Shown here: piece after piece, positions 1 to 42,716 of the stretch
How positions within the stretch are numbered: position 1 is the stretch's first letter
How the letters are laid out: each line of letters opens with the position of its first letter
Sequence record: PZ386962.1
DNA length: 42,716 nucleotides
Direction: 5' to 3' (one strand)
Source: a phage
Made by a program: the position numbers and the translations under genes
Notes under the pieces: model-generated
Told to the model about the DNA's origin: nothing
The model's database searches: none
The model's input: only the letters and a program-made list of their open reading frames with translations

Positions 1-1737
1 ATGGCAGGAATCGTTCGCGCTCACTACGAGAACAACTTCCCGCTGTTCCTGCATGACTACTTCGCATGGCTGGGCTTTGACCTCACTGAAATGCAGCTCG
101 ACATTGGCCGCTACATGGCCGACAGGACGCTCAAGAACAAGTGCGTCATGGCGCAGCGTGGTGAGGCTAAGTCCACCATCGGTATTGCCCGTGCTCTGTA
201 CGAATTTGTGCAGATGCCGAACGCCACTGTGCTGCTGGTATCCGGTTCGGATGACTATGCTGGCACGCTCTCGCACGCTATTGTGTCTGCCATCATGCAA
301 TGGGACAGACTCGAATGGCTGCGCCCGGAGACTCGCGCTGGCGCACGTACGTCATACACTGACGGCTTCGACGTGCATCACGCGTTCCGTATCCCTGACA
401 AACAGCCCTCTGTAAAAGCGGTCGGTATCTTCGGCCAGTTGCAGGGGAACCACGTATCGCTGTTGATTGCCGATGACGTGGAGACTACCAGTAACGGTAG
501 CTCTCCTGCCAACCGCGCCCGTATCAACACCCTGACCAAAGAGTTCGCGGCTATCGCCAACGATGGTGCAGAGATTCTGTACCTCGGCACCCCGCAGACT
601 CAGGACTCCATCTATAACACGCTCCCGCAGCGTGGCTTCGACGTTCGTATCTGGCCCGGTCGTTTCCCTACGCCGGAAGAAGAAGAACGGTACGGCGGCT
701 GTCTGGCCCCGTGGATTAAGCAGAAGATGGAAGGCCACCCGGAACTGCGTACTGGCTACGGTATCCTTGGGAACCGTGGTGCTCAGACTGACCCTCAGCG
801 TTATTCTGAGGAGAAGCAGCTCCAGAACGAACGAGATTATCAGCAGGCAGGCTTCCAGTTGCAGTTCATGCTGGATACGTCGCTGTCTGATGCGCTCAAA
901 CAAACGTTACATCTAAGAGACTTAATCTTCTTCCACGGCTCTACGCAGTCTGCGCCGGAGGTTCTGCATTGGTCGAACCACCCGCGCCATGCCGCCGAGC
1001 TGCCACTGGATTTCCCACTTGCTCGCGCTCAGCTATTCTTGGCTGCTGACTTCTCGGACACGTATGTACCATTCGAAAATACCTCGGCGTTTCTTGACCC
1101 TGCTGGTGGTGGGTCGGACGAATCAGTTATCATCGCCACAGCTTCTGTCGGCCCGTTTATCCACGTCATTGGTATGCACGTCTACCACGGCGGCCAGACG
1201 GAGGAGAACATCAAGGCAGCGGTAGAGTGGCTGTCTGAGGTCGGCGTTAAGCGGCTGGTCATTGAGGATAACATGGGCCACGGAACCGTGACCAACATGT
1301 ACCGAGGTGAGATTAAGCGGCAGAGCCTGACCATTGGCTGCGAAGGCGTGTACTCGTCCGGCCAGAAAGAGGTGCGTATCATCAACCGCCTCGGCCCAAT
1401 CATGCAGCGCCACCGTGTCGTTGTGCATTGGTGCGTTGTTGAAGAAGACCTGCGGCTGTGTCGGGGAATGAATAACGGTGGTCGCGAGTTCAGCCTGTTC
1501 TGGCAGCTCCAGAACCTGACCCAAGACCGTCAATCAATCCCTCACGATGACCGTATCGAAACCCTATCTGCTGCCGTGTACCTGCACGCTGAGGTGCTAC
1601 AGCAGGACGAACATGAAGAAGCTGCCAAGCGCGAGACTGCTGCTGCACGAGAGTTCCTTGCCAACCCCATGGGTTACGACGACTCGAAGTGGCGCAGCCA
1701 TAAGCCTGTGCGCGGCGTGCGACGGAGACTACGTTAA
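1..1737 (+). CDS. terminase large subunit (T7 gp19-like); N-terminus probably continues from window end
   Basis: 578-aa ORF placed directly after the terS-like ORF at the window end (circular reading); C-terminal RNase H-like nuclease-type segment (FLDPAGGGSDESVIIATASVG); size close to T7 gp19 when the 8 in-frame codons at 42693-42716 are added. Confidence 0.8.
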   Translation: MAGIVRAHYENNFPLFLHDYFAWLGFDLTEMQLDIGRYMADRTLKNKCVMAQRGEAKSTIGIARALYEFVQMPNATVLLVSGSDDYAGTLSHAIVSAIMQWDRLEWLRPETRAGARTSYTDGFDVHHAFRIPDKQPSVKAVGIFGQLQGNHVSLLIADDVETTSNGSSPANRARINTLTKEFAAIANDGAEILYLGTPQTQDSIYNTLPQRGFDVRIWPGRFPTPEEEERYGGCLAPWIKQKMEGHPELRTGYGILGNRGAQTDPQRYSEEKQLQNERDYQQAGFQLQFMLDTSLSDALKQTLHLRDLIFFHGSTQSAPEVLHWSNHPRHAAELPLDFPLARAQLFLAADFSDTYVPFENTSAFLDPAGGGSDESVIIATASVGPFIHVIGMHVYHGGQTEENIKAAVEWLSEVGVKRLVIEDNMGHGTVTNMYRGEIKRQSLTIGCEGVYSSGQKEVRIINRLGPIMQRHRVVVHWCVVEEDLRLCRGMNNGGREFSLFWQLQNLTQDRQSIPHDDRIETLSAAVYLHAEVLQQDEHEEAAKRETAAAREFLANPMGYDDSKWRSHKPVRGVRRRLR

Positions 1738-2405
1738 TGTCCTTGATTTCCATCACTGACCAACAGCGGTATGACATCGGCTACCGCGCCAACATTGCTG
1801 CGAACCTTACGCAGCGTTTCGTGAACAACACGACCACTATCACGGCAGCTCAGGCTGCTGACATCGACACGGCCATCCAGCAGCTCATGACAGCGTTGGA
1901 AGCGGCTGGGTATAGTTCCGTACCGGAAGGCTCAGTAATCGTCGCAGACGGCGCTACAGCGACTGTAGTGAACCAAGACGGCACTGTGTCCAAGTCGGGT
2001 ACGGTTGAGGTCGATGGCTCTACTTATCAGATTCGATTCCCGGTGACTGTCGGTATGAAGTCCAACGGTGACTCAATCTCTGTACAGAACGTGAACGGTG
2101 CCGCTGGCATTACGTCCACTTCCTTCGTGAACGCCAATGGTGTGCTGCTGGCAGCCCGGCTCCCGGCAACGGTGGCCTGCATCTCCAGCGGTAACGGTAT
2201 CCAAATCCGCAACTCTGCGGGTACGGCTATCGCCAACGCCACGTTCACTGTGTCCAACGGGGTAATCTCGTACGGCACCTTCCCTGCAACTATCGCTGCT
2301 GTGGCTAACGCCGCTGCACTACAGGTTCCGGTGACTGGCACTTACACCGACACTGCAACCTTCACTGTCGCTGGTGGCGTTATCACTGGCATCACCCTCT
2401 CTTAA
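1737..2405 (+). CDS. hypothetical protein, Thr/Ala/Gly/Val-rich, probably beta-rich (possible virion-associated protein)
   Basis: 222-aa ORF, ATG overlaps terL stop (TAATG), GGAGA RBS upstream; low-complexity T/A/G/V-rich composition; no recognisable motif. Confidence 0.5.
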   Translation: MSLISITDQQRYDIGYRANIAANLTQRFVNNTTTITAAQAADIDTAIQQLMTALEAAGYSSVPEGSVIVADGATATVVNQDGTVSKSGTVEVDGSTYQIRFPVTVGMKSNGDSISVQNVNGAAGITSTSFVNANGVLLAARLPATVACISSGNGIQIRNSAGTAIANATFTVSNGVISYGTFPATIAAVANAAALQVPVTGTYTDTATFTVAGGVITGITLS

Positions 2406-2416
2406 GGAGAATCTTT

Positions 2417-2611
2417 ATGGCACTTGTTGACTCTACCGCTGCTGAACGTGCGGAGTTCGTGGCAGCCTGTAATATGGCAGCCAAGTATCTGAACGTTTGG
2501 ACGGAAGACTACTTCTTCGACACCACCAACACCGAGCTGGTTGCTTACTATCAGACGTTCGTGACCCGTGTACAAACGGCGCTCACCAACCTCACTAACG
2601 GCGGCGCATAA
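2417..2611 (+). CDS. hypothetical protein
   Basis: 64-aa ORF with strong AAGGAGA RBS 7 nt upstream. Confidence 0.5.
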   Translation: MALVDSTAAERAEFVAACNMAAKYLNVWTEDYFFDTTNTELVAYYQTFVTRVQTALTNLTNGGA

Positions 2612-2621
2612 GGAGTAGAGT

Positions 2622-3110
2622 ATGAAACTGTCTCGGCTAATGGCCGGGGCAGTCCTCTCATTGTCACTGACATTGACGGGCTGCTCCGCAACTAGCGCAC
2701 TGTCTGCTGTAACTTCGGCTGTCTCTCCCAACAAGCCGGAACTCACGGCCCAAGTCGGTGCAGAGAACACGAAGCAAGGTATCGGTGTGACTGCGAAACA
2801 GTCCGACGAAACAAAGGTCGGTGACGTATCAGGTAACGCGAAAGTGGATACCGCTAAACAGGGTTCGAATGGCACTTCCGTCAAGGACGTTACAGGAGGC
2901 TCTGTAAACGCTTCTAAGCAGGGGTCGCAAATGACCCAAGGAAACGTACAGGCTCGCACAGTAATCGTCTCACAGAGCGACCCACGCAGTCTCCTGTGGG
3001 CTTTTGGCATGGGCCTTACATGTATCCTTGGTTTAGTCATGTGGTTTGTACCATCTCCGTGGAAAAGGAAAGTGAAAGATGACGGAAGCAAAGAAGGAGC
3101 CAACTCCTAA
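2622..3110 (+). CDS. unimolecular spanin-like outer-membrane lipoprotein with C-terminal transmembrane segment
   Basis: N-terminal signal peptide with lipobox LTGC (MKLSRLMAGAVLSLSLTLTGC), Ser/Thr/Lys-rich periplasmic region with repeated AKQG/SKQG units, C-terminal hydrophobic helix LLWAFGMGLTCILGLVMWFVP; AAGGAG RBS; lies immediately upstream of the holin candidate and endolysin. Confidence 0.55.
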   Translation: MKLSRLMAGAVLSLSLTLTGCSATSALSAVTSAVSPNKPELTAQVGAENTKQGIGVTAKQSDETKVGDVSGNAKVDTAKQGSNGTSVKDVTGGSVNASKQGSQMTQGNVQARTVIVSQSDPRSLLWAFGMGLTCILGLVMWFVPSPWKRKVKDDGSKEGANS

Positions 3111-3462
3111 CATCCACTCGCGTATGGGTGCAGTGGAGGCTCGTATGCAATCCGTAGAACTTCGACTCGACAAGCACGAGGTACAAATCGCCACTCTTGA
3201 AAAGGGCGATGCTGCAATGCTGGCCAAGCTCGCGGAGAACGATACCCGCTGGCAGACCGTTCAACAGCAGCTCCTTGTGGTTGAGCAAATTCAGGACATT
3301 CAGAAGACTATGAGCCATATCGGTAAGCTCTTTACGGCGGCGGCTCACGCTGTCAAATGGTGTCTCTTAACCGCATCCCTGTGTAGCGGTATCTACTTAG
3401 CGATTAAGGCTGGCGACCTCACGGCTCTCCAGTCCTTTATCACAACGATTATGGGGATGTAA
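3079..3462 (+). CDS. putative holin / lysis membrane protein (single C-terminal TMD)
   Basis: 127-aa ORF between spanin-like gene and endolysin; hydrophilic N-terminal region then one hydrophobic segment (LFTAAAHAVKWCLLTASLCSGIYLAI); start uncertain (internal Met at 3124 possible). Confidence 0.35.
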   Translation: MTEAKKEPTPNIHSRMGAVEARMQSVELRLDKHEVQIATLEKGDAAMLAKLAENDTRWQTVQQQLLVVEQIQDIQKTMSHIGKLFTAAAHAVKWCLLTASLCSGIYLAIKAGDLTALQSFITTIMGM

Positions 3463-3998
3463 TGACTAACTTTGAAATCTGTATGCGGTTCACCGGGCTG
3501 GCAGAAGGCGGTTACGCCAACCTGCCCGGCGACACCGGAGGGGAAACGAATCATGGAATTAGTGACGCTCGTGATGGAAAGCTGGATGGTAGAGCTTGCG
3601 GTGTCCCTACTGGGCTTGGCGGCACTATTTGTGTGCCTATCCGCGACCTCACCAAAGCGCAAGCCGAAGCAATCTATCGACGGGACTACTACAGCCCCAT
3701 CCGAGGTGACGAGCTTCACCCTGCGATTGCATGTGCCGTGTTCGACTACGGCGTTAACTCAGGTGTCTCCCGTGCGGCGAAAGCTCTACAGCGGGTATGC
3801 GGCGTTGCACAAGACGGGGTTATTGGCCCTGCTACCGTGGCAGCAGCCAAACGTCTGGAACCTCGCTCCGCAGCAGCAGCCATCTGTAACCTTCGTATTG
3901 CGTTCCTAAAGGCTTCTACAGCCCCAACAATCGTTCGGTATAGGGATGCCTTGGTAGCTCGTGCAAAACGCTGTAGCGCTTACTGTGCGACGCTGTAG
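3462..3998 (+). CDS. endolysin, GH108-like N-terminal domain with peptidoglycan-binding C-terminal domain
   Basis: EGGY motif near N-terminus (FTGLAEGGYANLPGD) as in GH108 family enzymes; DGxxGxxT-type motif (QDGVIGPATV) as in PG_binding_3 domains; no signal peptide, so holin-dependent. Confidence 0.7.
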   Translation: MTNFEICMRFTGLAEGGYANLPGDTGGETNHGISDARDGKLDGRACGVPTGLGGTICVPIRDLTKAQAEAIYRRDYYSPIRGDELHPAIACAVFDYGVNSGVSRAAKALQRVCGVAQDGVIGPATVAAAKRLEPRSAAAAICNLRIAFLKASTAPTIVRYRDALVARAKRCSAYCATL

Positions 3999-4200
3999 GG
4001 GTATCCGAAAGCTGAGGCAATGAACAGGCCGTGGGTGCAATACCCCGGCTTGAAAATTGACTATTTGTACGTGCCCCTCCCTCGACCCAAATGACCGCGC
4101 GTACCCCCATGACGTGTGCGCGGATTAGCCTCGCGACGTGCGCGATAATTGCTCGCGTGCGCTGCGCGGCGCGTCGAAAGGATTGCCTGCGTTCGGTATA

Positions 4201-4608
4201 GCTCGTGCGTGTCGCGTTTCATCGTCTGCCGTGTGGCGTGCTGTGCGCTGTCCTGCTGGCTGTGCTGTGTGCCTGCTGTGTGGGCTATCGGTGGCGGTGT
4301 GGTGCTGTCCTGTGGGGACGCTCTGCGCTGGCTGTGCGGTGCTGTGCGCTGCGCGTGGTCGTGCGGGTATCTGTCTCTTTTCGTCGTGGTGTGTGGTGCT
4401 GGTGTGTAGCGGTGTGCGGCGTGGTGCTGCCGTCCTGCTGTGTGGTGTGCTGGTCTACTGTCTGCGCCTGCCAGCTCTGCGCGTCGTACTCTGCTACCTG
4501 CTGTTACTGTCCTACTGCCTTCACTGTCTGCCGTCTGTCAGTCCTACGGTCTGCCATCCGTCATCCGTTCGGCGCTCGCTTGTTTCGGCTGCGCCGCGCT
4601 CGCTCTGC
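4201..4608. repeat. A-depleted GT/GC-rich compositional island with degenerate short repeats
   Basis: About 400 bp in which the + strand has only ~16 A by hand count; built from degenerate GCTGTG / CTGTGCGCTG / ACTGTCTGCC units; long ORFs in all three + frames are a composition artefact. Confidence 0.7.
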
Positions 4609-4617
4609 GTATCTAGC

Positions 4618-4635
4618 GATACTATATCACTATAG
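4618..4635 (+). promoter_or_regulatory. T7-like phage promoter core candidate (TCACTATAG) near presumed genome left end
   Basis: GATACTATATCACTATAG: last 9 nt identical to T7 class promoter -8 to +1 (TCACTATAG); reverse complement carries the ATGAAAGTGTCTATAG element also found at 25618. Confidence 0.3.
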
Positions 4636-4651
4636 ACACTTTCATAATTAT

Positions 4652-4672
4652 CTAATGATTACAGTAACTTAT
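4652..4672. repeat. 21-bp direct repeat copy 1 (CTAATGATTACAGTAACTTAT)
   Basis: Exact 21-mer repeated at 4731-4751 within an AT-rich stretch. Confidence 0.85.
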
Positions 4673-4730
4673 AACCTATCTGATAACGGTATTCTATCCA
4701 GTGTTAGGATTATCTAATCAAACTTTAATC

Positions 4731-4751
4731 CTAATGATTACAGTAACTTAT
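4731..4751. repeat. 21-bp direct repeat copy 2 (CTAATGATTACAGTAACTTAT)
   Basis: Exact copy of 4652-4672. Confidence 0.85.
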
Positions 4752-4772
4752 CACTTTTCTTGAAAATAATAC

Positions 4773-4801
4773 TTGCAAAGGTATTCGGTATTTGCTGTAA
4801 T
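4773..4801 (+). promoter_or_regulatory. sigma70-type early promoter candidate 1
   Basis: TTGCAA (-35) - 17 bp - TGcTGTAAT (extended -10). Confidence 0.5.
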
Positions 4802-4878
4802 TCATATCGCCGGACAACACAGCGTCAACGTGTTGGACGGTGTAGGACGGTAACACTGCTCTTTAACAATCTGGTGTG

Positions 4879-4907
4879 TTGACAAGGCAAGCTCACTATG
4901 CTGTAAT
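4879..4907 (+). promoter_or_regulatory. sigma70-type early promoter candidate 2
   Basis: TTGACA - 17 bp - TGcTGTAAT (extended -10 TGn). Confidence 0.6.
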
Positions 4908-5015
4908 GCTTCCACGTCAGCCAGCAAGCTAAACAGTCATTGATAAAGACGTTAAAACACACGTAGGCGAACTGGTACGGTTTAATTAACTCTGAAAGGG
5001 CGCTGATTAAAACGG

Positions 5016-5044
5016 TTGACAGGATGAAATGAGTATGCTGTAAT
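5016..5044 (+). promoter_or_regulatory. sigma70-type early promoter candidate 3
   Basis: TTGACA - 17 bp - TGcTGTAAT. Confidence 0.6.
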
Positions 5045-5095
5045 GCACACCAGATTGACAGGGCAGCAAGCCAGTCAGTCAGAAGTAAAAAGTAG

Positions 5096-5124
5096 TTGAC
5101 ACGCTGAATACGATGTGATGTAAT
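5096..5124 (+). promoter_or_regulatory. sigma70-type early promoter candidate 4
   Basis: TTGACA - 17 bp - TGaTGTAAT. Confidence 0.6.
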
Positions 5125-5556
5125 CAGCACCGAGTTGAAAGGTTGCAAAACAACCTGCTCTGAGTGAACGTAAACAGGCCACGTAGTGTCTCGGCCTCAT
5201 GGGTATCCGGCGCAGCTAGGAACTGGTGAGGGCACCGCCGAAAGGCAATAGGGGTAGCGCCCGGTGCGATGGGAACGGAGAAGCGCGATAGACGCAGCGC
5301 AGTATCAGCACAATCCCAAACGTCTTATAAGGCGCGGAGTGAAGCGGGTAGGTAGGCAAGCTGGTAACGGTGAGCCGGACTGCTGGAGGACTCCTGAGAG
5401 TGGATGCAGACAATATCCACGGCGCGAAATGGGCGGGGCGATTTTTCAGGGTAGTGAATCCGACAAGCCAATCAATGCCAACGAGTGCAGACTGTACGGC
5501 GCGTCACAATGGGTTCACTATCCACCTGAAAATAGCCAACAACTGGAGAAATTAAT

Positions 5557-5946
5557 ATGTACCGTATCTATGCAAGCGCATATCGTCAGGGCAACGCTGA
5601 GTCAGTCAATCTGGCGCTTCATTGCAAGGCACTGCGAACGGTGCAGGACATGTTCGGAGTGGTTCCGGTCACACTGACAGGCAAGTTCGACAATGCGTAT
5701 GAGTTAAGCATGGTCTTCCCTGTCGATGGAATCTACGAAATCCGACAGGCTGTTAAGCTGTTTTGTAAAGCCTTCGAACAGGACTGCATCATGGTAGTGA
5801 CCAAAGACGACGATGCAATCTTCATGGACTCACCGTATCCGGGTAAGCCTGCTGGCAAGCTGGTCAGCAAGACTAACGAGGAAATGGAAGCCGGGCAGCA
5901 TACCGCTTGGACTTACGATGGTGAGCAATTTTGGGTAGTGGAGTAA
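5557..5946 (+). CDS. hypothetical early protein
   Basis: 129-aa ORF, GGAGA RBS 6 nt upstream, first well-supported ORF downstream of the promoter cluster. Confidence 0.6.
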   Translation: MYRIYASAYRQGNAESVNLALHCKALRTVQDMFGVVPVTLTGKFDNAYELSMVFPVDGIYEIRQAVKLFCKAFEQDCIMVVTKDDDAIFMDSPYPGKPAGKLVSKTNEEMEAGQHTAWTYDGEQFWVVE

Positions 5947-6120
5947 GGAGCATGACTATGTTCACTGCACTGTGTGTTATTGCGGCGGCGTGTTGGGTTA
6001 TTGACCAGCGCCTGCCTAAGCGAGCCTGATATGTGGGACTTACTGGTAGCGTTATTCTGGTTCGTCTTTGCAGGCTTGTGGATTTACTGGCTGACTCGTC
6101 CCAAATTATGGTGACTGCCT

Positions 6121-6142
6121 AATGCGTCTTGCGAGGCGCATT
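6121..6142 (+). other. intergenic RNA stem-loop (8-bp stem, TTGCGA loop)
   Basis: AATGCGTC-TTGCGA-GGCGCATT; same loop sequence with different stems recurs at 7075 and 7484. Confidence 0.5.
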
Positions 6143-6178
6143 GTGAAGTAACCAACCAACAACCCGACGAGGTGTATC

Positions 6179-6706
6179 ATGACTACTGTTAAATATACTG
6201 CATTCAAAGACGCTGCCGCTCTGGACAAGGCCATTGAGTCTACCGTCAAGAAGGCGCACTCACTGCGTACCGACATCCAGAACGTTGCTGTCGGCATCAT
6301 CCTGCACGCTTACCATCACGGCGACTACACTCGTGCTGAATCCTTCGTGAATCAGCTCGGTCAGGGTGTCCGTGGCAAGGCGCTGGTAGACTGGTTCGTC
6401 AAGTTCGGCGGCCTGATTATCGGTGAGAACGGCGGGAAACAGGGTTTCATTGGCTGGCAGGGCGCTGAGTATATCAAGGCGAACATTGACACGGCCAAAG
6501 CCACTATGTGGTGGAGCCTGAAACCGGAGCAGACCTTCGAAGGCTTCGACCTGCAAGATGCGCTCGAAAAGCTGATTGCCAAAGCTGAGAAGGCGCTGAA
6601 CAAGGCCAATGAGCTGCGTCACGAAGGCAAGGACGAAGACGCGAACAAGGTAGTGGTGCCGCAGAACGTCCTCGACCTGCTGCGCAAGGCTAAACAGGCT
6701 GCCTAA
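6179..6706 (+). CDS. hypothetical early protein
   Basis: 175-aa ORF with GAGG RBS. Confidence 0.6.
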   Translation: MTTVKYTAFKDAAALDKAIESTVKKAHSLRTDIQNVAVGIILHAYHHGDYTRAESFVNQLGQGVRGKALVDWFVKFGGLIIGENGGKQGFIGWQGAEYIKANIDTAKATMWWSLKPEQTFEGFDLQDALEKLIAKAEKALNKANELRHEGKDEDANKVVVPQNVLDLLRKAKQAA

Positions 6707-6781
6707 GCGGGATTGACTCAAGCCAGTGTCAAGGCGCTGGCTTTATGGCAATTCTGCCCCAACCTATTCGGAGTATTACCC

Positions 6782-7063
6782 ATGACTATCAAAACTGTAA
6801 CTGCATTCGTGACCAAGAAAGCTGGCGAACTGTATGGCTTCGCTGTTTCCCTGAACGAAGGCCAGTACCTGCACCACGTCCGTGAAGAAGGCGAGCCGAC
6901 TGAGGCCGTAGCCATCCTCGAAACGTTGCAGGGTATCCCGCTGCCGCACGAGTTCATCATCATGCTCGCTGAGCAGGACGAAGACGACCTGCGACTGCGC
7001 CACGGTGACGACCTGACGATTGAAGAAATCGGCACGTTCGAAGCAGAAGTAGACGACGAGTAA
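6782..7063 (+). CDS. small acidic early protein
   Basis: 94 aa from internal ATG with GGAG RBS; Asp/Glu-rich acidic C-terminus; preceded by hairpin plus GGCAAT-N4-TGCC box. Confidence 0.55.
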   Translation: MTIKTVTAFVTKKAGELYGFAVSLNEGQYLHHVREEGEPTEAVAILETLQGIPLPHEFIIMLAEQDEDDLRLRHGDDLTIEEIGTFEAEVDDE

Positions 7064-7074
7064 GCGTTGTCCTG

Positions 7075-7096
7075 CTGCATCCTTGCGAGGGTGCAG
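7075..7096 (+). other. intergenic RNA stem-loop (8-bp stem incl. one G-U, TTGCGA loop)
   Basis: CTGCATCC-TTGCGA-GGGTGCAG followed by GGCAATAGTGCC box. Confidence 0.5.
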
Positions 7097-7134
7097 CGTG
7101 GCAATAGTGCCTTACTCAATCCGAGGGTTTTAAT

Positions 7135-7476
7135 ATGAGCATCAAACTTGTAATCCTGACCAACATCGCAGCTTCCGCATTCGGCGCAGACGTACCGGAA
7201 GAAGCGCGTACTGCTGAGTGGGTGGCGTTCACCTCCGACGACGAGGGCTACCTGATTGCAGGCCGCAACCGCGACGGCGACTCTGCCGAGGACATCGTGG
7301 CGCACTTCGACGCTGACGAAGGCTTCGCTGGGTTCGCAGCTTCTGGCCTGCCGCTGGAACTGTTCGGCATGATGAACGGCGTGCCTTTCATCGACCGTGA
7401 GAAGCTGGGCGCAGACGTGTCTGTCACCGAGCTGAAAGTGTACGGCGAAGAAGATGACGTAGACTTCTCTGCGTGA
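7135..7476 (+). CDS. small acidic early protein (possible DNA-mimic-type anti-host protein)
   Basis: 113 aa, about 25 percent Asp+Glu by hand count with few basic residues; GAGGG RBS. Confidence 0.6.
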   Translation: MSIKLVILTNIAASAFGADVPEEARTAEWVAFTSDDEGYLIAGRNRDGDSAEDIVAHFDADEGFAGFAASGLPLELFGMMNGVPFIDREKLGADVSVTELKVYGEEDDVDFSA

Positions 7477-7483
7477 TACCTTA

Positions 7484-7505
7484 CTGCCTCGTTGCGACGG
7501 GGCAG
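7484..7505 (+). other. intergenic RNA stem-loop (8-bp stem, TTGCGA loop)
   Basis: CTGCCTCG-TTGCGA-CGGGGCAG followed by GGCAATCATGCC box. Confidence 0.5.
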
Positions 7506-7541
7506 TGCGGCAATCATGCCCCAATCTACTGAGGATTTATT

Positions 7542-7817
7542 ATGTCCACTATCAATGTGTTTTCCCTGAATAACGGCGGTCTGGCTTTCATCGTTGGCGA
7601 GACTGTTGACAATGCACCTTCACTGGGTGTGCAGCCGAAGCCGGACGCAAGCCATGACGAGGTGATTGGCGAGGTGCGCGAGGCGCTGGAAGACCTCGGC
7701 GGTATGCTGATTGCCATTCAGGGTGGCAAGCTGTCGGTTGAAAAGCTGAATGCACTGGAGCCTCGCTTCATCACCAGCTTTGAAGCTGACAACGTAGACG
7801 CGGCTGACTTCGAGTAA
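7542..7817 (+). CDS. small acidic early protein
   Basis: 91 aa, GAGGA RBS, acidic composition. Confidence 0.6.
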   Translation: MSTINVFSLNNGGLAFIVGETVDNAPSLGVQPKPDASHDEVIGEVREALEDLGGMLIAIQGGKLSVEKLNALEPRFITSFEADNVDAADFE

Positions 7818-7852
7818 GCCGACCACTAACCCACCAGTAACAGGAGAACAAC

Positions 7853-8089
7853 ATGGCTAAGTTTGAACTGGTACGCTTCACCGACCCGAACGATGGTGAA
7901 GTAACCTATGCACAATTCGCTGACGACCGCCAGCAGGTGGCAGTGTACACCAGCAAGACCTTTGCTTTCGAACAGTTCGGTGAGGAACTGCACTTTGACA
8001 GCGTGAGCTACGTGCTGCTGTCCGGTGGTGAGTACGCCGATGCAGTGCAGGCCGCACTGGATGAAGGTGAAGTCATCAAGACTGCGTGA
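7853..8089 (+). CDS. small acidic early protein
   Basis: 78 aa, AGGAGA RBS. Confidence 0.6.
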   Translation: MAKFELVRFTDPNDGEVTYAQFADDRQQVAVYTSKTFAFEQFGEELHFDSVSYVLLSGGEYADAVQAALDEGEVIKTA

Positions 8090-8157
8090 TTTCTGTCAGC
8101 CCATCCATAGCGGTGGGCTGTAGGGCAATCATGCCACAACTAACTGAGGGTTTTACC

Positions 8158-8442
8158 ATGGCTAAAGTAACTGCATACTACTCCGCACAAGAGAAAGACA
8201 TCGTGGCTGTTGTTGGTGACGGCTTCGAAGAAGGCAACTATGCGCTGTGCATTTCCGGCTGCAAAGAAGTACCGAAGCTGAACACGGTTGATGATGCTGT
8301 GGCTGCGCTGCCGTCGCTGCAAGCTGACATCGAACGCATGGGTGAGCTGGCCTTCCTGCTGCACGGTGGTTCGCTGAACGCTACTGCTTCGGTTGACATG
8401 CCTGCCAAGGGCTACGAAGAAGTCGGTAGCTTCGAGGTCTAA
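8158..8442 (+). CDS. small acidic early protein
   Basis: 94 aa from ATG with GAGGG RBS; preceded by stem-loop and GGCAATCATGCC box. Confidence 0.55.
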   Translation: MAKVTAYYSAQEKDIVAVVGDGFEEGNYALCISGCKEVPKLNTVDDAVAALPSLQADIERMGELAFLLHGGSLNATASVDMPAKGYEEVGSFEV

Positions 8443-8444
8443 GC

Positions 8445-8780
8445 ATGGCGTTGCATCCGGTCAAGGTATTCCGTGGGCCTGACATTACGGATGGGCAAGA
8501 CGTGGCGGTACTGCTGTACCGCCTGCCCGATGGTCAGGAAGGGCTGGTCGTCATCGACCAGATTGAAATCTTAGGGCAGCAGATGTTGACGAGTGAGGCG
8601 AGCGACGAGCAAATCATCGAACGCTTCAAGGCGTACGCCGGGCGCAGGCCATTCATCATCGACCTGCTTAACGAGCTGCACTACAGCGCCGCGCCGCTGG
8701 CTATCCAGACGTGGCTCAAGATTCTCACTCCCATCTACGAGGGTGAGATGTATCTGTTTGGTATTGACAACGAGGAATAA
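8445..8780 (+). CDS. hypothetical early protein
   Basis: 111-aa ORF, GAGGT RBS. Confidence 0.55.
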   Translation: MALHPVKVFRGPDITDGQDVAVLLYRLPDGQEGLVVIDQIEILGQQMLTSEASDEQIIERFKAYAGRRPFIIDLLNELHYSAAPLAIQTWLKILTPIYEGEMYLFGIDNEE

Positions 8781-8782
8781 TC

Positions 8783-9028
8783 ATGGGTAAGAAAGTAACT
8801 TTGAAAGTAGTTAAGCGCCGCCCCGGATTCACCGTGGGTACTGAGTACCCGGCAGTGCTGATTGCTGAGGGCGAGAATCTGGTCAAGGCATTCCCTAAGC
8901 TGGCCTCGGTGTACGGCAAGGGCGCTGAGGATGTGGCAGGCTACGAAACTGTAGCCGTACTGGACGAGCGTGGCCATCCGTGTGACTTCTTCACGCAGGG
9001 CTATCACGACTGGTTCGAAATCGTTTAA
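8783..9028 (+). CDS. hypothetical early protein
   Basis: 81-aa ORF, GAGGA RBS. Confidence 0.55.
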   Translation: MGKKVTLKVVKRRPGFTVGTEYPAVLIAEGENLVKAFPKLASVYGKGAEDVAGYETVAVLDERGHPCDFFTQGYHDWFEIV

Positions 9029-9058
9029 CCAACCACCTAACCAAGAGAGGGTAACAAC

Positions 9059-9301
9059 ATGGCACGTTCTATTCTGATTCGCATCATCGGCCACACCGCA
9101 CAGCCGTCCCATTTCTCCGGCGCAGTGCGTGACACTACCATCGGTAAAGAGTACGCCGCTCTGCTGGTTGAAGCTGGCGAAGAAATCCCGGACGGCTGGG
9201 AAACTGACGAGCAAGGCATCGCGTTTGTTGATGACGTGGGTGATGACTGCTTCGCATACAGCTCGGCGCACCTCGGACACACCATCGAAATCGTCGAGTG
9301 A
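9059..9301 (+). CDS. hypothetical early protein
   Basis: 80-aa ORF, AGAGAGGG RBS. Confidence 0.55.
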   Translation: MARSILIRIIGHTAQPSHFSGAVRDTTIGKEYAALLVEAGEEIPDGWETDEQGIAFVDDVGDDCFAYSSAHLGHTIEIVE

Positions 9302-9357
9302 TAAGCTACAGCCTCTGCTTGCGGGGGCTGTGTCATTATCAAACGAGCGAGGTGAGC

Positions 9358-9510
9358 ATGAGCGGCAGCACATACAATGCGCACGCCAACCAGATAAGCT
9401 ACGCAGGGTACTGCGCACTGGGTGGGGCGAGCAACCCGAACCTAATGAGCCGGGCGGTGTATCTCGGCGGTCACTACATGCACCACGAATACTATTTAAT
9501 CAGGGGGTAA
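9358..9510 (+). CDS. hypothetical small protein
   Basis: 50 aa from ATG with GAGGTG RBS; preceded by stem-loop at 9309-9330 with TTGCG-containing loop. Confidence 0.35.
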   Translation: MSGSTYNAHANQISYAGYCALGGASNPNLMSRAVYLGGHYMHHEYYLIRG

Positions 9511-9512
9511 CT

Positions 9513-9797
9513 ATGGTACTGGCATCTGAAAGTATTATCGAACAGGCTGGCGCAATCCGTGAAGCTGAGCATCTGCGTGGGGTAGCCGCAACGCTCGGTC
9601 ACTGTGCTGGCAACGGCGGTCTGCGTGGGCATTCAGTCGGCGGCGTATTTCCCTGCGTGATATTCTCGCGGGGCAACCCACATGAACACCTCGACTGGTG
9701 CTTCCTCGCACCGAACGGCGACGAGTTCGACGGCTTCGTAAGTTATGAAGATGCGTATGCAGCCGCGCAGGTATGGCTGGAACAACGAGAGGTGTGA
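9513..9797 (+). CDS. hypothetical protein
   Basis: 94 aa from ATG with GGGGG RBS; upstream part of the longer listed ORF lacks an RBS and overlaps other genes. Confidence 0.5.
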   Translation: MVLASESIIEQAGAIREAEHLRGVAATLGHCAGNGGLRGHSVGGVFPCVIFSRGNPHEHLDWCFLAPNGDEFDGFVSYEDAYAAAQVWLEQREV

Positions 9798-9799
9798 GT

Positions 9800-10099
9800 A
9801 TGAGTAAGTGGAAAGATAACGTAGCCAAGCTACAGCGTTGGTTGGTCGATGCCTTTGGCGCACCGCCAGCCCCTGTGCATGACGACTCGCCGTTCCAATA
9901 CGTCGAGAAGAAAACGCAGGAGCTTAAGCTGGGTGACTACGTGGTAGCATACGGCGGTTACATCCAGCGCATCGGTGCCGTGGAGTATGACGGCAGCCGA
10001 CTGGTCGTAACCAAGTTAGGGCATGGGCCTGAGCGTGAGTGGCAGGCGTACGAAGATGACGAGTTCACCGTCCGTATTCTGAAAGAGGATAACAAATGA
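9800..10099 (+). CDS. hypothetical protein
   Basis: 99 aa from ATG with GAGGTG RBS. Confidence 0.5.
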   Translation: MSKWKDNVAKLQRWLVDAFGAPPAPVHDDSPFQYVEKKTQELKLGDYVVAYGGYIQRIGAVEYDGSRLVVTKLGHGPEREWQAYEDDEFTVRILKEDNK

Positions 10100-10608
10100 T
10101 TGACTTCAAAACTTTTAACCCGAAGCAGTTGGAAGTGATTAAGCTGCTGGCTGCACACATCGACAGCGAGCCTATGCTCAGTGAGCTGGTAGAGTTCAAG
10201 GGTGGCTACCTGCCGAAGCAAAGTTACATCGGCGCGGTGCGTGCCGGGCGCGAGGGTATGCTGGACATTGTTCCGGCCACTCGTACTGGTGCGCTGCTGG
10301 CACGCAACGTCAGCGTCATCATCGGCATGAACATGCGAGCTGCGCAGGCAGACGGTGACGAGGAGTTGCAGGTCGAGCTGCGTCTGGCTGGTAAGATGGC
10401 AGCGCAGGCTATGTCCTCGGTTGATATTGCTGAGAAGTATCACGACTGGTACATGGCGTGCTCCAATGTGCCGGGGGATATTAGCGAGACGGCGCTGGGT
10501 CTGCTGTTCGTGGGCGAGTTCATTGACACAACGATGCGTACTATCAAGGGCAACGTTGAGCAGATGATTCGTGCAATGCTGGAGTCGAAGAATGCAACGC
10601 GACACTAA
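10096..10608 (+). CDS. hypothetical protein
   Basis: 170-aa ORF, AGAGGA RBS, start overlaps upstream stop. Confidence 0.55.
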   Translation: MIDFKTFNPKQLEVIKLLAAHIDSEPMLSELVEFKGGYLPKQSYIGAVRAGREGMLDIVPATRTGALLARNVSVIIGMNMRAAQADGDEELQVELRLAGKMAAQAMSSVDIAEKYHDWYMACSNVPGDISETALGLLFVGEFIDTTMRTIKGNVEQMIRAMLESKNATRH

Positions 10609-10762
10609 GCTGGCCGTAGTCAAATCACCCACCGGATTATTCTGGTGGGTTGTTAATAAACTCCAGCCGAATAAACCTTTGGCTGTGCGTGACACAAAGT
10701 GGGAAGCCGAGAGTAAACTCGAAGACCTGCAACGCATAGTGCGTAATGTTATTCCGGTGTAG
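10592..10762 (+). CDS. hypothetical small basic protein
   Basis: 56 aa, GGAG RBS, overlaps 3' end of previous gene. Confidence 0.35.
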   Translation: MQRDTKLAVVKSPTGLFWWVVNKLQPNKPLAVRDTKWEAESKLEDLQRIVRNVIPV

Positions 10763-10772
10763 TCATCTACTC

Positions 10773-10797
10773 ATGCCTGTTATTATTTAGCAGGCAT
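10773..10797 (+). other. stem-loop (7-bp stem ATGCCTG/CAGGCAT, AT-rich loop) at early/middle boundary
   Basis: Perfect 7-bp inverted repeat with 11-nt loop; no U-tract; followed immediately by the ATGAAGGTGTCTATA motif. Confidence 0.35.
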
Positions 10798-10835
10798 TAT
10801 GAAGGTGTCTATATTGGCCAACGTGAGGATGAAAT

Positions 10836-11039
10836 ATGTTCCGAGTTATATTGTTGTTCCTGTTCCTCGTTATTATTTGGGGAGCTTTATGGATGGCGCT
10901 GGCAGTGTTCGCACTGATACCAGCCATCGGTGAGTCGGCTACTTCTTCGGTGGGTACGCTGCTCGGTATGCTGGTAGGCTGGGGCTTGATGCACGTAAGC
11001 CTGAGCGTAGGTCAGAGCCGGAGGTGGATTAGATGGTAA
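10836..11039 (+). CDS. small membrane protein (2 predicted TMDs)
   Basis: 67 aa, hydrophobic segments VILLFLFLVIIWGALWMALAVFALIPAI and GTLLGMLVGWGLMHV; GAGGA RBS. Confidence 0.55.
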   Translation: MFRVILLFLFLVIIWGALWMALAVFALIPAIGESATSSVGTLLGMLVGWGLMHVSLSVGQSRRWIRW

Positions 11040-11473
11040 AGCCTAAGTACAAAATCGGTGACGAGATTGTAGGTCACAACGACACTGGCACCCGGTCAGG
11101 TAAGCTGGGTATCATCGCATGGGTTAACCCTGACCGCCGAGCATGGGAGCGCAGTGGTGAGACCCGCTACATCGTGAGCTGGATTGGTGAGCGGCTGAAT
11201 GCACAGCCGGACATCAGCCACTACAAGTCTGATTGGCTGGAGGATAACACCAGTCTGGTCAGCCGCAAGCCAGAAGACCGGGGCCGCTACATGTGCTTGG
11301 TCGAAGGCAGCAATGCACCGCCGAAGGTTGAGCACATCACTGAACTGGATGCGCGGGAAGAAGCTGAGCGTTTGGCTGAGCGCAACGGAGGTACTGTCCG
11401 TGTGCTGCAAGTTGTAGCCAGCGTGAAGATGAAGAAGAAGATTCAGTACATACCAGAGTGGGATAACGAATGA
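11033..11473 (+). CDS. hypothetical protein
   Basis: 146-aa ORF, GGAGG RBS. Confidence 0.55.
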   Translation: MVKPKYKIGDEIVGHNDTGTRSGKLGIIAWVNPDRRAWERSGETRYIVSWIGERLNAQPDISHYKSDWLEDNTSLVSRKPEDRGRYMCLVEGSNAPPKVEHITELDAREEAERLAERNGGTVRVLQVVASVKMKKKIQYIPEWDNE

Positions 11474-12180
11474 TGAAATCAGTGAGCAACGACGAGTGGC
11501 CGGAGCTGGCGAAGCGTCTGCCAGTAGGACAAAAGCGAAGGACGTTTCACAGTTGCTCGCGGTCATTCAGCAAGACCAACTTTGAGTATGGCCGTGCGCC
11601 GGATTACATCTGGTGCAAGTGCCATCGCTGTGGGTACAGCCGCAAGCATGACCTGACCCATGCAGTGTACGTACCGCCAGCCGAGGTGCAGGTGAAGGTG
11701 CCGACTGATGTTGTGCCTATCACTGAGGTGATTGCCAAGCAGCCCCGCCTTCTCCTGCCTGTGCTGGAGCGCGAGAACCTGATGCCGCACCTGTCTATCC
11801 TGACTGCAAGCCCAACGTATGGCAGGCTGTATCTGCCGGACGACACGGGCAGCTACTGTGGTCTGGATTACACCGGGCGGCAGTTCATACCATGGCGCTC
11901 ACCGCACAAGCATAGCTTGGCGATGAAGGTACACCCGCGAGGTGAGGCTGAGACGAATTGCCTGTGGGTATACGGTGAGGTGGACGAGTATCTCCAGCAG
12001 GTACGTGACGGGGGCAACTGTGCTTTCGTGCCGAACGTGGATGACACGACATTGCAGGCACTGGTAAGTGTGACGCTGGCCTATGGCTACAACCTCGTGG
12101 TCATCTGCCACCACCCAAGTGCTCAACGTATCCGCAGGGAACTGCGTGTGGTAGGGCGAGTGCAGATAGTAGGAGAGTGA
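11470..12180 (+). CDS. DNA primase (zinc-binding + TOPRIM-like)
   Basis: Cys/His cluster near N-terminus (CKCHRCGY), acidic TOPRIM-like motifs (VYGEVDE, NVDD); lies where the primase half of T7 gp4 sits, upstream of the helicase. Confidence 0.55.
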   Translation: MMKSVSNDEWPELAKRLPVGQKRRTFHSCSRSFSKTNFEYGRAPDYIWCKCHRCGYSRKHDLTHAVYVPPAEVQVKVPTDVVPITEVIAKQPRLLLPVLERENLMPHLSILTASPTYGRLYLPDDTGSYCGLDYTGRQFIPWRSPHKHSLAMKVHPRGEAETNCLWVYGEVDEYLQQVRDGGNCAFVPNVDDTTLQALVSVTLAYGYNLVVICHHPSAQRIRRELRVVGRVQIVGE

Positions 12181-12181
12181 T

Positions 12182-12610
12182 GTGCTTGAGTGTATTGACC
12201 ACGGCCAGAAGGGTAATGCTAATGGCTACGGATATACCAGCCGCTATGTAGATGGCAAGCGGGTAGTGGTTGGGCTGCACCGCGCAGCTTACTGCGATGC
12301 GCATGGCCTGCCTTACTCTGCAATCAAGGGCAAGGTGGTCATGCACCGTTGTGATAACCCACGCTGTATCAACCCTGACCATCTGGTGTTGGGTACACAG
12401 GGAGACAACATGCAGGACATGATGGGCAAACGCCGACACCACAAGGGTGAGGCAACACCGCACGCCAAGCTGACGAGTGAGCAGGTCGTGCTTATCCGTA
12501 AGCTGTACGCTGAGGGCGGCGTAACCCAACGTGAACTTGCGTTGGAGTTCGGTGTATCCCAAACGAATATCAGTGCCATCGTAAGGGGAGAAACTTTCAG
12601 TGTTGGATAA
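12182..12610 (+). CDS. HNH homing endonuclease (HNH + C-terminal HTH)
   Basis: GTG start with AGGAG RBS; HRCDNPRCINPDHLVLGT HNH core; C-terminal helix-turn-helix-like tail; paralog of 18584-19009. Confidence 0.75.
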   Translation: MLECIDHGQKGNANGYGYTSRYVDGKRVVVGLHRAAYCDAHGLPYSAIKGKVVMHRCDNPRCINPDHLVLGTQGDNMQDMMGKRRHHKGEATPHAKLTSEQVVLIRKLYAEGGVTQRELALEFGVSQTNISAIVRGETFSVG

Positions 12611-13865
12611 ACTGTTGTTAACGGTGATGCGCGAGCGCGGGAAATACAACTCCCTGCGACACGCCATCCCGGAAGATACAATGAGCCAGACCACGGGCTA
12701 TATGCTGCGTGCTTACGGCTCATACTTTGACGCGTTCCCGGACAGTGACTTCATTGACATTGAGACACTGGGTACGCATGTTCGTTTGAAGACAGGCAGC
12801 ACGCCTGAACAGATGGCAGCCTTCGATTCGTTGTGCGCTCAGCTCAAAGAGTACAAGCCAACGAAGGAGCAGAAGGAGGGCATCCTTGACCAGCTCGTAG
12901 AGTTGGACACTGCTGGTCGTGCGAACCTGCTAATGCAACGGTACGATAATGGTGAAGAACTTGATATTATCTATGAGCTTGGCCGTCTGGCTGAGGGCGC
13001 ACGCCGCAGTCGGGGTCAATCATCCGTTACCGATTACGTCGATGACGATGTTGTTGACATTATTAATCGGACTGATGATGACCAAGGCTTTAAGTTCGGT
13101 CTCATGTGCCTGCAAGATAGCGTACGCGTACTGCTTCCCGGCGACTCCGTTGCAATCGCTGCCCGACCTGACAGTGGGAAGACCAGCTTCATCGCGTTTA
13201 ACCTTACGCGAATGGCGGCGACAGCAGCGAAGCTCTATCCGGGCAGACCAATCCTGTGGTTCAACAACGAAGGTCAGGGCATCAACATCATCCCGCGCAT
13301 CTATCAGGCGGCGCTCAACTGTACGCTCCCGGAACTGAAAGAGCTGGGTGAGGACAGAGGCAAGCTGCACGCTGCGTATGCCAAAGCACTGGGTGCGCCA
13401 GCCAATGTGATTCGTGTTAAGGATATGCACGGCGCGACGCTGGCGAAAGCTGAGCAGGTTATCGAAGCGATGAACCCGTGCATCGTGGTGTGGGATATGC
13501 TTGCCAACTTCAAGCTGTCTGTGTCTGACCCGTCAAGCAACAAGGCGAGTCAGGTCGAGCAGCTATGGCAGGAGGTACGTGAGCTGGCAGTGCGCCACAA
13601 CTTTGTGTCGCTGGCTACGGTTCAGGTATCTGCTGATGGTGCCGATGATATGTTCCCGGCACTGGATGCGCTCAAGGATTCCAAGACTGGTATCCAAGGG
13701 GCGACTGATGTTATCGTGATGCTCGGCAGTGTGGATGACCCATCACTGGCGGCGCGGCGCGGTGTCAGTACGCCGAAGAACAAACGCCAGATTGCTGGGC
13801 GTCCAAGCAACGTGCGGTCGCAGGTACACTTCTTTGCTGACCGCTGCCAATACGAGGATATGTAA
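12600..13865 (+). CDS. DNA helicase (DnaB-like / T7 gp4 helicase-domain-like)
   Basis: Walker A ARPDSGKTSF; size 421 aa; lies between primase and DNA polymerase; GTG start assumed. Confidence 0.7.
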   Translation: MLDKLLLTVMRERGKYNSLRHAIPEDTMSQTTGYMLRAYGSYFDAFPDSDFIDIETLGTHVRLKTGSTPEQMAAFDSLCAQLKEYKPTKEQKEGILDQLVELDTAGRANLLMQRYDNGEELDIIYELGRLAEGARRSRGQSSVTDYVDDDVVDIINRTDDDQGFKFGLMCLQDSVRVLLPGDSVAIAARPDSGKTSFIAFNLTRMAATAAKLYPGRPILWFNNEGQGINIIPRIYQAALNCTLPELKELGEDRGKLHAAYAKALGAPANVIRVKDMHGATLAKAEQVIEAMNPCIVVWDMLANFKLSVSDPSSNKASQVEQLWQEVRELAVRHNFVSLATVQVSADGADDMFPALDALKDSKTGIQGATDVIVMLGSVDDPSLAARRGVSTPKNKRQIAGRPSNVRSQVHFFADRCQYEDM

Positions 13866-14227
13866 TGAGCCATTTGAAGGTAGGTGACCGAGTAGTAAAC
13901 ATTGATGCACGCAGTGTGCATTACGGTGCGAAGGGTACTGTGGTTGACATCAACAACAAGTACGTGAGCATTGACCGCGACGATGGTGCGCGTGGTTCTG
14001 GTATCAGTGGCTCGTGGACTGCACGCCATGCGTCGTGGGCGCTGATTGGTGACGCTCCGCATGTGGCAGCCACGCCTGAACCGGAGGCGACTGCCGAGGA
14101 CTGGAGCTACGCTGAGGCTGAGCGTCTGTACCAAGCAGCGTGCGATGCCATGTCAGTGTACAACCAGTACGTTGAGCGTAAGCCGACGACCAGCTACCTG
14201 CCCGGCAGCGTGCCGAGTAAGTGGTGA
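13865..14227 (+). CDS. hypothetical protein (N-terminal KOW-like segment)
   Basis: 120-aa ORF, start overlaps helicase stop (TAATG). Confidence 0.5.
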   Translation: MSHLKVGDRVVNIDARSVHYGAKGTVVDINNKYVSIDRDDGARGSGISGSWTARHASWALIGDAPHVAATPEPEATAEDWSYAEAERLYQAACDAMSVYNQYVERKPTTSYLPGSVPSKW

Positions 14228-14347
14228 GGGGCCGCAGCTATCGCCGTTGCTCTTGCGGCGGCAGTCTGCTGGCTGAGCAGACCAAGGGCAAGGCCACTGG
14301 CAAGACGCTGGTGATTTACGAATGTGAAAAGTGTGGAGTAAAGCAGT

Positions 14348-14539
14348 ATGGAAGAACGCACGTATCGAGCGGCACCCTTAAACCAACGTGAGCAAGCAAC
14401 CATCCGGGCGCAGTACCGGAAGGGTGATGCGTTCCGTGGTGCCGAGGCGCTGGCCGAACGTTTCAATGTGCCGCCTGCTGATGTGGTGGCAGTGGTGAAC
14501 TTCACTTATCGCAAGGGGAAACAGAAGCATGATAAGTAA
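14348..14539 (+). CDS. hypothetical small basic protein
   Basis: 63 aa, GGAGTA RBS 7 nt upstream. Confidence 0.5.
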   Translation: MEERTYRAAPLNQREQATIRAQYRKGDAFRGAEALAERFNVPPADVVAVVNFTYRKGKQKHDK

Positions 14540-15212
14540 TGCAGAAGTCAAGCGCGTATGGGCAGAGGACATCTGCCGTCTGCTGCAATCACATGAGCTG
14601 AACTTTGTGGTTGCCGGGGGAGGGGCAAGGGATACAGCGCTGGGTGTTGAGCCGAAGGACTATGACATCGTGGTCTTTGGTTGGGGTGGGGATGTAAGCC
14701 GCGTGGTCGGCAGACTCGAATGGTTAGACACCAACCTCGAAGCGTACGCCAAGCAGCACAACCTGCCGTATGAGTACATGCCAAGCTACCACGATGCAGC
14801 CGAGGGCGGCGACTTCGGTTCCCGTCTGTACGGTGTGTTCAAGCTCGGCCCGGTTGACATCATCATCAGTAAGTGTGGCTGCTGGTCACAGGTGCTGAGC
14901 GAGTTCGACTTCAACCTGAACCAGTTCTACTTCCCGTCCAGTATCCCGCGATACTCCGGGCAGTACAGCCGTGACCCCGGTGAGTTCATGGCGTACCCGT
15001 ACGAGCCGAAGCTGACAGCCGAGGACGTGCAGTGGTATCCGGCGCTGGCCAGTCTGGTTGAAAGCTACGACGACCTGCTGACTCTCCGCGTCTGCCGACC
15101 GGATGCCAGCCTGAGTCGTGTGGCCTACATGCTGGAGAAGCACGAGACACACCGCGAGCGCATCGAAGCATACGTCAATCGTATGCCAGACCATTTGGGT
15201 GGCACAGCATAG
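14529..15212 (+). CDS. Pol-beta-superfamily nucleotidyltransferase-like protein
   Basis: GG-x11-DYD signature (VVAGGGARDTALGVEPKDYDIVVF) matching the hG[GS]x9-13Dh[DE]h NTase motif, later VDIII acidic motif; AAGGGGA RBS. Confidence 0.55.
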   Translation: MISNAEVKRVWAEDICRLLQSHELNFVVAGGGARDTALGVEPKDYDIVVFGWGGDVSRVVGRLEWLDTNLEAYAKQHNLPYEYMPSYHDAAEGGDFGSRLYGVFKLGPVDIIISKCGCWSQVLSEFDFNLNQFYFPSSIPRYSGQYSRDPGEFMAYPYEPKLTAEDVQWYPALASLVESYDDLLTLRVCRPDASLSRVAYMLEKHETHRERIEAYVNRMPDHLGGTA

Positions 15213-15222
15213 CGGGGGATGA

Positions 15223-17688
15223 ATGGCAATTAGAGCACAGGTAATCGACGTTGAGACTGAGAACCATGAGTGGTACGGGGAGCTGGCATCGCCGCGCTGC
15301 CCGGATAACTATGTGGTTATGCAGGGCCAGCGTGACTGTGTGCTGACCAAGGATGGCTGGGTATTCTACGAGCGCGAGGAGTATCGGTACAGTTCTCGTG
15401 AGGACTGGTTGCAGAACAAGAGTCTGCACCTGCATCCTGACACGAACATTCTGGTAGCTCACAACGCGCCGTATGAATTGAGCTGGTGGTTCGAGCATTA
15501 CGGTGACGAGTTCATTGCCTTCCTCAAACGAGGTGGCCGTGTATTCTGTACCGCGTATGCTGAGTACCTGCTGACGCATCAGCAATCCCAGTACCCATCC
15601 TTGAACGAGACAGCACCGAAGTATGGTGGTACTCACAAGGTGGATGCAGTCAAGGCAATGTGGGAGTCAGGCTATCTGACCAGCCAGATTGACCCTGAGC
15701 TGTTGAGCGAGTATCTGTCCGGGCCGTCCGGGGATATTGAGAACACGACCAAGCTGTTCGTTGGTCAGTGGGCTGAACTGACAAAGCAGGGCATGTTGCC
15801 GATGGCACTGACCCGCTTCGAAGGTATGCTCATGTGGGCGTACATGATGCACGCTGGTCTGCATGTTGACCGTGAGGTAGCCGAGCGCAACCGTCGCGAG
15901 TTACAGGATGCAATCAGTGGACTGACTGATACCCTACTGAGTTACCTGCCAGCCGACATGCCGAAGGAAGCGCGTGAGCAATTCAAGTTCACGTCAGCTT
16001 ATCACATGAGCGCCTTCGTGTTCGGTGGTGTGATGAAGTACAAGGCGCGAGTCGAGCGCCGGGATGCCGAGGGCAATCTCATTTACGTGAAGGTGGATGC
16101 ACCACTGTTCAAGCGAGGCAAGGACAAGTGGCTCAAGCATACCAGCGAGTGTGAGTGGGATGACGAGACTGGGTTGTGGTATGACCCGGTTGAGAAGGTA
16201 CACCAGACTATCTACACCAGCGGCAAGCACAAGGGCGAGCCGAAGTTTGAGAAGCTGGCTACCGACGAGGTGGATACCAAGTGGGGTGAGGTGCTGTTCC
16301 GTATGCCGGGGCTTCTGCGTGTGCAGGACAAACGAGCGAAGGAGATTGCAGACAACCTCGAATGGGAAGACCCGAAGAAGCCGGGCGAGTATCTCCGGCG
16401 CACAGGTGATTGGGTAGGTAAGCGTAGGCTGGCCGATGGTTCCCCGGTATTCAGTACGGCGGGTGAGGTGCTGGACATTCTGGCAGCTCGTAAGATTCCC
16501 GGCGTGGTGGAGATTGCTGACCGGGCCAAGGCACAGAAAGACCTCGGCACCTACTACCTCAGCGAGACGTTCGATGAAGAAGGTAACGTGACTGGCCAGT
16601 CGGGGATGATGCAGTTCATCCAGCCGGACAGTATCGTACACCACACCATCAACATGACCGCGACCGAGACGACGCGCTTATCTTCGGCGCGACCGAACAG
16701 CCAGAACTTGCCACGTAAAGGTACGAGTAAGGTTAAGCAGATGTTCACCTCCCGCTTTGGTGAAGGTGGCCGCATCGTTGAAGCTGACTACTCGGCACTG
16801 GAAGTGGTGGGGCTGGCCGGGTTCAGTAAGGATAAGAACCTGATTCGTGCATTGCTCGACGGTATCGACATGCACTGTATGCGTCTGTCAGCTCAGCTCA
16901 ACGAGCCATACGAGGACGTGCTTAAGAAGTGCAAGGATGAATCCCATCCCGACCATGCACGATACAGTCAGATGCGTACTGACATTAAGCCGAAGGCGTT
17001 CTCATATCAGTATGGTGCAACAGCGCGAGGTATTGCGTACTCGACTGGTTGCTCTGAGGAAGAAGCTCAAGCGTTCATCGACAACGAGAAGGGTCTGTTC
17101 CCGGAAGTTGAAGAATGGTTCGACTCGGTTATCTTCCCAGCCGTAGAGAAAAGTGGACAGAGCAATGTGTTCAAGGAGCAGGACGAGAACGGAAGATGGC
17201 AGGTGTATCGCCGTGGTCACTTCCGGTCGCCGGGTGGAACTTGTTATTCATTCCGTCAGTACGAGAAATGGAACAAGGCGGCGCGTGCTCACCTGATGGA
17301 ATACAAACCAACTCAGATGCGTAACTATCCCATTCAGGGTGAGACAGCATTTTGGGTACAGGGAATCGGTGGCTTGCTGTTCCGCTGGCTGCTATCGAAT
17401 GACTTCTTTGGTGGGCGTGTGGTTCCCATCAACCAAGTGCATGACGCATTCTATTTCGACATTGCACCTGACTGCCCTCACGAGTTCTTCGTTGGACTCA
17501 AGGCAATCATGGAGAGCATCCCGGAATACTATAACCACGTATGGCCAGAGTATAACCTGACAGTGCCGTTCCCGGCAGAGGTGGAAGCAGGGCCAAGCAT
17601 GTACGAGAAGCACCACGTAGAGACGACAGCCGATGAAGTGCTGGAGTTTAAGAGACAATTCCTGTTGAGTAAGGGTATCGCATTATGA
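15223..17688 (+). CDS. DNA polymerase, family A (T7 gp5-like) with 3'-5' exonuclease domain
   Basis: Exo I DxE (VIDVETE), motif A (EADYSALEV), motif B R-x3-K-x3-F-x2-YG (RTDIKPKAFSYQYG), motif C region (VHDAFYFD); 821 aa. Confidence 0.85.
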   Translation: MAIRAQVIDVETENHEWYGELASPRCPDNYVVMQGQRDCVLTKDGWVFYEREEYRYSSREDWLQNKSLHLHPDTNILVAHNAPYELSWWFEHYGDEFIAFLKRGGRVFCTAYAEYLLTHQQSQYPSLNETAPKYGGTHKVDAVKAMWESGYLTSQIDPELLSEYLSGPSGDIENTTKLFVGQWAELTKQGMLPMALTRFEGMLMWAYMMHAGLHVDREVAERNRRELQDAISGLTDTLLSYLPADMPKEAREQFKFTSAYHMSAFVFGGVMKYKARVERRDAEGNLIYVKVDAPLFKRGKDKWLKHTSECEWDDETGLWYDPVEKVHQTIYTSGKHKGEPKFEKLATDEVDTKWGEVLFRMPGLLRVQDKRAKEIADNLEWEDPKKPGEYLRRTGDWVGKRRLADGSPVFSTAGEVLDILAARKIPGVVEIADRAKAQKDLGTYYLSETFDEEGNVTGQSGMMQFIQPDSIVHHTINMTATETTRLSSARPNSQNLPRKGTSKVKQMFTSRFGEGGRIVEADYSALEVVGLAGFSKDKNLIRALLDGIDMHCMRLSAQLNEPYEDVLKKCKDESHPDHARYSQMRTDIKPKAFSYQYGATARGIAYSTGCSEEEAQAFIDNEKGLFPEVEEWFDSVIFPAVEKSGQSNVFKEQDENGRWQVYRRGHFRSPGGTCYSFRQYEKWNKAARAHLMEYKPTQMRNYPIQGETAFWVQGIGGLLFRWLLSNDFFGGRVVPINQVHDAFYFDIAPDCPHEFFVGLKAIMESIPEYYNHVWPEYNLTVPFPAEVEAGPSMYEKHHVETTADEVLEFKRQFLLSKGIAL

Positions 17689-18584
17689 CCGCATCTGTAT
17701 TGAACCGCATGAACTCCATCGTCGAACAGTATGTTGACGAGGAAGAACTTGACTTTAACGAAGCCACGTCTGGTGGTGGTAAGCTGCTGCCGGAAGGTAA
17801 GGCACTGGCACGTCTGGTTGGCTACATTGAAGTGGGGCCGAGCGTAACCAAGCAGGCACCGGACAAGCCGCCTGTCAATAAGTTCTTCCTCCAGTTCGCG
17901 CTGTGGGGCAAGGCCAAGAACGGCGAGACTTACCACGAAGTTGTCAATGGTAAGATGGTGCCGGGCAAGGTGCGCACGCAGTTCATCGCTGTGAAGAAAG
18001 ACCTCAACAGCAAGTCCGGCGCATACAAACTGTTTAAGCGTATGAACCCGGACAAGACTGCGAAGCACTTCGCGCAGCTTCTGAACCACACCTTCATCGT
18101 TCCGATTATCCACAACGAATCGGGCGAGGGCGAGAACAAGAAGGTGTACGCCAACATCGACCTTGAGAACATCATGCTCGCGGTTGACCCGGTGACTGAC
18201 CAGCCGTACCCGGTGCCGGAGGTTGAGGACGAGACGCTGTTCAAGCTGTTCCTGTGGAACCGTCCGACCAAGGAAGACTGGGAATCCCTGTACATCGAAG
18301 GTAAGAACGACGATGGCAAATCCAAGAACTGGATTCAGGATAAGCTGCTGGAATCTCCAGAGTTCCCCGGCTCTCCGCTTGACCTGCTGCTGAATGGTGC
18401 AGGTGCTGGCTCGGCAATCGCTGAGCTGCCGGAGCTGGGCGACGTAAGCCAGCCGGAGGAAGTGGCTGAGGTTAAGCAGGAAGTGCAGGAGCTGGCGACG
18501 GCTGGTGCGGCTGACAAGTCGGCAGCGTCTAAGCCTGAGCCGGACGTAACTGGTGACGCTGACTTCGGGCTGCCGAGTCTGTAA
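17685..18584 (+). CDS. hypothetical DNA-metabolism-associated protein with acidic C-terminus
   Basis: 299-aa ORF overlapping DNA polymerase stop; acidic C-terminal tail; function not assignable. Confidence 0.5.
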   Translation: MTASVLNRMNSIVEQYVDEEELDFNEATSGGGKLLPEGKALARLVGYIEVGPSVTKQAPDKPPVNKFFLQFALWGKAKNGETYHEVVNGKMVPGKVRTQFIAVKKDLNSKSGAYKLFKRMNPDKTAKHFAQLLNHTFIVPIIHNESGEGENKKVYANIDLENIMLAVDPVTDQPYPVPEVEDETLFKLFLWNRPTKEDWESLYIEGKNDDGKSKNWIQDKLLESPEFPGSPLDLLLNGAGAGSAIAELPELGDVSQPEEVAEVKQEVQELATAGAADKSAASKPEPDVTGDADFGLPSL

Positions 18585-19009
18585 TGGATTGCATAGACCA
18601 CGGTAAACGCGGCAACCACTTTGGCTACGCCACCACCACGAGGACGGTAGGTGGCAAGCGCCGGGCTGGTATCAAGCTGCATCGTCTGGTCTACTGTGAA
18701 GCGCATGGCCTGTCTCTCCTTGACATTGAGGGGCAGGTCGTGCGCCATACCTGCGACAACCCGCGCTGCATTAACCCCGACCACATGGTACTCGGTACTC
18801 ACCAAGACAATGTGGCCGACCGGGTAGCGCGTGGCCGTGGGGCAGTAGGCGTGAGGAATGGCAGAGCCGTACTGTGTCCCGCCGTAGTGGACGCAATCCG
18901 TAGCCGCTATGCGAATGGCGGCATCAAGCAATCTGAGCTGGCTGAGATTTATGGCGTGAGTCAAACGCAGGTCAGCCGCATAGTGAGGGGAGAGTCATGG
19001 GAAAGTTAG
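18584..19009 (+). CDS. HNH homing endonuclease (paralog of 12182-12610)
   Basis: HTCDNPRCINPDHMVLGT core; clearly co-linear with the other HNH protein over its full length. Confidence 0.75.
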   Translation: MDCIDHGKRGNHFGYATTTRTVGGKRRAGIKLHRLVYCEAHGLSLLDIEGQVVRHTCDNPRCINPDHMVLGTHQDNVADRVARGRGAVGVRNGRAVLCPAVVDAIRSRYANGGIKQSELAEIYGVSQTQVSRIVRGESWES

Positions 19010-19971
19010 ACAGGCTACTCGCCAGAGCGGAGGTGGAACCTGACCAGTTTGATGGTTACGTGTCTGGTCGTATTCTGCTGTGTGATGCTGACTCGACAGT
19101 CTACGTTGCGGCAGCAACCACGAAGAACATCGAGACAGCGAAGACGCGGTTCTGTTCCGGGGTGCTGACTGCTAAGTTCCTCGCCAATGCTCAGTCAGTC
19201 CGTATCGAGTTGACCGCTGCGGAGTGTACGAAAGCTGGACGGTACAAGCTGCGTGGGGCCAAGCTGTATCAGGGCAACCGAGACAAAGACCGCAAGCCCG
19301 GTCTGGTCGAGCCGTTGCGTAAGGCGATTGGCCGGAATATGTTCAACGTTCCTGATGGCGAGGATTGGTACGTCCACCTGAACTTCGAGTTCGAGGCAGA
19401 CGACACCTTAATCATGGATGCGTGGACGATTGGCATTAACGATGCAGTAATCTACAGCGCGGATAAAGACCTGCGCTGCTGGCCGGGCAGGTTCCTTGAC
19501 CCGTACGACAACAAGGTACTGGAGCCATGCAAAGGTGTGGGCCGTCTGTGGTGGCATGAGACCAAGAGTGACAAGTCACTGATTGGTCATGGGCCTATCT
19601 TCTTTTGGGCACAGATGCTGATGGGCGACAGCGCCGACAACATCGCAGGTGTCAAGAAGATTGGTAAACAGACAGCTTACGATATGCTGGTCGATTATCA
19701 GGAGACTGATGACGAGTCGGCTGTGGCTGAGTTCGTGCTCCGTGAGTACATGGTGCGCGACCAGAACCCATGGCCAGAAGCAGTGGCGTTGTGGCTGTAC
19801 CGCACGCCGACCTACTCATTCGCAGCCCACCTCAATACGCTGACCTTGAGCAAGGAGCTGCGTGTCTGGCTGCATAAGAAACTGAATGAGGAATGGTATG
19901 CGGAAAGTGACTGGCGCGACCTTGTTGCAGATGCGGAAGAATGCGATGGGCTGTCCTTGCCCACTCTGTAA
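18997..19971 (+). CDS. 5'-3' exonuclease (T7 gp6-like, FEN-type)
   Basis: Acidic motifs in the order expected for T7 gp6-like exonucleases (LLCDADSTVYVAA, ADDTLIMDAW, YSADKDLRCWPG); GAGGGGAGAG RBS. Confidence 0.65.
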   Translation: MGKLDRLLARAEVEPDQFDGYVSGRILLCDADSTVYVAAATTKNIETAKTRFCSGVLTAKFLANAQSVRIELTAAECTKAGRYKLRGAKLYQGNRDKDRKPGLVEPLRKAIGRNMFNVPDGEDWYVHLNFEFEADDTLIMDAWTIGINDAVIYSADKDLRCWPGRFLDPYDNKVLEPCKGVGRLWWHETKSDKSLIGHGPIFFWAQMLMGDSADNIAGVKKIGKQTAYDMLVDYQETDDESAVAEFVLREYMVRDQNPWPEAVALWLYRTPTYSFAAHLNTLTLSKELRVWLHKKLNEEWYAESDWRDLVADAEECDGLSLPTL

Positions 19972-20278
19972 CGAGCCGATGGTAGACCTCAAGCTCATGG
20001 TGGTTGACCATGACCATGTGAGCGGGGAGATTCGCGGTGTCATCTGTCGCTGGTGTAATGCTCAGCTCGGTAAGGTAGAGAACTCTGCGAACCGGGCGAA
20101 GCGCCAGCGTACAGTTGACGACTGGTTGGACAGTGCCATTGAGTGGCGACGTAAGCAACACACTGGTCTGATGTACCCAACGCACAAGACCGAGGCAGAG
20201 AAGAAAGCGGCGATGGCCGACAGACGTAAGAAGGCGGCAGCCGCGAAAGCGCGAGCCTTAATCACTAAGGGGAAATGA
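19946..20278 (+). CDS. endonuclease VII-like Holliday junction resolvase
   Basis: Zinc-binding HNH-like core CPCPLCNEPMVDLKLMVVDHDHVSGEIRGVICRWCN typical of endonuclease VII family; start uncertain (19886, 19931 or 19946). Confidence 0.6.
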   Translation: MGCPCPLCNEPMVDLKLMVVDHDHVSGEIRGVICRWCNAQLGKVENSANRAKRQRTVDDWLDSAIEWRRKQHTGLMYPTHKTEAEKKAAMADRRKKAAAAKARALITKGK

Positions 20279-21402
20279 TGACCAAGTTAACTAATCACCA
20301 ACTCAAAGAAGACATTGCCGAAGGGCTTGGCACCAAGGCCATTGCTGAAAAGCACGACATGACCGAGAGCGCCATTCGATACCGGAAGCGCCAGCTTGCC
20401 AAGAGCGGCTGGAGTCCTGAGCACGACATGACGAAGGAGGTGCCGGAGCCGTACGCGGTGAAGGGTACGTCCACGCTGTACGATAAGGACGGCAACGTTG
20501 TCATGCAGTGGGTGAAGACAGCACTCGACCGTGAGCAGGAGCTGGCGCTGCTGCAAGAAGCTGTCGATGCGATTAGCGAGAGCATCACCCCGGAAGCTGC
20601 CCGACCGTACGCCGGGGGCGCGGCACCTGCCGAGCTGCTGAACCTGTTCGTGCTGACTGACTACCACCTCGGTATGCTGGCATGGGCAGAGGAAACTGGT
20701 GACGACTGGGATATGAAGATTGCGGAAGACCTGCTGGTCAAGTGGTTCTCGGCAGCGATTGCCAGTGCGCCGCCAGCACAGGTTGCCATCTTCGGCCAGC
20801 TCGGTGACTTCCTACACTGGGATGGGCTGGATGCAGTGACACCTTCGAGTGGGCATGTGCTGGATGCAGACACGCGATTCCAGAAGCTGGTGCGTGTGGC
20901 TATCCGGGCGCAGCGCCGCATCATTGGTATGCTGCTGGAGAAGTTCCCGCAGGTTCACGTAGTGTGTGCCGAGGGCAACCACGACATGGCCAGCTCCATC
21001 TGGATGCGTGAGCTGCTGCATGTCCTGTACGCTGACGAGCCGCGTGTCACCGTTGACCGCAGCCCCGACCCGTACTACTGCTATGAGCATGGCGAGACGG
21101 CACTGTTCTTCCACCATGGTCACAAGCGTAAGGCAGAACAACTGGAGACTATACTGGTCGCCAAGTTCCGCGAAGTGTATGGCCGAACCAAACATGCGTA
21201 TGCGCACGTTGGCCACCTGCATCACAAGAAGGTACTGGAGTCTGGTGTCATGGTCGTTGAGCAGCACCGTACGCTGGCAGCGAAGGATGCCTATGCCTCT
21301 CGTGGTGGTTGGCTGAGTGAGCGCAGCGCGAGCGTGATTACTTATCATGCCCGGTACGGTGAGGTCGCACGATTCACGATTAGCCCGGAGATGTTAGAGT
21401 GA
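20275..21402 (+). CDS. calcineurin-like metallophosphoesterase with N-terminal HTH
   Basis: Phosphoesterase motifs GDFLHWDG, EGNHDM, HHGH, GHLHH; N-terminal helix-turn-helix-like segment; AAGGGGA RBS. Confidence 0.6.
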   Translation: MMTKLTNHQLKEDIAEGLGTKAIAEKHDMTESAIRYRKRQLAKSGWSPEHDMTKEVPEPYAVKGTSTLYDKDGNVVMQWVKTALDREQELALLQEAVDAISESITPEAARPYAGGAAPAELLNLFVLTDYHLGMLAWAEETGDDWDMKIAEDLLVKWFSAAIASAPPAQVAIFGQLGDFLHWDGLDAVTPSSGHVLDADTRFQKLVRVAIRAQRRIIGMLLEKFPQVHVVCAEGNHDMASSIWMRELLHVLYADEPRVTVDRSPDPYYCYEHGETALFFHHGHKRKAEQLETILVAKFREVYGRTKHAYAHVGHLHHKKVLESGVMVVEQHRTLAAKDAYASRGGWLSERSASVITYHARYGEVARFTISPEMLE

Positions 21403-21617
21403 CGAGAACACTGTACCAAGAAGATGTGGTGCAGCTCAAAGAGGATGGCCTTTCCATTGAGTGGGAGGCCAACACTCAGGTCGAGCTGTATAAGGATGGC
21501 ACCGTCTGCATATCGCAGGATGGTGAGGAAGTCTGGTTGCCTTGGGCATATGTCCGGGATATTATTTTCGCTCTTGAGGAAGCACACGATGCACATGAAA
21601 GATACCGTAGTCGTTGA
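21399..21617 (+). CDS. hypothetical small acidic protein
   Basis: 72 aa, GTG start with GGAGA RBS. Confidence 0.45.
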   Translation: MTRTLYQEDVVQLKEDGLSIEWEANTQVELYKDGTVCISQDGEEVWLPWAYVRDIIFALEEAHDAHERYRSR

Positions 21618-22092
21618 TTTGGACGGCACGCTGGCTGATGGCCGCTGGCGTTTGCACCTGCTGCCTCCACCGGAGCGTCGGCACCTTGACGAAGCGTGGG
21701 CCGAGTTCAACTTGGCTGGCGCTGACGACCCTGCGTTTCAGGATACGATTGACATTGTGAACGCTCTGGCCCTCACGTATCGCATTGTCATCCTGACTGG
21801 ACGCGGGGCCGTGGCCCGTGAAGTAACAGAGCAGTGGCTCGACGAAGCTGGCGTTGTTTACGACAAGCTAATCATGAGAGAGATTGGTGACTGCCGTAAG
21901 GACACAGAGATGAAGCTATCCGCTCTGGAGGATATTGGTATCGAGAACATCGTGTGTGCTTTCGATGACCTGCCGCACATCGTGGACTTCATGCGAAGCC
22001 TCGGCATCACAGTGTATGAAGTGACCCGGTACGAGGACAACCATGAATACGTCCACGCCAATGCCAAATATGATGGAGACAAAGATGAGTAA
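21589..22092 (+). CDS. HAD-superfamily phosphatase (polynucleotide 3'-phosphatase-like)
   Basis: DxDGT motif right after start (MHMKDTVVVDLDGTLADGRW), later ILTGR and CAFDD motifs; GAGGA RBS 8 nt upstream of ATG at 21589. Confidence 0.6.
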   Translation: MHMKDTVVVDLDGTLADGRWRLHLLPPPERRHLDEAWAEFNLAGADDPAFQDTIDIVNALALTYRIVILTGRGAVAREVTEQWLDEAGVVYDKLIMREIGDCRKDTEMKLSALEDIGIENIVCAFDDLPHIVDFMRSLGITVYEVTRYEDNHEYVHANAKYDGDKDE

Positions 22093-22663
22093 GAAGGGTA
22101 AGCAGTTTATCTTAGACCCGTCCCGTAACTGGGGTACTGGTACGCTACTGAGTGACATCGCAGAGCAGGGTATCATCCTGACGTACGACGAGCCGTACGA
22201 TGTACCGAACGACAGCCGTGACTACTACTCCTGCGTAAAGGACGGCAAGACTCACCTGCTTGTGCTGGAGCCGTACGAGGTGCTGGAGGTGGAGAAGTCG
22301 TTCATCCCGATTGACCCGTATGACCCGGCCAGTGATGTTGAGGTCGCAGTGGTTAAGGCTGCTGGGCCGGGCGGTATGAAGTTCGACGGTGACAAGCCTC
22401 GCATGGCTCTGCTGTTTGACGGCTGCCCGAATGCGCTGGAGGCTGTGGCCAGTGTGCTAACCTTCGGTGCTCAGAAGTACGCAGCTCACTCGTGGCAGAC
22501 TGTGCCGGAAGGTGAGGAACGTTACAAGTCAGCACTGCTTCGGCACCTGACCGCAGTGGGTAAGGGTGAGGAGACTGACCCGGAATCCAATCTGCACCAT
22601 CTGGCGCACGCTGCTTGCAATGCGCTGTTCATTCTGGAACTTGCTTTAAGGAAAACGAAATGA
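22085..22663 (+). CDS. conserved hypothetical protein (KFDGDKPR motif)
   Basis: 193 aa from ATG with GGAGA RBS; function not assignable from sequence. Confidence 0.5.
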   Translation: MSKKGKQFILDPSRNWGTGTLLSDIAEQGIILTYDEPYDVPNDSRDYYSCVKDGKTHLLVLEPYEVLEVEKSFIPIDPYDPASDVEVAVVKAAGPGGMKFDGDKPRMALLFDGCPNALEAVASVLTFGAQKYAAHSWQTVPEGEERYKSALLRHLTAVGKGEETDPESNLHHLAHAACNALFILELALRKTK

Positions 22664-22839
22664 GTGCTTTACTTTATGTGATTGCTTTGTTCTGGTTCGT
22701 GTACTTTACACTGGCCACCCTCAGCGCGTGCAAGTCTTATAACTTGACGCACTACCCGACACGGGCTGGCTCTGCTGGTTTCGTTGTGTGGGTACTGTTG
22801 GCTGTACTGCCAACTTGGTTCATCTGCTATCTGGCGTAG
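22660..22839 (+). CDS. small membrane protein (2 predicted TMDs)
   Basis: 59 aa, hydrophobic segments LLYVIALFWFVYFTLATL and FVVWVLLAVLPTWFICYLA; AAGGA RBS. Confidence 0.5.
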   Translation: MSALLYVIALFWFVYFTLATLSACKSYNLTHYPTRAGSAGFVVWVLLAVLPTWFICYLA

Positions 22840-22847
22840 GGGATTGT

Positions 22848-23153
22848 ATGAGTCGTTATCAGAGAGCTGTCGATGACACAGCGGTAGACAAGAATGTGTG
22901 CGGTGCGTGCCATGGGAGTGGCACCTACCGGGGCATGTTGATTGGTGGGCAGGTAGTCCTGATGGATTGCGAAGCCTGCGGCGGTACGGGTACGAATAAC
23001 AGCACGCTTCAACACGAGGTGCTGGCAGACTTAGGGCAGCGCAACCAAGCGCAGCCCGGTTATGATAAGCCTACCTATGGCGTTGGTATTGTCGAAGAAT
23101 TTCAAGACGATGCGGCTGAGGTTGAGCGGTTAGCTGGACAAATTAAGGAGTAG
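22848..23153 (+). CDS. small zinc-finger protein (CxxCxGxG x2, DnaJ-type-like)
   Basis: CGACHGSGT and CEACGGTGT motifs; GGGG RBS. Confidence 0.5.
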   Translation: MSRYQRAVDDTAVDKNVCGACHGSGTYRGMLIGGQVVLMDCEACGGTGTNNSTLQHEVLADLGQRNQAQPGYDKPTYGVGIVEEFQDDAAEVERLAGQIKE

Positions 23154-23155
23154 TT

Positions 23156-25588
23156 GTGGACTTACTTGCTGAGCAGATTCGACTTGAAGAAGAAGCACGA
23201 GCCAGACACCGCGAGGGCTGGCTGGACAATATCAAAGAAGCCATGGCTAGTGGCCGGGCCGGGTCGGTGCCGTTGCTCCAGCGTATGATGGTAGAGGCGT
23301 ATCCTCTTGTCGAAGCTGCGATGCAAGAAACCCTGAACGAAACGACCCGTGGGTACGGTGCGCAGTACCGGACGTACATGCGTGAGATTGGCACCAAGGC
23401 GTGTGCCTCTCTTGCACTGAGCATGGCGGTGTCCGGTGCTGCGTCGGAGCAGGCGGTGCTGAGTCTGCTTAAGAGTATGGGTAAAGCGCTGATGGCTGAG
23501 GTGGTGTATCTCCGGGCGAAGCAGACCGGGCCACAGCAGGCAGCGTACATGGAGCGCGTGAAGCAGGACGTTAAGAAGTCCCGGTCGAAGTCAGCCAACC
23601 ACGTCTACAACAAAGCGCGTGCGTCGGCGGCGAACGTTGGGGTCGAGATTGATGTGCTGCCGCAGCGTGCTCTGATTACCATTGGCAAGCTGATGATGAA
23701 ATGCGTGGAGCCAACTGGGTTGGTGGCTACGATTCGCGTCGGCGGCAACCAACGTCAGCGCGGTACGGCACACTTCGCACTGCATGAGGATGTGCTGGCT
23801 ACGATGAACGACTGGCTGGACATGCCGCGTGCTGATGGCATGTGCTGCCCACCGTTGATTATCCCACCGAAGCAGATTGCACCGAACGGTCGCAGCGGTA
23901 TGTGGCACTCGGATGGGCAGGCGGCGATGTACCGGGTAATGAGTCGCATGAACCACAAAGGGTATCGTGCATTGAACGTTGACCCGACCCCTGTTATAGA
24001 GCCGTGTATGATGCTCAGCAGCGTTCCGTACCGAATTAACCCAATGGTACTGGAGTTCCTGAGAACGAACCGTACAGGCGTTATGGGGCTGCCTGTGCCG
24101 CCTCGTGAGCCTAAGCTCCCATTCACCATCCCGGCTGGTGTCAGCTTCGCGCAGTACATCAGCAAGTTCCCACCAGAGATGCAGCAGCAGATGGATGCCG
24201 AGGCTCATGAGTACAAGGTTAAGACTCGCTTGTATTACAATGAGTTGCGTAAGTTCACGTCGCAGATGCTGGCGCTGAATGGTGCAGTCAAAGAGGCAGA
24301 GCGCTATGCGCATTATGACCGGGTATACCTCCCGACCTACGCTGATACACGGGGCCGAATTTATTATTCTTCGACCCTTAACCCTCAGTCCATCGACGCA
24401 GTGCGAGCGCTGCTCGAACTTGCTGAACCAGTGGCTCTCGGAAGTGAGGGGTTATTCTGGCTCAAGGTACATGTTGCGAATTGCTTCGGCTACGACGCGA
24501 CAGACTTCGAAGACCGGGCGGCGTGGACGGACAAGACACTCCCCCGACTACGTGAGGCGTGCCGTCTTCCAGAGGCATTTGATTCGTTCTGGTCAGAGGC
24601 CGATAGCCCTATCAGCGCGTGGGCTGCATCTGTTGAACTCATTCGCGCTATCGACTCAGGAAATCCTGCGGCTTATCCCTGCCGAGTGGTTACACAATGG
24701 GACGCTACCTGTTCAGGATTACAGCACCTCAGTGCGATGTTACGAGATGAGGTTGGAGGTGCTGCTGTCAATCTTATCGACAGCGTGGGAAGAAAAGCAG
24801 ACATATATCTCAAGACGGCAGCAGCGGCGATGCAGGCTCTTGAAGAAAGTGAGGCAGCAGCGCCGACGCAAATGGGTACGTGGCTTGTTAGCATCGGCAT
24901 CGTTCGGGCTATGGCCAAGAAGCCAGTGATGACCTACGTGTACGGGGCAACCCGGCATGGTATGGTTGATTACTACTGCCTGTATCTGCGTGAGAACCGG
25001 GTCAAGCTGCCGGACGGCAAGAGCCTGCTGGAGTGTGCGCAGTTCATCGCAGAGTTCATGTGGAACGCTATCCCTCGCGTTGTGCCGAAGGCGGCTGAGC
25101 TGATGGCATGGTTGCAGGCTATCGCAGTTGAGGCGGCAGCCAACGGCGAGTACGTGGAAATCATCGCACCGTCAGGGTTGCGGGTGGTTAACCTGTACCA
25201 AGCCAGTAAGGAGACGATGCTCAACAACATCAACCTCATGGGTATCCACAGCATTAAGCTGCGTGAGTATCTGGACAAGCCGGACAGCCGGAAGTGTGCT
25301 GCTGCGATTGCTCCGAATTTCGTACACGCTATGGATGCCAGCCACATGATGAAGGTGCTGTGGGAGATGTGGAACAACGGGGTGTACATGGTATCCATCC
25401 ATGACTCGTTCGGTGTTGCGGCGGCACATGCTGGTCTGCTGCATAAGGTCATTCGTGAAAAGTTCGTACAGATGTATGAGCAACATGACCCAATTCAACA
25501 GCTTGCGGTAAGATACAATGCTGTTCCACCTGAGCGGGGCAATCTGGACATCCAGCTTGTGAAACAATCAAGCAAGTTTTTCTGCTGA
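23156..25588 (+). CDS. single-subunit DNA-dependent RNA polymerase (T7 RNAP family)
   Basis: Motif A-like DATCSGLQHLSAML, motif B-like KKPVMTYVYGAT, motif C HDSFG; 810 aa; GTG start with AAGGAG RBS; sits directly upstream of the structural genes as in phiKMV-like phages. Confidence 0.9.
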   Translation: MDLLAEQIRLEEEARARHREGWLDNIKEAMASGRAGSVPLLQRMMVEAYPLVEAAMQETLNETTRGYGAQYRTYMREIGTKACASLALSMAVSGAASEQAVLSLLKSMGKALMAEVVYLRAKQTGPQQAAYMERVKQDVKKSRSKSANHVYNKARASAANVGVEIDVLPQRALITIGKLMMKCVEPTGLVATIRVGGNQRQRGTAHFALHEDVLATMNDWLDMPRADGMCCPPLIIPPKQIAPNGRSGMWHSDGQAAMYRVMSRMNHKGYRALNVDPTPVIEPCMMLSSVPYRINPMVLEFLRTNRTGVMGLPVPPREPKLPFTIPAGVSFAQYISKFPPEMQQQMDAEAHEYKVKTRLYYNELRKFTSQMLALNGAVKEAERYAHYDRVYLPTYADTRGRIYYSSTLNPQSIDAVRALLELAEPVALGSEGLFWLKVHVANCFGYDATDFEDRAAWTDKTLPRLREACRLPEAFDSFWSEADSPISAWAASVELIRAIDSGNPAAYPCRVVTQWDATCSGLQHLSAMLRDEVGGAAVNLIDSVGRKADIYLKTAAAAMQALEESEAAAPTQMGTWLVSIGIVRAMAKKPVMTYVYGATRHGMVDYYCLYLRENRVKLPDGKSLLECAQFIAEFMWNAIPRVVPKAAELMAWLQAIAVEAAANGEYVEIIAPSGLRVVNLYQASKETMLNNINLMGIHSIKLREYLDKPDSRKCAAAIAPNFVHAMDASHMMKVLWEMWNNGVYMVSIHDSFGVAAAHAGLLHKVIREKFVQMYEQHDPIQQLAVRYNAVPPERGNLDIQLVKQSSKFFC

Positions 25589-25613
25589 TAAATAGTGATA
25601 TGTATCATTGACT

Positions 25614-25633
25614 TATATGAAAGTGTCTATAGT
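25614..25633 (+). promoter_or_regulatory. candidate phage RNAP promoter upstream of late genes
   Basis: TTATATGAAAGTGTCTATAG: AT-rich upstream part, TATA then G at presumed +1; 22-nt match to reverse complement of 4624-4645; ATGAARGTGTCTA core also at 10799 and 25906. Confidence 0.3.
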
Positions 25634-25699
25634 GATATGTATCACGCTACCGGTAGCCCCGTCAGTGGCGGGGGTTACTGCCACTAAGAGAGGATTGTA

Positions 25700-25891
25700 A
25701 TGGGTAAAGAATCTCCATTAGAAAGAGTATCGTTCACTAAAGCTCAGTTAGCTCTACTGGAAAAACACTTCGGAACTTGGGCGGCAGTAGGTAAGACTGT
25801 AACCCCTGATACCAACCTGCCACTGATTAACAGAGAAGCTGGTAAACAAGATGTTATCGACTTCATCCGTGAACGTGTCATCGGACTGTAG
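25700..25891 (+). CDS. hypothetical protein
   Basis: 63-aa ORF, AGAGAGGA RBS. Confidence 0.55.
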   Translation: MGKESPLERVSFTKAQLALLEKHFGTWAAVGKTVTPDTNLPLINREAGKQDVIDFIRERVIGL

Positions 25892-25905
25892 GGAGAGTTG
25901 TCGGT

Positions 25906-26325
25906 ATGAAAGTGTCTACTATGGGAAATACATCACACACGACAATGCCACTCGACATTCGCCGTGCTGTGGCCGAGGGCATCCAAGCCGAGCGGCCATG
26001 GTCAGACTTATCTCCCGATGTGATTGTTGACAGCATGTACGAGGCCACCGCCTCCGGTTGTGTTGACGTTTACATCACTGACGATGACAACAGCCTCATG
26101 GCCGTTGCACACATCGGCAGGTTATTCGATATTCATGTGGGCGAGATGGTGGTCGTTATGGCCTCATACGTCTGGCCCCCGTACAGAAACCGTGGAGTGA
26201 TGCGTGCCATCCTCCGTGTACTCAAAGACGTGGCCCGTTCAGAGGGTGTGCGTTGGTGCGGTTACTCCCATATGGTGCGGCCTTACGTTCAGGAGTACCG
26301 CTTCATTGATTTGGAGAAACCGTAA
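25906..26325 (+). CDS. hypothetical protein (weak GNAT-like motif)
   Basis: 139-aa ORF, GGGAGAG RBS; RNRGVMRAIL resembles acetyl-CoA binding motif of GNAT enzymes, weak. Confidence 0.5.
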   Translation: MKVSTMGNTSHTTMPLDIRRAVAEGIQAERPWSDLSPDVIVDSMYEATASGCVDVYITDDDNSLMAVAHIGRLFDIHVGEMVVVMASYVWPPYRNRGVMRAILRVLKDVARSEGVRWCGYSHMVRPYVQEYRFIDLEKP

Positions 26326-26585
26326 TGGGTAGCGTAGGCAAAGTATTCAAGGGCATTGGCTCGGTCTTCGGGCTGGGTAGCCAAAAGCCTCAGTACACTA
26401 TCAAGACTGACCCGGCGCAGGTGAAGGCAGAAACGATGCAGGCTAACCTTGCAGCCGACCTCGCTGGTGAGAACACCCCAACCATTCAGGCAGGTGGCCA
26501 AGTAAGCTCGGCCTCTGATACGCTGGGTGGTCGCCGCCGTCGCACCGGAACTGGTGTGGCAAGTAACCTCGGCATTGGGAGCTAA
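26325..26585 (+). CDS. hypothetical virion-associated small protein
   Basis: 86-aa Gly/Ser-rich ORF immediately upstream of portal, ATG overlaps previous stop. Confidence 0.5.
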   Translation: MGSVGKVFKGIGSVFGLGSQKPQYTIKTDPAQVKAETMQANLAADLAGENTPTIQAGGQVSSASDTLGGRRRRTGTGVASNLGIGS

Positions 26586-26587
26586 GC

Positions 26588-28153
26588 ATGACTCAAGACG
26601 CGCAGAACGTCAGCTATGAGTCTCTGTGGCAGAAGTACCGGGATAGCAACGTTGTCACCAAAGCGCGGGAATACAGCCGCTATACACTGGCCAAGCTGGT
26701 GAGCGAGTATGACCGCAGTGACGTGGACGACATGAACCGCCAGCAGATTACTCGTGATTACCAGTCTGTCGGCGCTCTGCTCGTCAACAACCTAGTTGCC
26801 AAACTGGGTGAGTTCCTGTTCCCGGCTTCCGCTCGATTCGTGAAGCTGAAATTAAACAAGGTGTCTGACCAACAGCGGCAGTCTATGTCGCAAGTTAATC
26901 AGGCGCTTATCACTATTGAAAAGGCCATCGTAGACAAAGCCAAAGAGAATGGCGGCTACGCTGACCTGCTCCAAGCAATTGCCCAACAAGCTGTGACCGG
27001 AAACGCCGCGCTGTACCGCGATATGGAAACTGGTTCGTACCGAGTGTACGGATTGGAATCCTTCGTGGTGCAGCGCGACGGTCGTGGCGTTGTGGTGGAT
27101 GCTATCGTGAAGGAGCGCATCCAGTGGGATTCTCTGCCCAAGGACTTTCAGAATGAACTGAACTCCAAAGGCTTCCGCTGCGGTGGGAACAAACGCGTAT
27201 GGCTGTACACTCGTGTGCTCCGCGTCCAGAAGGACAGTGGCACGTACGGCTATGAAATCACGCAGCAGATTGGTAACTACCAAGGTTGCGTCTATACCCC
27301 CGGTAAGGATTACTACCCTGAAAAAGTCTGCCCATGGTTATTCCCAGTGTGGTCTTTGAAGTCTGGCGAGCATTACGGTCGCGGGATTGTCGAAGACCAC
27401 GCTGGGGATTTCGCACGTCTGTCCATGCTGTCTGAGCACTCAGCTCTGTACATGCAGGAAGCGCTGCGCGTGCTGTGGATGCTCACTGGTTCTGGCGGCA
27501 ACGTCGATGACATTGAGAGCGCAGAGACTGGTCAGGTCATTCCACTCCAGAACGGCACATCGCTGTCCGGCTTGGAGGTCGGGGATTACCAGAAAGTTCA
27601 ACAGGCCCGTGACGAAATCAACCAGATTGTGCAGCGACTGGCGCAAGCCTTCATGTACACTGGCGAGTTCCGTGACTCCGAACGTACCACCGCCACCGAA
27701 GTGCAGCAGGTAGCAACCAGCGCCGAACGTGGGCTGGGTGGCCCGTACTCAATGCAGGCTAAGACCCTCCAGATTCCTCTGGCGTACGTCCTGCTCGCGG
27801 AGATTGACGAGTCCACCGTACCTGACATCGTAGGCAATATCCTGTCGCTTCAAGTTGAAGCTGGTCTGGATGCCCTCGGTCGCAGCATTGAAGCAGAGAC
27901 GCTGATTCGTGCGCTCTCTGACTCGCAGGCAGCAATGGTTGCTGTCCAAAATATTAATGGCGTTGCTAACACCATCGACCCACAGAAAGTCCTTGAGGTT
28001 ATCTTCGCATCCAACGGTGTTGCGCTTGACGACTATCGTAAGTCGGCACAAGACTTGGCCCAAGAAGGGCAGGCCATCGACAATGCAGCGCAGGCTGCCG
28101 CAGGCGTTCAGCCGGGCGCGGTCGATGTAGCGCCTAACATCGCACAGATTTAA
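26588..28153 (+). CDS. head-tail connector (portal) protein (T7 gp8-like)
   Basis: 521 aa; first large gene of the structural block, followed by scaffolding and capsid genes as in T7-like phages. Confidence 0.75.
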   Translation: MTQDAQNVSYESLWQKYRDSNVVTKAREYSRYTLAKLVSEYDRSDVDDMNRQQITRDYQSVGALLVNNLVAKLGEFLFPASARFVKLKLNKVSDQQRQSMSQVNQALITIEKAIVDKAKENGGYADLLQAIAQQAVTGNAALYRDMETGSYRVYGLESFVVQRDGRGVVVDAIVKERIQWDSLPKDFQNELNSKGFRCGGNKRVWLYTRVLRVQKDSGTYGYEITQQIGNYQGCVYTPGKDYYPEKVCPWLFPVWSLKSGEHYGRGIVEDHAGDFARLSMLSEHSALYMQEALRVLWMLTGSGGNVDDIESAETGQVIPLQNGTSLSGLEVGDYQKVQQARDEINQIVQRLAQAFMYTGEFRDSERTTATEVQQVATSAERGLGGPYSMQAKTLQIPLAYVLLAEIDESTVPDIVGNILSLQVEAGLDALGRSIEAETLIRALSDSQAAMVAVQNINGVANTIDPQKVLEVIFASNGVALDDYRKSAQDLAQEGQAIDNAAQAAAGVQPGAVDVAPNIAQI

Positions 28154-28163
28154 TGGAGAATAC

Positions 28164-29396
28164 ATGTTTGGTGAATCCCAACCTACTGCCGCACCCGCTC
28201 CCCAAAACGTACCCGCTGGCCCGACCTATGCTCCCTCTGGTCACAGCGGTAATGATTATGGTGGAAGCCCACAGGTGGTACAGAACCCAGCGTTAGGCCG
28301 TCTCGGTACGCCAATCGAGTTACCTCGTGGTGGTGCTACCCCGCAGCCTGCGCAGCCGTTCGGACAGCAGCCGGGCCTGATTCCTTATCAGGAGCAGAAT
28401 CCGTATGCACAGCCCCAACAGGGAAACCCAAGTCCTTACGCACCCGTACCTCAGCAGAACCCGTATGGTGCTCCGCAGCAGACCTCTCCGTTTGCGGCAC
28501 CACCAATTCCGGTTAATGGGTATCAGAATCCGGGCGCAACGCCTCCGGGCCAAGCGGCTCCGGCACAACAGTTCCAACAGCCAGTAGCTCCGCAGCCATA
28601 TGCTTTCGACCCGTATGGTCGTCAGCCGGGCGCACAGCCGCAGGCACAGCAGCCTCAACAGCAGCAGCCGCAGCCATTCCAACAGTTGCAGCAGCAGCCG
28701 GGCCAGCCTCCACAGCAGTTCCAGAATCCCAACCTCACGGCTGAGAAACTGGCTACTCAGGAAGGTGGCTTGACCTCCGAGCAGGTTGCTCAGATTTTCC
28801 CGGACGATACCAGTCGCGCCGTATTCCAAGGCATGGACACCATTGCCCGTGGCCAGAACATCGACCTGCTTGCAGCGTTCGGTTCGGCTTACGAGCGTCG
28901 TGACCCGTCTCTGGTGAACGACCGCTATCTGGCTCAGTTCGACCCACAGACTGTATCAATCCTCAAAGGTCAATTCGGCGCACTGGTTGCGGCTGGTCAG
29001 CAGCGTGACGCTGCAATCGAGCAGCAGGTTTATCAGATGGCTGGTGGCGAGGAGCGATGGGGTCTGGCTGTACAGGCATTCAACACCGCCGCCGACAAAG
29101 GCACGGTCGATGCCGTTGTAGCGGCTGTGAACTCCGGCGACCCTAATCAGGTGCGTCTGGCAGTGAACACCATTCTCCAGTTCGCTGGTTCCGCAGGGAA
29201 TATGATTCAGCGTTCTGGTCAAACTTTGACGCCTAATGGTGGCGGTCAAGCACCTCGTGAGGTTATGACCAACGAGGCATTCCGTCAGCATCTTGGCTGG
29301 CTTGAGCAGGCGCATCCTGTTGGTTCCCCGGAATACAACAAGCATTACGCCGTACTGGTAGAGCAGCGCCGTCAGGCTAAAGCTCAAGGTTACTAA
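28164..29396 (+). CDS. scaffolding protein with long Pro/Gln-rich low-complexity region
   Basis: Lies between portal and major capsid genes; GGAGA RBS; residues about 40-190 are P/Q-rich with NPY/DPYG repeats. Confidence 0.65.
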   Translation: MFGESQPTAAPAPQNVPAGPTYAPSGHSGNDYGGSPQVVQNPALGRLGTPIELPRGGATPQPAQPFGQQPGLIPYQEQNPYAQPQQGNPSPYAPVPQQNPYGAPQQTSPFAAPPIPVNGYQNPGATPPGQAAPAQQFQQPVAPQPYAFDPYGRQPGAQPQAQQPQQQQPQPFQQLQQQPGQPPQQFQNPNLTAEKLATQEGGLTSEQVAQIFPDDTSRAVFQGMDTIARGQNIDLLAAFGSAYERRDPSLVNDRYLAQFDPQTVSILKGQFGALVAAGQQRDAAIEQQVYQMAGGEERWGLAVQAFNTAADKGTVDAVVAAVNSGDPNQVRLAVNTILQFAGSAGNMIQRSGQTLTPNGGGQAPREVMTNEAFRQHLGWLEQAHPVGSPEYNKHYAVLVEQRRQAKAQGY

Positions 29397-29416
29397 TTTC
29401 TTCGTAAGGATTTTCC

Positions 29417-30409
29417 ATGGCTGATAACACCTATACCCCAAATCAGTTCCGTCCACACTGGGGTGGCGCGAACTCTGATAACGACATCCACCTTGAGGTG
29501 TATGACCGTGATGTTCAAACCCAGTTCATCTACAACTCCATCTTCCGTTCCGGTCTGACCAACTTCAAGTCTGTGGCTAACCAGTCCAACACTTGGCGTG
29601 GCGACCGTCTCGGCTCTGTGACTGTTAAGGGTCGTCGCTCTGGCGAGGCGCTGGACAACCAGCCAGTTCGCTCTGAGAAACTGATTGTCACTGTGGATAC
29701 CGTGTCTTACATCCGTATCCCGATTGACTATCAGGACGACTGGACTGCGCCGGACTTCCGCGCTGAGCTGACCCGTAACATGGGTACTGCACAGGCGAAG
29801 GCGTTCGACCAAGCGCACGTCATCCAGCTCCAGAAGTCTGCTGACTTCGTGCCTCCGGCTTCTCTGGCTGGTGCGTTCAACGCAGGTATCAAGGAGCAGG
29901 TCACTCTGACTGGCACCGTGGCATCTGAGGAAGATGATGCGTCTGCGCTGGTACACGGCCACAAGAAAGCTATCGAGGCGTTCATTCGCCGCGATGCTGA
30001 CCTTGGCCGACTGGTTACGCTGATTGACCCGGCGTGGTTCAGCATTCTGCTGGAGCACAAGAAACTGATGAACGTTGAGTTCACTGGTGGTCGTGGTGTC
30101 AACGACTTCGCAATGCGTCGTGTTGCGTATGTCAACGGTATCCGTATCATCGAGAGCAACGCGTTCCCGCAGGCGGCAATCACCGACCACATCCTCGGCC
30201 CTGACTTCAACGTCACCGCCGACGAGATTCAGCGCAAGATGATTATCTTCGACCCGTCTCTGGCTCTGGTCACTGTCGAAGCCCAGCCGCTGTTCAACCG
30301 CGTATGGGATGACGAACGTGAACTGACCAACGTTCTGGATAGCTTCCACATGTACACCGTGGGTCAGCGTCGTCCAGACGTGGTTGCTGTAGTTACCACT
30401 GAGTCCTAA
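29417..30409 (+). CDS. major capsid protein (T7 gp10-like)
   Basis: 330 aa; lies after scaffolding gene; AAGGA RBS; followed by hairpin terminator as for T7 gene 10. Confidence 0.8.
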   Translation: MADNTYTPNQFRPHWGGANSDNDIHLEVYDRDVQTQFIYNSIFRSGLTNFKSVANQSNTWRGDRLGSVTVKGRRSGEALDNQPVRSEKLIVTVDTVSYIRIPIDYQDDWTAPDFRAELTRNMGTAQAKAFDQAHVIQLQKSADFVPPASLAGAFNAGIKEQVTLTGTVASEEDDASALVHGHKKAIEAFIRRDADLGRLVTLIDPAWFSILLEHKKLMNVEFTGGRGVNDFAMRRVAYVNGIRIIESNAFPQAAITDHILGPDFNVTADEIQRKMIIFDPSLALVTVEAQPLFNRVWDDERELTNVLDSFHMYTVGQRRPDVVAVVTTES

Positions 30410-30419
30410 TGGTAAACTC

Positions 30420-30442
30420 GAAGCCCTTCTCTGAGGGGCTTC
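30420..30442 (+). terminator. stem-loop terminator candidate downstream of capsid gene
   Basis: Perfect 7-bp stem GAAGCCC/GGGCTTC with 9-nt loop, followed by TATGATTAT; same placement as T7 T-phi. Confidence 0.5.
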
Positions 30443-30465
30443 TATGATTATCACTGGGAGGTTTT

Positions 30466-31014
30466 ATGACTCTACTCGAAGCAGTCAACATTGTTCTTCG
30501 AGCATTGTCTGAACACACTGTATCATCCACCGAGATTCGAAACCCGTCCGTTACCCTTGCACTTGACAAGATTGGTATCGCACAGGAAGAAGTTCTCACT
30601 GATGGTTGGTGGTTCAACAATATTCGAATCACCATCCCCCGCGAAACGGATGGTCGTGTCAAATACCCCGCCGACGCATTGAGCTTCATCCCTGATGGGT
30701 TTGAGTGTATCGTGCGTGGCGGGTATCTTTACAACGCTAATTCCCAAACCTTTGTTTTTACAGAAGATGTTCCGGGATTGGTGACTTACGATTTAGGCTG
30801 GGATGACCTACCCAGTCCGGTACAACGACTCGTTGCATATCAAGCAGCTATCTCCGCGTACTCGGATGACATGGGTGACAATCCCCCGGCCAGTGTTACT
30901 GGTGGTTATGCCATGGCCCTGCAACAGTGCCAGTCTATCCATACCCGCCAGCGTCGATTCAATGCTCGCCAGCGCAAGAGCTGGTGGCGCTATGAGAGTG
31001 CTCGGAGAGGATAA
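30466..31014 (+). CDS. tail tubular protein A (T7 gp11-like)
   Basis: 182 aa, position after capsid gene, GGGAGG RBS. Confidence 0.7.
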   Translation: MTLLEAVNIVLRALSEHTVSSTEIRNPSVTLALDKIGIAQEEVLTDGWWFNNIRITIPRETDGRVKYPADALSFIPDGFECIVRGGYLYNANSQTFVFTEDVPGLVTYDLGWDDLPSPVQRLVAYQAAISAYSDDMGDNPPASVTGGYAMALQQCQSIHTRQRRFNARQRKSWWRYESARRG

Positions 31015-33458
31015 TGCCAGTATACCAAGGCGCTTATAAATCCATCCTCGGCGGCGTGAGCCAGCAGGTCTATACTGACCGCCAGCTATCGCAGGTTGAG
31101 GAACAGGTCAACATGACCTCTGACACCGTGCGTGGCCTGCGTAAACGCCCCGGCACCCGACTACACCGTACTGTGGATTCCACTAACGCGAACGTCTGGA
31201 GCCTTGGTAACTTCGGCCACCTGCGATTCACTACCACAAACTTAGGTTGGGGCATCACCACGTTCATCGTGAATACGAAGACCGGGTATGTCACCGCCAT
31301 TGTCGAGACGGAGACTGTCCAGTTCATGGGCCAGTCCTCGTACCTCGTCACGAACAACCCCGACGACATCGTGTTCGCTACCGTAGGCAACACCATGTAC
31401 GTTGCCAACTGCTCCAAGCTACCAGTGCTTCTGGAGAACGAGACGCGTATGAATCCGGGTCGCCGGGGTTACTTCTTCGTGCTGGCTGGCGGCTACGGCA
31501 AGCAGTACACCGTTCGCGTTGAGACGAGCGGGGGCGCTGTGTCAGCCTCTTACACTACGCCTAACTCTGGCGATACGGGCGCTTCGGATAAGGCCACACC
31601 AGAGTACATCATTGGTCAGTTGAAGACTCAGCTCGACGCTGCCGTTGGCGGCGCTACCGGGCTGGAGGTTGTGCAGGTGGATGGTGCGTACATGTACCTC
31701 CAGACCACTGCCGCATACACTGACCTGAACGTCTCCACCAACACTGGCTCCAGCTACGCGATTGCCTCGAACACCCACCGTGTTGACCTGACCACCAAGC
31801 TCCCGGCACGTCTGCCGACTCAGGCTGGTGGCTTCATCATGACCGTAGGTGATGACAGCTTCGCACAGTATTTCCAGTGGGATTATGCCAACTCGCGCTG
31901 GGTGGAGAAAGGTGCTTGGGGTTCCCCGACCGGGATTAACCCAAGCACAATGCCGCTGGTGTTCAGCACGACTTCGACCACCAACCAGCACACGTTCGCC
32001 CAAGGCTCATGGCCGGGCCGACTGGCTGGCGACGACAAGACCAACTCAATCCCAGCATTCACTGATGCTGATGGTGTGGGTATCACTGGTCTGGCTTCGT
32101 TCCAAGGTCGCCTGATTGTGTTCTCCGGCCCGTACATTACCATGGGTTCCAGCAACAAGGAAGACAGAACCAACTTCTTCCGTACGACTGTGACGCAGGT
32201 ACTGGACGACGACCGCATTGAGTTCACTGCAACCAGCTTCGCCGGGGCATCGTTCCGGTACGGCATCCCGTTCAACTCTGACCTGATTCTGGCCAGCGAG
32301 GAACACCAAGCCGTTATCCCCGGACGTAACCAAATCCTGACACCGAACAACGCCACCGCTGTGTTGACCTCGACGTACCAGATGGATACGGGTGTAGCGC
32401 CGACTACTTCTGGCCGCAGCCTGTATTACGCGTACCCGCGCTCGAACAGCTCATTCTCCATCAAAGAGATGCTGCCGTCCGGCTACACGGATTTGCAGTA
32501 CGTGAGTCAGGACGTGACCGACCACCTGCCGACCTATCTGGAAGGGGCCAACTCGTACATCTCTGCCAGCACCACGAACAACATCGTTGTGTTTGGCTCA
32601 ACCACTGAGAAGTCCACGCTCTACGTGAACGAGTACCTGTGGTCAGGTGACGAGAAGGTGCTGTCCTCTTGGCATCGCTGGGAGGTGTACGGCACTGTGC
32701 AGGCTGCGTGGTTCGTTCGTGAGGTGCTGGTGCTCTTGGTTGAGCAGCAGGGCCACATGAACCTGCTCACGCTGTCCATGCGAGATTCCCCTGACCCGAC
32801 TGACCCGGCGCGATTCCTCCCGGCCATTGACTACGCCCAGTTGATGACTGTGACGAACCCGGCCACGGACAGCTCGTACATTCAGTTTGCTGCCACTGGC
32901 GAGCAGAAGGCGCTGTGGGACATTATCCAGTACCGCTACCAGACTGAGGGCAACTGGGACTTCATGACGAACGTAGTGCCGTCTGGCAACTACATCGGGG
33001 CTGAGGTCGGGGTTAAGTCCATCGACACCACGAACCGACGCGTGTACCTCCAGCCTTCGTACGGCAGCAGCTCACTGTATGTGGGCCTGCGATTCACTGC
33101 CCTGTTCAGCCCTACGCCTCCGCGTGTGTTCAATCAGGACGGCTCGTACATGGACGTGAACAAGATGATCATCATGCACTACAACTTCACGTTGCGGTAC
33201 ACGAGCCTGTTCAACATCACGGCCAGCGACCGGGGCGCGTACTCGGCACTGAACATCATCAGCAGCCCTATCCGGTACACCAGTAAAGAGCTGGGTCTGG
33301 AGTCTGCGATGTTGGCCAAGCGTGCGCACTTGAAGGTTCGCATGGGTCTTGAAGTGGAGTCCAGCAGCATGGTCGTGGATTCGTCTACGGCAGGCGACCT
33401 GAACATTCAGGGGCTTGGCTACTACATCAAGTTCTACAACAAAGTTCGGAGAATTTAA
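31014..33458 (+). CDS. tail tubular protein B (T7 gp12-like)
   Basis: 814 aa, lies after tail tubular protein A; ATG overlaps upstream stop. Confidence 0.7.
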   Translation: MPVYQGAYKSILGGVSQQVYTDRQLSQVEEQVNMTSDTVRGLRKRPGTRLHRTVDSTNANVWSLGNFGHLRFTTTNLGWGITTFIVNTKTGYVTAIVETETVQFMGQSSYLVTNNPDDIVFATVGNTMYVANCSKLPVLLENETRMNPGRRGYFFVLAGGYGKQYTVRVETSGGAVSASYTTPNSGDTGASDKATPEYIIGQLKTQLDAAVGGATGLEVVQVDGAYMYLQTTAAYTDLNVSTNTGSSYAIASNTHRVDLTTKLPARLPTQAGGFIMTVGDDSFAQYFQWDYANSRWVEKGAWGSPTGINPSTMPLVFSTTSTTNQHTFAQGSWPGRLAGDDKTNSIPAFTDADGVGITGLASFQGRLIVFSGPYITMGSSNKEDRTNFFRTTVTQVLDDDRIEFTATSFAGASFRYGIPFNSDLILASEEHQAVIPGRNQILTPNNATAVLTSTYQMDTGVAPTTSGRSLYYAYPRSNSSFSIKEMLPSGYTDLQYVSQDVTDHLPTYLEGANSYISASTTNNIVVFGSTTEKSTLYVNEYLWSGDEKVLSSWHRWEVYGTVQAAWFVREVLVLLVEQQGHMNLLTLSMRDSPDPTDPARFLPAIDYAQLMTVTNPATDSSYIQFAATGEQKALWDIIQYRYQTEGNWDFMTNVVPSGNYIGAEVGVKSIDTTNRRVYLQPSYGSSSLYVGLRFTALFSPTPPRVFNQDGSYMDVNKMIIMHYNFTLRYTSLFNITASDRGAYSALNIISSPIRYTSKELGLESAMLAKRAHLKVRMGLEVESSSMVVDSSTAGDLNIQGLGYYIKFYNKVRRI

Positions 33459-33459
33459 T

Positions 33460-34200
33460 ATGGGTTGGGCAGCTTTTGCTAAAGCTGGTGCCGACGCTAC
33501 GAACTCCTTCATCACCACCTATGCTCAAGGACGAGCAGAGCGTGCGCAGATGAAGGCGGTTCAGGCAGAGAACGAACGCCTGAACAAGCAAACGTGGCAG
33601 GCAATGGGCCAGCGCATCAACACCGTGAATCTCCAGCGCGGCCTGCTCCGGCAGCAGACTGGCACCGACCTGTACAATATCAACAAGGAAGCTAACCGGG
33701 CATCCGGCGCGAGCATTAACAATGCCGCCGCTGCCGGGATTGAAGGTGCCTCTGTGGACGAGGCGGTCACGGACATCAGCCGCCAGAATCAGGAAAGCCA
33801 AGCGCAGACCCGGTTCAATGAGCAGATTCAGGAGATGAACCTCGACACCAGTATCAACGACATCATCGACACCGCCGTCGCAGCTCAGCGTTATTCGCAG
33901 AAGCCAGCGAGCAACAGCATGATTGTGGGCCGCGCCATTGGCGTGTCTGCTATGCAGTTTGCTTCGAGCCTCGCGCAGACCAGCTTCGACTACATGCCGA
34001 CTGAGGGTGCGAAGGGTACGGGTACACAGAGCGGCAGTGCTGGCGCTACAGCGTCAACGTTCGATAACCTCGGCTCCAGTACAGCGAGTTATGGAACAAC
34101 TAACTGGATGCAGAAGGCTGGGGAATTTAACCCTGTGCCTGCGCAGTATCAATCAAATCGTTACATGGGCTACGGCTCAGGTTCAATCTTTGGGGGCTAA
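33460..34200 (+). CDS. internal virion protein (gp13/gp14-like)
   Basis: 246 aa from ATG with GGAGA RBS; position within internal core protein block. Confidence 0.55.
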   Translation: MGWAAFAKAGADATNSFITTYAQGRAERAQMKAVQAENERLNKQTWQAMGQRINTVNLQRGLLRQQTGTDLYNINKEANRASGASINNAAAAGIEGASVDEAVTDISRQNQESQAQTRFNEQIQEMNLDTSINDIIDTAVAAQRYSQKPASNSMIVGRAIGVSAMQFASSLAQTSFDYMPTEGAKGTGTQSGSAGATASTFDNLGSSTASYGTTNWMQKAGEFNPVPAQYQSNRYMGYGSGSIFGG

Positions 34201-34202
34201 TC

Positions 34203-36899
34203 ATGGCTACTATGCGTGACCAGCGTGGCGCTAACCTTAATGCTGCGCAGCAGGGATTACCAAGTGTGCAGCAGGCGCAGACTCCGTTTAGTCTCGCAGG
34301 CCGCGATACTCGCATCGACACGTTTCCTACCGAGTCCATTCAACGCGTACTGAACATGGCCAGCGCACTTGCTGGCCGTGTCACTGAGCGTGTGAACGAG
34401 GAAGAATACCTCAAGGGGGCTAACGCCGCCGCGAGTGGCAAGGCTGTCGAGGATTTGGATTCGAACTGGCTTACCGCTCAGTTCCAGAAAGCTGGTTACA
34501 ACGACCAGTACAAACGAATGGAAATGGCGAAGGTCGCCTCAGACATCTCGGCTAACATGCCGCAGTATGCGAAGATGGCACCCGACGAGTTCTTGAAGGT
34601 GGTGGACGAGAAGACCACTGGCCTGTTCGAGAACACTGATGGTATGACGCTGAACGGGCGTAAGTCACTGCTGGAGAACCAGCTCACGTTCAGCAACACC
34701 CTTATCCGTACGCAGGCTGCCCAGCATGGTAAGTATCTGGTTGAGCAGCGTGCGGCGATGTACAACACGCAGGGTAACACTCTAGTTACTCTGGCGGCTC
34801 AGGCCAAGGCCACTGGCGATGGCGGCGCGTACGCTAACGCTACGGCAGCAACCATGGCATGGGCCAAGTCTATTCTGGCAGACGACAAGCTGCCACTGGA
34901 GACTCGCCGGACGCAGGTGACTTCCATGATGGGGCTGATGCTCCAGCAGGATTTGCGTACCCCGGTCGAGACTGCTGTGAACTCCGGGCTATTCAACGAG
35001 CTGCCTGCCGACGATTTGGCCAAGCTGCAAGGTCAGATTCGTGAATCCAAATCTCGTACTGAGGTTCAGGATAACATGGGTCTGCTGGCGCAGAAGGGTC
35101 AACTTGATGCGCGTCAGGCAGTATTCGGTGACGTTACGCCGGAACAGTACACGCAGACGCTCCAGCAGATGGTGGACAATAAGCTGATTAGCGCTGGTGG
35201 TTTCAGCTCTGCTATCGAGTCCTTCTACAAGGATTACGCCAAGCAAGCCAAGGCCAGCCAGCTCGGTCAGGCTTACGCCACCGGGAACCAGACGTACATG
35301 CTCCAGCAGGGCGCGAGTGAGCAGGATGGTGCTGACGCATTCATCAAGGCTCGCATGAAGCAACCGGGCGCGACGGCAAGTTCCGTGGCGTTCGACCTGC
35401 TGCAAGTGGGTGCGCAGACTGGCTTCCCTTCTGCGTACAAGTCTGCTGCCAAGTTGATTGAACCATCCCTGTCGAACTTCGGCACCGTGGATGAAATGAA
35501 CCCTGACGCTGCCCGTACCGTAACCGGGCTGATTGACCGTGTAACCGTGGCCGAGAATCAGGGTGACAAGACTGCATGGACTAAGCTCCTGTCCGGTCTG
35601 TCAGAAGAAAACCAAGAGAAGATGGTGTACATGCGCGAGCAGATTAAGGCTGGCCGCACCATCGACCAAGCTGGTCAGGGTTACATCAAGCAGCAGCAGG
35701 ACTACGCTGGCTTGACCCCGGCACAGAAATCTCAAATCCTCACGCAGCGTCAATCTGACGTTAACTCTGTGGTGAATGGGCTGGAGGCTCAGGGCTTCCT
35801 CTCTCGCACTTGGCAGGGTCTGGCTGGTCTGTTCTCAGATACTCAGCAGAACCTGTTCCAAGCACGCGTCGCATCTGGTGACATTACTGCCGCGCAGGAA
35901 ATGTCGGAGGTGTCTGCCGCGTACCGCGAGGAGCTGCAAGCTGTAGTCCTCAAGAACCCGAACGTGACGAAGGATGGTATGGAAGCACTCGCATCTGCGA
36001 AGCTGGCCAACCGTGTCCTGCGCGTCGGTGAAACCACATTCAGCCCCGGCTCTGTGCTTATCGCACCGAGAGGCCAAACTGTTCAGTCTATGCTCGGCTT
36101 GCCTGCTGACGTAGCCCCCGACCGTATCGGTCGCGCTATCGCCGCACTTGACCAGACCAAGGCACCAGAAGGCTTCGAGTCGTCCTACTCGTTTATGCCA
36201 GATGGCTCTCTGAACGTTCAGTTCTTCAACAAGCAAGGTGACGTTTCCCCGAACTCGGTACGCATTCTGCCGCAGCTCGTGCAGGAACGCATCCGTGAAG
36301 ACGACCGTGCAGCAGCCACTGCCAACAACGAAGTGTATGGCGACGGGAAACTCTTTGTTGATAAGACCAGTAACGTGGGTATCCGCGTGAATGGCGTTAA
36401 TACTGCGGGGGTAGACGAGCAGCGTATGCTTGTTGCCCGTGGCAAACTGATTGACTTCGAAGGTATCCGCAGCACCACCTACCGCGACAGCACTGGCGTA
36501 CAGACTAACGGTGTCGGTATCTCCGACCGTAGCCCGTACTTTGCCCAAGGCCAAGCGTCTGGTATGAAAGGCGGTACTGAGTGGTCGCCGCGAACTATCC
36601 ACGATACGTTCGTGCAACACACCAACATGGTAGCCCGGCAGATGCCCGGCACTGCTGCTGCACTGGGGTGGAGTCGTGATAACGATGCCCAGTTCCAGTT
36701 CATGATGCAGATGGGTTATCAGGCAGGTTCAAGCTGGTATCGTACCGATGGTGCGTACAGCAAACTGGCTGATGCAATCCGTGTTGGCGACCAAGAGAAA
36801 GCTGTGCAGGCTCTGGCTGCGACCCCGGCTTATAAGCTGTCGCAGGACGAGCGTAAGCAGTATTACGTCCAAACTCTACTCGCAGGTATGCAGGAATGA
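34203..36899 (+). CDS. internal virion (core) protein B (gp15-like)
   Basis: 898 aa, large mostly alpha-helical-looking protein between tail tube genes and tailspike. Confidence 0.65.
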   Translation: MATMRDQRGANLNAAQQGLPSVQQAQTPFSLAGRDTRIDTFPTESIQRVLNMASALAGRVTERVNEEEYLKGANAAASGKAVEDLDSNWLTAQFQKAGYNDQYKRMEMAKVASDISANMPQYAKMAPDEFLKVVDEKTTGLFENTDGMTLNGRKSLLENQLTFSNTLIRTQAAQHGKYLVEQRAAMYNTQGNTLVTLAAQAKATGDGGAYANATAATMAWAKSILADDKLPLETRRTQVTSMMGLMLQQDLRTPVETAVNSGLFNELPADDLAKLQGQIRESKSRTEVQDNMGLLAQKGQLDARQAVFGDVTPEQYTQTLQQMVDNKLISAGGFSSAIESFYKDYAKQAKASQLGQAYATGNQTYMLQQGASEQDGADAFIKARMKQPGATASSVAFDLLQVGAQTGFPSAYKSAAKLIEPSLSNFGTVDEMNPDAARTVTGLIDRVTVAENQGDKTAWTKLLSGLSEENQEKMVYMREQIKAGRTIDQAGQGYIKQQQDYAGLTPAQKSQILTQRQSDVNSVVNGLEAQGFLSRTWQGLAGLFSDTQQNLFQARVASGDITAAQEMSEVSAAYREELQAVVLKNPNVTKDGMEALASAKLANRVLRVGETTFSPGSVLIAPRGQTVQSMLGLPADVAPDRIGRAIAALDQTKAPEGFESSYSFMPDGSLNVQFFNKQGDVSPNSVRILPQLVQERIREDDRAAATANNEVYGDGKLFVDKTSNVGIRVNGVNTAGVDEQRMLVARGKLIDFEGIRSTTYRDSTGVQTNGVGISDRSPYFAQGQASGMKGGTEWSPRTIHDTFVQHTNMVARQMPGTAAALGWSRDNDAQFQFMMQMGYQAGSSWYRTDGAYSKLADAIRVGDQEKAVQALAATPAYKLSQDERKQYYVQTLLAGMQE

Positions 36900-39800
36900 T
36901 TATCACACAAGAATCGCTCGACAAGTTCATGGCTCCCAAGCAGGGGGCCAACGCTCCCTCGCTGGTTATTCCAGCTCCCGTAAAGACTGCTGACCTCAGC
37001 ACTCCACTGCAAGATGCCACTCGTCAGGGTGCCGTCGAGCAGTTCGACAAGATGCAGGAACTGGAAGCAACTCCGATGGCCACGGCGTTGAGTGCTTCTG
37101 TGAAGAACTGGGACACCACCCAGCTCTTTGATGCCGCGTTCAACAAGCCCACCTTCCAAGCTGACCCGGACTTCAAGCCCAACGAGGCATTGCAGAACGT
37201 ACAGTTCCCGGTGGGTGCAGATGACCGGACGTTCCTGTTCAAATCCAAATCCATGGACGAGTTCAACTGGCGTACCCAGCAGCTCCAAGAGATGCGAGAA
37301 CGTACCCAGTTGGCTCACACTGCGCCAGTGATGAACGCAGTGCTGCAATTCGCTGACCCGCTGTACCTTGCTACTGACCTGCTCTCGATGGGAGCAGGCA
37401 CTGCCCTGAAACTTGGTCGCCTTGGAACCGCTGCCGTAGGCGCGGCGTCCACTGCTACGCTGATGAACACCATCGGTAGCGAGGCTCGCCCAGTATCTCA
37501 GAACGAGATTATCTTTGCGGCTGCCCTGCACGGGGCGGCCACCACTGCATTCTATCGCCCCGCCGCTGCGCCAGCCCGTCGCCTTGATGAGCTGTCGCCA
37601 GAGGAATTTGCGGCTGAGATGCAGCGCCGTAACGGTATTGACCCGAACAACCCGCCGCAGTTTGACCCGAACAACGCCATGTCTCCGCTGGCAATGTCCC
37701 TCGGTGTCGGCCCTCGCGGTGCCACTGTAGTTGACGAAGTACCGGAATCCATTCGGGCTGCGGCTCAGCGTGGACTCGACCTCGCACGCCGTGGTGAGCA
37801 GACCAACCCTAAGCGTCCATTCCTTGAGTGGTCACTGTTCAAGTCGTTCAGTCAGCATTCTGAGGAATCCAGTGCGTTGGCCGGGCGACTGCTGGACGAC
37901 CCACTGAACCCGAACATGACCTCTGCTGCTGCAATCCAGCGCGAGACTCAGGCTCGCTTCGGTGTGCTGCTGAACCAGTATGAAGACACCCTGCGCCATG
38001 CCCTGACCACTGATGGCTGGAGTAACATCCGGCGCTTCCGTGACCCGGTTGGCTATCGCCGGGCGCAGCAGGAGTTCGAAGCTGCTGTTCGTCTTGAGCT
38101 GGACAAGCGCATGATTGACAACAACTTCCGTGGCGCTAACCCGAGTGTGGCCGCTGCCGCCGACCGACTGGGCGAATACTCTCGCGCCGTGGGCCGGGAG
38201 CTGGAACGCAAGGGGATGGTTGAGCCGGGCTTCGTGGAGAAGAACCCGTACTACTACCCTCGCCGGATGAACGTGACCAAGGTTGAGCAGGCTGAGCAGT
38301 TGCTCGGCAAGAAGCCATTCATGAAGCAGATGACGACTGCTGTGCAGCGCGGTATCGGTACTGACCGTCCGACTGCCAACGTCATTGCCCATGCTATGGT
38401 GGAGCGTGCCCGCCGCAAAGGTTACGGTATCGACAACTCCGGTACGATTATCAACAAGGAGGGCCGCGATGAGCTGCTCGAAATCATTGAGAACTCGAAA
38501 GGACTCGACGAGGCTGCCAAGGCCCGTGCTTCCGCACTCCTTCGTGAATCTGGCTCGGACGCTGGCCGACCGTCGATGCTTAAGAGCCGTATCAACATCG
38601 ACATGATGCACCAGCTCGGCCCTAACTTGCAGGTGCGTGACCTGTTCGATGACAGCATCACCAGTATGATGGACAGCTACAACCGCCGCATTACTGGGCG
38701 ACTGGCTCTGCATGAGGCTGGACTGGGTACTGACGCCGAACGCGCTGCTGCTCGTGAGGCTCTGGCCAAATCCATCAAGGATGGTACGGCTCGTCGTCAG
38801 GCGCTGGGGCAGTATGACAACATCATGGCTTATTACCAAGGTGCGCCAGTTGGTGAGGAAATGCCGCAGTTCATGCGTCAGCTCTCTGCACTGACTCAGG
38901 CTACTGGTCTGGCTGCATCTGGTCTGTGGCAGTTGGTGGAATACGGCACGATGATGCAACGTTTCGGGGCAGTCAATACGTTTCGCGCCATGATGCGTAC
39001 AATTCCCGAAGCACGCGCACTATTTAAGCAAATGAGGGTGTCTACTAAGGAAGGTCGTCAGTTGGCACTTGATGCCGAGGAAGCTCTGACTGCGGCGGTT
39101 GCGAGTGATATTCGTATGCGCCCAATCATGCAGCACTATGAAGATATGTTCTCTGCGGATAAGTCACCGTGGGTTATGCGTCTTGAGCACGCCCGTGATG
39201 CTACCATGTTCATCAACATGCAGAAATACATCCACTTCCACCAGACCCGTACCAACGCTGCGCTCGTGATGCAGACTCTGCGTAAGGCTGCCGAAGGTGA
39301 CGCCAAGGCTATTGCCGCGATGAAAACCTATGGTGCCAATGAGCAGCTTCTGAACGACATTCGCAAGCAGGTCGGGCAGCATGGCACCAAGCCAGACGCT
39401 TGGGACGAGGGCGTGTTCAACCGCTCCCGTATTGTCATGATGAATGCCATGGATGACGCCATTGTTCGCGCCCGTGTGGGTGAGCTGCCTGCGTTTGCAG
39501 AGTTCAGCACGCTCGGTAAGTTCCTGTTTACGTTCCGTCGATTCGTAGCGGCTACGCACAACAAGACACTGGTGGGTACGTGGAATCGTGAAGGTGCTCG
39601 CGGAATGGCTACGCTCATGGCGTATCAGTATCCGCTGGCGATGATGGCCACCGCAGCCAACAACGTGATTTCTGGCAAGGCTTTCTCCGACCCGGAAACC
39701 ATGGCACCAAATAAGCTGGCTGGGCAGGCACTGAACTATCTTGGTGCTATCGGCTTTGCCTCCGAGTTCACTGGTGTCCTGACCGGGCAGCAGCGTAGCT

Positions 39801-40006
39801 TCGGTGCGCCGGGCCTGTTGTTCCTCGACCGTGCCTACGGCGTGGCAGGTGCAGCTACCAATGCTGCTGGCGGTGTGTTGACTGGGGATGCTGACCAAGC
39901 CATCTCCGGTGCTCGCAAGGCGGCGGGTAACGTCATCCAAGCAATCCCACTCATCTCCATTGTGCCGGGCGTCCGAGCACTCAACGAAGCAGTTAAGGGT
40001 GAATAA
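36896..40006 (+). CDS. internal virion (core / ejectosome) protein C (gp16-like)
   Basis: 1036 aa, last large gene before tail fiber, ATG overlaps upstream stop. Confidence 0.65.
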   Translation: MIITQESLDKFMAPKQGANAPSLVIPAPVKTADLSTPLQDATRQGAVEQFDKMQELEATPMATALSASVKNWDTTQLFDAAFNKPTFQADPDFKPNEALQNVQFPVGADDRTFLFKSKSMDEFNWRTQQLQEMRERTQLAHTAPVMNAVLQFADPLYLATDLLSMGAGTALKLGRLGTAAVGAASTATLMNTIGSEARPVSQNEIIFAAALHGAATTAFYRPAAAPARRLDELSPEEFAAEMQRRNGIDPNNPPQFDPNNAMSPLAMSLGVGPRGATVVDEVPESIRAAAQRGLDLARRGEQTNPKRPFLEWSLFKSFSQHSEESSALAGRLLDDPLNPNMTSAAAIQRETQARFGVLLNQYEDTLRHALTTDGWSNIRRFRDPVGYRRAQQEFEAAVRLELDKRMIDNNFRGANPSVAAAADRLGEYSRAVGRELERKGMVEPGFVEKNPYYYPRRMNVTKVEQAEQLLGKKPFMKQMTTAVQRGIGTDRPTANVIAHAMVERARRKGYGIDNSGTIINKEGRDELLEIIENSKGLDEAAKARASALLRESGSDAGRPSMLKSRINIDMMHQLGPNLQVRDLFDDSITSMMDSYNRRITGRLALHEAGLGTDAERAAAREALAKSIKDGTARRQALGQYDNIMAYYQGAPVGEEMPQFMRQLSALTQATGLAASGLWQLVEYGTMMQRFGAVNTFRAMMRTIPEARALFKQMRVSTKEGRQLALDAEEALTAAVASDIRMRPIMQHYEDMFSADKSPWVMRLEHARDATMFINMQKYIHFHQTRTNAALVMQTLRKAAEGDAKAIAAMKTYGANEQLLNDIRKQVGQHGTKPDAWDEGVFNRSRIVMMNAMDDAIVRARVGELPAFAEFSTLGKFLFTFRRFVAATHNKTLVGTWNREGARGMATLMAYQYPLAMMATAANNVISGKAFSDPETMAPNKLAGQALNYLGAIGFASEFTGVLTGQQRSFGAPGLLFLDRAYGVAGAATNAAGGVLTGDADQAISGARKAAGNVIQAIPLISIVPGVRALNEAVKGE

Positions 40007-42378
40007 TGGCGAACAGCTATAATACTTACGTGGCGAACGGTTCACAGACCGCATTCCTCGTCACGTTCGAGCAGCGCGTGTTCACTGAGATTCAGGTGTA
40101 CCTCAACTCCGAACTCCAGACGAGCGGATACACCTACAACTCTGTGACCAAACAGATTGTCTTTGACACCGCCCCGCCAATCGGGGTGATTGTCCGACTC
40201 CAACGCTACACCTCCGATATTCTGCTTAACAAGTTCGGTCAGGACGCTGCCTTCACGGGCAGCAACCTCGACGAGAACTTCGAGCAGATTCTGTTTAAGG
40301 CTGAGGAAACTCAGGAGGCATGGCTCGCGCCGCTTGACCGCGCAGTCCGTGTCCCGAACTCCGAAGTCTCCATCAACGCATTACCGAACGTCGCTGGCCG
40401 CCGTAACAAGGCATTGGGCTTTGACAACGCTGGCCAGCCGTTCATGATTCCTCTGGTTGATATTCCTGACTCAGCTCTGGCCATTGCGCTGGCGATGAAT
40501 GACGGCGGTAAGTGGATTGGCACCCTTGGCGGTGGTACGTTCCTCGACCGTCAGGACACTGTGTGTCTGTCAGAGTTCACCAACAACACTGGCTATGCGT
40601 CCATCGCTGCCGCTGTGCAGGCATGTTTCGACTATGCCAAGGCAAACGGTAAGGTTGTGGATGCACGCGGCTGGGAAGGCACTGTGGACTCCACGGTGAC
40701 AATGGATGGTATTGAGGTCGTCGGCGGTACGTGGCACGGTAAGGCAGATATTCGACTGATTGACTCAACGTTCCGCAACTTCAAGGCATCCACTGTGCGT
40801 GTGGCATACTGGGGTGGCAAGGTTCGCATTGCTGACTATGAGTTCACCAGTGCGCCGAGCAACTCCAAAGTTACGTCAATCCTGTTCCAAGGCAACATCG
40901 CCGGGGGCAGCTACGTAATCGAGAACGGTATCCACCGTAACGGCAAGTTCGGTATTCTGCAACAGGGTACTGGTGAGGCTATCACCAACGGCATTATCCG
41001 CAACGTCGCTATGATGGACATGATGGGTGATGGCATTGAGATGAACGTAATCAACAAGCACTATGACGGTGGCCTGCTGATTGAGAACATCTACCTTGAG
41101 AATATCGACGGCACCAACGCACCTATTCCACTGTCCAACTGGGGCATCGGTATCGGTATTGCAGGTCAAGGCCCGTTTGGTTGGGATGCTGCTGAGACTC
41201 AGTACGCGAAGAACGTAACCGTGCGTAACGTCCATGCTCCGCGCGGTGTACGTCAGGTTGTCCACTTCGAAGTTACCCGCGACAGCGTGTGCGAGAACGT
41301 GGTCTGTAACCCTGACCTGTCCGTGTCCACTGGTACTGGCCTGTCTGCTGCTGGCGTAATCACGTACGGCTGCAAACGCATGACCATTGATGGCGTGGTT
41401 GGTGAGCCTATCAACACAGGTGCAACCTCCCCTAACGATATTCGTCTCGTTATGCTGGAGTGGGGTGCTAACCAAGCAGGTGCTGGCGGTACGCCGGGTG
41501 CTGCGTGTCCATCTTTTGACATGACCGTGCGCAACGTGCAGACCCGCACCGGGCGCTTCTATGCAGGTGTCGGCTCCGACGACGATAACACCAACACGTA
41601 CCACCTTGAAAACATTCACTGTTACAAGATGACGCTGTTCGGTGTGGCTACTCTGCTGAACATGACCAACGTTACTGGTGTCGTATTCGACGCAGTTGGT
41701 GATGACTCCAGCGGCGGTACTTCATCCAACGGTGTGTACCCGCGTAAGAAGACGTGCCTGAACATGGTGAACGTGAACTTCTACGGGCCGGGTATGACCG
41801 AGGGTGCGCTGTACAGTAAGGCTCGCTACTCTGACATTAGCACGCTGAACTCCAACGTGCGTGCCATCCCTTACTCTAACATCCAAGGTAACGTTGGCGC
41901 TATCCTGTCTCCAGTGAACCGCATCCTGACGCTGCCAAACAACTTGGCAACGCTGACAGGTGCTGAGTTCCCGACTGGTAAAGAGTTCCCGGAAGGTACT
42001 GTCCTGCTGAAAACTGATGGTTCTGGTGGTAACTTCATCGTCACCCAGTTTGGTGCCTACATCCCTAATGATGGCAACAACTTTAAGGTGCGTGCTGCTG
42101 CTGCTGGCCAGACGTATCTGGAGCAGAACCTGACTCCGGCTGGTACTCAGGCATCCACCTCGTGGCTGTACCATAAACCAATCTCTGCTGGCACCCGGTT
42201 GAACATCCCCGGCGCTGGGCCGAGTGGCGGTACACTGACCGTGACGGTGGTGCGTGCTCCTTATCAGGTGGACAACAACATCGGGAACCCGGTACGCATC
42301 GACATCACCCCGGCCATTGTGACGGCTATCCCTGCTGGGACTCAGCTCGCCGCAACTTATCCGGTGGCTTACATCTAA
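40006..42378 (+). CDS. tail fiber / tailspike protein with probable beta-helix enzymatic domain
   Basis: N-terminal segment resembles the T7 gp17-type tail attachment domain in pattern and placement (MANSYNTYVANGSQTAFLVTFEQ...); central region has repeated NVxVRNV-like strands typical of right-handed parallel beta-helix depolymerases. Confidence 0.7.
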   Translation: MANSYNTYVANGSQTAFLVTFEQRVFTEIQVYLNSELQTSGYTYNSVTKQIVFDTAPPIGVIVRLQRYTSDILLNKFGQDAAFTGSNLDENFEQILFKAEETQEAWLAPLDRAVRVPNSEVSINALPNVAGRRNKALGFDNAGQPFMIPLVDIPDSALAIALAMNDGGKWIGTLGGGTFLDRQDTVCLSEFTNNTGYASIAAAVQACFDYAKANGKVVDARGWEGTVDSTVTMDGIEVVGGTWHGKADIRLIDSTFRNFKASTVRVAYWGGKVRIADYEFTSAPSNSKVTSILFQGNIAGGSYVIENGIHRNGKFGILQQGTGEAITNGIIRNVAMMDMMGDGIEMNVINKHYDGGLLIENIYLENIDGTNAPIPLSNWGIGIGIAGQGPFGWDAAETQYAKNVTVRNVHAPRGVRQVVHFEVTRDSVCENVVCNPDLSVSTGTGLSAAGVITYGCKRMTIDGVVGEPINTGATSPNDIRLVMLEWGANQAGAGGTPGAACPSFDMTVRNVQTRTGRFYAGVGSDDDNTNTYHLENIHCYKMTLFGVATLLNMTNVTGVVFDAVGDDSSGGTSSNGVYPRKKTCLNMVNVNFYGPGMTEGALYSKARYSDISTLNSNVRAIPYSNIQGNVGAILSPVNRILTLPNNLATLTGAEFPTGKEFPEGTVLLKTDGSGGNFIVTQFGAYIPNDGNNFKVRAAAAGQTYLEQNLTPAGTQASTSWLYHKPISAGTRLNIPGAGPSGGTLTVTVVRAPYQVDNNIGNPVRIDITPAIVTAIPAGTQLAATYPVAYI

Positions 42379-42387
42379 GGAGAAACC

Positions 42388-42693
42388 ATGGCATCCGTGA
42401 ACAAGCAGCTCGACGGGCTGCACCGGATGCTGGTGGAGTATCTGTCCGACCGCTTGGCTGACGCTCGTAGGAAAGATGAACATGGTAACATCATCGAACC
42501 TATGGCGGCGGCTGAGCTGTCCGTACTTCGCCAGTTCCTGAAAGACAACGGTATTCAGGCTGATAAAGACCACGCAGATGACCTGCTGGCGCTGCAAGAG
42601 CAACTGAATAACGAAAAGACCGAGGCAGGTCGTAAGGATATTATGACCGCTGCCATTAACTCAATCGCAGAAGATAGCGGGATGATGCACTAA
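42388..42693 (+). CDS. terminase small subunit (T7 gp18-like)
   Basis: 101-aa helical protein directly upstream of terL when the window is read circularly; AAGGAGA RBS. Confidence 0.6.
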   Translation: MASVNKQLDGLHRMLVEYLSDRLADARRKDEHGNIIEPMAAAELSVLRQFLKDNGIQADKDHADDLLALQEQLNNEKTEAGRKDIMTAAINSIAEDSGMMH

Positions 42694-42716
42694 TGGATTT
42701 ACAACGCCGCATGGTG

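Follow-up and report, generated by a model that had tools for sequence, protein, structure and literature searches.

The DNA analysed here (the window; 42,716 nt, sequence record PZ386962.1) comes from a J8-65-like coliphage (Bonnellvirus) with a T7-type genome, and positions 2622-3998 hold its late lysis cassette, located at the right end of the genome. An ORF check resolved the cassette into three overlapping genes on the plus strand (Table 1), in the order of a unimolecular spanin (u-spanin), a 127-aa protein and an endolysin, and the corresponding order, with a TMD protein in the middle slot, is found in KP34-like phages and in the Phimunavirus Momine. There is a 32-nt overlap between the u-spanin gene and the middle gene, and the stop codon of the latter shares 1 nt with the endolysin start codon (TAATG). 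A scan of positions 1600-5600 for promoters and terminators, using a tool that does not cover phage-RNAP promoters, returned nothing above shuffled expectation. The assignments of signal and TMD segments given below rest on pattern and hydropathy (Kyte-Doolittle, KD) scripts together with conservation.

Table 1. Features of the lysis cassette, with window positions and the basis of each assignment
Feature	Position	Strand	Basis
u-spanin gene (162 aa), T1 gp11 family	2622..3110	+	ORF; phrog_1804; BLASTP to T1 gp11; J8-65 identity
u-spanin, predicted lipoprotein signal peptide, with lipobox LTGC at its end	2622..2684	+	pattern scan; homologue conservation
u-spanin, two tandem linker units (aa 64-82, 85-102)	2811..2927	+	self-alignment against shuffles
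u-spanin, predicted C-terminal inner-membrane helix (aa 122-145)	2985..3056	+	hydropathy; homologue conservation; AlphaFold2
predicted holin, 127 aa, phrog_35530	3079..3462	+	family; AlphaFold2; distribution; context; hhalign to XhlA
predicted transmembrane core W94-I109 of the 127-aa protein	3358..3405	+	hydropathy; pattern kept in distant relatives
endolysin, 178 aa, GH108, no SAR segment	3462..3998	+	Pfam; phrog_315
doubtful out-of-frame ORF (118 aa) inside the endolysin gene	3553..3909	+	one strong TMD

For the first gene, the 162-aa product is assigned by homology to the T1 gp11 family of u-spanins. It is 35% identical to T1 gp11 (BLASTP, E 4e-16), with which it shares the motif P..TAQVGAENTKQ, matches phrog_1804 ('Rz-like spanin') across its full length at 1.4e-36, and is 94% identical to the u-spanin of J8-65. 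The latter has been catalogued as a T1-family u-spanin in the spanin census of Kongari et al. 2018 (PMC6139136), in which the family also includes proteins of LIMEzero, KP34 and LIMElight, and T1 gene 11 complements a lambda Rz/Rz1 defect (PMC6139136). That a u-spanin takes the place of Rz/Rz1 has been reported before for J8-65, a near-identical phage, and hence is not new, so that the practical use of this assignment is limited to correcting annotation, the gene being named variously 'hypothetical', 'Rz-like spanin' or 'Rz1A' in public records.

At the N-terminus of the 162-aa protein, K2 and R5 are followed by a hydrophobic core and then by the lipobox L18-T-G-C21 (codons at 2673-2684) with Ser22 next to it; L18, G20 and C21 are invariant across 16 homologues including T1 gp11. 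Acylation is predicted at Cys21, and the presence of Ser22 after it, with no Asp at +2, would direct the protein to the outer membrane. The C-terminal helix is charge-free (KD 2.0-2.1) and precedes a KRKVK tail that is predicted to be cytoplasmic; the position of this TMD is kept in all homologues. In an AlphaFold2 model built from a 43-sequence alignment (pLDDT 51), only two terminal helices were obtained, one of them at residues 121-142, and the periplasmic part appeared without secondary structure; the census gives a beta-strand pattern for the periplasmic domain of the J8-65 u-spanin (PMC6139136).

A six-frame signal-plus-lipobox scan over both strands of the 42.7-kb window found no other credible lipoprotein ORF, and the window has no Rz/Rz1 pair. 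Within the other plus-strand frames of 2622-3110 there is no embedded ORF of at least 30 aa, and the single embedded ORF of 3079-3462 (3197-3313, with a TTG start) lacks a lipobox. The original prediction, that a single u-spanin-like gene with an LTGC lipobox and a C-terminal helix takes the place of an Rz/Rz1 pair, is borne out by the homology to T1 gp11, the near identity with J8-65, the pattern and hydropathy scans, and the absence of an Rz1-like lipoprotein ORF elsewhere in the window. As in the T1 gp11 family, the lipobox is N-terminal and the TMD C-terminal, the P..TAQVGAENTKQ.G motif is present, periplasmic cysteines are absent, and the gene is located in the lysis cassette, a linkage with fixed position that was observed in four phage groups. 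The u-spanin gene is, however, first in the cassette here and last in T1. In addition, T1-family members typically accompany a pinholin/SAR endolysin pair, whereas the partner endolysin here is without a SAR segment; J8-65 and LIMEzero were already flagged in the census as exceptions to this pairing (PMC6139136).

The 178-aa product of the third gene is identified from its domain content as a GH108 muramidase, in agreement with the original prediction of a GH108-like endolysin. Residues 13-101 match Pfam Glyco_hydro_108 (PF05838) at 2.4e-22 (79.7 bits; cut-off 21.2), and include the EGGY motif ('LAEGGY' at residues 13-18); residues 105-149 match PG_binding_3 (PF09374) at 22.1 bits, slightly below the cut-off of 24.6, and the protein is assigned to phrog_315 (endolysin) at 7.9e-41. 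Hydropathy revealed no N-terminal hydrophobic segment, the GH108 domain itself beginning at residue 13, and the enzyme has no SAR segment.

The 127-aa protein belongs to phrog_35530 (5e-59), a family annotated as 'hypothetical' everywhere, and it matched no curated holin family at threshold in Pfam, PHROGs or NCBIfam. It corresponds to the C-terminally anchored holin candidate described in the original prediction: its one charge-free segment, the 16 residues W94-I109 between K93 and K110, lies near the C-terminus and is weakly hydrophobic (KD 1.74). Unlike many holins, the protein has no charged tail at its C-terminus. An AlphaFold2 model (pLDDT 81) consists of a long helix at residues 12-110 and a short helix at 114-125, giving a layout in which a long N-terminal helix or coiled coil leads into the hydrophobic core, after which come an invariant G-D and a second, short helix at the C-terminus. 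Distant relatives keep the pattern K-x16-[KR]-x-G-D and have cores of higher hydrophobicity (KD up to 2.7). The shortness and weak hydrophobicity of the core in the protein from this phage count against reading the cassette as one with a tail-anchored holin. A PDB sequence search with the family profile returned only non-significant coiled coils.

The gene for the 127-aa protein is present in 22 of 22 related Bonnellvirus/LIMEzero records. Searching 1.84 billion proteins with a profile recovered relatives over the full length, with E-values from 3e-12 to 3e-6, all of which match phrog_35530, and a locus search starting from the distant subgroup added one further locus. Wherever the flanking DNA was long enough (loci L007, L008-10, L011, L013/L024, L025, L026 and L028), the gene that follows encodes an endolysin without an N-terminal hydrophobic segment. 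These endolysins belong to two unrelated families, being GH24 in six lineages and GH108 in the phage studied here, in LIMEzero and in L028, while L011 carries the complete trio of u-spanin, 127-aa-like protein and endolysin with a GH24 enzyme. The linkage between the 127-aa gene and the endolysin gene outlasts both the exchange of GH108 for GH24 and the loss of the u-spanin, across lineages that are only 20-31% identical. No two-TMD gene was found in this cassette or beside the distant gene pairs, most of which lie on short contigs. The 127-aa gene has the layout of a holin gene, encoding a small protein with at least one predicted TMD and adjoining an endolysin gene in every lineage examined.

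Among known systems, the N-terminus of the 127-aa protein resembles that of XhlA of Bacillus (PBSX) and gp24.1 of SPP1, which are C-terminally anchored holin components. Like the 127-aa protein, they have an N-terminal coiled coil, in which the pattern R..ER.D.H..QI...L.K..EN..W appears to be shared, and a single TMD at the C-terminus, and in each case the endolysin gene follows directly. The comparison of the 127-aa family with the XhlA family (PF10779) by hhalign gave a score of 41.8 (Prob 92.6%) over the N-terminal 47 columns, that is, the coiled-coil region only, as against 22 for reversed controls and at most 17.4 for column shuffles, and both subfamilies match one and the same region. 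The Pfam gathering threshold for PF10779 (34.7 bits) was not reached by the 127-aa protein (14.2 bits) or by three relatives (13.8-18.8 bits), XhlA scores overall running from 13.5 to 18.8 bits. Coiled-coil similarity can mislead, and the match to XhlA is confined to such a region. There are also clear differences, as XhlA is about 85 aa long whereas the 127-aa protein has about 35 extra helical residues separating the common motif from the TMD, XhlA and gp24.1 come from Bacillus whereas the 127-aa protein is from the phage of a Gram-negative host, and the two-TMD gene of XhlB/gp26 type that adjoins XhlA and gp24.1 systems is absent beside the 127-aa gene. XhlA and gp24.1 alone are harmless and become lethal only with their two-TMD partner (XhlB/gp26); in SPP1, the partner gp26 is transcribed early and gp24.1 late.

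In phage N4, gp63 has been experimentally shown to be a C-terminally anchored pinholin with a GH108 endolysin encoded alongside (bioRxiv 10.1101/2025.11.12.688109). By itself gp63 produces only pinholes and leaves soluble endolysin unreleased, while the two-TMD protein gp62 releases it (bioRxiv 10.1101/2025.11.12.688109). The likeness to the 127-aa protein extends to size (about 110-127 aa), a cytoplasmic N-terminal helical domain, a C-terminal anchor after K-W, and the GH108 enzyme in the cassette. However, the N4 enzyme is a SAR endolysin whereas the GH108 protein here has no SAR segment, and N4 adds the two-TMD gp62 and an adjoining Rz/Rz1-type spanin pair, neither of which occurs in this cassette. 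Homology between the 127-aa protein and gp63 was considered and rejected, as the hhalign probability was 63.7% with the single N4 sequence but only 8.8% once a profile of 8 gp63 members was used; a comparison of XhlA with the gp63 family likewise gave a weak result (37.7%). The functional precedents XhlA/gp24.1 and N4 gp63 act with a two-TMD partner and none is encoded in this cassette, which is a further point against the tail-anchored holin reading. Nevertheless, these precedents mean that the C-terminal TMD, which the original prediction called atypical for a holin, now has parallels.

The KP34-like and Phimunavirus cassettes have the same gene order after terL and a homologous u-spanin (51-56% identity), but differ in their middle and last genes, a pinholin/SAR endolysin pair made up of an 85-aa TMD protein and a GH24 SAR endolysin; in Momine, for instance, the 85-aa TMD protein is paired with the SAR endolysin. 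In the cassette studied here, the last two genes are swapped as a pair for the 127-aa tail-anchored protein and the non-SAR GH108 enzyme.

The 127-aa protein is the best holin candidate of this phage and probably its holin or holin core, and it seems fairly likely that the cassette as a whole comprises a tail-anchored holin, a GH108 muramidase and a u-spanin. One cassette protein would then act on each envelope layer. The 127-aa protein, tail-anchored in the inner membrane with its helical or coiled-coil N-terminal domain in the cytoplasm, would accumulate there and then trigger, forming lesions that may let the cytoplasmic non-SAR endolysin reach the wall, whose peptidoglycan the GH108 muramidase would break down. 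The u-spanin is predicted to be anchored in the outer membrane through a lipid on Cys21 and in the inner membrane through its C-terminal helix, spanning the periplasm through the wall meshwork; with the wall gone, it may pull the two membranes into contact and cause them to fuse, the action proposed for T1 gp11.

A two-component holin, in which the 127-aa protein would be one subunit or a timer and the partner would be encoded at 10836-11039 (67 aa) or 22660-22839 (59 aa), is an unlikely alternative. It would parallel the dependence of XhlA and gp24.1 on a two-TMD partner, the early expression of that partner and late expression of gp24.1 in SPP1, and the need of N4 for gp62 to free a soluble endolysin where gp63 makes pinholes only; the window does have two small two-TMD ORFs in its early/middle region, and the family of 10836-11039 occurs in J8-65 and Lidtsur, plus 18 records by tblastn. 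Yet both ORFs lie far from the cassette, neither matches any holin family in NCBIfam, Pfam or PHROGs, LIMEzero is without any small two-TMD protein, and the distant loci, mostly short contigs, show no two-TMD gene beside the pair. Searches by tblastn found no 22660-22839 in J8-65, smaasur, LF82-23, Lidtsur or LIMEzero, such absences of small hydrophobic ORFs being soft evidence, as the Lidtsur homologue of 10836-11039 was missed by tblastn. The original prediction had suggested that the true holin might be encoded at 22660-22839. This is not favoured, and the ORF is a weaker candidate than the 127-aa gene, because its distribution is patchy (only 14 of the related phage records by tblastn, versus 22 of 22 for the 127-aa gene), whereas relatives of the 127-aa gene always precede an endolysin without an N-terminal membrane segment. 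The more conserved 10836-11039 could be a two-TMD partner.

It is improbable that the 127-aa protein has no part in lysis, being for example a membrane-tethered scaffold, exclusion or assembly factor that travels with the right-end block while the endolysin exits by an unrecognised route. The failure to match a curated holin family, the weak hydrophobic core and the missing charged tail would fit such a role, but they are set against the persistence of the endolysin linkage through enzyme exchange and u-spanin loss in highly diverged lineages, the overlapping stop and start codons, and the position of the gene in the slot of the TMD protein of Phimunavirus and KP34-like cassettes; moreover, lacking a SAR or signal segment, the endolysin depends on some hole-former, and no other TMD protein is encoded in the late region. 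Within the endolysin gene of S. aureus phage 187, a holin-like gene reportedly lies in another reading frame, and the 118-aa ORF at 3553-3909 would be a comparable candidate, although a very improbable one. Its product has a TMD (KD 2.5) followed by basic KRKPK, its ATG stands about 11 nt after GGAGG, all 11 Bonnellvirus genomes compared keep the frame open and share this ATG, and resampling the synonymous codons of the same protein gave a shorter ORF in 98-99% of cases. Nonetheless, six stops break the frame in LIMEzero, which retains the rest of the cassette, divergence at four-fold sites is no lower in the overlap (0.13) than in the non-overlapped 3' end (0.10), and the +1 product is, relative to frame 0, conserved no better than the +1 frames of neighbouring genes. 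Several other genes of the genome also have long +1 open frames, and the distant GH24-linked loci are unable to carry this ORF. By the frame-openness, codon-resampling and four-fold-site tests, the open frame at 3553-3909 is probably due to chance. For the first gene, it is hardly credible that the 162-aa lipoprotein is a surface or exclusion lipoprotein and that the outer membrane is disrupted otherwise. In its favour there is only that the periplasmic domain of the long subfamily (162-188 aa) resisted modelling; but the homology to T1 gp11, which complements lambda Rz/Rz1, is full-length, the conserved C-terminal TMD would be needless in an exclusion lipoprotein, the place in the lysis cassette is fixed in four phage groups, and the genome offers no alternative spanin.

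With the 127-aa protein as the putative holin, phrog_35530 is now nominated as the holin family of Bonnellviruses and LIMEzero, which have no annotated holin. For phages of Gram-negative bacteria, holin activity of a cytoplasmic coiled coil with a C-terminal anchor was demonstrated only recently, with N4 gp63, and the 127-aa family would bear on whether tail-anchored proteins form large holes unaided. It is plausible, though a tentative proposal, that phrog_35530 represents a class of holins not recognised before, tail-anchored and XhlA-like, in phages of T7 type that infect Gram-negative bacteria. Unlike XhlA or N4 gp63, these would release endolysins lacking any SAR or signal segment without a two-TMD partner, and they would link the XhlA components of Bacillus evolutionarily to Gram-negative phage lysis.

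The linker of the u-spanin contains xKQ[GS] motifs at residues 49, 57, 77 and 97, and the (T/S)AKQG repeats noticed originally proved to be real, forming two aligned units with 10 identities over 19 positions and the consensus [ST]xVKDV[ST]Gxx(x)V[DN]x[AS]KQGS. The self-alignment score was 41 against a shuffle mean of 26 and was reached by 7 of 500 shuffles. T1 gp11 is about 30 residues shorter than the 162-aa protein because one linker unit of about 20 aa is duplicated in the latter. The number of unit copies varies between lineages, with one in the 129-aa proteins of Phimunavirus, two in the phage studied here and three in the 188-aa protein of LIMEzero, a series that provides a natural set for testing periplasmic length against u-spanin function.

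The 42,716-nt sequence is a complete, circularly permuted genome of a T7-type phage that runs from the terL ATG at its start to terS at its end, and its region 1700-4100 shares 98% identity with Escherichia phages altidsur and aldrigsur and 81-92% with other members of Bonnellvirus, including J8-65. The three ORFs originally predicted to form a lysis cassette are all present (see the table), and the observation of the cassette was confirmed. The u-spanin and p127 genes overlap by 32 nt, and the p127 and endolysin genes share the A of TAATG, an arrangement that suggests coupled translation. In public annotations the three genes appear as 'hypothetical', 'Rz-like spanin', 'putative Rz1-like/Rz1A' and 'endolysin'. 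As the alignment with the J8-65 direct terminal repeat starts at approximately 4083, the cassette forms the final block of genes on the right-hand side of the linear genome, at its end.

Coordinates of the cassette genes, other holin candidates and p127 genes annotated from an internal Met in related phages
Feature	Record	Coordinates	Strand	Length	Remark
u-spanin gene	window	2622..3110	+	162 aa	
p127 gene (predicted holin)	window	3079..3462	+	127 aa	
endolysin gene	window	3462..3998	+	178 aa	
embedded ORF (MELVTLVMESWMVELAVSLLGLAALFVCLSATSPKRKPKQ...)	window	3553-3909	+	118 aa	one strong TMD; +1 frame inside endolysin gene
two-TMD protein	window	10836-11039	+	67 aa	early/middle region
two-hydrophobic-segment ORF	window	22660-22839	+	59 aa	early/middle region, just upstream of RNA polymerase gene
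p127 gene, internal Met	LIMEzero (L015)	41312-41707			
p127 gene, internal Met	J8-65 (L016)	39797-40114			
p127 gene, internal Met	RZ4 (L020)	1527-1865			

For the first gene product, the predicted lipobox and C-terminal hydrophobic helix were both found by sequence pattern and hydropathy: the N-terminus (MKLSRLMAGAVLSLSLTLTGC, followed by Ser at +2) combines two basic residues, a hydrophobic core and the lipobox LTGC, and a charge-free helix at residues 122-145 (Kyte-Doolittle ~2.1) precedes KRKVK. The protein matches PHROG 1804 ('Rz-like spanin') over its full length (1.4e-36) and T1 gp11 at 35% identity (E 4e-16). Aligning 16 sequences, T1 gp11 among them, revealed no variation in the lipobox L-x-G-C or in the motif P..TAQVGAENTKQG.G, together with conservation of the C-terminal TMD. 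No second credible lipoprotein was detected in the genome by a six-frame scan for signal-plus-lipobox ORFs, and thus there is no hidden Rz1. On these grounds the proposal of a u-spanin in place of an Rz/Rz1 pair is correct. It is not new, being published for J8-65, whose protein is 94% identical: Kongari et al. 2018 (PMC6139136) listed J8-65 (163 aa) and LIMEzero (188 aa) in the T1 gp11 u-spanin family as 'unusually long' and as the sole members without a pinholin and SAR endolysin pairing, and reported that T1 gene 11 complements the lambda Rz/Rz1 defect. Some homologs, such as that of Pectobacterium phage PPWS1, already bear the name 'RzlA (u-spanin)'. The remaining interest lies in the u-spanin's modular linker and in p127, an unannotated XhlA-like, tail-anchored holin candidate.

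Repeated motifs had been noted in the linker, and these exist: xKQ[GS] occurs four times, and the units at residues 64-82 (TKVGDVSGNAKVDTAKQGS) and 85-102 (TSVKDVTGGS-VNASKQGS) are identical at 10 positions when aligned, a score reached by just 7 of 500 shuffles. More telling than this self-alignment is the comparison of homologs, in which the ~20-aa unit is present once in Phimunavirus (128-129 aa), twice in Bonnellvirus (162 aa) and three times in LIMEzero-type proteins (184-190 aa). As copy number tracks protein length, the 'unusually long' u-spanins result from tandem duplication of a ~20-aa module. The linker region has no usable structure in the AlphaFold2 model (pLDDT 51).

The assignment of the endolysin as GH108-like holds, with a Pfam Glyco_hydro_108 score of 79.7 bits (cut-off 21.2); a PG_binding_3-like C-terminal domain scored 22.1 bits, below its cut-off of 24.6. 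The catalytic domain begins at residue 13 and a hydrophobic N-terminus is absent, and thus the enzyme, having neither a SAR nor a signal segment, depends on a hole-forming protein for access to the wall. As predicted, p127 has a C-terminal hydrophobic segment, W94-I109 (KD 1.74), which is its sole charge-free hydrophobic stretch and is flanked by K93 and K110, followed by an invariant G-D. An AlphaFold2 model of this PHROG 35530 member (a family annotated as function unknown), built from 22 sequences (pLDDT 81), consists of a single helix at 12-110 and a short helix at 114-125. Several public records place the gene start at an internal Met, so that the product measures 105-112 aa; conservation of residues 1-22 throughout the family and a Shine-Dalgarno-like AAGGAAAG at the upstream start point to the longer form as the likely real protein.

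A tblastn search of 50,697 phage records matched p127 in every one of the 22 records of Bonnellvirus and LIMEzero and in no other. Searching 1.84 billion representatives with a profile retrieved seven distant full-length relatives (126-149 aa, E 3e-12 to 3e-6), all matching PHROG 35530, which retain the K-x16-[KR]-x-G-D architecture and have much stronger hydrophobic cores. In T7-like contigs (L007, L008-L010, L013/L024, L025, L026) the p127-like gene follows terL and precedes a GH24 lysozyme whose N-terminus lacks a hydrophobic segment; the stop codon of the former and the start codon of the latter usually overlap. In L011 a T1-family u-spanin (134 aa, lipobox LSAC) comes first, then the p127-like gene and a lysozyme of this same type, L028 has the u-spanin, p127-like and GH108 order of the window, and L012 and L027 end before a complete downstream gene. 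The cassette order parallels that of u-spanin, pinholin and SAR endolysin in KP34-like phages, and in Phimunavirus Momine an 85-aa TMD protein and then a GH24 endolysin whose N-terminus is SAR-like come after a homologous u-spanin, whereas the window has p127 and a non-SAR GH108. These contexts identify the p127 family as occupant of the holin slot, and the family co-varies with endolysins lacking an N-terminal membrane segment from two unrelated families (GH108 and GH24). Position and co-variation of this kind are what classically marks a holin in genomes.

Several family members gave sub-threshold matches to Pfam XhlA (E 0.0019-0.067), PHROG 1193 and PHROG 1296. When the p127 profile was compared by hhalign with an XhlA alignment built from SPP1 gp24.1 homologs, the N-terminal 47 columns matched (Prob 92.6%, score 41.8; reversed profiles ~22, 40 column shuffles at most 17.4) with the common pattern R..ER.D.H..QI...L.K..EN..W, and p127 subfamilies taken singly matched the same region (scores 29.7 and 33.0). 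As it scores below the curated threshold, p127 is termed XhlA-like rather than filed in Pfam XhlA.

Both XhlA and gp24.1 are holin components with a C-terminal anchor; they work jointly with a two-TMD holin (XhlB or gp26) and do no harm by themselves. In phage N4 the pinholin gp63 (110 aa) has a C-terminal anchor and a cytoplasmic helical N-domain, its cassette also encodes a GH108 SAR endolysin, and the two-TMD gp62 is a lysis regulator (bioRxiv 10.1101/2025.11.12.688109); homology of p127 to gp63 was not significant between families (hhalign Prob 8.8%), making gp63 an analog rather than a demonstrable homolog. Given the XhlA/XhlB and gp63/gp62 precedents, p127 might act with a two-TMD partner encoded far from the cassette, possibly the 67-aa protein, which was found in 18 records by tblastn and by direct inspection in J8-65 (gp11) and Lidtsur (gp19). 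However, LIMEzero has no small two-TMD protein, and neither the 67-aa product, which has no match to any family, nor the 59-aa product matches any holin family, so that such a partner seems unlikely. The original suggestion that the true holin might be the 59-aa product is not favored, this ORF being less conserved than the 67-aa one, patchy (14 related records) and undetected by tblastn in J8-65, smaasur, LF82-23, Lidtsur and LIMEzero. Its hydrophobic N-terminus, with an N-region lacking basic residues, ends in a lipobox-like LSAC, and the second, C-terminal hydrophobic helix follows after just ~16 residues.

A holin role for the ORF embedded in the endolysin gene is very improbable: it encodes a strong TMD, is open from the identical ATG in 11 of 11 Bonnellvirus genomes and exceeds 98-99% of synonymous-codon resamplings in length, but its frame is disrupted in LIMEzero, and the overlap exhibits no specific suppression of synonymous change, as measured by four-fold-site divergence.

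With p127 as the holin candidate, the original interpretation is supported, and homology and gene context suggest the following course of lysis. The three genes would be expressed jointly late in infection, and p127 would insert via its C-terminal anchor, accumulate, probably with its coiled coils oligomerizing in the cytoplasm, and trigger to permeabilize the inner membrane. The GH108 muramidase would then escape and degrade the murein, and the u-spanin, lipid-anchored in the outer membrane by Cys21 and embedded in the inner membrane through residues 122-145, would be freed from the meshwork to fuse both membranes.

Downstream of the cassette, the non-coding region ~4083-4720 is strongly A-depleted at 4200-4500 (AT skew -0.86, GC 0.65), which creates long spurious ORFs rich in Cys/Val/Arg (4138-4717), and GC drops to 0.30 at 4600-4800. 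The interval from terL to the lysis genes is always occupied by two small genes, at 1737-2405 (222 aa) and 2417-2611 (64 aa) in the window and also in L006, L012, L013, L024 and L028; the first (97-223 aa) retains the motif 'TFTVxxGxITxIxLS' at its C-terminus even where the T7-like contigs are distant, and has no more than a weak match to a PHROG labeled 'virion structural protein'. The replication module carries two inserted, paralogous plus-strand ORFs of ~141 aa (12182-12610 and 18584-19009), both starting with (V/M)xxCIDHG..GN and including HRCDNPRCINPDH or HTCDNPRCINPDH; they resemble homing endonucleases of the HNH type.

Follow-up and report, generated by a model that had tools for sequence, protein, structure and literature searches.

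The phage is a member of Bonnellvirus (phiKMV-like Autographiviridae, T7-like) and is 94% identical to altidsur. In the window, by which we mean the whole 42,716-nt stretch analysed, a T7-type TerL is encoded at 1–1737 and TerS at 42388–42693, and the RNA polymerase ORF lies at 23156–25588, a mid-genome position as in phiKMV. The sequence is a circularised assembly that was opened at terL, which is why the predicted terminal repeat occurs in a single copy. Genes flanking the region studied here include those for RNA polymerase, a GH108 endolysin and a SAM lyase. The region itself is an island poor in A that occupies the interval between the endolysin gene, which ends at 3998, and a group of early promoters that begins at 4773; the SAM lyase gene starts at 5557.

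The sequence-only reading had counted about 16 A in roughly 400 nt at this locus against an ordinary composition elsewhere. This count was exact, with 16 A, 145 G, 130 T and 117 C in the 408 nt of 4201–4608. When A was counted in 408-nt intervals along all 42,716 nt (mean 93.1, sd 11.5), 4201–4608 had a z of –6.7 and was compositionally the most extreme interval of the genome; the lowest count in any interval clear of the island was 71. AT skew falls to –0.886 at 4201–4400, where GC skew is +0.26. The top-scoring A-poor segment is slightly larger than 4201–4608 and spans 4149–4610, with 22 A in 462 nt. The statement that the few A residues sit mostly in TAC or TAG was about half right, with six in TAC and one in TAG against three in CAT, two in TAT, two in CAG and one each in CAC and GAC.

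The island had also been described as built from degenerate repeat units. Tandem Repeats Finder identified two short arrays and nothing further (period 19, two copies, at 4240–4278; period 10, 3.2 copies, at 4320–4352), and the 14-mer GCGGTGTGGTGCTG occurs four times, but no regular period runs across the island and a search across it found no periodicity or autocorrelation beyond a first-order Markov model. A tandem-repeat or microsatellite array was rejected for these reasons. CTG, TGC, GTG and GCT are over-represented at 2–2.5 times the composition expectation, and GGG, CCC, TTT and GTT are avoided. Over 4082–4610 the trinucleotides are strongly one-sided, with CTG found 39 times on the plus strand vs 2 on the minus strand and GTC 19 times vs 5. 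The reported density of GTC is real relative to the genome (19 vs 6.6 per 529 nt) but not relative to the composition of the island, which predicts 16. An unstranded zone at 4101–4500 has an alternating purine/pyrimidine, (G-Y)n-like character, and its alternating fraction of 0.64–0.72 is the genome maximum (genome mean 0.537, sd 0.05). The longest perfect run in this zone is 11 nt, and genes elsewhere have longer ones; a perfect run of 20 nt, TGTGCGCGTGCGCGTGCATG, is found in J8-65 at 35–54. Single-strand DNA folding of 4082–4610 was no better than in shuffled controls for either strand (z = –0.1 and +1.1), so the proposed strand-asymmetric structural element receives no support from hairpin folding. 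A cluster of Chi sites acting as a RecBCD attenuator was rejected because Chi-like motifs are not enriched; Chi (GCTGGTGG) or near matches in the island came to one 7/8 match vs 1.5 expected, and to zero in Lidtsur. Restriction avoidance was dropped as a cause because the GC-only palindrome cores GCG and CGC are enriched rather than avoided, and an EcoP15I-type orientation bias was set aside because the genome-wide bias is not absolute (CTGCTG 86 vs CAGCAG 49). An Rfam scan of 3900–6000 with 4,227 covariance models gave no match at E ≤ 1.

The left part of the island aligns with the direct terminal repeat (DTR) of J8-65. The record of this phage (KM247287) carries repeat_region annotations at 1–259 and 40723–40981 that start TCGACCCGAAGG, and the start and end of this 259-bp DTR align by blastn and MAFFT to 4082 and about 4357. 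From this homology we predict a plus-strand DTR of about 276–286 bp at 4082–4357 (right boundary approximate, 4357–4367; A 8.3, C 27.9, G 37.7 and T 26.1%), its boundaries being transferred from the J8-65 annotation, for which the J8-65 paper is silent on how the ends were mapped. The predicted left physical end is T4082 (CCTCCC^TCGACCC). The annotated or recorded left ends of T7, T3, SP6, K1-5, KP34, phiKMV, LKA1 and J8-65 have CCCC(C)[AG]T at 23–29 nt. The same signature, a beginning with TC and the motif inside, is found here as TCGACCC at 4082 and the conserved plus-strand motif CCCCCATG at 4105–4112, 23 nt from the predicted end. No second DTR copy was found within the 42,716-nt sequence, and the left part of the island is predicted to be one collapsed copy. 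The earlier placement of the island at the terminal repeat and concatemer junction is supported in that its left part aligns to the J8-65 DTR, but only the left 40% or so falls inside the repeat. The remainder of 4201–4608, to the right of the DTR, is unique flank with conserved parts of its own, and it was rejected as an old duplicate of the DTR because internal repeats have no consistent offset. LIMEzero does not provide an independent DTR boundary because the right end of its record lies in a gene and the record lacks a repeat. The record ends of usur, glasur and BHUENT7 were likewise rejected as physical termini; they fall at unrelated positions and are thus arbitrary linearisation points. 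An exact-protein look-up of the endolysin, seeking contigs that end at termini, found no record of that protein. The J8-65 alignment would place the physical ends of this genome, and it would do the same for most Bonnellvirus entries in GenBank, in which the sequence is permuted and the repeats are missing.

At the right edge of the predicted DTR, or about 10 nt past it, is an invariant plus-strand box, GGGTATCTGTCTCTTTTCG (4364–4382), which contains TATCTGTCTCTTTT. It consists of TATCTGT(C) and a T-rich run (TATCTGTC and then TCTTTT) and matches the T7 class II pause sequence TATCTGTT at 7 of 8 positions. The box reads GG(G/C)TATCT(G/A)TCT(C/T)TTT in all 12 Bonnellvirus sequences despite indel-rich surroundings. 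The J8-65 clade has TATCTATC, a 6/8 match to TATCTGTT, and in J8-65 the box begins 12 nt past the annotated DTR end. As a comparison, ATCTGTT abuts the DTR end in T7 (160), T3 (231), SP6 (174) and K1-5 (234) with an offset of 0–2 nt. At the DTR ends of phiKMV, LKA1 and KP34, ATCTGT is absent and only T-rich, TGCCTCTTTT-like boxes occur. Class II pausing of T7 RNA polymerase at TATCTGTT is documented (PMC9157156) and the role of the concatemer-junction pause of T7 in the start of packaging has been summarised (PMC3276506). The Bonnellvirus polymerase is distant from that of T7, and a consensus terminator scan of 3800–5700 returned no terminator-like site. By analogy, the box would most likely serve as a polymerase pause or termination site at the right edge of the repeat, and this would extend the T7 picture to a distant phiKMV-like genus with a different polymerase.

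Two unlike plus-strand segments follow the box. The first, at 4383–4450, is a hypervariable and indel-prone GT-rich filler (G 48.5, T 32.4, C 17.6 and A 1.5%). The second, at 4451–4612, is CT-rich and A-poor (A 6.9, C 36.9, G 25.0 and T 31.2%), is conserved among phages, contains (T/C)AC-TG(T/C)C units and two GCGCTCGCT repeats and forms one module with the promoter-like element to its right. A search for the island in related Autographiviridae found it in all 12 Bonnellvirus relatives examined, with 4.8–8.5% A and a length that varies across the genus from 441 to 568 bp, and found comparable A-poor termini in phiKMV, LKA1, KP34 and LIMEzero. Gapped columns make up 24% of the island alignment vs 5.5% in the adjacent promoter region. 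Several blocks are invariant in clades that are otherwise less than 75% identical, namely GGTATAGCTCG, GGACGC..CTGCGCTGG, the TATCT box and CCAGCTC..CGCGTC. Of the 22 A residues in 4149–4610, 13 are retained by nine or more of the 12 sequences. Given the sites available, polymorphisms with A as one of the two bases are under-represented about 2-fold (CT 30, GT 22, CG 16, AG 9, AC 4 and AT 3).

The sequence-only reading had noted a phiOL-like promoter core and early host promoters next to the island, and both are present. A T7-type promoter-like element, GCGATACTATATCACTATAGACACTTTCATA, lies at 4613–4646 on the plus strand, has an exact TCACTATAG core and is the phiOL analogue. A T7-type core ending in CACTATAG with a start at G is found in it as GATACTATATCACTATAGACAC at 4616–4637, and G4635 is the predicted +1 by analogy with T7. 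The element matches the T7 consensus at about 14 of 20 positions in an alignment made by eye with an RZ4-type spacing variant rather than computed with a tool, and it is conserved across the genus and in LIMEzero. A perfect 23-nt inverted twin lies at 25616–25638 on the minus strand, in the intergenic space just after the RNA polymerase gene, and the pair co-varies, both copies being CAGTTACTTTCATT in J8-65 and Lidtsur. The whole genome holds these two copies, the second on the minus strand, so that recurrence in sense orientation upstream of genes transcribed by the phage polymerase was not seen. Downstream of the promoter-like element is an AT-rich region (4647–4770, plus strand) with two 30-nt direct repeats at 4652–4681 and 4731–4760, followed by four plus-strand sigma-70-type early promoters at 4773, 4879, 5016 and 5096 (span 4773–5124; TTGACA/TTGCAA, 17 nt, TGTAAT). 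A consensus promoter scan of 3800–5700 gave no matches; the scan accepts only –10 hexamers with A as the second base and for this reason misses these evident TTGACA-N17-TGTAAT promoters.

The island carries long stop-free plus-strand ORFs in all three frames (4138–4635, 4149–4409 and 4205–4717), as had been claimed, because every stop codon includes A and A is nearly absent. Stop-free ORFs of 165 and 170 codons, together with the hypothetical proteins annotated at the island in several GenBank records, could be taken to mean that a Cys/Leu/Val-rich ORF (4138–4635 or 4205–4717) encodes a real small membrane or Cys-rich protein. We give this idea almost no weight. Indels with a length not divisible by 3 interrupt the frames in 7 of 8 close relatives (3–11 per genome), and a PHROG search of four island ORFs found no family matches, both of which bear out the earlier view that the ORFs are non-coding. 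Their start codons are GTG or TTG, the lack of stops follows from the lack of A, and the GenBank calls over the island conflict in frame and even in strand, glasur_55 being on the opposite strand. Judged from these comparisons, the island is not a gene, and the hypothetical proteins annotated across the region can be flagged as artefacts.

The module at about 4451–4680 (about 230 bp, the CT-rich segment and the promoter) also occurs in bacteria, in 52 of 5,426 E. coli genomes (about 1%), where it lies on att-bounded integrative islands at leuX (14.6 kb; 14,625 bp, with a 58-nt att repeat and an integrase). Identity between the phage and these islands is 81–90% over about 200 bp by blastn and 94% over the proximal 180 nt, and the island of strain EC09 is about 99% identical to 4507–4655. 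The first 30 nt or so of the AT-rich region is also present in the E. coli islands, and in three of them the promoter-like element points into an 8-kb co-directional operon. Among phage homologues of the capsid protein that the islands encode, those of Bonnellvirus are the closest (54–56% amino-acid identity), and the gene is just 66–77% identical in DNA. No terminase, portal, scaffold or polymerase gene, a DNA polymerase gene included, is annotated or recognised in the islands, and the module is the only non-coding DNA common to the phage and these capsid-encoding islands. They do not carry the phage DTR, so sharing of the module does not prove a role in packaging. The J8-65-type terminus had no match in E. 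coli chromosomes, and the sole match to the module in a plasmid collection was a mis-filed chromosome. On this sequence evidence the leuX islands look like parasites of this phage and are candidate satellites. It is possible, although we put it somewhat below even odds, that they are satellites of virulent Bonnellvirus phages with their own diverged T7-type capsid gene and that 4451–4680 or so is a recognition handle through which the phage RNA polymerase activates the islands and the phage machinery replicates and/or packages them. The A-less, T > A composition might then be part of what a phiKMV-like terminase or replication apparatus reads at genome ends. Should the islands prove to be satellites of this kind, their module would point directly to the DNA signal that virulent T7-like phages read for transcription, replication or packaging. 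We found no description in the full-text literature of Autographiviridae satellites or of this helper-satellite system.

Together, these data favour the idea, to which we assign a probability of about 0.6, that the island forms the physical end, non-coding throughout, of a Bonnellvirus genome. From left to right it would comprise the DTR of about 276–286 bp from T4082, the TATCTGTCTCTTTT box, about 70 nt of fast-evolving GT filler and a CT-rich segment of about 160 nt fused to a T7-type promoter. By analogy with T7 and T3, late transcription in concatemers would exit the endolysin gene, cross the repeat and pause or terminate at the box; this pause would mark the right genome end for the terminase cut, after which the repeat would be duplicated. 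The CT-rich segment and promoter may be a separate cis-acting module recognised by the phage machinery, because no other non-coding DNA is common to the phage and the capsid-encoding E. coli islands, in which neither a terminase nor a polymerase gene is annotated or was detected. This module could combine a promoter with packaging recognition or with a replication origin.

The lack of A would, in the same reading, be a property of unconstrained filler outside a few conserved motif blocks that hold most of the remaining A residues. Such filler may be made of short motifs free of A that lengthen and shorten by slippage, and it may drift toward the plus-strand anti-A bias of the genome. At 4-fold degenerate sites genome-wide, A is 14.1% and T 28.4%, with A at 12.5% in late genes and 7.4% in the capsid gene. 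Non-coding DNA elsewhere in this genome is not A-poor, so it is not obvious that drift by itself would lead to 4–5% A, and the depletion of C that simple deamination would predict is not seen in the island. The T3 repeat has 26% A and is not A-poor, which means that repeat function does not need A-depletion. Given the A-poor termini of phiKMV, LKA1, KP34 and LIMEzero, the extreme A-depletion is, as far as these genomes can tell, a lineage trait of phiKMV-like phages and not a peculiarity of this phage, and it still calls for explanation at that level. We found no description of A-poor or GT-rich terminal repeats in the literature.

Other explanations for the island seem less likely. One is a replication or priming zone, in which the promoter-like element and AT-rich region would be a phiOL-type origin and the strand asymmetry would set the primase sites. 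The T-less minus strand would be a "primase desert" of about 500 nt, so that its 3' end stays single-stranded over the whole repeat and anneals into concatemers. The one-sided trinucleotides of 4082–4610 fit this, as does the arrangement of a promoter with an AT-rich repeat region downstream of it, which is similar to a T7 origin. The E. coli islands, in which no DNA polymerase gene is annotated or was detected, nevertheless retain the promoter-proximal module together with the first part of the AT-rich region. We nevertheless consider it unlikely. GTC is not above the composition expectation, the T3 repeat is not A-poor, and priming on the right-end copy would be unimpaired by the asymmetry. 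By inspection, the first 160 nt of T7 also contain several GAC, so the equivalent T7 strand retains GTC sites. About equally unlikely, or marginally more so, is a functionless by-product, that is, a low-complexity spacer produced by replication slippage and strand-asymmetric mutation bias that has no sequence-specific role beyond the repeat ends. Such a spacer would be expected to look much like the indel-rich, hypervariable part of the island, with its variable length in the genus, no periodicity beyond a first-order Markov model, no folding signal and an anti-A bias in the same direction as that at 4-fold sites genome-wide. It would not be expected to contain several blocks that are invariant across clades otherwise less than 75% identical, nor a right-hand 160 nt that is 94–99% identical in the E. 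coli islands when the capsid gene is 66–77% identical in DNA.

We regard a strand-asymmetric DNA structure as improbable. Here the (G-Y)n tract would form Z-DNA or open under the negative supercoiling that a polymerase leaves in its wake when it pauses at the box, or an R-loop would be stabilised by the G-rich non-template strand, and the repeat would be exposed for nicking and duplication. The alternating fraction is more than 3 sd above the mean, J8-65 has its perfect 20-nt run and GC skew is positive in 4201–4400. Against these stand the short perfect runs in the zone itself (11 nt at most, with longer ones in genes elsewhere), the lack of such tracts in phiKMV, LKA1 and T7 and the excess of C over G in the right half of the island. 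GGG is also avoided (4 observed vs 22 expected), which argues against R-loops driven by G clusters.

As a comparison with known satellites (SaPI/PICI cos or pac, P4/P2 and PLE/ICP1), the leuX islands are similar in that a non-coding phage segment of about 230 bp lies on att-bounded, integrase-encoding islands that are about one-third of the size of the phage genome and carry a capsid homologue from the same phage clade. They differ in their presumed helper, a virulent T7-like phage that encodes an RNA polymerase of its own, in a shared segment that includes a phage-polymerase-type promoter facing the island operon, and in gene content, these candidate satellites having a capsid gene but no recognisable portal, terminase or scaffold.

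The terminus itself is best compared with the T7/T3 junction, with which it shares an order of parts that starts with the last late gene and the repeat, continues with a pause-type box on the right margin of the repeat, a strand-skewed flank of low complexity and a phage promoter, and ends with an AT-rich stretch, a cluster of strong host promoters and an anti-restriction first gene. T7 also is A-poor at 71–167 (9.3%) and strongly skewed at 156–483 (11% G). By contrast with T7 and T3, the predicted repeat here is longer (about 276–286 bp vs 160 or 231 bp), TATCTGTC with a T-run takes the place of ATCTGTT as the box, the flank is A-less GT/CT without periodic heptamers instead of the CCTAAAG array of T7, no phiOR-like promoter copy lies to the left of the repeat (the other copy being inverted and after the polymerase gene), and the polymerase gene is in mid-genome as in phiKMV. 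J8-65 (KM247287), the Bonnellvirus type species, has a homologous left end, the internal conserved blocks, the box, the island architecture and an A-poor segment at 14–515 (7.6% A), but identity is about 73% over the first 200 nt or so, the sequence further right is not alignable by blastn and the promoter-like element belongs to a different type, ACAGTTACTTTCATT. The termini of phiKMV, LKA1, KP34 and LIMEzero lack sequence homology to the island and ATCTGT at the boundary, and G exceeds C in the enterobacterial phages only. They are nevertheless A-poor on the plus strand, in phiKMV at 21–813 (7.4% A, with CTG enriched), in LKA1 at 16–459 (6.1% A), in KP34 at 58–286 and in LIMEzero at 121–612. 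In phiKMV, LKA1 and KP34 this A-poor stretch extends past the DTR (414, 298 and 216, respectively), and a T-rich pyrimidine box comes right after the DTR end.

Across 4201–4608 we counted 16 A, 145 G, 130 T, and 117 C, exactly the number of adenines that the sequence-only reading had estimated by hand for about 400 nt. In 408-nt windows over all 42,716 nt the mean was 93.1 A (sd 11.5), which places 4201–4608 6.7 sd lower, and the minimum among windows that do not overlap it was 71. AT skew in the island reaches –0.886, and the best-scoring A-poor segment extends over 4149–4610, with 22 A in 462 nt. CTG, TGC, GTG, and GCT occur in the island at 2–2.5 times the expectation from base composition, and GGG, CCC, TTT, and GTT are avoided. 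The degenerate repeat units described earlier exist locally, as two short tandem arrays and one 14-mer that occurs four times, but the island has no periodicity beyond a first-order Markov model. The alternating purine/pyrimidine fraction peaks genome-wide at 4101–4500. Neither strand of the island folded better than shuffled controls, and no Rfam family matched it.

The window is a Bonnellvirus (Autographiviridae) and is 94% identical to Escherichia phage altidsur at the island. Its first base starts the ATG of the T7-type large terminase gene (terL), the small terminase gene extends to 42693, the GH108 endolysin gene ends at 3998, the SAM lyase gene, the first early gene, is at 5557–5946, and the single-subunit RNA polymerase gene is at 23156–25588. 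There is no long direct repeat anywhere in the window. This, and the start at the terL ATG, indicate that the assembly was circularised and cut open at terL, which leaves a single copy of any terminal repeat. Loss of terminal repeats by circularised assembly is common for such phages (PMC10438801).

To locate the direct terminal repeat (DTR), we compared the window with annotated termini. In the type species, J8-65, a repeat starting with TCGACCCGAAGG is annotated at 1–259 and 40723–40981; the window at 4082 reads CCTCCC followed by TCGACCCAAATG, and in a multiple alignment the J8-65 repeat end maps to approximately 4357. The records of T7, T3, SP6, K1-5, KP34, phiKMV, LKA1, and J8-65 all have CCCC(C)[A/G]T at a distance of 23–29 nt from the left end; TC is the first dinucleotide in seven of these eight. 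The counterpart in the window, CCCCCATG, is 23 nt past 4082. From the alignment and the matching offset, we predict a DTR from 4082 to about 4357–4367, and the offset provides an independent check that supports a left end at 4082. From the stop codon of the endolysin gene to the predicted left end are 83 nt of spacer (3999–4081) that fold into a long hairpin (z = –2.0) without a U-run, and the CCTCCC directly before the predicted cut site is kept in Bonnellvirus and LIMEzero. The earlier interpretation of the island as non-coding DNA in a terminal repeat or concatemer-junction region, upstream of a phiOL-like promoter, was largely right but incomplete. Only the left ~40% of 4201–4608 is inside the predicted repeat.

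The island is not a gene. All three + frames do carry stop-free ORFs, because all stop codons contain A. Within 4138–4717, seven of eight close relatives each have 3–11 indels relative to the window that are not multiples of 3, and none of the four island ORFs matched a PHROG family. The GenBank "hypothetical proteins" across the island disagree on frame, extent, and even strand and are almost certainly artefacts of stop-free sequence. The conflicting annotations are forsur_28, Kc261 QQM15444, HHU8 XMR00743, Lidtsur QBZ71559, ROV85 gp21-22, and glasur_55 (GenBank phage loci L006, L008–L010, L012, and L013); most of these Bonnellvirus records are permuted and have no terminal repeat.

The composition varies from the DTR (4082–4357; A 8.3, C 27.9, G 37.7, T 26.1%) through a hypervariable filler (4383–4450; A 1.5, C 17.6, G 48.5, T 32.4%) to the right segment (4451–4610; A 6.9, C 36.9, G 25.0, T 31.2%). 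Thirteen of the 22 A's in 4149–4610 are kept in at least 9 of 12 sequences. These conserved A's sit in the blocks GGTATAGCTCG, GGACGC..CTGCGCTGG, a TATCT-type box near the right edge of the DTR, and CCAGCTC..CGCGTC; these blocks are kept even in the divergent J8-65/Lidtsur clade. Gaps affect 24% of alignment columns between conserved blocks versus 5.5% in the adjoining promoter region.

The box (approximately 4364–4382), GG(G/C)TATCT(G/A)TCT(C/T)TTT, occurs in all 12 Bonnellvirus sequences despite being surrounded by the most indel-rich stretch of the alignment. From 4368 the window reads TATCTGTCTCTTTT, which matches the T7 RNA polymerase class II pause signal TATCTGTT (PMC9157156) at 7 of 8 positions and has a T-run behind it. 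The location agrees with that in other phages: the repeat end abuts ATCTGTT in T7, T3, SP6, and K1-5 (at 160, 231, 174, and 234, respectively). In J8-65 the box begins 12 nt past the annotated repeat end, and LKA1, KP34, and phiKMV have T-rich boxes at the repeat end (TGCCTCTTTTGCCC-like) without ATCTGT. These resemblances point to possible polymerase pausing at the Bonnellvirus box. A consensus scan of 3800–5700 found no terminator-like site and the hairpin obtained by folding 3990–4090 has no U-run, so that late-operon transcription plausibly reads through into the repeat.

The island was present in every Bonnellvirus fetched (441–568 bp, A 4.8–8.5%), and in a sequence search similarity to it was confined to this genus. 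The left ends of other phiKMV-like phages have unrelated sequences that are likewise A-poor. A-poor stretches are found at 21–813 in phiKMV (A 7.4%, DTR 414), 16–459 in LKA1 (A 6.1%, DTR 298), 58–286 in KP34 (A 10%, DTR 216), 121–612 in LIMEzero (A 10%, DTR not annotated), 1–254 in SP6 (A 13%, DTR 174), and 71–167 in T7 (A 9.3%, DTR 160), where a G-poor CCTAAAG array follows. By contrast, the terminus of T3 is without this bias. Low A in several phages but not in T3 makes the composition a lineage trait of genome termini that is not required for repeat function. The island is probably a T7-type genome terminus, a known kind, with a lineage-wide compositional extreme.

At 4-fold degenerate sites of all + strand genes, A was 14.1% versus 28.4% T, with 12.5% A in late genes and 7.4% in the capsid gene, which shows a genome-wide bias against coding-strand A where constraint is weak. 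Late-gene sites (A 12.5, C 29.2, G 27.0, T 31.3) are close to the right segment of the island. At these sites, early genes are G-rich (36.6% G) and late genes T/C-rich. The remaining non-coding stretches of the genome are not A-poor, and C is not depleted in the island, contrary to what simple deamination of an exposed strand predicts. Polymorphisms among nine close relatives were CT 30, GT 22, CG 16, AG 9, AC 4, and AT 3; the classes with A reach about half the frequency expected from site availability, although low-complexity alignment may inflate the non-A classes. We infer that slippage-prone motifs free of A make up the filler that separates functional blocks and drift with the strand bias of the genome, and that A is also, to some extent, actively excluded.

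The lack of A may instead be a selected property. A minus-strand "primase desert" is a candidate explanation in line with the strand ratios of CTG (39:2) and GTC (19:5), but the GTC count is about what composition predicts and, on inspection, the terminus of T7 itself retains such sites. A Z-DNA-prone (G-Y)n tract is another candidate, but the longest perfect alternating run in the island is just 11 nt. We rejected Chi-like clusters, of which the island has none, and restriction avoidance, since GC-only palindrome cores are enriched.

Just downstream of the island, as the sequence-only reading had recognised, is a phiOL-like promoter core: the element GCGATACTATATCACTATAGACACTTTCATA at 4613–4646 (+) has the TCACTATAG core of T7-group promoters. 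Its second and last copy is a perfect 23-nt inverted twin of 4624–4646 (+) at 25616–25638 (–), just past the RNA polymerase gene. In J8-65 and Lidtsur both sites share another sequence, CAGTTACTTTCATT, and this co-variation indicates that one factor recognises both. The inverted twin faces back into the RNA polymerase gene and could promote antisense transcription or prime leftward replication; on the same strand, 35 nt from it, is a further partial copy (GATACATATCACTATTTATCA).

Downstream of the promoter-like element, 4647–4770 has an origin-like layout; it is AT-rich (~30% GC), with a 30-nt direct repeat (CTAATGATTACAGTAACTTATMAC) at 4652–4681 and 4731–4760 and two occurrences of ATTATCTAAT. 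Four strong sigma-70-type early promoters (TTGACA, 17 nt, TGTAAT, mostly as GCTGTAATGC) with an unusual extended –10 context follow at 4773–5124; a consensus scan missed them because its rule demands A at position 2 of the –10 hexamer. The 430-nt leader between these and SAM lyase (5130–5560) has a predicted RNA fold of –155.8 kcal/mol, far more stable than in shuffled controls (z = –3.2, 0 of 100 shuffles), many indels among relatives, and no matching Rfam family. A 39-nt element (GGGCAGTGCGGCAATCATGCCCCAATCTACTGAGGATTT) occurs three times in the early region (6738–6776, 7500–7538, and 8115–8153; 64–79% identity), each copy with a hairpin-like GGGCA...TGCCC and then a GAGG of Shine-Dalgarno type; the copies may be sites of processing or regulation. 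Eight Chi sites (GCTGGTGG) are on the + strand (1102, 2370, 15482, 29040, 30980, 31824, 35193, and 42429) and none on the –, where about 2.5 are expected on both strands together and at least 8 occurred in 2 of 100 shuffles. All have the orientation that acts on RecBCD arriving from the right genome end, and the excess may be due in part to codon usage (CTG-GTG).

We also compared 4082–4650 with 5,426 complete E. coli genomes by blastn (distant settings). A match to approximately 4428/4451–4650 with 81–90% identity was present in 52 genomes, one copy per chromosome, in unannotated DNA. In all three genomes examined (L025, L026, and L027) it lies within an island adjoining tRNA-Leu. The EC09 island (L025 10912–25594, NZ_CM169492) is bounded by two copies, 14,625 bp apart, of a 58-nt repeat from the 3' end of the tRNA. 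Along the island come variable cargo genes, a serine recombinase, then the shared module (the CT-rich right segment and promoter-like element, window ~4451–4680), a DEAD/DEAH helicase, roughly eight small ORFs, a major capsid protein of T7 type, an HNH endonuclease, endonuclease VII, variable YafO or AbiTii genes, and an integrase. The capsid protein matches phrog_267 (E = 6e-70) and is 55% identical to that of the window (homologous stretch 29417–30409); in a set of 50,697 phage records it is matched best by exactly the Bonnellvirus capsids (54–56%), then by LIMEzero (50%). Beyond this homology, the module is the only DNA common to island and phage. In EC09 it is ~99% identical to 4507–4655, versus 66–77% for the capsid gene at the DNA level. 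Module variants track phage clades, with EC09 nearest the window/altidsur type and WP8-S17 nearest the HHU8/usur type, each 94% over the proximal 180 nt. The phage DTR is absent from the E. coli islands, which have a box-like ATCTTTCTTTTTCG ~30 nt upstream of the phage homology and a further A-poor stretch, and the J8-65-type terminus had no match in the E. coli genomes.

In all three E. coli islands the CACTATAG element faces a co-directional helicase-to-endonuclease operon, and this orientation supports the idea that the promoter-like element is a rightward promoter. The phage island is composite: its right part is more than spacer and, with the promoter, behaves as a discrete cis-acting module kept and exchanged between phage and elements necessarily dependent on phage functions. 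The module may serve transcriptional induction only, replication as a T7-type origin of promoter and AT-rich region, or terminase recognition. Because ~160 nt upstream of the 23-nt promoter are retained, we favour a promoter combined with packaging or replication recognition. A literature search found no description of such an island/satellite system. Together, these data give the genome terminus an unforeseen link to candidate satellites in E. coli. The 14.6-kb att-bounded integrative island is a satellite candidate for a virulent T7-like phage, and at about one-third of the phage genome its size is like that of classical satellites.

Follow-up and report, generated by a model that had tools for sequence, protein, structure and literature searches.

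The element near the left end of the genome is most probably a promoter of the phage's own single-subunit RNA polymerase, a reading to which we assign a probability of about 0.85. Five copies of it are present in the window, that is, in the entire 42,716-nucleotide stretch of DNA analysed here, and they are referred to as L, M, P, Q and R from left to right. In the proposed scheme, the replication-gene block would be started from M, and the late genes from P and Q, which closely follow the polymerase gene. R would boost the tailspike, terminase and lysis genes from within the internal virion protein gene. L, in contrast to the other four, would fire leftward, away from the genes and across an A-depleted island to the terminal repeat, giving a non-coding, U-poor RNA. 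A sequence-only reading of this DNA had proposed a promoter-type element served by the single-subunit polymerase of the phage, and the five sites, their concerted cores, the variation of a polymerase loop and the homology of the layout all argue for that proposal. The layout is already known experimentally in a related phage, and the finding is real but ordinary: elements of this sort belong to the normal regulatory equipment of T7-like phages.

The window is a complete Bonnellvirus genome, that of a J8-65-like podovirus of Escherichia coli and other enterobacteria, belonging to the Autographiviridae and of the phiKMV type. In the regions tested, altidsur and LF82-23 are 93–98% identical to it. 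All genes of the window are on the + strand, and their layout is phiKMV-type, with the RNA polymerase gene closing the DNA-metabolism block and the structural genes directly after it. The genome ends fall in a non-coding stretch of 1.5 kb (3999–5556); homology to J8-65 puts the left physical end near 4082 and predicts a terminal repeat of approximately 259 bp. The same stretch contains the A-depleted island, the L element, an AT-rich segment and four tandem host-type promoters of the form TTGACA-N17-TGTAAT, which precede the first early gene, encoding a SAM lyase. A consensus promoter and terminator scan of 3900–5600 returned no match and is uninformative, because the TTGACA-N17-TGTAAT elements carry a G at position 2 of the −10 element. 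In Rfam, the whole window had no match at the gathering threshold, and 4000–5700 had none at E ≤ 1.

The + strand at 4618–4635 reads GATACTATATCACTATAG, and its last nine nucleotides, TCACTATAG (4627–4635), are identical to the end of the T7 promoter, as had been noted from the sequence; the T7 promoter is quoted as TAATACGACTCACTATA (PMC6834552). The 22-mer ATGAAAGTGTCTATAGTGATAT occurs exactly twice in the window, at 4624–4645 (− strand) and at 25617–25638 (+ strand), and no such pair is expected by chance (100 shuffles). The inverted 22-nt match reported earlier is real, but its right-hand copy had been placed one nucleotide off, at 25618–25639, and the full perfect match comprises 23 nt (4624–4646 and 25616–25638), making it the longest perfect repeat in the window. 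The 13-nt core had also been reported at 10799–10811 and 25906–25918; both copies are present, and a fifth at 39032–39044 (ATGAGGGTGTCTA), with one mismatch, had been missed. A search with the 13-mer gave 6 matches against 1.16 expected. A position-weight scan retrieved exactly five sites, scoring between 24.9 and 32.2 bits, with the next best position at 9.8 bits and the best score among 20 shuffled genomes at 15.0 bits. Because of this gap between the five sites and the background, the motif is neither a product of chance nor abundant at random positions. The latter had been named as grounds for abandoning the promoter proposal, and the counts go the other way, with five sites only and CTATAG present in 2 copies in 42.7 kb against 4.6 expected, both copies lying inside the 23-nt elements.

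The conserved unit of the five copies is ATGARRGTGTCTAnnnnG (tATGARRGTGTCTAnnnnGG with its flanks), rather than the T7-like TCACTATAG. Site L (4628–4646, − strand) and site P (25616–25634, + strand) both read T-ATGAAAGTGTCTATAGT-G and score 32.2 bits each. The remaining three, all on the + strand, are M (10798–10816; T-ATGAAGGTGTCTATATT-G; 31.0 bits), Q (25905–25923; T-ATGAAAGTGTCTACTAT-G; 31.4 bits) and R (39031–39049; A-ATGAGGGTGTCTACTAA-G; 24.9 bits). M, P, Q and R are carried by the gene strand and lie ahead of gene blocks, with L as the exception. M is located between a strong hairpin and a Shine–Dalgarno sequence approximately 20 nt away, which serves the gene that opens the replication block (ATG at 10836). 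P begins 28 nt past the stop codon of the RNA polymerase gene and lies approximately 65 nt ahead of the first late gene (ATG at 25700). At Q, the ATG of the motif doubles as the start codon for a GNAT acetyltransferase (25906–26325), and R is in frame within the internal virion protein gene (36896–40006), with the tailspike, terminase and lysis genes downstream. L is directed leftward, with the A-depleted island and the terminal-repeat region ahead of it and the host promoters on its other side.

Two other assignments for these sites were considered and rejected. Small open reading frames beginning at the motif ATG (27 amino acids ending in TAATG at P, 7 amino acids at L) have no ribosome-binding site, and the use of the ATG at Q and R is due to their coding location only. 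A sigma-70 promoter overlapping P (TTGACT with TATAGT or TAGTGA) has the wrong spacing, 14 nt, and its hexamer is unconserved in glasur and J8-65. Initiation at Q would take place inside a gene, and the Q transcript would be without a Shine–Dalgarno sequence until the next gene.

The comparison set comprised 13 genomes, namely 12 Bonnellvirus genomes and LIMEzero, a member of the nearest other genus, Waewaevirus, whose RNA polymerase is 70.5% identical. The motif is present at the same five homologous positions in all 13, save for a degenerate R in J8-65 (ATGCGAGCATCTACAGTG). L is on the minus strand in every genome, in agreement with the earlier claim of an inverted left-end copy. Each genome possesses one core at all of its sites, and four clade types are distinguished: GTGTCTA in the window clade; GTGACTA in glasur, forsur and ROV85 (clade 2); GTAWCTG in J8-65 and, for the most part, in Lidtsur, where Q has GTGACTG; and GCAAGCA or GCAATCA in LIMEzero. 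Since the core changes in concert at all sites, one sequence-specific reader must serve all five. A look-alike at 2622 (ATGAAACTGTCTC, at the start of the spanin gene) is constant across the clades and provides an internal negative control. At Q and R, the codons track the DNA motif and not the protein, with serine TCT in Bonnellvirus, serine AGC in LIMEzero and threonine ACT in clade 2. J8-65 and the window are 94–100% identical over approximately 4800–5950, an exchanged early module, and about 150 bp to the left of this module the L site of J8-65 still has the J8-65-type core. L thus travels with the polymerase lineage and not with its neighbours.

Which strand is read had been left ambiguous in the sequence-only reading, and the comparative evidence favours the second of its two options, that of rightward middle and late promoters with a leftward one across the A-depleted island. 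The part conserved everywhere among the 13 genomes is the block ATGARRG-xxxxx-, followed by a G four or five bases on. By comparison, TCACTATAG and CTATAG are confined to the P and L sites of the two closest clades. The functional orientation would run from ATGAA to G, which means leftward for L and rightward for the other four sites, because the T7-like alternative puts the conserved block in the transcript and lets the recognition region vary, contrary to the usual behaviour of such promoters, and points M, P, Q and R against the genes. That alternative, in which a T7-type promoter on the + strand (4618–4635) fires rightward like T7 phi-OL and the copy at 25617–25638 fires leftward into the polymerase gene, has in its favour the nine-nucleotide identity with the end of the T7 promoter, and at the left end of KP34 there is indeed a rightward promoter active in vitro (475–490, +). 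However, the homologous sites in J8-65, Lidtsur and LIMEzero, although themselves conserved, contain neither TCACTATAG nor CTATAG, and M, Q and R are entirely without CTATAG. The match to the T7 promoter proper (TAATACGACTCACTATAG) covers only −8 to +1 of the span from −17 to +1 and is on the strand opposite the conserved block, so that the block would be transcribed sequence downstream of +1, with −17 to −9 unconserved; P, M, Q and R would all oppose every gene; and the polymerase is only approximately 25% identical to T7 RNAP. A phi-OL-like rightward promoter is accordingly very unlikely, and the resemblance to the T7 core, on which it was based, did not hold across the relatives.

The palindromic 'core' is instead a clade-specific by-product of the start-site surroundings and not the recognition element, the CTATAG and TCACTATAG appearance arising from a palindromic extension at P and L. 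At P, the palindrome GTGATA-TG-TATCAC (25632–25645, + strand) overlaps the start region, and its counterpart at L is 4616–4630 (− strand). Across genomes, the arms are kept and the centre varies (TG, GA, AGA or TAG). A second copy, of ATAGTGATATGTATCA, is found at P (25592–25607, + strand), 37 bp upstream; it is present in the window clade and ROV85, and missing in glasur and forsur. As RNA, the P palindrome would form a 5-bp hairpin at the 5′ terminus, with folding z-scores of only −1.6 for the P leader and +0.5 for L. The palindrome GTGATAnnTATCAC may represent a 5′ hairpin or an operator. On the operator view, which would add to the promoter model, the extra identity restricted to P and L (ATAGTGATAT.., the palindrome and the duplicated 25592–25607) would bind a dimeric regulator of both promoters. 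The conserved arms around a variable centre and the second copy upstream of P are consistent with this, as are the different palindromes that occupy the same place elsewhere, GGTATACC in J8-65 and Lidtsur and GATATAGATATC in LIMEzero. Against it stand the loss of the upstream copy in glasur and forsur and the lack of a candidate regulator, and the L version of the palindrome contains a G-U pair, which suits RNA pairing, although the weak folding z-score establishes neither view. We regard an operator as doubtful.

The single-subunit T7-like RNA polymerase is encoded at 23156–25588 (+ strand). The protein comprises 810 residues (phmmer E = 1e-57 with T7 RNAP structures), carries an RNA polymerase annotation in all relatives and shows about 25–28% identity to the T7 and K1-5 RNAPs. 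Alignment to T7 RNAP, which rests on approximately 25% identity, places the equivalent of the specificity loop at about residues 684–703. In variability, this stretch falls in the top 5% of 17-residue windows (rank 38 of 793). Its clade types are KETMLNNINLMGIHS, KEIALNNINLMGIHG, KETTM-GIKLMGVHA and RETSM-RLNLLGVHA, four loops with four promoter cores, a correspondence that is qualitative. Between clades 1 and 2, 3 of approximately 24 loop residues differ against 8% for the whole protein, which is not significant alone, and the parallel between loop and core is clear only once J8-65, Lidtsur and LIMEzero are included. The equivalent of the AT-rich loop, TRGYGAQYR, is conserved, like the ATGAA part of the motif.

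These features make the phage polymerase the most likely reader of the five sites, and we infer that transcription from them depends on it. Position 18 of the motif is a G at nearly all sites of the 13 genomes, the exceptions being P and L of Lidtsur, so that the upstream element has 17 bp, as in T7. The recognition unit would comprise approximately 17 bp, ATGARRGTGTCTAyww(w), followed by the G as the likely start. For L, the predicted start is G4628 (or G4630), and at both P and L a start at G16 instead is possible. If the enzyme works as T7 RNAP does, its N-terminal AT-rich recognition loop would grip the conserved A/T-rich 5′ part, ATGAA, and its specificity loop would recognise the middle block, TGTCT, which varies with the clade; the last four bases, also A/T-rich, would be melted.

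Promoters at homologous positions have been mapped in two phages of the same layout. In KP34 (Drulisvirus), a strong promoter, T(A/G)ATGTTACAGGAGTA, was defined by in vitro transcription and 5′-RACE, with copies at the left end (475–490), right behind the polymerase gene (22197–22212) and at 33721–33736 (PMC6834552). The last of these lies within the gene for an 'internal virion protein with endolysin domain', a homologue of the gene that contains R. As in the window, the KP34 motif starts with T-ATG and is followed by G, but it differs in its core sequence and in the length from ATG to the start. The left-end copy of KP34 is on the gene strand (475–490, +), whereas L of the window is inverted, and the orientation of this promoter therefore differs between the lineages. 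Drulisvirus-type phages of Klebsiella and Enterobacter possess the closest RNA polymerases outside Bonnellvirus and LIMEzero, at approximately 32–34% identity. A second, weak class of promoter lies inside the polymerase gene of KP34 (PMC6834552). A cautionary observation from the same phage is that its sole long repeated motif, a predicted promoter, failed in vitro (PMC6834552).

In the Pseudomonas phage LUZ19 (Phikmvvirus), four phage promoters, P001 and P007–P009, were mapped by ONT-cappable-seq: two are directly behind the polymerase gene, one is in the structural region, and P001 is antisense at the left end, an arrangement conserved in 15 other Phikmvvirus species (PMC10914365). In the LUZ19 sequence, we find the P001 motif at 748 (−), with the terminal repeat (1–472) on one side and the sigma-70 promoters (from 913) on the other. 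Like the window, LUZ19 has few copies of a motif of approximately 20 bp ending in GG, and the + strand to the left of P001 is A-depleted, with a leftward RNA of 5–6% U. The LUZ19 motif, GgtTATGTCACacACAnnGG, is unrelated to tATGARRGTGTCTAnnnnGG save for the TATG start and the GG end, and the one phiKMV-like phage of Pseudomonas aeruginosa among the matches listed has a polymerase only approximately 31% identical to that of the window. LUZ19 is without a counterpart of M before the replication genes, so that M is extra in the window, and its starts were measured, whereas those of the window are predicted. Taken together, the counterparts of L, P (with Q) and R are 475, 22197 and 33721 in KP34 and P001 (also antisense), P007/P008 and P009 in LUZ19, respectively, as expected of a phiKMV-type layout. 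Since the window motif differs in sequence from both the KP34 and the LUZ19 promoters, the parallel rests on position and not on sequence.

Closer to the window, two sites in the LIMEzero record (FR751545) were annotated by its authors on the gene strand as 'putative phage specific promoter', and they are the homologues of M (7294–7313) and P (20330–20349). The M homologue comes after an annotated terminator and the P homologue right after the polymerase gene. The annotated sites are only two, and are predictions; Q (20740), R (33866) and the inverted L (656, minus strand) were found here. The LIMEzero core is GCAAGCA/GCAATCA, against GTGTCTA in the window.

The concerted change of the cores proves a shared reader only, and not its identity, and a different sequence-specific protein of the phage could in principle recognise the motif, for instance a nicking enzyme (phiKMV-like phages have localized single-strand interruptions) or a factor for replication or packaging. 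The nicks of phiKMV-like phages are associated with a few-copy consensus (PMC4411677), and KP34 provides the precedent that promoter calls based on repeats can err. We nevertheless judge such a protein to be quite unlikely, given that P and M are exactly at promoter positions, that the layout coincides with experimentally shown polymerase promoters of KP34 and LUZ19, that the motif is bipartite in the manner of T7 and ends in G, and that the specificity loop of the polymerase varies along with the core. The phiKMV nick consensus, CGACNNNNNCCTACTCCGG, is not enriched in the window, with 3 matches (3 mismatches) against 3.4 expected. The match between P and L has also been considered as chance or as a historical duplication, through gene conversion between two intergenic regions, that left L without function. 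Their perfect identity over 23 nt does suggest some sequence exchange between the two sites within clades 1 and 2. A functionless L nonetheless has next to no likelihood: L is kept, and always inverted, in 13 of 13 genomes of two genera, it follows each genome's own core even where its flanks are unrelated, and chance would yield no such match.

If L is a promoter of the phage polymerase, it would transcribe the region 4150–4627 on the minus strand, a strand without any gene there. The + strand of this region is A-depleted, with an AT skew down to −0.89, and the predicted leftward RNA is consequently U-poor, purine-rich at first and then C/A-rich: it contains 7% U and 69% purine from +25 to +175, and 2% U and 43% C from +175 to +425. 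Over 400 nt, the predicted RNA has 2–12% U in all 13 genomes. The most likely role of L would be to counteract late transcription that continues past the concatemer junction and enters the early region; for the LUZ19 antisense promoter, Putzeys et al. suggest a block on late transcription entering the early genes (PMC10914365).

More tentatively, and with a smaller share of the likelihood, the inverted left-end promoter and the A-depleted island may constitute one conserved functional module that goes beyond a roadblock. The phage polymerase would fire leftward into a template almost without A, and the nearly U-free RNA could hold neither a U-run nor termination signals of the AUCUGUU type. 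Unusually stable RNA:DNA hybrids would form. Through them, the terminal-repeat region could be opened or primed, either for replication or so that the repeat is duplicated and cut at concatemer junctions. The combination of an inverted promoter and an A-depleted island occurs with unrelated sequences in Bonnellvirus, LIMEzero and LUZ19, and in each case the promoter faces an A-depleted stretch beside the terminal repeat. An antisense left-end promoter is thus not peculiar to the genus of LUZ19, being found also in distant enterobacterial phages with a polymerase approximately 30% identical. The conservation of the inverted promoter argues for a real role of the leftward transcript, which is testable in E. 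coli.

No paper describing the promoters or termini of Bonnellvirus was found in the literature, and the main texts of PMC11475235 and PMC11880802 mention neither J8-65, LIMEzero nor Bonnellvirus. With cores that differ by clade and pair with variants of the polymerase loop, the five sites provide Bonnellvirus and Waewaevirus with a full and testable promoter map, and the natural polymerase–promoter pairs are useful as orthogonal expression parts. The T7 class III and phi-OL promoters and those of SP6 resemble the window sites in being served by the same kind of polymerase, through an upstream element of approximately 17 bp in which A/T-rich sequence precedes the starting G. The window also has in common with this group a left-end copy close to the terminal repeat, but T7 phi-OL fires rightward and L of the window leftward. 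The SP6 promoter is ATTTAGGTGACACTATAG, and AGGTGAC in the clade-2 core equals SP6 positions −13 to −7 when G18 is set as +1, a resemblance that serves as a lead only.

To the left of promoter L, the predicted phage-RNAP promoter on the minus strand at 4628-4646, A is strongly depleted on the + strand at 4150-4620, with an AT skew falling to -0.89, and the predicted leftward RNA is therefore poor in U. As computed from sequence, U accounts for only 2-12% of this RNA in all 13 genomes compared, which comprise the Bonnellvirus genomes and LIMEzero. Positions 1-700 of phage LUZ19, left of its mapped antisense promoter, are likewise A-depleted and would give a U-poor leftward RNA, although the island sequences of the two phages are unrelated. 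The GC skew changes sign within the island near 4450, with G exceeding C on the left side and C exceeding G on the right.

The sequence ATCTGTC followed by a T-rich run is present at 4369-4381 (+). It resembles the class II pause/termination signal of T7 RNAP (ATCTGTT with a U-tract), a signal found at the concatemer junction in T7. This signal is said to tolerate no mismatch; since the window sequence carries one, and the polymerase also differs from that of T7, its assignment as a class II-type pause/termination signal is only a lead. The counterpart in the Bonnellvirus phage J8-65, TATCTATCTTTTTT, occupies positions 271-284 of that genome, 12 nt to the right of the terminal repeat annotated there.

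Immediately behind promoter L, the AT-rich segment contains a 30-nt direct repeat beginning CTAATGATTACAGTAACTTAT, with copies at 4652-4681 and 4731-4760 (+) that are 90% identical and 79 bp apart. This repeat is kept in clade 1, to which the window belongs, and in clade 2, and it could represent iterons or an upstream element. Beyond it lie four tandem host-type promoters on the + strand (4773-4801, 4879-4907, 5016-5044 and 5096-5124), composed of TTGACA (or TTGCAA), a 17-nt spacer and TGTAAT, with TGC preceding three of the four. These promoters correspond to A1-A3 of T7 and were missed by a consensus scan because the -10 element has G at a position where A is normally invariant. Between these promoters and the SAM lyase gene is a non-coding leader of approximately 420 nt (5135-5556, +), the folding of which is more stable than that of 100 of 100 shuffled sequences (z = -3.2), and which has no match in Rfam. 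The early module as a whole (4800-5950) is 94-100% identical to J8-65, compared with approximately 74% identity between the genomes overall, which suggests that the module was exchanged recently and has a boundary near 4750-4800.

Further along the early region, an element of approximately 39 nt, GGGCnGTnnGGCAATCATGCCCCAA...CTGAGG, occurs in three copies (6738-6776, 7500-7538 and 8115-8153, +) positioned between small early genes. The copies could represent intergenic stem-loops, or else processing sites, each followed by a ribosome-binding site, and can be likened to the RNase III sites of the T7 early region. Directly upstream of promoter M, the predicted phage-RNAP promoter at 10798-10816, is a 10-bp hairpin (10773-10797, +; -14.1 kcal/mol, z = -5.3) with compensatory changes across clades (ATGCCTG/CAGGCAT, ATGCCAG/CTGGCAT and GTGGCAT/ATGCCAC). 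A terminator is annotated at this position in LIMEzero; the hairpin is probably the early-transcript terminator or a 3' stabiliser, although a clear U-run is lacking.

A resemblance to the promoter core, ATGAAACTGTCTC at 2622-2634 (+), coincides with the start of the spanin gene and is invariant in all clades; it was rejected as a promoter site and serves as a negative control for comparison of the cores. The 16-mer ATAGTGATATGTATCA, which occurs at predicted promoter P (25616-25634), has a second copy 37 bp upstream, at 25592-25607 (+), starting 4 nt beyond the stop codon of the RNAP gene. The window clade and ROV85 have this upstream copy, whereas glasur and forsur lack it. Rac, a predicted GNAT acetyltransferase of PhiKMV-like phages, is described as inactivating host transcription via cleavage of the RNAP alpha subunit (PMC7552054). 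In the window, the ATG of predicted promoter Q (25905-25923) is the start codon of a GNAT acetyltransferase gene (25906-26325, +), the product of which matches Pfam PF00583 with a score of 23.4 bits (cutoff 20.7).

Follow-up and report, generated by a model that had tools for sequence, protein, structure and literature searches.

In phage T7, three tandem promoters for E. coli RNA polymerase (A1, A2 and A3) lie on the same strand within the first kilobase, past the terminal repeat, with annotated starts at 498, 626 and 750. Their sequences (TTGACT/TTGACA-17-GATACT/TAAGAT/TACGAT) combine a consensus or near-consensus −35 element and a 17-bp spacer with a non-consensus −10 that keeps A at −11 and T at −7, and a boxA follows all three. 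The first gene downstream, 0.3, encodes the anti-restriction protein Ocr (the first gene of T3 is a SAMase), and the T7 RNA polymerase gene itself is also early, about 3 kb in from the end. The phiKMV-like Pseudomonas phage LUZ19 has its RNA polymerase gene after the DNA-metabolism genes; five host promoters at its left end (P002–P006) were mapped by ONT-cappable-seq, and P002–P005 drove reporter expression in E. coli (PMC10914365). Host promoters are also annotated in Pantoea phage LIMEzero (Waewaevirus, Stentvirinae; NC_015585), as ‘putative Pantoea specific promoters’ at 801–847, 928–974 and 1399–1445, and in GAP227 at 1069–1095 (TTGACA-17-TAAAGT).

We analyzed a 42,716-nt (42.7 kb) phage sequence, PZ386962.1, referred to below as the window, in which a sequence-only reading had picked out four sites near the start of the early genes. 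The sites belong to a well-known kind: they are very probably four early promoters for the host enzyme (E. coli-type sigma70 holoenzyme) in a Bonnellvirus, which belongs to the T7 supergroup and is organised like phiKMV. What is distinctive, as far as sequence comparison can tell, is a universal G at −11, a boxA after the first promoter only and a large, conserved predicted leader RNA. For Bonnellvirus coliphages, which are candidates for therapy, the sites would show where the infection programme starts. Our search of the Bonnellvirus literature found no description of promoters and no mapped transcription start, and left-end regulatory annotation is absent from the Bonnellvirus records J8-65, LF82-23, ROV85, HHU8, usur, forsur, smaasur, Lidtsur, RZ4, Kc261 and glasur.

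The left end of the genome

By homology, the window is a circularly permuted, J8-65-like Bonnellvirus genome. A BLAST search of positions 4600–5560 against phage genomes returned 20 records matching at 84–96% identity, of which those that are classified all belong to the genus Bonnellvirus; among them are J8-65, LF82-23, the Danish ‘-sur’ phages and phage isolates from Kosakonia, Pantoea, Enterobacter and Cronobacter. The genus is placed in the subfamily Stentvirinae (Autographivirales, Autoscriptoviridae), which contains Bonnellvirus and Waewaevirus only. J8-65 starts with TCGACCC..., a motif that recurs at window position 4082, just past the endolysin gene. Its record annotates 259-bp terminal repeats (repeat_region 1–259 and 40723–40981), and its right end aligns to window 3848–4272. 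Two features frame the region:

about 4082–4345, + strand: physical left end and terminal direct repeat (approximate, from homology to J8-65 only), present as a single copy in the permuted assembly
5557–5946, + strand: SAMase (SAM hydrolase, anti-restriction), the first early gene and first coding target (open reading frame and annotation of relatives)

J8-65 has all its genes on a single strand and its RNA polymerase gene after those for DNA metabolism, as in phiKMV. The counterpart in the window is an 810-aa open reading frame at 23156–25588, about 18 kb downstream of the promoters. Because the gene order is phiKMV-like, the left-end promoters of LUZ19 and phiKMV are a closer model for this locus than those of T7. 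The four sites lie about 690–1040 bp inside the left end, past the terminal repeat, and with the SAMase gene downstream of them they do face the early genes, as had been claimed.

The proposed likeness to T7 A1–A3 holds, and the leader sequence common to both strengthens it. Both loci have tandem, same-strand promoters in the first kilobase past the repeat, in which a −35 at or near consensus stands 17 bp from a −10 that departs from it; both have an identical leader sequence, GCTCTTTAACAATCTGG; and the first gene of each is an anti-restriction gene. The gene order, however, is not that of T7, since the polymerase gene is early there and about 18 kb downstream here. The −10 elements here are all TGTAAT, whereas those of T7 keep both A−11 and T−7; boxA comes after the first of four promoters rather than after all three; and the leader is longer and more elaborately folded. 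With LUZ19, the locus shares a set of four to five sigma70-like promoters before the first gene and an RNA polymerase gene after the DNA-metabolism genes, but the host and the sequences differ, and the LUZ19 promoters are mapped whereas these are predicted.

In relatives, the first gene is annotated as SAMase or as ‘SAM-dependent methyltransferase’, and the proteins of Bonnellvirus and Waewaevirus are only 26% identical. A locus search based on the SAMase protein returned close relatives only; tblastn with SAMase extends to SP6-like phages, whose left-end promoters keep A−11.

Four sites with near-consensus architecture

The elements of the four sites are given below with their predicted starts; transcription by sigma70 holoenzyme begins 6–8 nt past the −10.

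S1 (P1), + strand: TTGCAA 4773–4778, 17-nt spacer, TGc 4793–4795, TGTAAT 4796–4801; predicted start about 4808–4809
S2 (P2), + strand: TTGACA 4879–4884, 17-nt spacer, TGc 4899–4901, TGTAAT 4902–4907; predicted start about 4914
S3 (P3), + strand: TTGACA 5016–5021, 17-nt spacer, TGc 5036–5038, TGTAAT 5039–5044; predicted start about 5051–5052
S4 (P4), + strand: TTGACA 5096–5101, 17-nt spacer, TGa 5116–5118, TGTAAT 5119–5124; predicted start about 5131–5132
4762–4770, + strand: A/T tract GAAAATAAT, UP-element-like, just upstream of the S1 −35

Reading the sequence and a pattern search reproduced exactly what had been reported, namely four + strand sites with TTGACA or TTGCAA, 17 bp and TGnTGTAAT; the −35 of S1 begins at position 4773 and the −10 of S4 ends at 5124. 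The −35 matches TTGACA at 6/6 positions in S2–S4 and at 4/6 in S1. In every site the −10 matches TATAAT at 5/6 positions, with T−7 present and A−11 absent, and TG stands at −15/−14, within a TRTG context in S2–S4. S4 is preceded by GTAAAAAGTAG. The A/T tract upstream of S1 is nearly invariant in 13 phages, its GAAAATAA part fully so, and we infer that it acts as an UP element.

These matches are far more frequent than expected. TTGACA-N17-TGTAAT with at most one mismatch occurs three times against 0.16 expected, a count reached in 0/100 shuffles, and TGNTGTAAT occurs six times in the window against 0.96 expected; four of the six are at these sites, and the other two (20051 and 24718) have no −35. 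When both strands of the whole 42.7-kb window were scored for consensus matches, with block shuffles as the control, S1–S4 took ranks 1–4 (12.5, 12.5, 12.5 and 10.5; next best 10), and the shuffles held a mean of 0.02 sites at or above 12.5, the level of S2–S4. On this score, no other sigma70-like site of comparable rank was found on either strand of the window. Promoter prediction, which the sequence-only reading had proposed as a check, thus singles out the same sites, although a generic promoter and terminator scan reported nothing in the region. That scanner accepts only A as the second base of the −10 and for this reason alone missed all four sites, so standard promoter finders miss them through a single base.

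G+C content is 0.30–0.46 over 4600–5100 and 0.55–0.65 on either side. A conserved TTGACA at 5055 was considered as a fifth promoter and rejected, having no −10-like partner at 16–18 nt. Other −10 registers (GTAATN, TAATNN; 18–19-nt spacers) were rejected too: none supplies both A−11 and T−7, and a homologous site in GAP227, described below, fixes the register.

Conservation and duplication of the sites

We counted variable columns in an alignment of 13 phages, whose hosts are E. coli, Enterobacter, Kosakonia, Pantoea and Cronobacter. None of the 24 −35 columns varies and only one of the 24 −10 columns does, through a single variant (TGAAAT in S4 of smaasur). The spacers vary at 26 of 56 columns, compared with 1 of 48 for the hexamers. 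Within the TGn triplets TG is invariant, and only the n of S4 varies. The hexamers of S1, together with its TGC, are invariant in 13/13 phages; the S1 spacer has a divergent sequence and a length of 17 or 18 nt, and the S4 spacer is 18 nt in two phages. The identical geometry ascribed to the sites therefore holds within the window but not among its relatives. Fixed hexamers around spacers that drift in sequence and length argue for selection on bipartite sigma70 promoters, and so bear out the sigma70-type assignment.

The region is non-coding, with 1-nt indels among relatives that break every open reading frame over the sites. A minus-strand CDS annotated across them in ROV85 is ruled out by these single-base indels.

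Duplication or strong selection had been offered to explain the repeated design, and there are signs of both. S2 and S3 share TATGCTGTAATGC and similar downstream tracts (repeat families D1 and D8), and in phage Lidtsur S2 is fused to S3 through a deletion between them; these comparisons support an origin of S2 and S3 as paralogues by duplication. The hexamers, for their part, are invariant.

Homologous sites occur outside Bonnellvirus. In LIMEzero, the annotated promoter at 801–847 is orthologous to S1 (TTGTCA-17-TGTAAT) and that at 1399–1445 to S4 (TTGACG-17-TGTAAT); a boxA, CGCTCTTTATACAATCTGG, lies between the two, and the same leader with its terminal hairpin precedes the SAMase gene. In place of S2 and S3, LIMEzero and two related contigs have an open reading frame of about 115 aa. 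The annotated host promoter of GAP227 is homologous to S4 and aligns with it hexamer for hexamer (TTGACA, 17 nt, hexamer, 4 nt, then ACCGAGTTGA), and this alignment identifies TGTAAT as a −10 in canonical register.

An invariant G at position −11

A at −11 normally nucleates promoter melting. In the Bonnellvirus sequences examined, which were the 13 aligned phages plus a viral contig and a metagenome fragment, G takes its place in 57/57 sites, comprising 56 TGTAAT, one TGAAAT and no TATAAT, which is a single transition away from TGTAAT. Waewaevirus-like sites have TGTAAT in 4/6 cases, and some carry other hexamers (AACTAT, TTAGAT). In sister lineages both A−11 and T−7 are kept, as in KP34 (TAGATT) and GAP227 (TATAGT, TACAGT, TAAAGT), and likewise in PP1 (TAAGAT), phD2B (GATATT) and T7 (GATACT, TAAGAT, TACGAT). 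A scan of viral contigs for TTGACA-N14-TGNTGTAAT gave almost only single matches among the matches listed, and is uninformative on other TGTAAT lineages.

The bases −11A and −7T are the most conserved in promoters, and the adenine pocket is tight, needing N1 and a C2-H that bears no substituent, but an otherwise optimal promoter still melted with 2-aminopurine at −11 (PMC4496690). TTGACA-17-TGTAAT is also a predicted promoter at E. coli bdcA, within a segment bound by RpoD holoenzyme in genomic SELEX (PMC3946193). G−11 is thus a serious departure. It lowers confidence in the strength of the promoters but not in their kind, because at the homologous site of GAP227 the hexamer in this register is TAAAGT. 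Given how conserved −11A is and how tight its pocket, open-complex formation could be slow or unstable. The upstream contacts (A-tract, TTGACA, 17 bp, TRTG) may compensate for the TGTAAT −10, and the −10 may be held off full consensus in a way that avoids over-tight binding or tunes the lifetime of the open complex. As natural, strongly selected, near-ideal sigma70 promoters without −11A, the sites would be of use for asking how far UP, −35 and TG contacts can replace the ‘master’ base.

A different reading of the same base is that host RNA polymerase binds the sites tightly but seldom opens them, and that they are mainly places of binding or holding. They might, for example, keep polymerase anchored or trapped as the DNA enters, or need supercoiling or a phage factor, and productive early transcription would come mostly from one site or from elsewhere. 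The absence of TATAAT from all 57 sites, the importance of −11A for melting (PMC4496690) and the A−11 of sister lineages speak for this reading. Yet the window holds no better promoter, even though some 18 kb of early and middle genes must be crossed before the phage RNA polymerase gene is reached. The sites also preserve −7T, −12T, TRTG and 17-bp spacing, as expected of productive promoters, and the GAP227 homologue has a canonical A−11/T−7 hexamer in the same register. We consider this reading improbable.

Recognition of TTGACA and TGnTGTAAT by something other than sigma70, be it an alternative sigma factor, a phage single-subunit RNA polymerase or a DNA-binding protein, strikes us as very improbable. 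Its attractions are the non-canonical −10, the C at −13 in S1–S3, a base favored by sigmaS, and two upstream AATGATTACAGTAACTTAT repeats that contain the complement of CTGTAAT (ATTACAG occurs twice, in 19-bp repeats at 4654 and 4733). TTGACA, a spacing of 17 ± 1 nt, a TG-extended hexamer and a spacer free to vary are nevertheless the architecture of sigma70 promoters. Promoters of single-subunit polymerases are contiguous blocks of about 20 bp that would be expected again downstream of the polymerase gene; these sites show no such recurrence, and exact 10-mer repeats across the window yielded no phage-polymerase promoter consensus. Moreover, no phage protein is present at entry unless it is injected. 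Finally, only the imperfect −10 speaks for chance matches or for relics that have decayed and lost their function. The shuffling statistics argue against this notion, and conservation effectively refutes it, since the sites are invariant in 13 or more genomes with flanks that differ by 5–25%.

A boxA behind the first promoter

If the four sites are host promoters, the RNA from S1 would begin with a set of elements that recall the antiterminator of rrn operons.

4808–4842, + strand: hairpin at the predicted 5′ end of the S1 transcript, in a boxB-like position upstream of boxA (RNAfold)
4857–4869, + strand: boxA TGCTCTTTAACAA, by likeness an rrn-type Nus-factor loading sequence, identical to the rrnB boxA
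4870–4878, + strand: boxC-like G/T tract TCTGGTGTG, directly after boxA
4867–4878 and 5046–5057, + strand: 5′ arm CAATCTGGTGTG and 3′ arm CACACCAGATTG of a 12-nt perfect inverted repeat

The boxA is the sole exact copy of TGCTCTTTAACAA in the window. Because BLAST of the boxA region against E. coli genomes gave no match (the match is too short for that database), we compared it directly with the rrnB leader around boxA, to which window 4854–4870 is identical at 17/17 positions. In the E. coli rrn operon, tandem promoters P1 and P2 both precede a boxB-boxA-boxC antiterminator. Here, in contrast, the predicted S1 start is about 50 nt before boxA and the S2 −35 comes immediately after it, which would confine boxA to the transcripts of S1. 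As in rrn, a hairpin lies upstream of boxA and a G/T-rich tract downstream. The boxC of rrn pairs with a distant complement in the 16S processing stalk, and the G/T tract here likewise pairs with a distant downstream complement.

The 5′ arm of the inverted repeat overlaps the 3′ end of boxA and the boxC-like tract, and the arm variants GGTGTG/CACACC and GGAGTGTA/TACGCTCC co-occur in 13/13 phages. The 5′ hairpin (−17.4 kcal/mol by RNAfold) has compensatory stems in relatives (CAACAC/GUGUUG, CGACAC/GUGUCG, GUAGC/GCUAC, GUAAC/GUUAC) and is weak in the LF82-23-type variant.

Conservation of the boxA core, GCTCTTTAACAATCTG, extends through the 13 phages (GTTCTTTAACAA in J8-65), and the early regions of T7, SP6, phD2B, PP1 and GAP227 contain it as well. 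The longer 17-mer GCTCTTTAACAATCTGG, at window 4858–4874, occurs in T7 at 813–829, between A3 and gene 0.3, and recurs exactly or nearly so in SP6, phD2B, PP1 and GAP227. Judged by these sequences, the boxA is an old element of the T7 supergroup and not a recent capture from rrn, since AACAATCTGG fits other T7-supergroup phages better than rrn AACAATTTATC. Our literature search for boxA in T7-like phages, SP6-like phages or podoviruses found nothing; boxA-like sequences have reportedly been noted for SP6 and K1-5. NusB:NusE bind the rrn BoxA with nanomolar affinity (PMC2800207), and by analogy the boxA of this phage would serve in antitermination. Its place after only one of four promoters makes it a simple genetic handle for asking whether phages of the T7 supergroup rely on Nus-factor antitermination.

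A structured leader before the SAMase gene

Downstream of S4, the transcripts of all four promoters would share a long untranslated segment.

5131–5556, + strand: untranslated structured leader of about 430 nt, predicted downstream of all four promoters (fold and covariation)
5443–5532, + strand: long, nearly perfect hairpin, candidate RNase III site, just upstream of the SAMase ribosome-binding site

The leader is G-rich, with a minimum free energy of −155.4 kcal/mol (z = −3.5 against shuffles). Compensatory changes occur at 28 of 104 consensus pairs, compared with 9.8 ± 1.8 in shuffles (0/500), for a structure derived from the same alignment on which it was tested; slid controls gave 3–10 such pairs. 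Indels of 25 nt and of other lengths not divisible by 3 exclude a coding function.

The terminal hairpin (90 nt, −38.2 kcal/mol, z = −4.1) ends 12 nt before the GGAG of the SAMase gene. Its helices, 16–18, are 100% paired in 13 sequences, and LIMEzero has two compensatory pairs (GC to UA, AU to CG). The T7 RNase III site R0.3 is its positional analogue, and by that analogy the hairpin is probably cut by RNase III.

A model for early transcription

Taken together with what is established for T7 and LUZ19, these features suggest a course of events. As the leading DNA end enters the cell, host RNA polymerase would bind the four sites and start all early transcription from them, and would probably transcribe the middle genes as well, because the phage polymerase gene lies about 18 kb downstream. 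The A-tract, the consensus or near-consensus −35, the 17-bp spacer and TRTGn would provide strong recruitment and offset the missing A−11. Transcripts from P1 alone would carry the 5′ hairpin and boxA, so that NusB/NusE-based factors could be loaded and the polymerases become resistant to Rho, and P2–P4 would add initiations downstream of boxA. All transcripts would then cross the G-rich, structured leader, and RNase III would cut the 90-nt hairpin just before the SAMase ribosome-binding site. By analogy, DNA entry may be coupled to this transcription.

A bolder, joint reading, which we put forward as doubtful, holds that the invariant G−11 is adaptive, that there are two kinds of elongation complex and that the leader has a function of its own. 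Were it true, Stentvirinae would use a distinct kinetic class of host promoter, in which maximal recruitment (A-tract, TTGACA, 17-bp spacing, TRTG) is joined to deliberately handicapped or short-lived melting. Nus-modified, Rho-resistant polymerases from P1 only would travel the roughly 18 kb to the phage polymerase gene, perhaps pulling the genome in, and unmodified polymerases from P2–P4 would mainly make the leader RNA and SAMase. The leader would have a function beyond RNase III processing because it is conserved across genera in which SAMase is only about 26% identical.

Distribution of the leader

Searches with Rfam, at the gathering threshold and at E ≤ 1, matched neither the promoters nor the leader to a known RNA family. 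Beyond the aligned phages, a profile built from the leader detected it in two Waewaevirus-like contigs (E = 1e-68 and 1e-61) and found no match in GAP227, KP34 or SP6-like phages. A 17-base leader pattern, scanned against metagenomes, hit 52 stretches; by BLAST a single one, L056, is a true relative, and the others, in bacterial contigs, look like chance. Viral contigs scanned with GGCGCGTCACAATGGGT gave two Waewaevirus-like contigs (L021 and L026) and two unrelated, coding matches (L023 and L025).

A structured leader RNA precedes the first early gene

The four tandem sigma70-type promoters (S1 to S4, + strand) are followed by a leader that ends at the SAMase gene, the first early gene (5557-5946).

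5131-5556: untranslated, G-rich leader of 430 nt
5443-5532: long near-perfect hairpin, directly 5' of the SAMase ribosome-binding site
5140-5156: small hairpin AGGTTG-CAAAA-CAACCT, close to where the S4 transcript begins

Covariation support for the leader is strong, with compensatory changes in 28 of the 104 pairs, and the leader is kept across genera while the neighbouring SAMase proteins are just 26% identical. Its 5' end, CGAGUUG, pairs with CAACUGG adjoining the Shine-Dalgarno sequence. A search of Rfam with the leader gave no match. The long hairpin (z = −4.1) is a candidate RNase III site, by analogy with the position of the R0.3 site of T7. For the small hairpin, about half of the relatives carry a compensatory T/A to A/T swap, and GAP227 has a comparable hairpin.

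A boxA and a 5' hairpin in the predicted S1 transcript

Two further elements lie 3' of S1.

4808-4842: hairpin with which the predicted S1 transcript begins
4857-4878: exact rrn-type boxA (TGCTCTTTAACAA) with a boxC-like G/T tract, in the S1-S2 interval

The boxA stretch, a sequence of the kind that loads Nus factors, matches the rrnB leader of E. coli at 17 of 17 positions. The form found in the window, GCTCTTTAACAATCTGG, also occurs in T7 (813-829), and exact or near-exact copies are present in SP6, phD2B, PP1 and GAP227. This boxA would be carried by transcripts from S1 only, and not by those from S2 to S4. The hairpin, similar to boxB in position, shows compensatory stem changes across relatives; among Bonnellviruses, the segment 4802-4845 exists as three mutually unrelated sequence variants.

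An inverted repeat encloses S2 and S3

4867-4878 and 5046-5057: arms of a 12-nt perfect inverted repeat enclosing S2-S3
5055-5060: fifth TTGACA, shortly 3' of the predicted S3 start

The arm variants GGTGTG/CACACC and GGAGTGTA/TACGCTCC are paired together in all 13 aligned phages, including Lidtsur, where the arms flank one fused promoter and the loop is about 30 nt. The fifth TTGACA, whose TTG belongs to an arm, is kept in 12 of the 13 (smaasur has TTGACG), and no −10 partner lies 16-18 nt from it.

Repeats and skewed composition upstream of S1

4654-4672 and 4733-4751: AATGATTACAGTAACTTAT, present twice without mismatch in an AT-rich stretch 5' of S1
~4100-4600: G+T-rich, A-poor, strongly strand-asymmetric region (AT skew down to −0.86)

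Each copy of AATGATTACAGTAACTTAT, which is absent from the rest of the window, harbours a palindrome, TTACAGTAA, as well as the complement of CTGTAAT. Of the two, the second is kept in 13/13 phages, though diverged in Lidtsur; the first is missing from J8-65, smaasur and Lidtsur. The G+T-rich region consists of degenerate short repeats, among them GGTGCTG and CTGTGTGG, and spans the terminal repeat and the sequence 3' of it.

Annotated genes and mosaicism in relatives

ROV85 (L003) 1804-2169, minus strand: CDS annotated across the promoter cluster
4825-5148, minus strand: 107-aa ORF, its counterpart in the window
J8-65 (L080) 16899-17165: small gene annotated 'anti-termination protein Q-like', immediately 5' of the phage RNA polymerase gene

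The ROV85 CDS is almost certainly spurious, because its frame is broken by 1-nt indels among relatives. The J8-65 gene may bear on how host transcription gets as far as, or beyond, the phage RNA polymerase gene. Relatives show a mosaic promoter region: in BHUENT7 an insert of ~85 nt separates S1 from boxA (~470-560 of L008), and in the Waewaevirus-like L013, L021 and L026 an ORF of ~115 aa, between boxA and the last promoter, replaces the S2 and S3 of Bonnellviruses.

Follow-up and report, generated by a model that had tools for sequence, protein, structure and literature searches.

Intergenic hairpins of the early region

The window analysed here is the whole 42,716-nucleotide phage sequence of record PZ386962.1. 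All genes are on the + strand. Three tandem host-type promoters of the form TTGACA-N17-TGTAAT (against 0.16 expected) precede the hairpins described below, which lie between genes (Table 1). In the first-pass annotation, six early hairpins had been placed between positions 6121 and 9330. All six were found there. The range was incomplete, with two more copies at 10773-10797 and 30420-30442, and the boundaries were too narrow, since each hairpin tops a longer two-stem structure.

The hairpins occupy most of the longer early spacers (six). Window sites lie 5-13 nt past a stop codon and 23-38 nt ahead of the following start codon. Stems of at least 9 bp numbered 8 in the 736 nt of early intergenic spacer, against a mean of 0.16 (maximum 3) in 1000 dinucleotide shuffles. 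When both strands were folded, the + strand RNA was more stable than its complement by 5-12 kcal/mol at 8 of 8 sites, which identifies a feature of the sense-strand RNA and not a DNA palindrome. No curated Rfam family matched at its gathering score in the whole window.

In the minimum-energy fold of every spacer, an internal loop separated an upper from a lower stem, with ~18-21 bp in total. Upper stems measured 9-11 bp and lower stems 5-9 bp at all eight sites. Asymmetric 4/5-nt internal loops were present at the sites whose upper stems begin at 6720, 10773, 30420 and 7482. At the first three, the loop was the same ACUC/UAUGR 4-nt/5-nt loop as in T7 R1.1, for which an asymmetric 4/5 internal loop has been described (PMC6121014). 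Other asymmetric loops were found at 6120, 8097 and 9307, and only a 1x1 mismatch at 7073.

Table 1. Features of the window. Genes are named by their start positions; E is the E-value in a further search of the window and is rough, the model calibration having been shortened.
Feature	Position	Strand	Location	Upper stem and loop	Lower stem and internal loop	Predicted cut	E
Promoter	4879-4907	+
Promoter	5016-5044	+
Promoter	5096-5124	+
Site A	6109-6154	+	upstream of gene 6179	6120-6143, 10 bp, UAAUGCGUCU-UGCG-AGGCGCAUUG; U·G at bp 8	lower stems UGGU/ACCA and ACU/AGU, holding stop codon UGA of tiny ORF 6031-6114	after 6146	3.8e-5
Site C	6707-6757	+	upstream of gene 6782	6720-6743, 10 bp, loop CAAG; U·G at bp 8	lower stem GCGGGAUUG/CAAUUCUGC; internal loop 4/5 nt, ACUC/UAUGG, geometry as in T7 R1.1	after 6746, directly 5' of GGCAAU	8.5e-14
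Site D	7064-7110	+	upstream of gene 7135	7073-7098, 11 bp, loop UGCG; G-C at proximal-box position 2, least canonical of the sites	lower stem GUUGUC/GGCAAU; one C·U mismatch from upper stem, helix nearly continuous	after 7101	1.1e-10
Site E	7471-7519	+	upstream of gene 7542	7482-7507, 11 bp, loop UGCG; U·G at bp 8	lower stem GCGUGAU/AUCAUGC, including upstream stop codon	after 7510	8.7e-14
Site F	8084-8134	+	upstream of gene 8158	8097-8120, 9 bp, CAGCCCAUC...GGUGGGCUG, loop CAUAGC	lower stem GCGUGAUU/AAUCAUGC, including upstream stop codon	after 8123, directly 5' of GGCAAU	1.4e-13
Site G	9299-9341	+	upstream of gene 9358	9307-9332, 11 bp with loop CUUG, or 9 bp with UGCUUGCG	lower stem UGAUAAG/C-AUUAUCA; compare T7 R0.5, GUGAUAG...UGAUUAUCAC	after 9335	5.2e-13
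Extra site	10764-10807	+	upstream of gene 10836	AUGCCUGUUA-UUAUU-UAGCAGGCAU	CAUCU-ACUC- before, -UAUGA-AGGUG after the upper stem	after 10800	9.4e-10
Extra late-region site	30410-30453	+	after ORF ending 30409 (putative capsid gene, read from its position only)	GAAGCCCUUC-UCU-GAGGGGCUUC	GGUAA-ACUC- before, -UAUGA-UUAUC after the upper stem	after 30445	4.5e-9
GGCAAT-N2-TGCC box	6747-6758	+	3' strand of lower stem
GGCAAT-N2-TGCC box	7100-7111	+	3' strand of lower stem
GGCAAT-N2-TGCC box	7509-7520	+	3' strand of lower stem
GGCAAT-N2-TGCC box	8124-8135	+	3' strand of lower stem

Lower stem and GGCAAT box

A second conserved box had been reported after four of the hairpins, as GGCAAT-N4-TGCC. Its starts were correct, but the spacing is N2, and the corrected pattern gave 4 matches against 0.03 expected. 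The box is not a separate element: it forms the descending strand of the lower stem and pairs with the sequence around the upstream stop codon. Lower stems in general combine that sequence with the beginning of the downstream leader. The lower helix was not used in site selection. It was 71% paired, against 28-45% in controls with the partner strand slid, and its covariation score of 0.40 (against at most 0.155) was reached by none of 500 shuffles. Compensatory changes extended to both N positions of the box.

The box is also able to fold alone into a 4-bp mini-hairpin, GGCA/UGCC, 22-26 nt ahead of the start codon. At several sites the upstream stop codon lies within the lower stem, so that a terminating ribosome would melt it. 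The lower stem or the mini-hairpin might for these reasons serve mainly as a translational operator, governing how ribosomes reach the downstream gene or coupling this gene to termination at the stop codon upstream. Such a role is quite improbable, as the Shine-Dalgarno sequence and the start codon are outside the structure in every fold and T7 processing sites are built alike, with GUGAUA...UAUCAC and the stop codon included.

Covariation of stems and variation of loops

The stems had been described as covarying, and an alignment with relatives had been proposed as a check. Stem covariation was indeed seen across 17 related phage loci. In the 73 distinct copies obtained from these loci and the window, RNAalifold gave compensatory double changes at 10 of 10 upper-stem pairs, the cell counts of the covariation table overstating independent events through the kinship of the copies.

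The shared TTGCGA loop of the first-pass annotation is present at three sites, where it is in fact a UGCG tetraloop with a closing U-A pair. TTGCGA shows no enrichment as a word, with 12 occurrences for 24.7 expected, but 3 of its 6 + strand copies are at hairpin tips. A sequence-specific reader of the loop had been suggested, in which case the hairpins would be operators for a phage or host protein that recognises UUGCGA, and not RNase III substrates. U-UGCG-A is exact in three window sites, and UGCG is the most frequent loop in the family. It is absent, however, at 3 of the 6 sites first described, and orthologous sites exchange it: CAAG, UAAG, CUCG, CACG, UCCG or UGCG at site C, UGCG, CAACG or CAAUG at site D, and UGCG or UACG at site A. 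The same UGCG loop occurs in T7 R1, which is a genuine RNase III site, and the conserved feature sits in the stem (U·G at bp 8). Because loops vary among orthologous sites and UGCG occurs in T7 R1, a loop-specific reader is not supported, and we consider it extremely improbable. UGCG and UACG are members of the UNCG class of stabilising tetraloops. Mutagenesis has revealed that E. coli RNase III does not strictly require any particular tetraloop sequence (PMC1540722).

Predicted RNase III determinants in the stems

At upper-stem bp 8, all eight window sites have a U·G wobble whose U is on the 5' arm, as do 36 of the 52 distinct stems of the relatives. The reverse G·U orientation was rare, being seen in ~9 of these stems, against U·G in nearly all. 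Counted 6 bp below the wobble, 59 of 73 sites had an A-U or U-A pair, and 42 of 73 had G-C at the pair that follows. At proximal-box position 2, seven of the eight window sites had A-U or U-A, the exception being the site D type.

E. coli RNase III has a stringent need for U·G at distal-box position 2, where a change of UG to GU lowers reactivity 50-fold; in the proximal box, A-U or U-A is required at position 2 and G-C preferred at position 1, and G-C or C-G at position 2 blocks binding as an antideterminant (PMC1540722). The enzyme also needs an interrupted hairpin of about two helical turns in which the cut site and the loop are 11 bp or more apart (PMC1540722), and all eight sites have about two turns (~18-21 bp). 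Where an internal loop or bulge is present, only one strand is cleaved and a 3' hairpin remains (PMC1540722, PMC3867540). Compared as sequences, the bp-8 U·G and the proximal-box pairs match these experimentally defined determinants. Site 7073, with its G-C antideterminant, may be cut poorly, or only bound.

Reciprocal match to T7 sites

Phage T7 has the RNase III signals R0.3, R0.5, R1, R1.1 and R1.3 in its early region and R3.8, R4.7, R6.5, R13 and R18.5 in its late region; R1.1 is the model substrate among them. By cutting at such signals, the host enzyme divides the long early RNA of T7 into separate, stable messages. The site names, the location of R1.1 between genes 1 and 1.1 and the number of five early signals are documented (PMC6121014, PMC3867540, bioRxiv 10.1101/106799). 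A parallel between these hairpins and those of the window had been drawn in the first-pass annotation and a covariance-model search suggested. The likeness turned out to be stronger than claimed, comprising the architecture, the ACUC...UAUGR flanks and the U·G wobble, and models from either phage alone found the other's sites.

The T7-only model was built from 7 T7 sites. Its window matches, all on the + strand, were at 30406 (E 7.4e-6, the best), 9295 (9e-4), 6706 (1.3e-3) and 10759 (4.4e-3), with E 0.36 at site F; sites 6120, 7073 and 7482 were not found at E up to 10, and these values are as rough as those of Table 1. The bonnellvirus-only model was built from 73 sites and run on both strands of the whole T7 genome. 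Its top seven matches fell in the spacers upstream of genes 1.1, 0.5, 18.5, 4.7, 0.3, 1 and 6.5 (rough E-values from 7.5e-10 to 1e-3), which we take to be the places of R1.1, R0.5, R18.5, R4.7, R0.3, R1 and R6.5, with T7 coordinates after Dunn & Studier 1983. The T7 terminators TE and Tphi were not matched by this model in the whole T7 genome.

This result also bears on another reading, in which the hairpins would simply terminate or attenuate transcription, or passively stabilise 3' ends, without endonucleolytic processing. They are stable, G+C-rich and located right after stop codons, and a 3' hairpin would protect an RNA end whatever makes that end. No hairpin is followed by a U-tract, however (the tails of the six early sites are UGUGAAG, UAUGGCA, UGGCAAU, CGGCAAU, UAGGGCA and UCAUUAU, none of which is that of an intrinsic terminator), and a terminator scan of 6100-9400 found none. 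Nor do terminators need a covarying lower stem across the hairpin, a fixed U·G wobble or an ACUC/UAUGR loop, and among T7 elements the bonnellvirus model picked out RNase III sites and not terminators. We regard this explanation as very improbable.

In Salmonella phage SP6, the bonnellvirus-only model found T7-type hairpins at 12220-12275 and 30547-30608 (E 1e-7 and 3e-6, again rough). They share the ACUC-AAGG...CCUU-UAUGAA motif with window sites. These two were the only strong matches in SP6, none being among the first early genes, and phiKMV gave only weak matches. With the SP6 hairpins, the motif spans several subfamilies of enterobacterial Autographiviridae. Bonnellvirus and at least two SP6 sites show the predicted T7-type signal, with its U·G distal-box determinant, to be conserved far beyond the T7 subfamily. 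Such a spread is consistent with a signal tuned to RNase III as it occurs in enteric hosts.

Proposed processing of the early RNA

The structures, their covariation, strand specificity and position and the reciprocal match to T7 argue that the hairpins are T7-type processing signals for host RNase III, with a probability of roughly 85%. By analogy with T7, cleavage, the exact cut positions and an effect on mRNA stability can be predicted. Host RNA polymerase, starting at the three tandem promoters (4879-5124), would transcribe the early genes as one long RNA, in which a small internal loop or mismatch would part each upper stem from its lower stem. RNase III would dock on the upper stem via the bp-8 U·G (distal box) and the A-U-rich stem base (proximal box) and cut on the 3' side of the internal loop, ~3 nt beyond the upper stem. 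The upstream message would then end in a stable 3' hairpin resisting 3'-to-5' exonucleases, and the downstream message would start 22-35 nt before its start codon with the ribosome-binding site intact.

Hairpin and leader could also form units that act mainly as recombination cassettes, whose short homologies would let phages shuffle small early genes among themselves, which would be compatible with RNase III processing. When the window was compared with 17 relatives, 34 of 85 similarity-block ends lay within 60 nt of a site, against 12.3 expected, the relatives not being independent samples. The same box and leader are common to unrelated genes, and a given cassette type stands before one gene family in one phage and before another elsewhere, and vice versa. 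On the other hand, insertions and deletions are tolerated in spacers anyway, most cassette types keep the same downstream gene, and shuffling explains neither the U·G wobble nor the T7 match. As the main role of the units it is unlikely.

A wider role, in which the hairpin, the GGCAAU-NN-UGCC box and the leader together make up a portable expression cassette of unrelated early genes, beyond an RNase III site, is doubtful. If it were true, the box would double as a lower-stem strand before cleavage and a 5'-end hairpin after it. The 5'-end hairpin could protect the monophosphorylated end against RNase E, and the shared sequence could supply homology for bonnellviruses that swap small early genes. 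At the predicted cuts 6746|6747 and 8123|8124, the new end would be the first G of GGCA-AUNN-UGCC.

Significance and comparison with known systems

On the evidence of sequence, the sites are probably previously unannotated T7-type RNase III signals in a Bonnellvirus coliphage; the device itself is familiar, and the general understanding of RNase III processing is unchanged. Repeated intergenic elements are not listed in the deposited annotations of the relatives compared, and the two papers describing the genus Bonnellvirus mention neither RNase III nor hairpins. RNase III signals would explain these repeated elements. They would also provide a concrete transcript map of the early region in a poorly studied genus, in which seven processed early mRNAs are predicted and each predicted cut is placed with a precision of a few nucleotides. 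In the 73 natural variants, a comparative data set on the stem variation tolerated by the enzyme is already available. For phage engineering, the sites would mark natural limits of expression units.

Yeast Rnt1p reads an AGNN tetraloop in its substrates and is, to our knowledge, the sole RNase III case with a loop sequence as recognition element. Its substrates resemble the window sites as hairpins for an enzyme of the RNase III family, with cleavage in the window expected by analogy, but the window loops are variable and not AGNN. The promoter-early-stem-loop (PeSL) cassettes of T4-type phages contain an early promoter each. In outline the window units resemble them, both being brief regulatory repeats that flank small early genes within a variable genome region and are associated with mosaic junctions. 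Neither a generic sigma-70 scan nor the phage's own TTGACA-N17-TGTAAT pattern (up to 3 mismatches) yielded a promoter within 6100-9400, so the defining feature of PeSL is missing from the window units.

T7 remains the closest comparison. Sites are denser in the window, where 3.2 kb hold 6 of them, against 5 in the ~7 kb of early RNA of T7, and the invariant GGCAAU-NN-UGCC lower strand at four of them has no T7 counterpart. Sites 6120, 7073 and 7482 differ from T7 sites by a U·G-closed 11- or 10-bp stem without the AAGG...CCUU core. Judged by ORF sizes and positions alone, the phage RNA polymerase gene of Bonnellvirus would be late, as in phiKMV and unlike T7. In both phages, the sites are intergenic, on the sense strand of polycistronic RNA, with an upper stem of 9-11 bp and an asymmetric ACUC/UAUGR loop, and the upstream UGA stop codon often falls within the lower stem. 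Both make frequent use of UNCG or GNRA tetraloops, the upper stem of site F is close to that of T7 R1 (CAGGUCAUC-UGCG-GGUGGCCUG), and the U·G at bp 8 is also found in T7 R0.3, R1 and R1.1.

Folding, alignment and model construction

Each spacer was folded with either about 15 nt from the gene upstream or 30-nt flanks added. T7 spacers were chosen for folding by RNase III site positions that we take to be those of Dunn & Studier (1983), which the literature on the named sites supports indirectly; the sites are not annotated as features in the T7 (NC_001604, V01146) or phiA1122 records. For the alignment, 73 distinct copies were gathered, from 17 related loci in addition to the window, solely on the presence of an upper hairpin in the spacer; the lower helix played no part in their choice. 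Two covariance models were used (their names are distinct from the T7 site R1). Model R1 was trained on seven T7 sites and nothing else. Model R2 was trained on the 73 bonnellvirus copies without T7 sequence and was run on the whole T7 genome, both strands. Relatives came mostly from GenBank phage records; a search of IMG/VR with a 175-aa early protein yielded 5 loci only.

Coordinates of promoters, genes and hairpin sites in the window, with the sequences used for comparison with T7
Feature	Position	Strand	Remarks
Host-type promoters, TTGACA-N17-TGTAAT	4879-5124 (starts 4879, 5016, 5096)	+	3 perfect tandem matches against 0.16 expected
S-adenosylmethionine lyase gene	5557-5946	+	Pfam; first gene past the promoters
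Tiny ORF	5952-6029	+	25 codons; between lyase gene and site A
Tiny ORF	6031-6114	+	27 codons; abuts ORF 5952-6029; very hydrophobic (MWDLLVALFWFVFAGLWIYWLTRPKLW)
Upper stem, site A	6120-6143	+	10 bp
Upper stem, site C	6720-6743	+	10 bp; GGGAUUG-ACUC-AAGCCAGUGU-CAAG-GCGCUGGCUU-UAUGG-CAAUUCU
Upper stem, site D	7073-7098	+	11 bp
Upper stem, site E	7482-7507	+	11 bp
Upper stem, site F	8097-8120	+	9 bp; CAGCCCAUC-...-GGUGGGCUG
Upper stem, site G	9307-9332	+	11 bp
Extra T7-type RNase III-like site	10757-10815	+	before gene 10836; ACUC/UAUGA loop
Extra T7-type RNase III-like site (upper stem from 30420)	30404-30460	+	after ORF ending 30409; ACUC/UAUGA loop; GGUAA-ACUC-GAAGCCCUUC-UCU-GAGGGGCUUC-UAUGAUUAUCAC
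T7 R1.1			GACAA-ACUC-AAGGUCAUUC-GCAA-GAGUGGCCUU-UAUGA-UUGAC
T7 R0.5			GUGAUAG-ACUC-...CCUU-UAUGAUUAUCAC
T7 R1			CAGGUCAUC-UGCG-GGUGGCCUG; same UGCG loop as in the TTGCGA hairpins of the window
Counterpart of site F in the J8-65 genome (IMG/VR)			CAGGCCAUC-UGCG-GGUGGCCUG

Early operon

Over 5500-9600, identity of the window to Escherichia phage altidsur is 97%; for about 20 further Bonnellvirus phages (Autographiviridae) it lies at 80-96%. The hosts of the relatives are E. coli, Enterobacter, Cronobacter, Kosakonia and Pantoea. The tandem host-type promoters, with a weaker copy at 4773-4801, are followed by a leader of about 430 nt, in which no RNase III-like site was found up to the first gene. 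This gene, encoding the lyase, is the only early gene named by Pfam. It is followed, up to about 10608, by roughly a dozen small genes of unknown function. All window genes are carried on the + strand, and no promoter-like site was found in 6100-9400, either by a generic scan or by a scan with the phage's own pattern. From the three upstream promoters and the common strand of the genes it follows that the hairpins lie in a host-transcribed polycistronic early operon.

Further features of the region were recorded. Directly upstream of the early promoters, about 400 nt (4190-4610) are G/T/C-rich, repetitive and nearly A-free (4% A; A-free runs of 65, 50, 48 and 47 nt). This stretch probably lies near a physical genome end, as the repeat_region annotated at the matching place in altidsur suggests. 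An exact 20-nt direct repeat, TAATGATTACAGTAACTTAT (4653-4672 and 4732-4751), is found in the AT-rich segment adjoining the promoters on their upstream side, and parts of it also occur inverted. Most relatives have other sequence in place of the segment with the tiny ORFs (about 6014-6117). The adjacent early proteins of 8783-9028 (81 aa) and 9059-9301 (80 aa) have weak local similarity (blastp E 0.003, 17 residues), by which they may be old paralogues.

Two-stem structure of the sites

Hairpins with uninterrupted stems were present at all places where the first-pass annotation had described them (sites A to G in the table). In the shared TTGCGA, a U-A pair closes a UGCG tetraloop. In 736 nt of early spacer, 8 hairpins of at least 9 bp were counted, against 0.16 in dinucleotide shuffles (maximum 3 in 1000). 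At every site the + strand RNA folded 5-12 kcal/mol better than its complement, because there the G·U pairs of the stems turn into C·A mismatches. The proposed covariation was recovered as double compensatory changes in all 10 upper-stem pairs of RNAalifold. The G-U pairs, also noticed earlier, are kept because a U·G wobble is conserved.

In every fold the known hairpin formed the upper stem, joined through a small internal loop to a lower stem. The second box, initially read as GGCAAT-N4-TGCC, is real and occurs at 6747, 7100, 7509 and 8124 (4 against 0.03 expected), but its spacing is N2. It makes up the 3' strand of the lower stem, and its partner is the sequence around the upstream stop codon: GCGUGAU pairs with AUCAUGC at sites E and F, and GCGGGAUUG with CAAUUCUGC at site C. 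Sites lacking the box have very different lower stems (UGGU.ACU/AGU.ACCA at site A; UGAUAAG/C.AUUAUCA at site G); a lower stem, differing in sequence, is present in every site type. Over the 73 copies the lower helix was 71% paired, against 28-45% after the partner strand was shifted by 1-3 columns, with a covariation score of 0.40 against at most 0.155 in the shifted controls; none of 500 shuffles reached the observed value. One compensatory change lies at the N positions of the box: columns 9/55 pair as U-A in 43 copies and as G-C in 13. From the pooled alignment RNAalifold recovered the upper stem alone; between site types, the lower stems fall into two registers, one column apart. No Rfam family reached its gathering score in the window.

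GGCAAU-NN-UGCC is invariant at its four sites despite differing pairing partners and unrelated downstream genes, and by itself it can also form a 4-bp hairpin. As the sole reason for the box, this GGCA/UGCC mini-hairpin was rejected: it is 72% paired and complete just where the stem is invariant, and therefore has no covariation of its own. Gene duplication as the source of the shared box and leader was rejected because no similarity was detected among the four downstream proteins (all pairs E >0.3). Two promoter readings were rejected as well. Read as a sigma-54 promoter, GGCAAT-N-TGCC has a GG-to-GC spacing of 9 nt, not 12. Read as the -35 element of a sigma-70 promoter, TTGCGA has the wrong spacing to any -10-like hexamer, in a region without promoter-like sites. 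Terminators were excluded: the hairpins lack a following U-tract, and a terminator scan found none.

Reciprocal model searches

Covariance-model searches were run in both directions, and the T7-only and bonnellvirus-only models each found the other phage's sites. Model R1 matched the window on the + strand only, best at 30406-30457 (E 7.4e-6), followed by 9295-9345 (9e-4), 6706-6758 (1.3e-3), 10759-10812 (4.4e-3) and 8083-8135 (0.36). The top seven matches of model R2 in T7 (E 7.5e-10 to 1e-3) were 5845-5902, 1425-1483, 36814-36871, 13851-13907, 850-905, 3098-3153 and 18505-18571, directly upstream of genes 1.1, 0.5, 18.5, 4.7, 0.3, 1 and 6.5 in that order; a weak eighth lay before gene 1.3. 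We take these eight positions to be sites R1.1, R0.5, R18.5, R4.7, R0.3, R1, R6.5 and R1.3. No T7 terminator was matched by model R2 in the whole T7 genome, both strands. On the window, model R2 recovered its eight training sites; no other match was better than E 0.21. Two of the eight, the extra sites in the table, lie beyond the range first annotated; the ORF ending 30409 is, by position, a putative capsid gene.

The hairpins at 2627-2653 and 10627-10650 were matched by neither model and were not counted as sites. The former has 11 bp (ACUGUCUCGGC-UAAUG-GCCGGGGCAGU), lies right at the beginning of ORF 2622-3110, is kept in altidsur, forsur, ROV85 and one IMG/VR contig, and resembles site E in its stem. 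The latter is a conserved 10-bp hairpin (ACCCACCGGA-UUAU-UCUGGUGGGU) after the last early gene in most relatives; it may be the early terminator, though its U-rich tail is weak.

Enzyme determinants

Mutagenesis of a minimal R1.1 has shown that a U·G pair in the distal box of the stem is stringently required, reactivity being 50-fold lower for UG to GU and >30-fold lower for UG to AU (PMC1540722). In the proximal box, position 1 is G-C and position 2 A-U or U-A, where G-C or C-G blocks binding; at least 11 bp are needed between cut and loop, and there is no strict requirement for tetraloop sequence (PMC1540722). The U·G is the eighth upper-stem pair in R1.1. Precisely this position holds a U·G pair, its U on the 5' arm, in 8/8 window sites and in 36 of the 52 distinct stems from relatives; G·U, the opposite orientation, is uncommon (about 9/52). 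With all 73 copies anchored on the wobble, the pair six below it was A-U or U-A in 59 and the pair five below G-C in 42, while 19 had a C·U mismatch eight below, as in R1.1. Site D, with G-C at proximal-box position 2 and a nearly continuous helix, is the least canonical: it may be cleaved poorly or in both strands, or be bound without cleavage.

A sequence-specific reader of the loop, as the first-pass annotation had suggested, finds no support in the orthologous sites, which exchange UGCG for UACG, CAAG, CACG, UCCG, CAACG and others. The parallel it drew with T7 RNase III hairpins is borne out by the shared design, the partial sequence match, the reciprocal models and the U·G at bp 8; cleavage would follow by analogy.

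Proposed processing

Most likely, RNase III would cleave as in R1.1, within the 3' strand of the internal loop and 10 nt downstream of the wobble G. Cuts are thus predicted after 6146, 6746, 7101, 7510, 8123, 9335, 10800 and 30445. The upper hairpin would become the 3' end of each upstream message; a 3'-terminal hairpin protects against 3'-exonucleases (PMC1540722, PMC3867540). Downstream messages would begin 22-35 nt ahead of the start codon, and genes that abut or are joined by site-less spacers (7818-7852, 9029-9058) would stay on the same message. Early RNA would thereby be processed into about seven mRNAs.

Cleavage as predicted would, at two sites, place the box hairpin exactly at the new 5' end. 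Between 6100-9400 and the 17 related loci, 34 of 85 similarity-block ends were at most 60 nt from a site, against 12.3 expected, the genomes being non-independent. Hairpin-plus-gene units are inserted or missing whole (e.g. altidsur, +343 nt at window 6702). The same cassette type stands ahead of different gene families in different phages, types and families being partly reassorted. It is considered improbable that the site unit serves as a portable expression cassette, provides a 5'-end hairpin and takes part in gene exchange.

Comparison with known systems

As a kind of element, T7-type RNase III signals have been known for decades. Two published descriptions of bonnellviruses do not mention RNase III sites or hairpins, and deposited records of the examined relatives hold coding genes only, except for the one repeat region in altidsur. 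The T7-type sites are new here for Bonnellvirus; the element itself is familiar.

The putative phage RNA polymerase gene, assigned from ORF size and position, is late, as in phiKMV. In Pseudomonas phage phiKMV, model R2 gave weak candidates only (4566-4621 and an annotated terminator), in contrast to SP6, where it found two strong T7-type sites (12220-12275 and 30547-30608; ACUC-AAGG...CCUU-UAUGAA).

In T7, the early precursor has five signals (PMC3867540), R1.1 is located between genes 1 and 1.1 and has an internal loop of 4/5 nt (PMC6121014), and R3.8, R4.7, R6.5 and R18.5 are the strong late sites (bioRxiv 10.1101/106799). The leader past site F (8136-8157, ACAACUAACUGAGGG) and the T7 gene 1 leader past R1 (3150-3170, UUUACUAACUGGAAGAGG) have the octamer ACUAACUG in common, which could reflect common descent or chance; the hairpin preceding the former likewise resembles T7 R1. 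The window promoters and lyase gene are laid out like the T7 A1-A3 promoters and gene 0.3. The folded T7 spacers have the same design as the window sites and partly the same sequence too. Several T7 lower stems (R0.5, R6.5, R18.5) also start with GUGAUA, and the UGA in R0.5 is the stop codon of gene 0.4.

Follow-up and report, generated by a model that had tools for sequence, protein, structure and literature searches.

Interrupted hairpins resembling T7 RNase III sites separate a run of acidic early genes in a Bonnellvirus coliphage

A run of five small, strongly acidic proteins, four of which are encoded behind what looks like the same upstream element, raises two questions: what does the repeated element do, and do the proteins behind it share an origin and a function? 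An earlier note on this locus took the shared cassette as a sign of cassette duplication and divergence and proposed the proteins as candidate anti-defence or host-takeover factors. The window analyzed here is the whole stretch of 42,716 nt, which belongs to a Bonnellvirus, a T7-like coliphage. It is 98% identical to phage altidsur and its gene order is that of the altidsur annotation. The five open reading frames (starting at 6782, 7135, 7542, 7853, and 8158) are present as the note gave them, each with an ATG and a Shine-Dalgarno (SD) sequence, and match the altidsur GenBank gene calls. We refer to the genes and their products as A to E and name each cassette after the gene that follows it. 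The features of the early region are as follows.

4879-4907, 5016-5044, and 5096-5124, + strand: three TTGACA-N17-TGTAAT repeats, candidate host-RNA-polymerase early promoters read from the sequence
5557..5946, + strand: S-adenosylmethionine lyase (SAMase), anti-restriction; opens the early operon and is called SAMase in the annotations of altidsur and J8-65
6109..6154, + strand: intercistronic hairpin before the 175-aa gene, without the GGCAAU box (RNAfold); resembles the T7 R1-like hairpins at the equivalent place in relatives
6179..6706, + strand: 175-aa early protein, phrog_1448 (function not assigned), net charge +2, not acidic
6707..6781, + strand: cassette A, interrupted hairpin (6707-6758) with box at 6747-6758, then SD
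6782..7063, + strand: protein A, 93 aa, 23.7% D+E, net charge -16, acidic in its C-terminal half and tail
7064..7134, + strand: cassette B, interrupted hairpin, box (7100-7111), and SD (covariance model and fold)
7135..7476, + strand: protein B, 113 aa, 21.2% D+E, net charge -17
7477..7541, + strand: cassette C, box at 7509-7520 (fold, covariation, covariance model)
7542..7817, + strand: protein C, 91 aa, net charge -11, paralog of E
7853..8089, + strand: protein D, 78 aa, net charge -10, no upstream cassette
8090..8157, + strand: cassette E, box at 8124-8135 (fold, covariation, covariance model)
8158..8442, + strand: protein E, 94 aa, net charge -9, phrog_32287, paralog of C
8445..9301, + strand: small early genes F (8445-8780, net charge -10), G (8783-9028), and H (9059-9301, net charge -11)
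9299..9341, + strand: next intercistronic hairpin, 11-bp stem, without box, closing the predicted E-F-G-H unit

The three candidate promoter repeats are analogous in position and number to the T7 promoters A1-A3. A consensus promoter scan omitted them because their -10 element has a G at position 2, which is normally invariant. The homolog of the SAMase in L015 carries the S-AdoMet_lyase family PF23780.

The hairpin/box cassette does precede four of the five genes, A, B, C, and E, and is absent before D, where the spacer is 35 nt long and unstructured. Exactly four mismatch-free copies of GGCAATNNTGCC are present (at 6747, 7100, 7509, and 8124), each ∼25 nt before the ATG of its gene and each preceded by a hairpin of 9-11 bp; outside these cassettes the box is found nowhere in the window. 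All four cassettes occupy spacers of 65-75 nt between early genes of the same orientation, downstream of the TTGACA-N17-TGTAAT repeats. A covariance model of the element recovered the four sites with E=1e-17 to 4e-9, and the next match in the window had E=0.03. Cassette B, which was left out when model R1 was built, was found by that model with 38.5 bits and E=4e-9.

Hairpin and box fold together as one interrupted hairpin of ∼20 bp, in which the box GGCAAUNNUGCC pairs with the stop-codon region of the upstream gene. In cassette A, the lower stem is GCGGGAUUG/CAAUUCUGC, the upper stem is 10 bp, and the flanks read ACUCAAG...CUUUAUG. In cassette C, the lower-stem strand GCGUGAU (from 7471, including the UGA stop of B) pairs with AUCAUGC of the box beneath an upper stem of 11 bp, and in cassette E, GCGUGAUU (from 8084, including the stop of D) pairs with AAUCAUGC of the box beneath an upper stem of 9 bp. 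The helix lengths are 9+2+10 bp in A, about 7+2+11 in B, 7+2+11 in C, and 8+3+9 in E.

The structure was compared across 43 distinct cassette copies from 14 genomes. The box directly follows the hairpin in 41 of these, and all 41 have the extended hairpin as their minimum-energy fold, in which the box pairs with the region of the stop codon; J8-65 2576 and Lidtsur 1097 are the two that fold differently. Paired cells make up 98.7% of the total, compared with 35-51% when the 3' partners were shifted by 1-3 columns, and in 500 shuffles the figure of 98.7% was never reached. Both helices contain compensatory changes; 11 sequences, for example, have UA at pair 6-50 and 5 have GC.

The cassettes share their architecture with the RNase III sites R0.3, R0.5, and R1.1 (and also R1) of T7, which are likewise intercistronic and lie in a host-transcribed early operon. 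Across both sets, the spacers are 62-75 nt long, and a lower stem, an internal loop, and an upper stem of 9-11 bp capped by a tetraloop add up to about two helical turns. A covariance model built only from T7 R0.3, R0.5, and R1.1 (model R2) matched cassette A at 6707-6758 with 35.2 bits and E=1.8e-6, with 17 of 17 pairs being standard, and it also matched A-type cassettes in four other Bonnellvirus genomes. The arrangement ACUCAAG-stem-CUUUAUG is common to the three T7 sites and cassette A. RNase III sites are not in the feature table of either T7 GenBank record; the cleavage coordinates, reportedly 890, 1468, and 5887 for R0.3, R0.5, and R1.1 (Dunn and Studier 1983), all fall at CUUUAU^G. Judging from sequence and pairing, cassette A is recognizably homologous to these T7 sites. 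The reverse search, from Bonnellvirus into the first 7 kb of T7, gave R0.5 as its best match, which was non-significant (E=0.25). Relatives of this phage also carry R1-like hairpins (ACAGGCC...GGCCUGAAU.GUAA). E. coli RNase III substrates are typically two helical turns long, ∼11 bp are required from the cut site to the loop, and internal loops limit cleavage to one strand, which leaves protective 3' hairpins (PMC1540722, PMC3867540). The R1.1 site of T7 has a GCAA tetraloop (PMC1540722).

Cassettes B, C, and E differ from the T7 sites in internal-loop sequence, lack the ACUCAAG/CUUUAUG motif, and gave no match at E<=10 with the T7-only model. They are most likely sites of the same kind, an assignment that rests on shared architecture, box, lower stem, and position. 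Further differences are that the T7 sites are without the invariant GGCAAUNNUGCC 3' strand present in all four cassettes, that the cassette lower stem incorporates the upstream stop codon, and that this phage belongs to a different subfamily and carries the gene for its RNA polymerase late in the replication module. From the structure and the homology of one cassette type, our current interpretation is that the cassettes are most likely T7-type RNase III processing sites combined with ribosome-binding sites.

Strong, GC-rich upper stems with tetraloops would also suit mere stabilizing or attenuating hairpins, acting as 3'-exonuclease barriers or partial terminators, as would the UUUAU that follows the cassette A hairpin and the motif-free B, C, and E types. 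This reading is rather unlikely, however, as three of the four cassettes have no U-tract and a terminator scan detected none of the four, a result on which intrinsic terminators were rejected as well. Nor does it account for a lower stem that is conserved, covaries, takes in the stop codon, and lengthens the helix to ∼20 bp, or for the significant similarity between cassette A and genuine RNase III sites of T7.

Pairing alone does not account for the degree of conservation of the box: in all cassette types GGCA and UGCC are invariant, though not uniformly paired in the long hairpin. It may thus have an additional or different role. GGCA-N4-UGCC could be the operator of an RNA-binding translational regulator, or could refold after cleavage into a hairpin at the 5' end, protecting the monophosphorylated mRNA against RNase E. 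RNAalifold chooses this mini-hairpin, its probability is about 0.97 if the RNA begins at the box, and the cut predicted for cassette A coincides exactly with the 5' edge of the box. Against this, the mini-hairpin has a stem of just 4 bp (-3.5 kcal/mol), no RNA-binding protein emerged as a candidate, the T7 sites have no such box, and the idea is entirely inferential, so that we consider it improbable. Several other identities of the element were considered and rejected. As a sigma-70 promoter, the box has no acceptable -35/-10 and ends ∼25 nt before the ATG, which is too close; as a sigma-54 site, its GG-N7-GC spacing is wrong; and as a phage RNA-polymerase promoter, it is unrelated to the candidate motif TATGAARGTGTCTATAKTG, which marks candidate phage-polymerase promoters at 4628 (- strand), 10798, 25616, and 25905. 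Integron attC-like cassettes were set aside because there is no integrase and T7 homology accounts for the hairpins. Rfam gave no match at E<=1 across 4000-12000.

The cassettes could instead act primarily as DNA, serving as conserved linkers for homologous exchange of modules between co-infecting phages, a role that is compatible with RNA processing. The model for such a role is the promoter-early stem-loop (PeSL) cassette of T4-type phages, reportedly described by Arbiol and co-workers in 2010. Here as there, a repeated intergenic stem-loop element flanks small variable early ORFs and mosaic breakpoints lie nearby. The window and LF82-23 are 100% identical to about 6750 and then about 80% identical within cassette A; in the same comparison the cassettes on either side of the divergent gene B (58-74% identity) are 86-88% identical. 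The value of dS leaps from 0 to 0.9 between adjacent genes, and different genes stand behind the same cassette types in J8-65 and Lidtsur. Gene presence in relatives is patchy, with B deleted in forsur, A and B absent from ROV85, and C, D, and E missing from usur, where C persists only as a 5' remnant. Yet the ends of these deletions (forsur B, usur C-E, and the ROV85 fusion) fall within genes and not at cassettes, and the RNA-level covariation signifies selection on structure. In addition, unlike PeSLs, in which the stem-loop is followed by an early sigma-70 promoter, the cassettes have no detectable promoter component; neither the hairpins nor the sequence that follows them contains a -35/-10 match. 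A mainly DNA-level role is therefore decidedly unlikely in our view, with both the structure and the sequence of the element favoring RNase III processing.

With the cassette read as a processing signal, it no longer serves as a sign of gene duplication, as the earlier note had proposed, since cassettes of one type precede different genes in J8-65 and Lidtsur; the J8-65 homolog of D, for instance, stands behind an A-type cassette.

All five products are strongly acidic (pI 4.05-4.30, net charge -9 to -17), with basic residues making up only 5.5-6.5% of each, and A, B, and C each have an acidic C-terminal tail. When 48 predicted proteins are ranked by net charge per residue, A-E occupy five of the top six places and the eight most acidic are contiguous (6782-9797). 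This acidity is not a matter of chance. The acidic run is longer than five genes, because F (8445), H (9059), and the 9513 ORF are also acidic; the tightly packed F, G, and H prolong it. Values of dN/dS between 0.05 and 0.44 (0.14-0.23 for A and 0.43-0.44 for D) mark A-E as real genes and indicate that they are under purifying selection. Protein B diverges fastest of the set, with 64% amino acid identity to LF82-23. By tblastn against 50,697 phage genomes, A, B, and C occur only in Bonnellvirus, and members of the A family come exclusively from Bonnellvirus-like contigs. The early region is not mentioned in papers on Bonnellvirus, J8-65, and Kc261. Taken together, A-E are dispensable, fast-evolving, genus-restricted, single-domain acidic proteins.

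The weak likeness that had been seen by eye between the GG-containing segments of C and E proved to be real homology. Their profiles are similar over the full length, the VVGD, F-L-x-GG-x-L, and SFE motifs are conserved, and one profile recovers both groups, making C and E true paralogs. The links are significant between C and the Lidtsur-type proteins (E=3e-14), between E and the Lidtsur-type proteins (E=4e-8), and between C and E directly (E=9e-6); E also matches phrog_32287 at 1.5e-8. The family is small, with only 15 matching clusters among 1.84 billion representative proteins. AF2 models of C (pLDDT 93, pTM 0.85) and A (pLDDT 87) both have a beta3-alpha3-beta fold, and hhalign aligned the A family with the C/E family co-linearly over 83 columns with E=3.5e-4, at a probability of only 37%. 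Given the same predicted fold and this alignment, A is probably a distant relative of C/E. All-against-all hhalign of the shallow local families links only C-E and G-H; G and H are paralogs. B and D gave nothing significant against the deeper A and C/E profiles, and no family, PDB, or paralog link was found for B. Relatedness among the five is thus borne out for C and E and probable for A, with no detectable relation for B and D. Six stretches of the repetitive 523-aa protein P0057 matched the C/E profile, a result we judged to be a low-complexity or helical-repeat artifact.

The structural neighbors of C, found by Foldseek, are Lidtsur A0A4D6DYW5 (TM 0.85), LIMElight E1Y3Y1 (0.71) and E1Y3Y2 (0.56), and slyngel A0A6G8RA28 (0.51). 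These proteins of Lidtsur, Pantoea phage LIMElight, and Salmonella phage slyngel match with probability 0.97-1.0, are of similar size, and come from enterobacterial phages; their identity to C is only 9-24% and they are themselves uncharacterized small early proteins. The N-terminal capping domain of the enolase superfamily (2qde, 3q45, 2p88) scored marginally, at 6-16% identity. This domain is a sub-domain of enolase-superfamily enzymes and so carries no functional implication for the proteins here.

Database searches with A-E returned no match near the gathering threshold in Pfam (the best, E=0.18, being to unrelated families), none at E<=1 in NCBIfam, and only families of unassigned function in PHROGs. 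Profile searches of the PDB gave no Ocr chain and only chance matches (Pumilio, designed repeat proteins, and antibody VH); the VH matches of D arise because its IDPNDGE.T.AQF string resembles CDR2. A-E have no characterized homolog by sequence, nor by fold, Ocr and ArdA included. The profile searches that the earlier note had called for therefore did not connect these proteins to Ocr, ArdA, or any characterized protein in Pfam, NCBIfam, or PDB.

The charge of these proteins nevertheless raises the possibility that one or more of them are Ocr-like DNA mimics, which would fill the groove in which restriction, BREX, or other nucleic-acid-directed defense or host enzymes bind DNA. Ocr is all-helical, with acidic side chains placed like the phosphates of bent DNA. 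A-E have the high net negative charge and few basic residues general to DNA mimics, and they resemble T7 Ocr (gp0.3) and other class-I proteins of T7-like phages in being small, expressed first, acidic, dispensable on laboratory hosts, and adjoining or replacing an anti-restriction function, here the SAMase directly upstream. They are also accessory and fast-evolving. Their charge density, at -0.10 to -0.17 net charge per residue, is lower than that of T7 Ocr (-0.24 by the same computation), and is only moderate in C, D, and E. No sequence or profile similarity connects A-E with Ocr, ArdA, or another mimic, and the alpha/beta models of A and C, as opposed to the all-helical Ocr, lend no structural support to mimicry. 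The fold does not refute it, because DNA mimics are not known to share a fold. The positive evidence is charge alone, and we regard mimicry as unlikely.

Early position, acidity, selection, and patchiness make up the profile of accessory host-interaction genes. The proposal of anti-defence or host-takeover factors hence remains plausible from context, with genes that are early, acidic, patchy, under purifying selection, and placed directly after the SAMase, but it gains nothing from homology to characterized proteins. Their position and timing, together with acidity and a patchy distribution, make it most likely that the proteins bind host proteins stoichiometrically and inhibit them early in infection.

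These observations lead to a model of a class-I (early) operon on the T7 plan, with RNase III hairpins and acidic host-takeover or counter-defense proteins, which we favor as a whole with moderate confidence. Host RNA polymerase probably starts at the 4879-5124 repeats and reads rightwards through the SAMase and the small genes. Most cistrons are separated by an interrupted hairpin of ∼20 bp, about two helical turns, with the stop-codon region and GGCAAUNNUGCC as its lower stem, and host RNase III most likely acts on these hairpins, as at T7 R0.3/R0.5/R1.1. In cassette A, a single cut is predicted on the 3' side of the internal loop, between 6746 and 6747. After such a cut, the upstream mRNA would end in a protective 3' hairpin, and the downstream mRNA would begin ∼35 nt ahead of its ATG. 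The predicted mRNA units are A, B, C-D, and E-F-G-H, with D probably co-processed with C on one mRNA. A (probably), C, and E would share one beta3-alpha3-beta fold and form one diversifying superfamily, with B and D separate. It is tempting to go further and suppose that A, C, E, and perhaps their neighbors are an undescribed acidic beta3-alpha3-beta superfamily whose paralogs are exchanged between RNase III-site linkers and neutralize different host defenses, some by new-fold DNA mimicry, with GGCAAUNNUGCC serving first as the 3' strand of the RNase III substrate and then as a 5'-terminal hairpin that protects the processed mRNA. This extended picture is speculative and, on balance, not likely.

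The layout is a familiar T7-style one and not a new kind of system, and it does not depart in kind from known phage biology. What it most likely shows is that a distant genus with phiKMV-like gene order also uses the T7 strategy of cutting the early polycistronic transcript at conserved RNase III hairpins. Exact cleavage predictions follow, such as a 5' end at G6747. It also corrects an inference, in that a common upstream cassette here indicates a common processing signal and not gene duplication. Finally, the analysis singles out a few early proteins that are real, dispensable, and very acidic, two of them with confident models and no close structural relative. Their families are almost confined to this phage group, and they are reasonable candidates for counter-defense or host-takeover screens in E. 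coli.

From 6000 to 9500, the window shares 98% identity with Escherichia phage altidsur and 86% with LF82-23, two members of the genus Bonnellvirus (type phage J8-65; Autographiviridae, now Autoscriptoviridae/Stentvirinae). All genes in the window are on the + strand, and the early region consists, from left to right, of an endolysin, 1.5 kb of non-coding sequence, a SAMase, a 175-aa protein, many small ORFs, and a primase.

Genes and promoter-like motifs framing the early region
4628-4646, - strand, motif TATGAARGTGTCTATAKTG
4879-4907, + strand, repeat TTGACA-N17-TGTAAT
5016-5044, + strand, repeat TTGACA-N17-TGTAAT
5096-5124, + strand, repeat TTGACA-N17-TGTAAT
5557-5946, + strand, SAMase gene
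6179-6706, + strand, 175-aa protein gene
10798-10816, + strand, motif TATGAARGTGTCTATAKTG
11470-12180, + strand, primase gene
25616-25634, + strand, motif TATGAARGTGTCTATAKTG
25905-25923, + strand, motif TATGAARGTGTCTATAKTG

The three TTGACA-N17-TGTAAT repeats are located upstream of the SAMase leader (~430 nt) and are probably the early host promoters. They were skipped by the promoter scan because G occupies position 2 of their -10 element, where the base is normally invariant. The motif TATGAARGTGTCTATAKTG, found four times against zero expected by chance, may be the promoter that the phage-encoded RNA polymerase uses, and its leftward-pointing copy is near the genome-end region. The non-coding stretch at 4200-4600 is strongly G+T-rich and strand-asymmetric, contains degenerate GTGCTGTG-like repeats, and has two direct repeats of 30 nt after it (4652-4681 and 4731-4760); the stretch is probably part of the genome-end or packaging region, and the long ORFs called within it look spurious. 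Between the SAMase and 175-aa genes are two tiny hydrophobic ORFs on the + strand, 5959-6029 (MFTALCVIAAACWVIDQRLPKRA), which has a good Shine-Dalgarno sequence (AAGGAG), and 6031-6114 (MWDLLVALFWFVFAGLWIYWLTRPKLW), which starts 1 nt past the stop of the first. Neither is annotated in the relatives.

The earlier note had described a tandem run of five small acidic early proteins. All five ORFs are present, each with an ATG and a Shine-Dalgarno sequence, and coincide with altidsur gene calls.

Small acidic early genes, by start position
6782, + strand, A, 93 aa, net charge -16
7135, + strand, B, 113 aa, net charge -17
7542, + strand, C, 91 aa, net charge -11
7853, + strand, D, 78 aa, net charge -10
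8158, + strand, E, 94 aa, net charge -9

Their strong acidity and scarcity of basic residues were borne out (pI 4.05-4.30, K+R just 5.5-6.5%). In a ranking of the 48 window proteins by net charge per residue, the top eight all fall in the contiguous block 6782-9797, with A-E at five of the first six ranks. The downstream ORFs F (8445-8780), H (9059-9301), and 9513-9797 are acidic as well and fall inside this block, and therefore the acidic run is longer than five. On the same per-residue scale, T7 Ocr (-0.24) is more negative than A (-0.17) and B (-0.15). Pairwise dN/dS values of 0.05-0.44 against four relatives indicate that A-E are real coding genes, of which B and D evolve fastest; for comparison, the primase gave 0.03-0.04 against three of the four.

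The upstream hairpin and box reported for four of the five ORFs precede A, B, C, and E, whereas the D spacer is 35 nt and unstructured. The box, GGCAATNNTGCC, occurs without mismatch at 6747, 7100, 7509, and 8124, ∼25 nt 5' of the respective ATGs, and a strong 9-11 bp hairpin is located 5' of every copy. We folded 51 cassette copies, 43 of them distinct, taken from the window plus 13 related genomes. With two exceptions, they adopt a single extended, interrupted hairpin as their minimum-energy fold. There the box provides the 3' side of a lower stem of 7-9 bp, and its partner is the region around the stop codon of the upstream gene (GCGUGAU with AUCAUGC; GCGGGAUUG with CAAUUCUGC). Lower stem, short middle helix, and upper stem total ∼20-21 bp. 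In the two exceptions, J8-65 2576 and Lidtsur 1097, a spacer parts the box from a hairpin resembling the T7 site R1.

In an alignment of 16 distinct copies, 98.7% of cells pair, as compared to 35-51% once the partners were slid by 1-3 columns, and none of 500 shuffles scored as high as the real alignment in pairing or in covariation. The upper helix is wholly different in sequence from one cassette type to another, and one lower-helix column is compensatory (UA in 11 sequences, GC in five). A covariance model matched all four window sites (E=1e-17 to 4e-9), including cassette B, which had been excluded from building it, and found one to five copies in each related genome searched, among them a more distant 42-kb metagenomic relative. 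Both lower-stem strands also occur within a coding region at 21330-21354 (+) as GAGCGUGAUUACU-N-AUCAUGCCC, with no upper hairpin between them (model R1, E=0.03), probably by chance.

Folding of the T7 early-region intergenic spacers revealed that the RNase III sites R0.3, R0.5, and R1.1 are built in the same way as the cassettes of Bonnellvirus. Cassette A also shares with them the sequences flanking the upper stem (ACUCAAGG...CCUUUAUGAUUG in R1.1, ACUCAAGCC...GGCUUUAUGGCAAU in cassette A). A covariance model built from the three T7 sites alone matched window 6707-6758 (35.2 bits, E=1.8e-6, 17 of 17 pairs standard) and the A-type cassettes of LF82-23, glasur, J8-65, and Lidtsur. This T7-only model did not recognize cassettes B, C, and E, and the reverse model, from Bonnellvirus cassettes to T7, reached R0.5 at E=0.25 only. 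Dunn and Studier reportedly placed the T7 cuts, in 1983, after nucleotides 890, 1468, and 5887; all three positions fall at CUUUAU^G in the folded T7 sequences. By homology, the predicted cut in cassette A separates 6746 from 6747, at the exact 5' edge of the box. Escherichia coli RNase III substrates have about two helical turns and ∼11 bp from cut to tetraloop, and internal loops restrict cutting to one strand, leaving a protective 3' hairpin (PMC1540722, PMC3867540). All four cassettes agree with these published features.

The relatives carry a second hairpin type, ACAGGCC...GGCCUGAAU.GUAA, which resembles T7 R1 (ACAGGUC...GGCCUGAAUAGGUA).

Intergenic R1-like hairpins, ...ACUGACAGGCC-loop-GGCCUGAAUUGUAA...
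altidsur 3590-3655
J8-65 2922-2989
J8-65 3258-3329
Kc261 1056-1119

In the window itself, hairpins without a box precede the 175-aa gene and follow H.

From these comparisons, we conclude that the cassette combines a ribosome-binding site with a predicted RNase III processing site of the T7 type. The earlier note had taken the shared element as a sign of cassette duplication, a reading that gives way here to a processing signal. Processing is likely for cassette A and somewhat less so for cassettes B, C, and E, with predicted mRNA units A, B, C-D, and E-F-G-H, where G is the ORF at 8783-9028.

The best window match of the T7-only model is at 30407-30457 (+; 38.5 bits, E=2.6e-7), in a 56-nt spacer directly 3' of a 330-aa ORF (29417-30409) that is probably the major capsid gene. 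This match points to a putative late-region RNase III site.

The box is more invariant than pairing demands. An RNA starting at the box would form a 5'-terminal GGCA/UGCC mini-hairpin (probability ∼0.97), which, hypothetically, could shield the new 5' end after processing. A promoter role for the box was rejected, as no sigma-70 match was found and the motif proposed as promoter of the phage polymerase, TATGAARGTGTCTATAKTG, is not the box.

Gene content of the acidic block varies between close relatives. Altidsur has one additional gene ahead of A, B is a stump in forsur, usur retains a 5' remnant of C and lacks D and E, and ROV85 lacks A and B, which were deleted by an in-frame fusion (5184-5714) in which the N-terminal part of the 175-aa gene continues into a C-like C-terminus. 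In J8-65, gp07 (4005-4418) fuses a B-like N-terminus in frame to a homologue of the window 9513-9797 ORF. A given cassette type does not always accompany the same gene, and in J8-65 the D homologue has an A-type cassette in front of it; identity to LF82-23 is 100% until ∼6750 and falls inside cassette A; and dS between neighboring genes jumps from 0 to 0.9. These observations suggest that cassettes may double as recombination linkers, although the observed deletions end inside genes.

Pfam and NCBIfam returned nothing for A-E, and the sole PHROGs match was phrog_32287, of unknown function, for E. By tblastn against 50,697 phage genomes, A, B, and C are confined to Bonnellvirus. A search of 5.8 billion proteins gave two clusters for B, 24 for the A profile, and 24 for the C/E profile, the full-length contigs being about 42 kb; exhaustive HMMER against 1.84 billion representatives yielded 15 C/E clusters, including a spurious one. 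The similarity of C and E noted by eye held as paralogy (direct E=9e-6; through a Lidtsur-type intermediate, E=3e-14 and 4e-8 for the two links), and the E slot in glasur, forsur, and ROV85 is occupied by a C-like gene with 47% identity to C. J8-65 gp04 and gp05 belong to the A family, as do homologues from Kc261. The A and C/E profiles are co-linear over 83 columns (E=3.5e-4), but with a probability of 37%, and B and D showed no link to other families (best, B versus A, E=0.009). By hhalign, G and H are paralogous to each other (probability 95.6%, E=1.3e-8), and theirs is the second duplication of a small gene within this block.

AlphaFold2 models of C (pLDDT 93, pTM 0.85) and A (pLDDT 87, pTM 0.75) have the element order beta-beta-beta-alpha-alpha-alpha-beta in common. 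Foldseek against viral models retrieved only uncharacterized proteins, namely the Lidtsur paralog, one protein each from slyngel and usur, and a LIMElight pair whose UniProt accessions are consecutive. Profile searches of the PDB gave chance matches only; a weak one, between D residues 5-60 (FxDPNDGEVTYAQF at the N-terminus) and antibody heavy-chain CDR2-FR3 (E about 2e-3), was judged a chance beta-hairpin resemblance.

Of the earlier interpretation, the early, acidic, accessory profile of the five genes holds up along with the C/E similarity; the shared element does not show cassette duplication, and the analogy to Ocr has neither structural nor sequence support. It is improbable that even one of the proteins is a DNA mimic, and a role for the small acidic proteins as host-takeover or counter-defense binders is somewhat likely. 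With its probable host promoters, an mRNA predicted to be punctuated by RNase III cuts, and dispensable small acidic proteins beside an anti-restriction gene, the layout follows the class-I paradigm of T7 in another genus.
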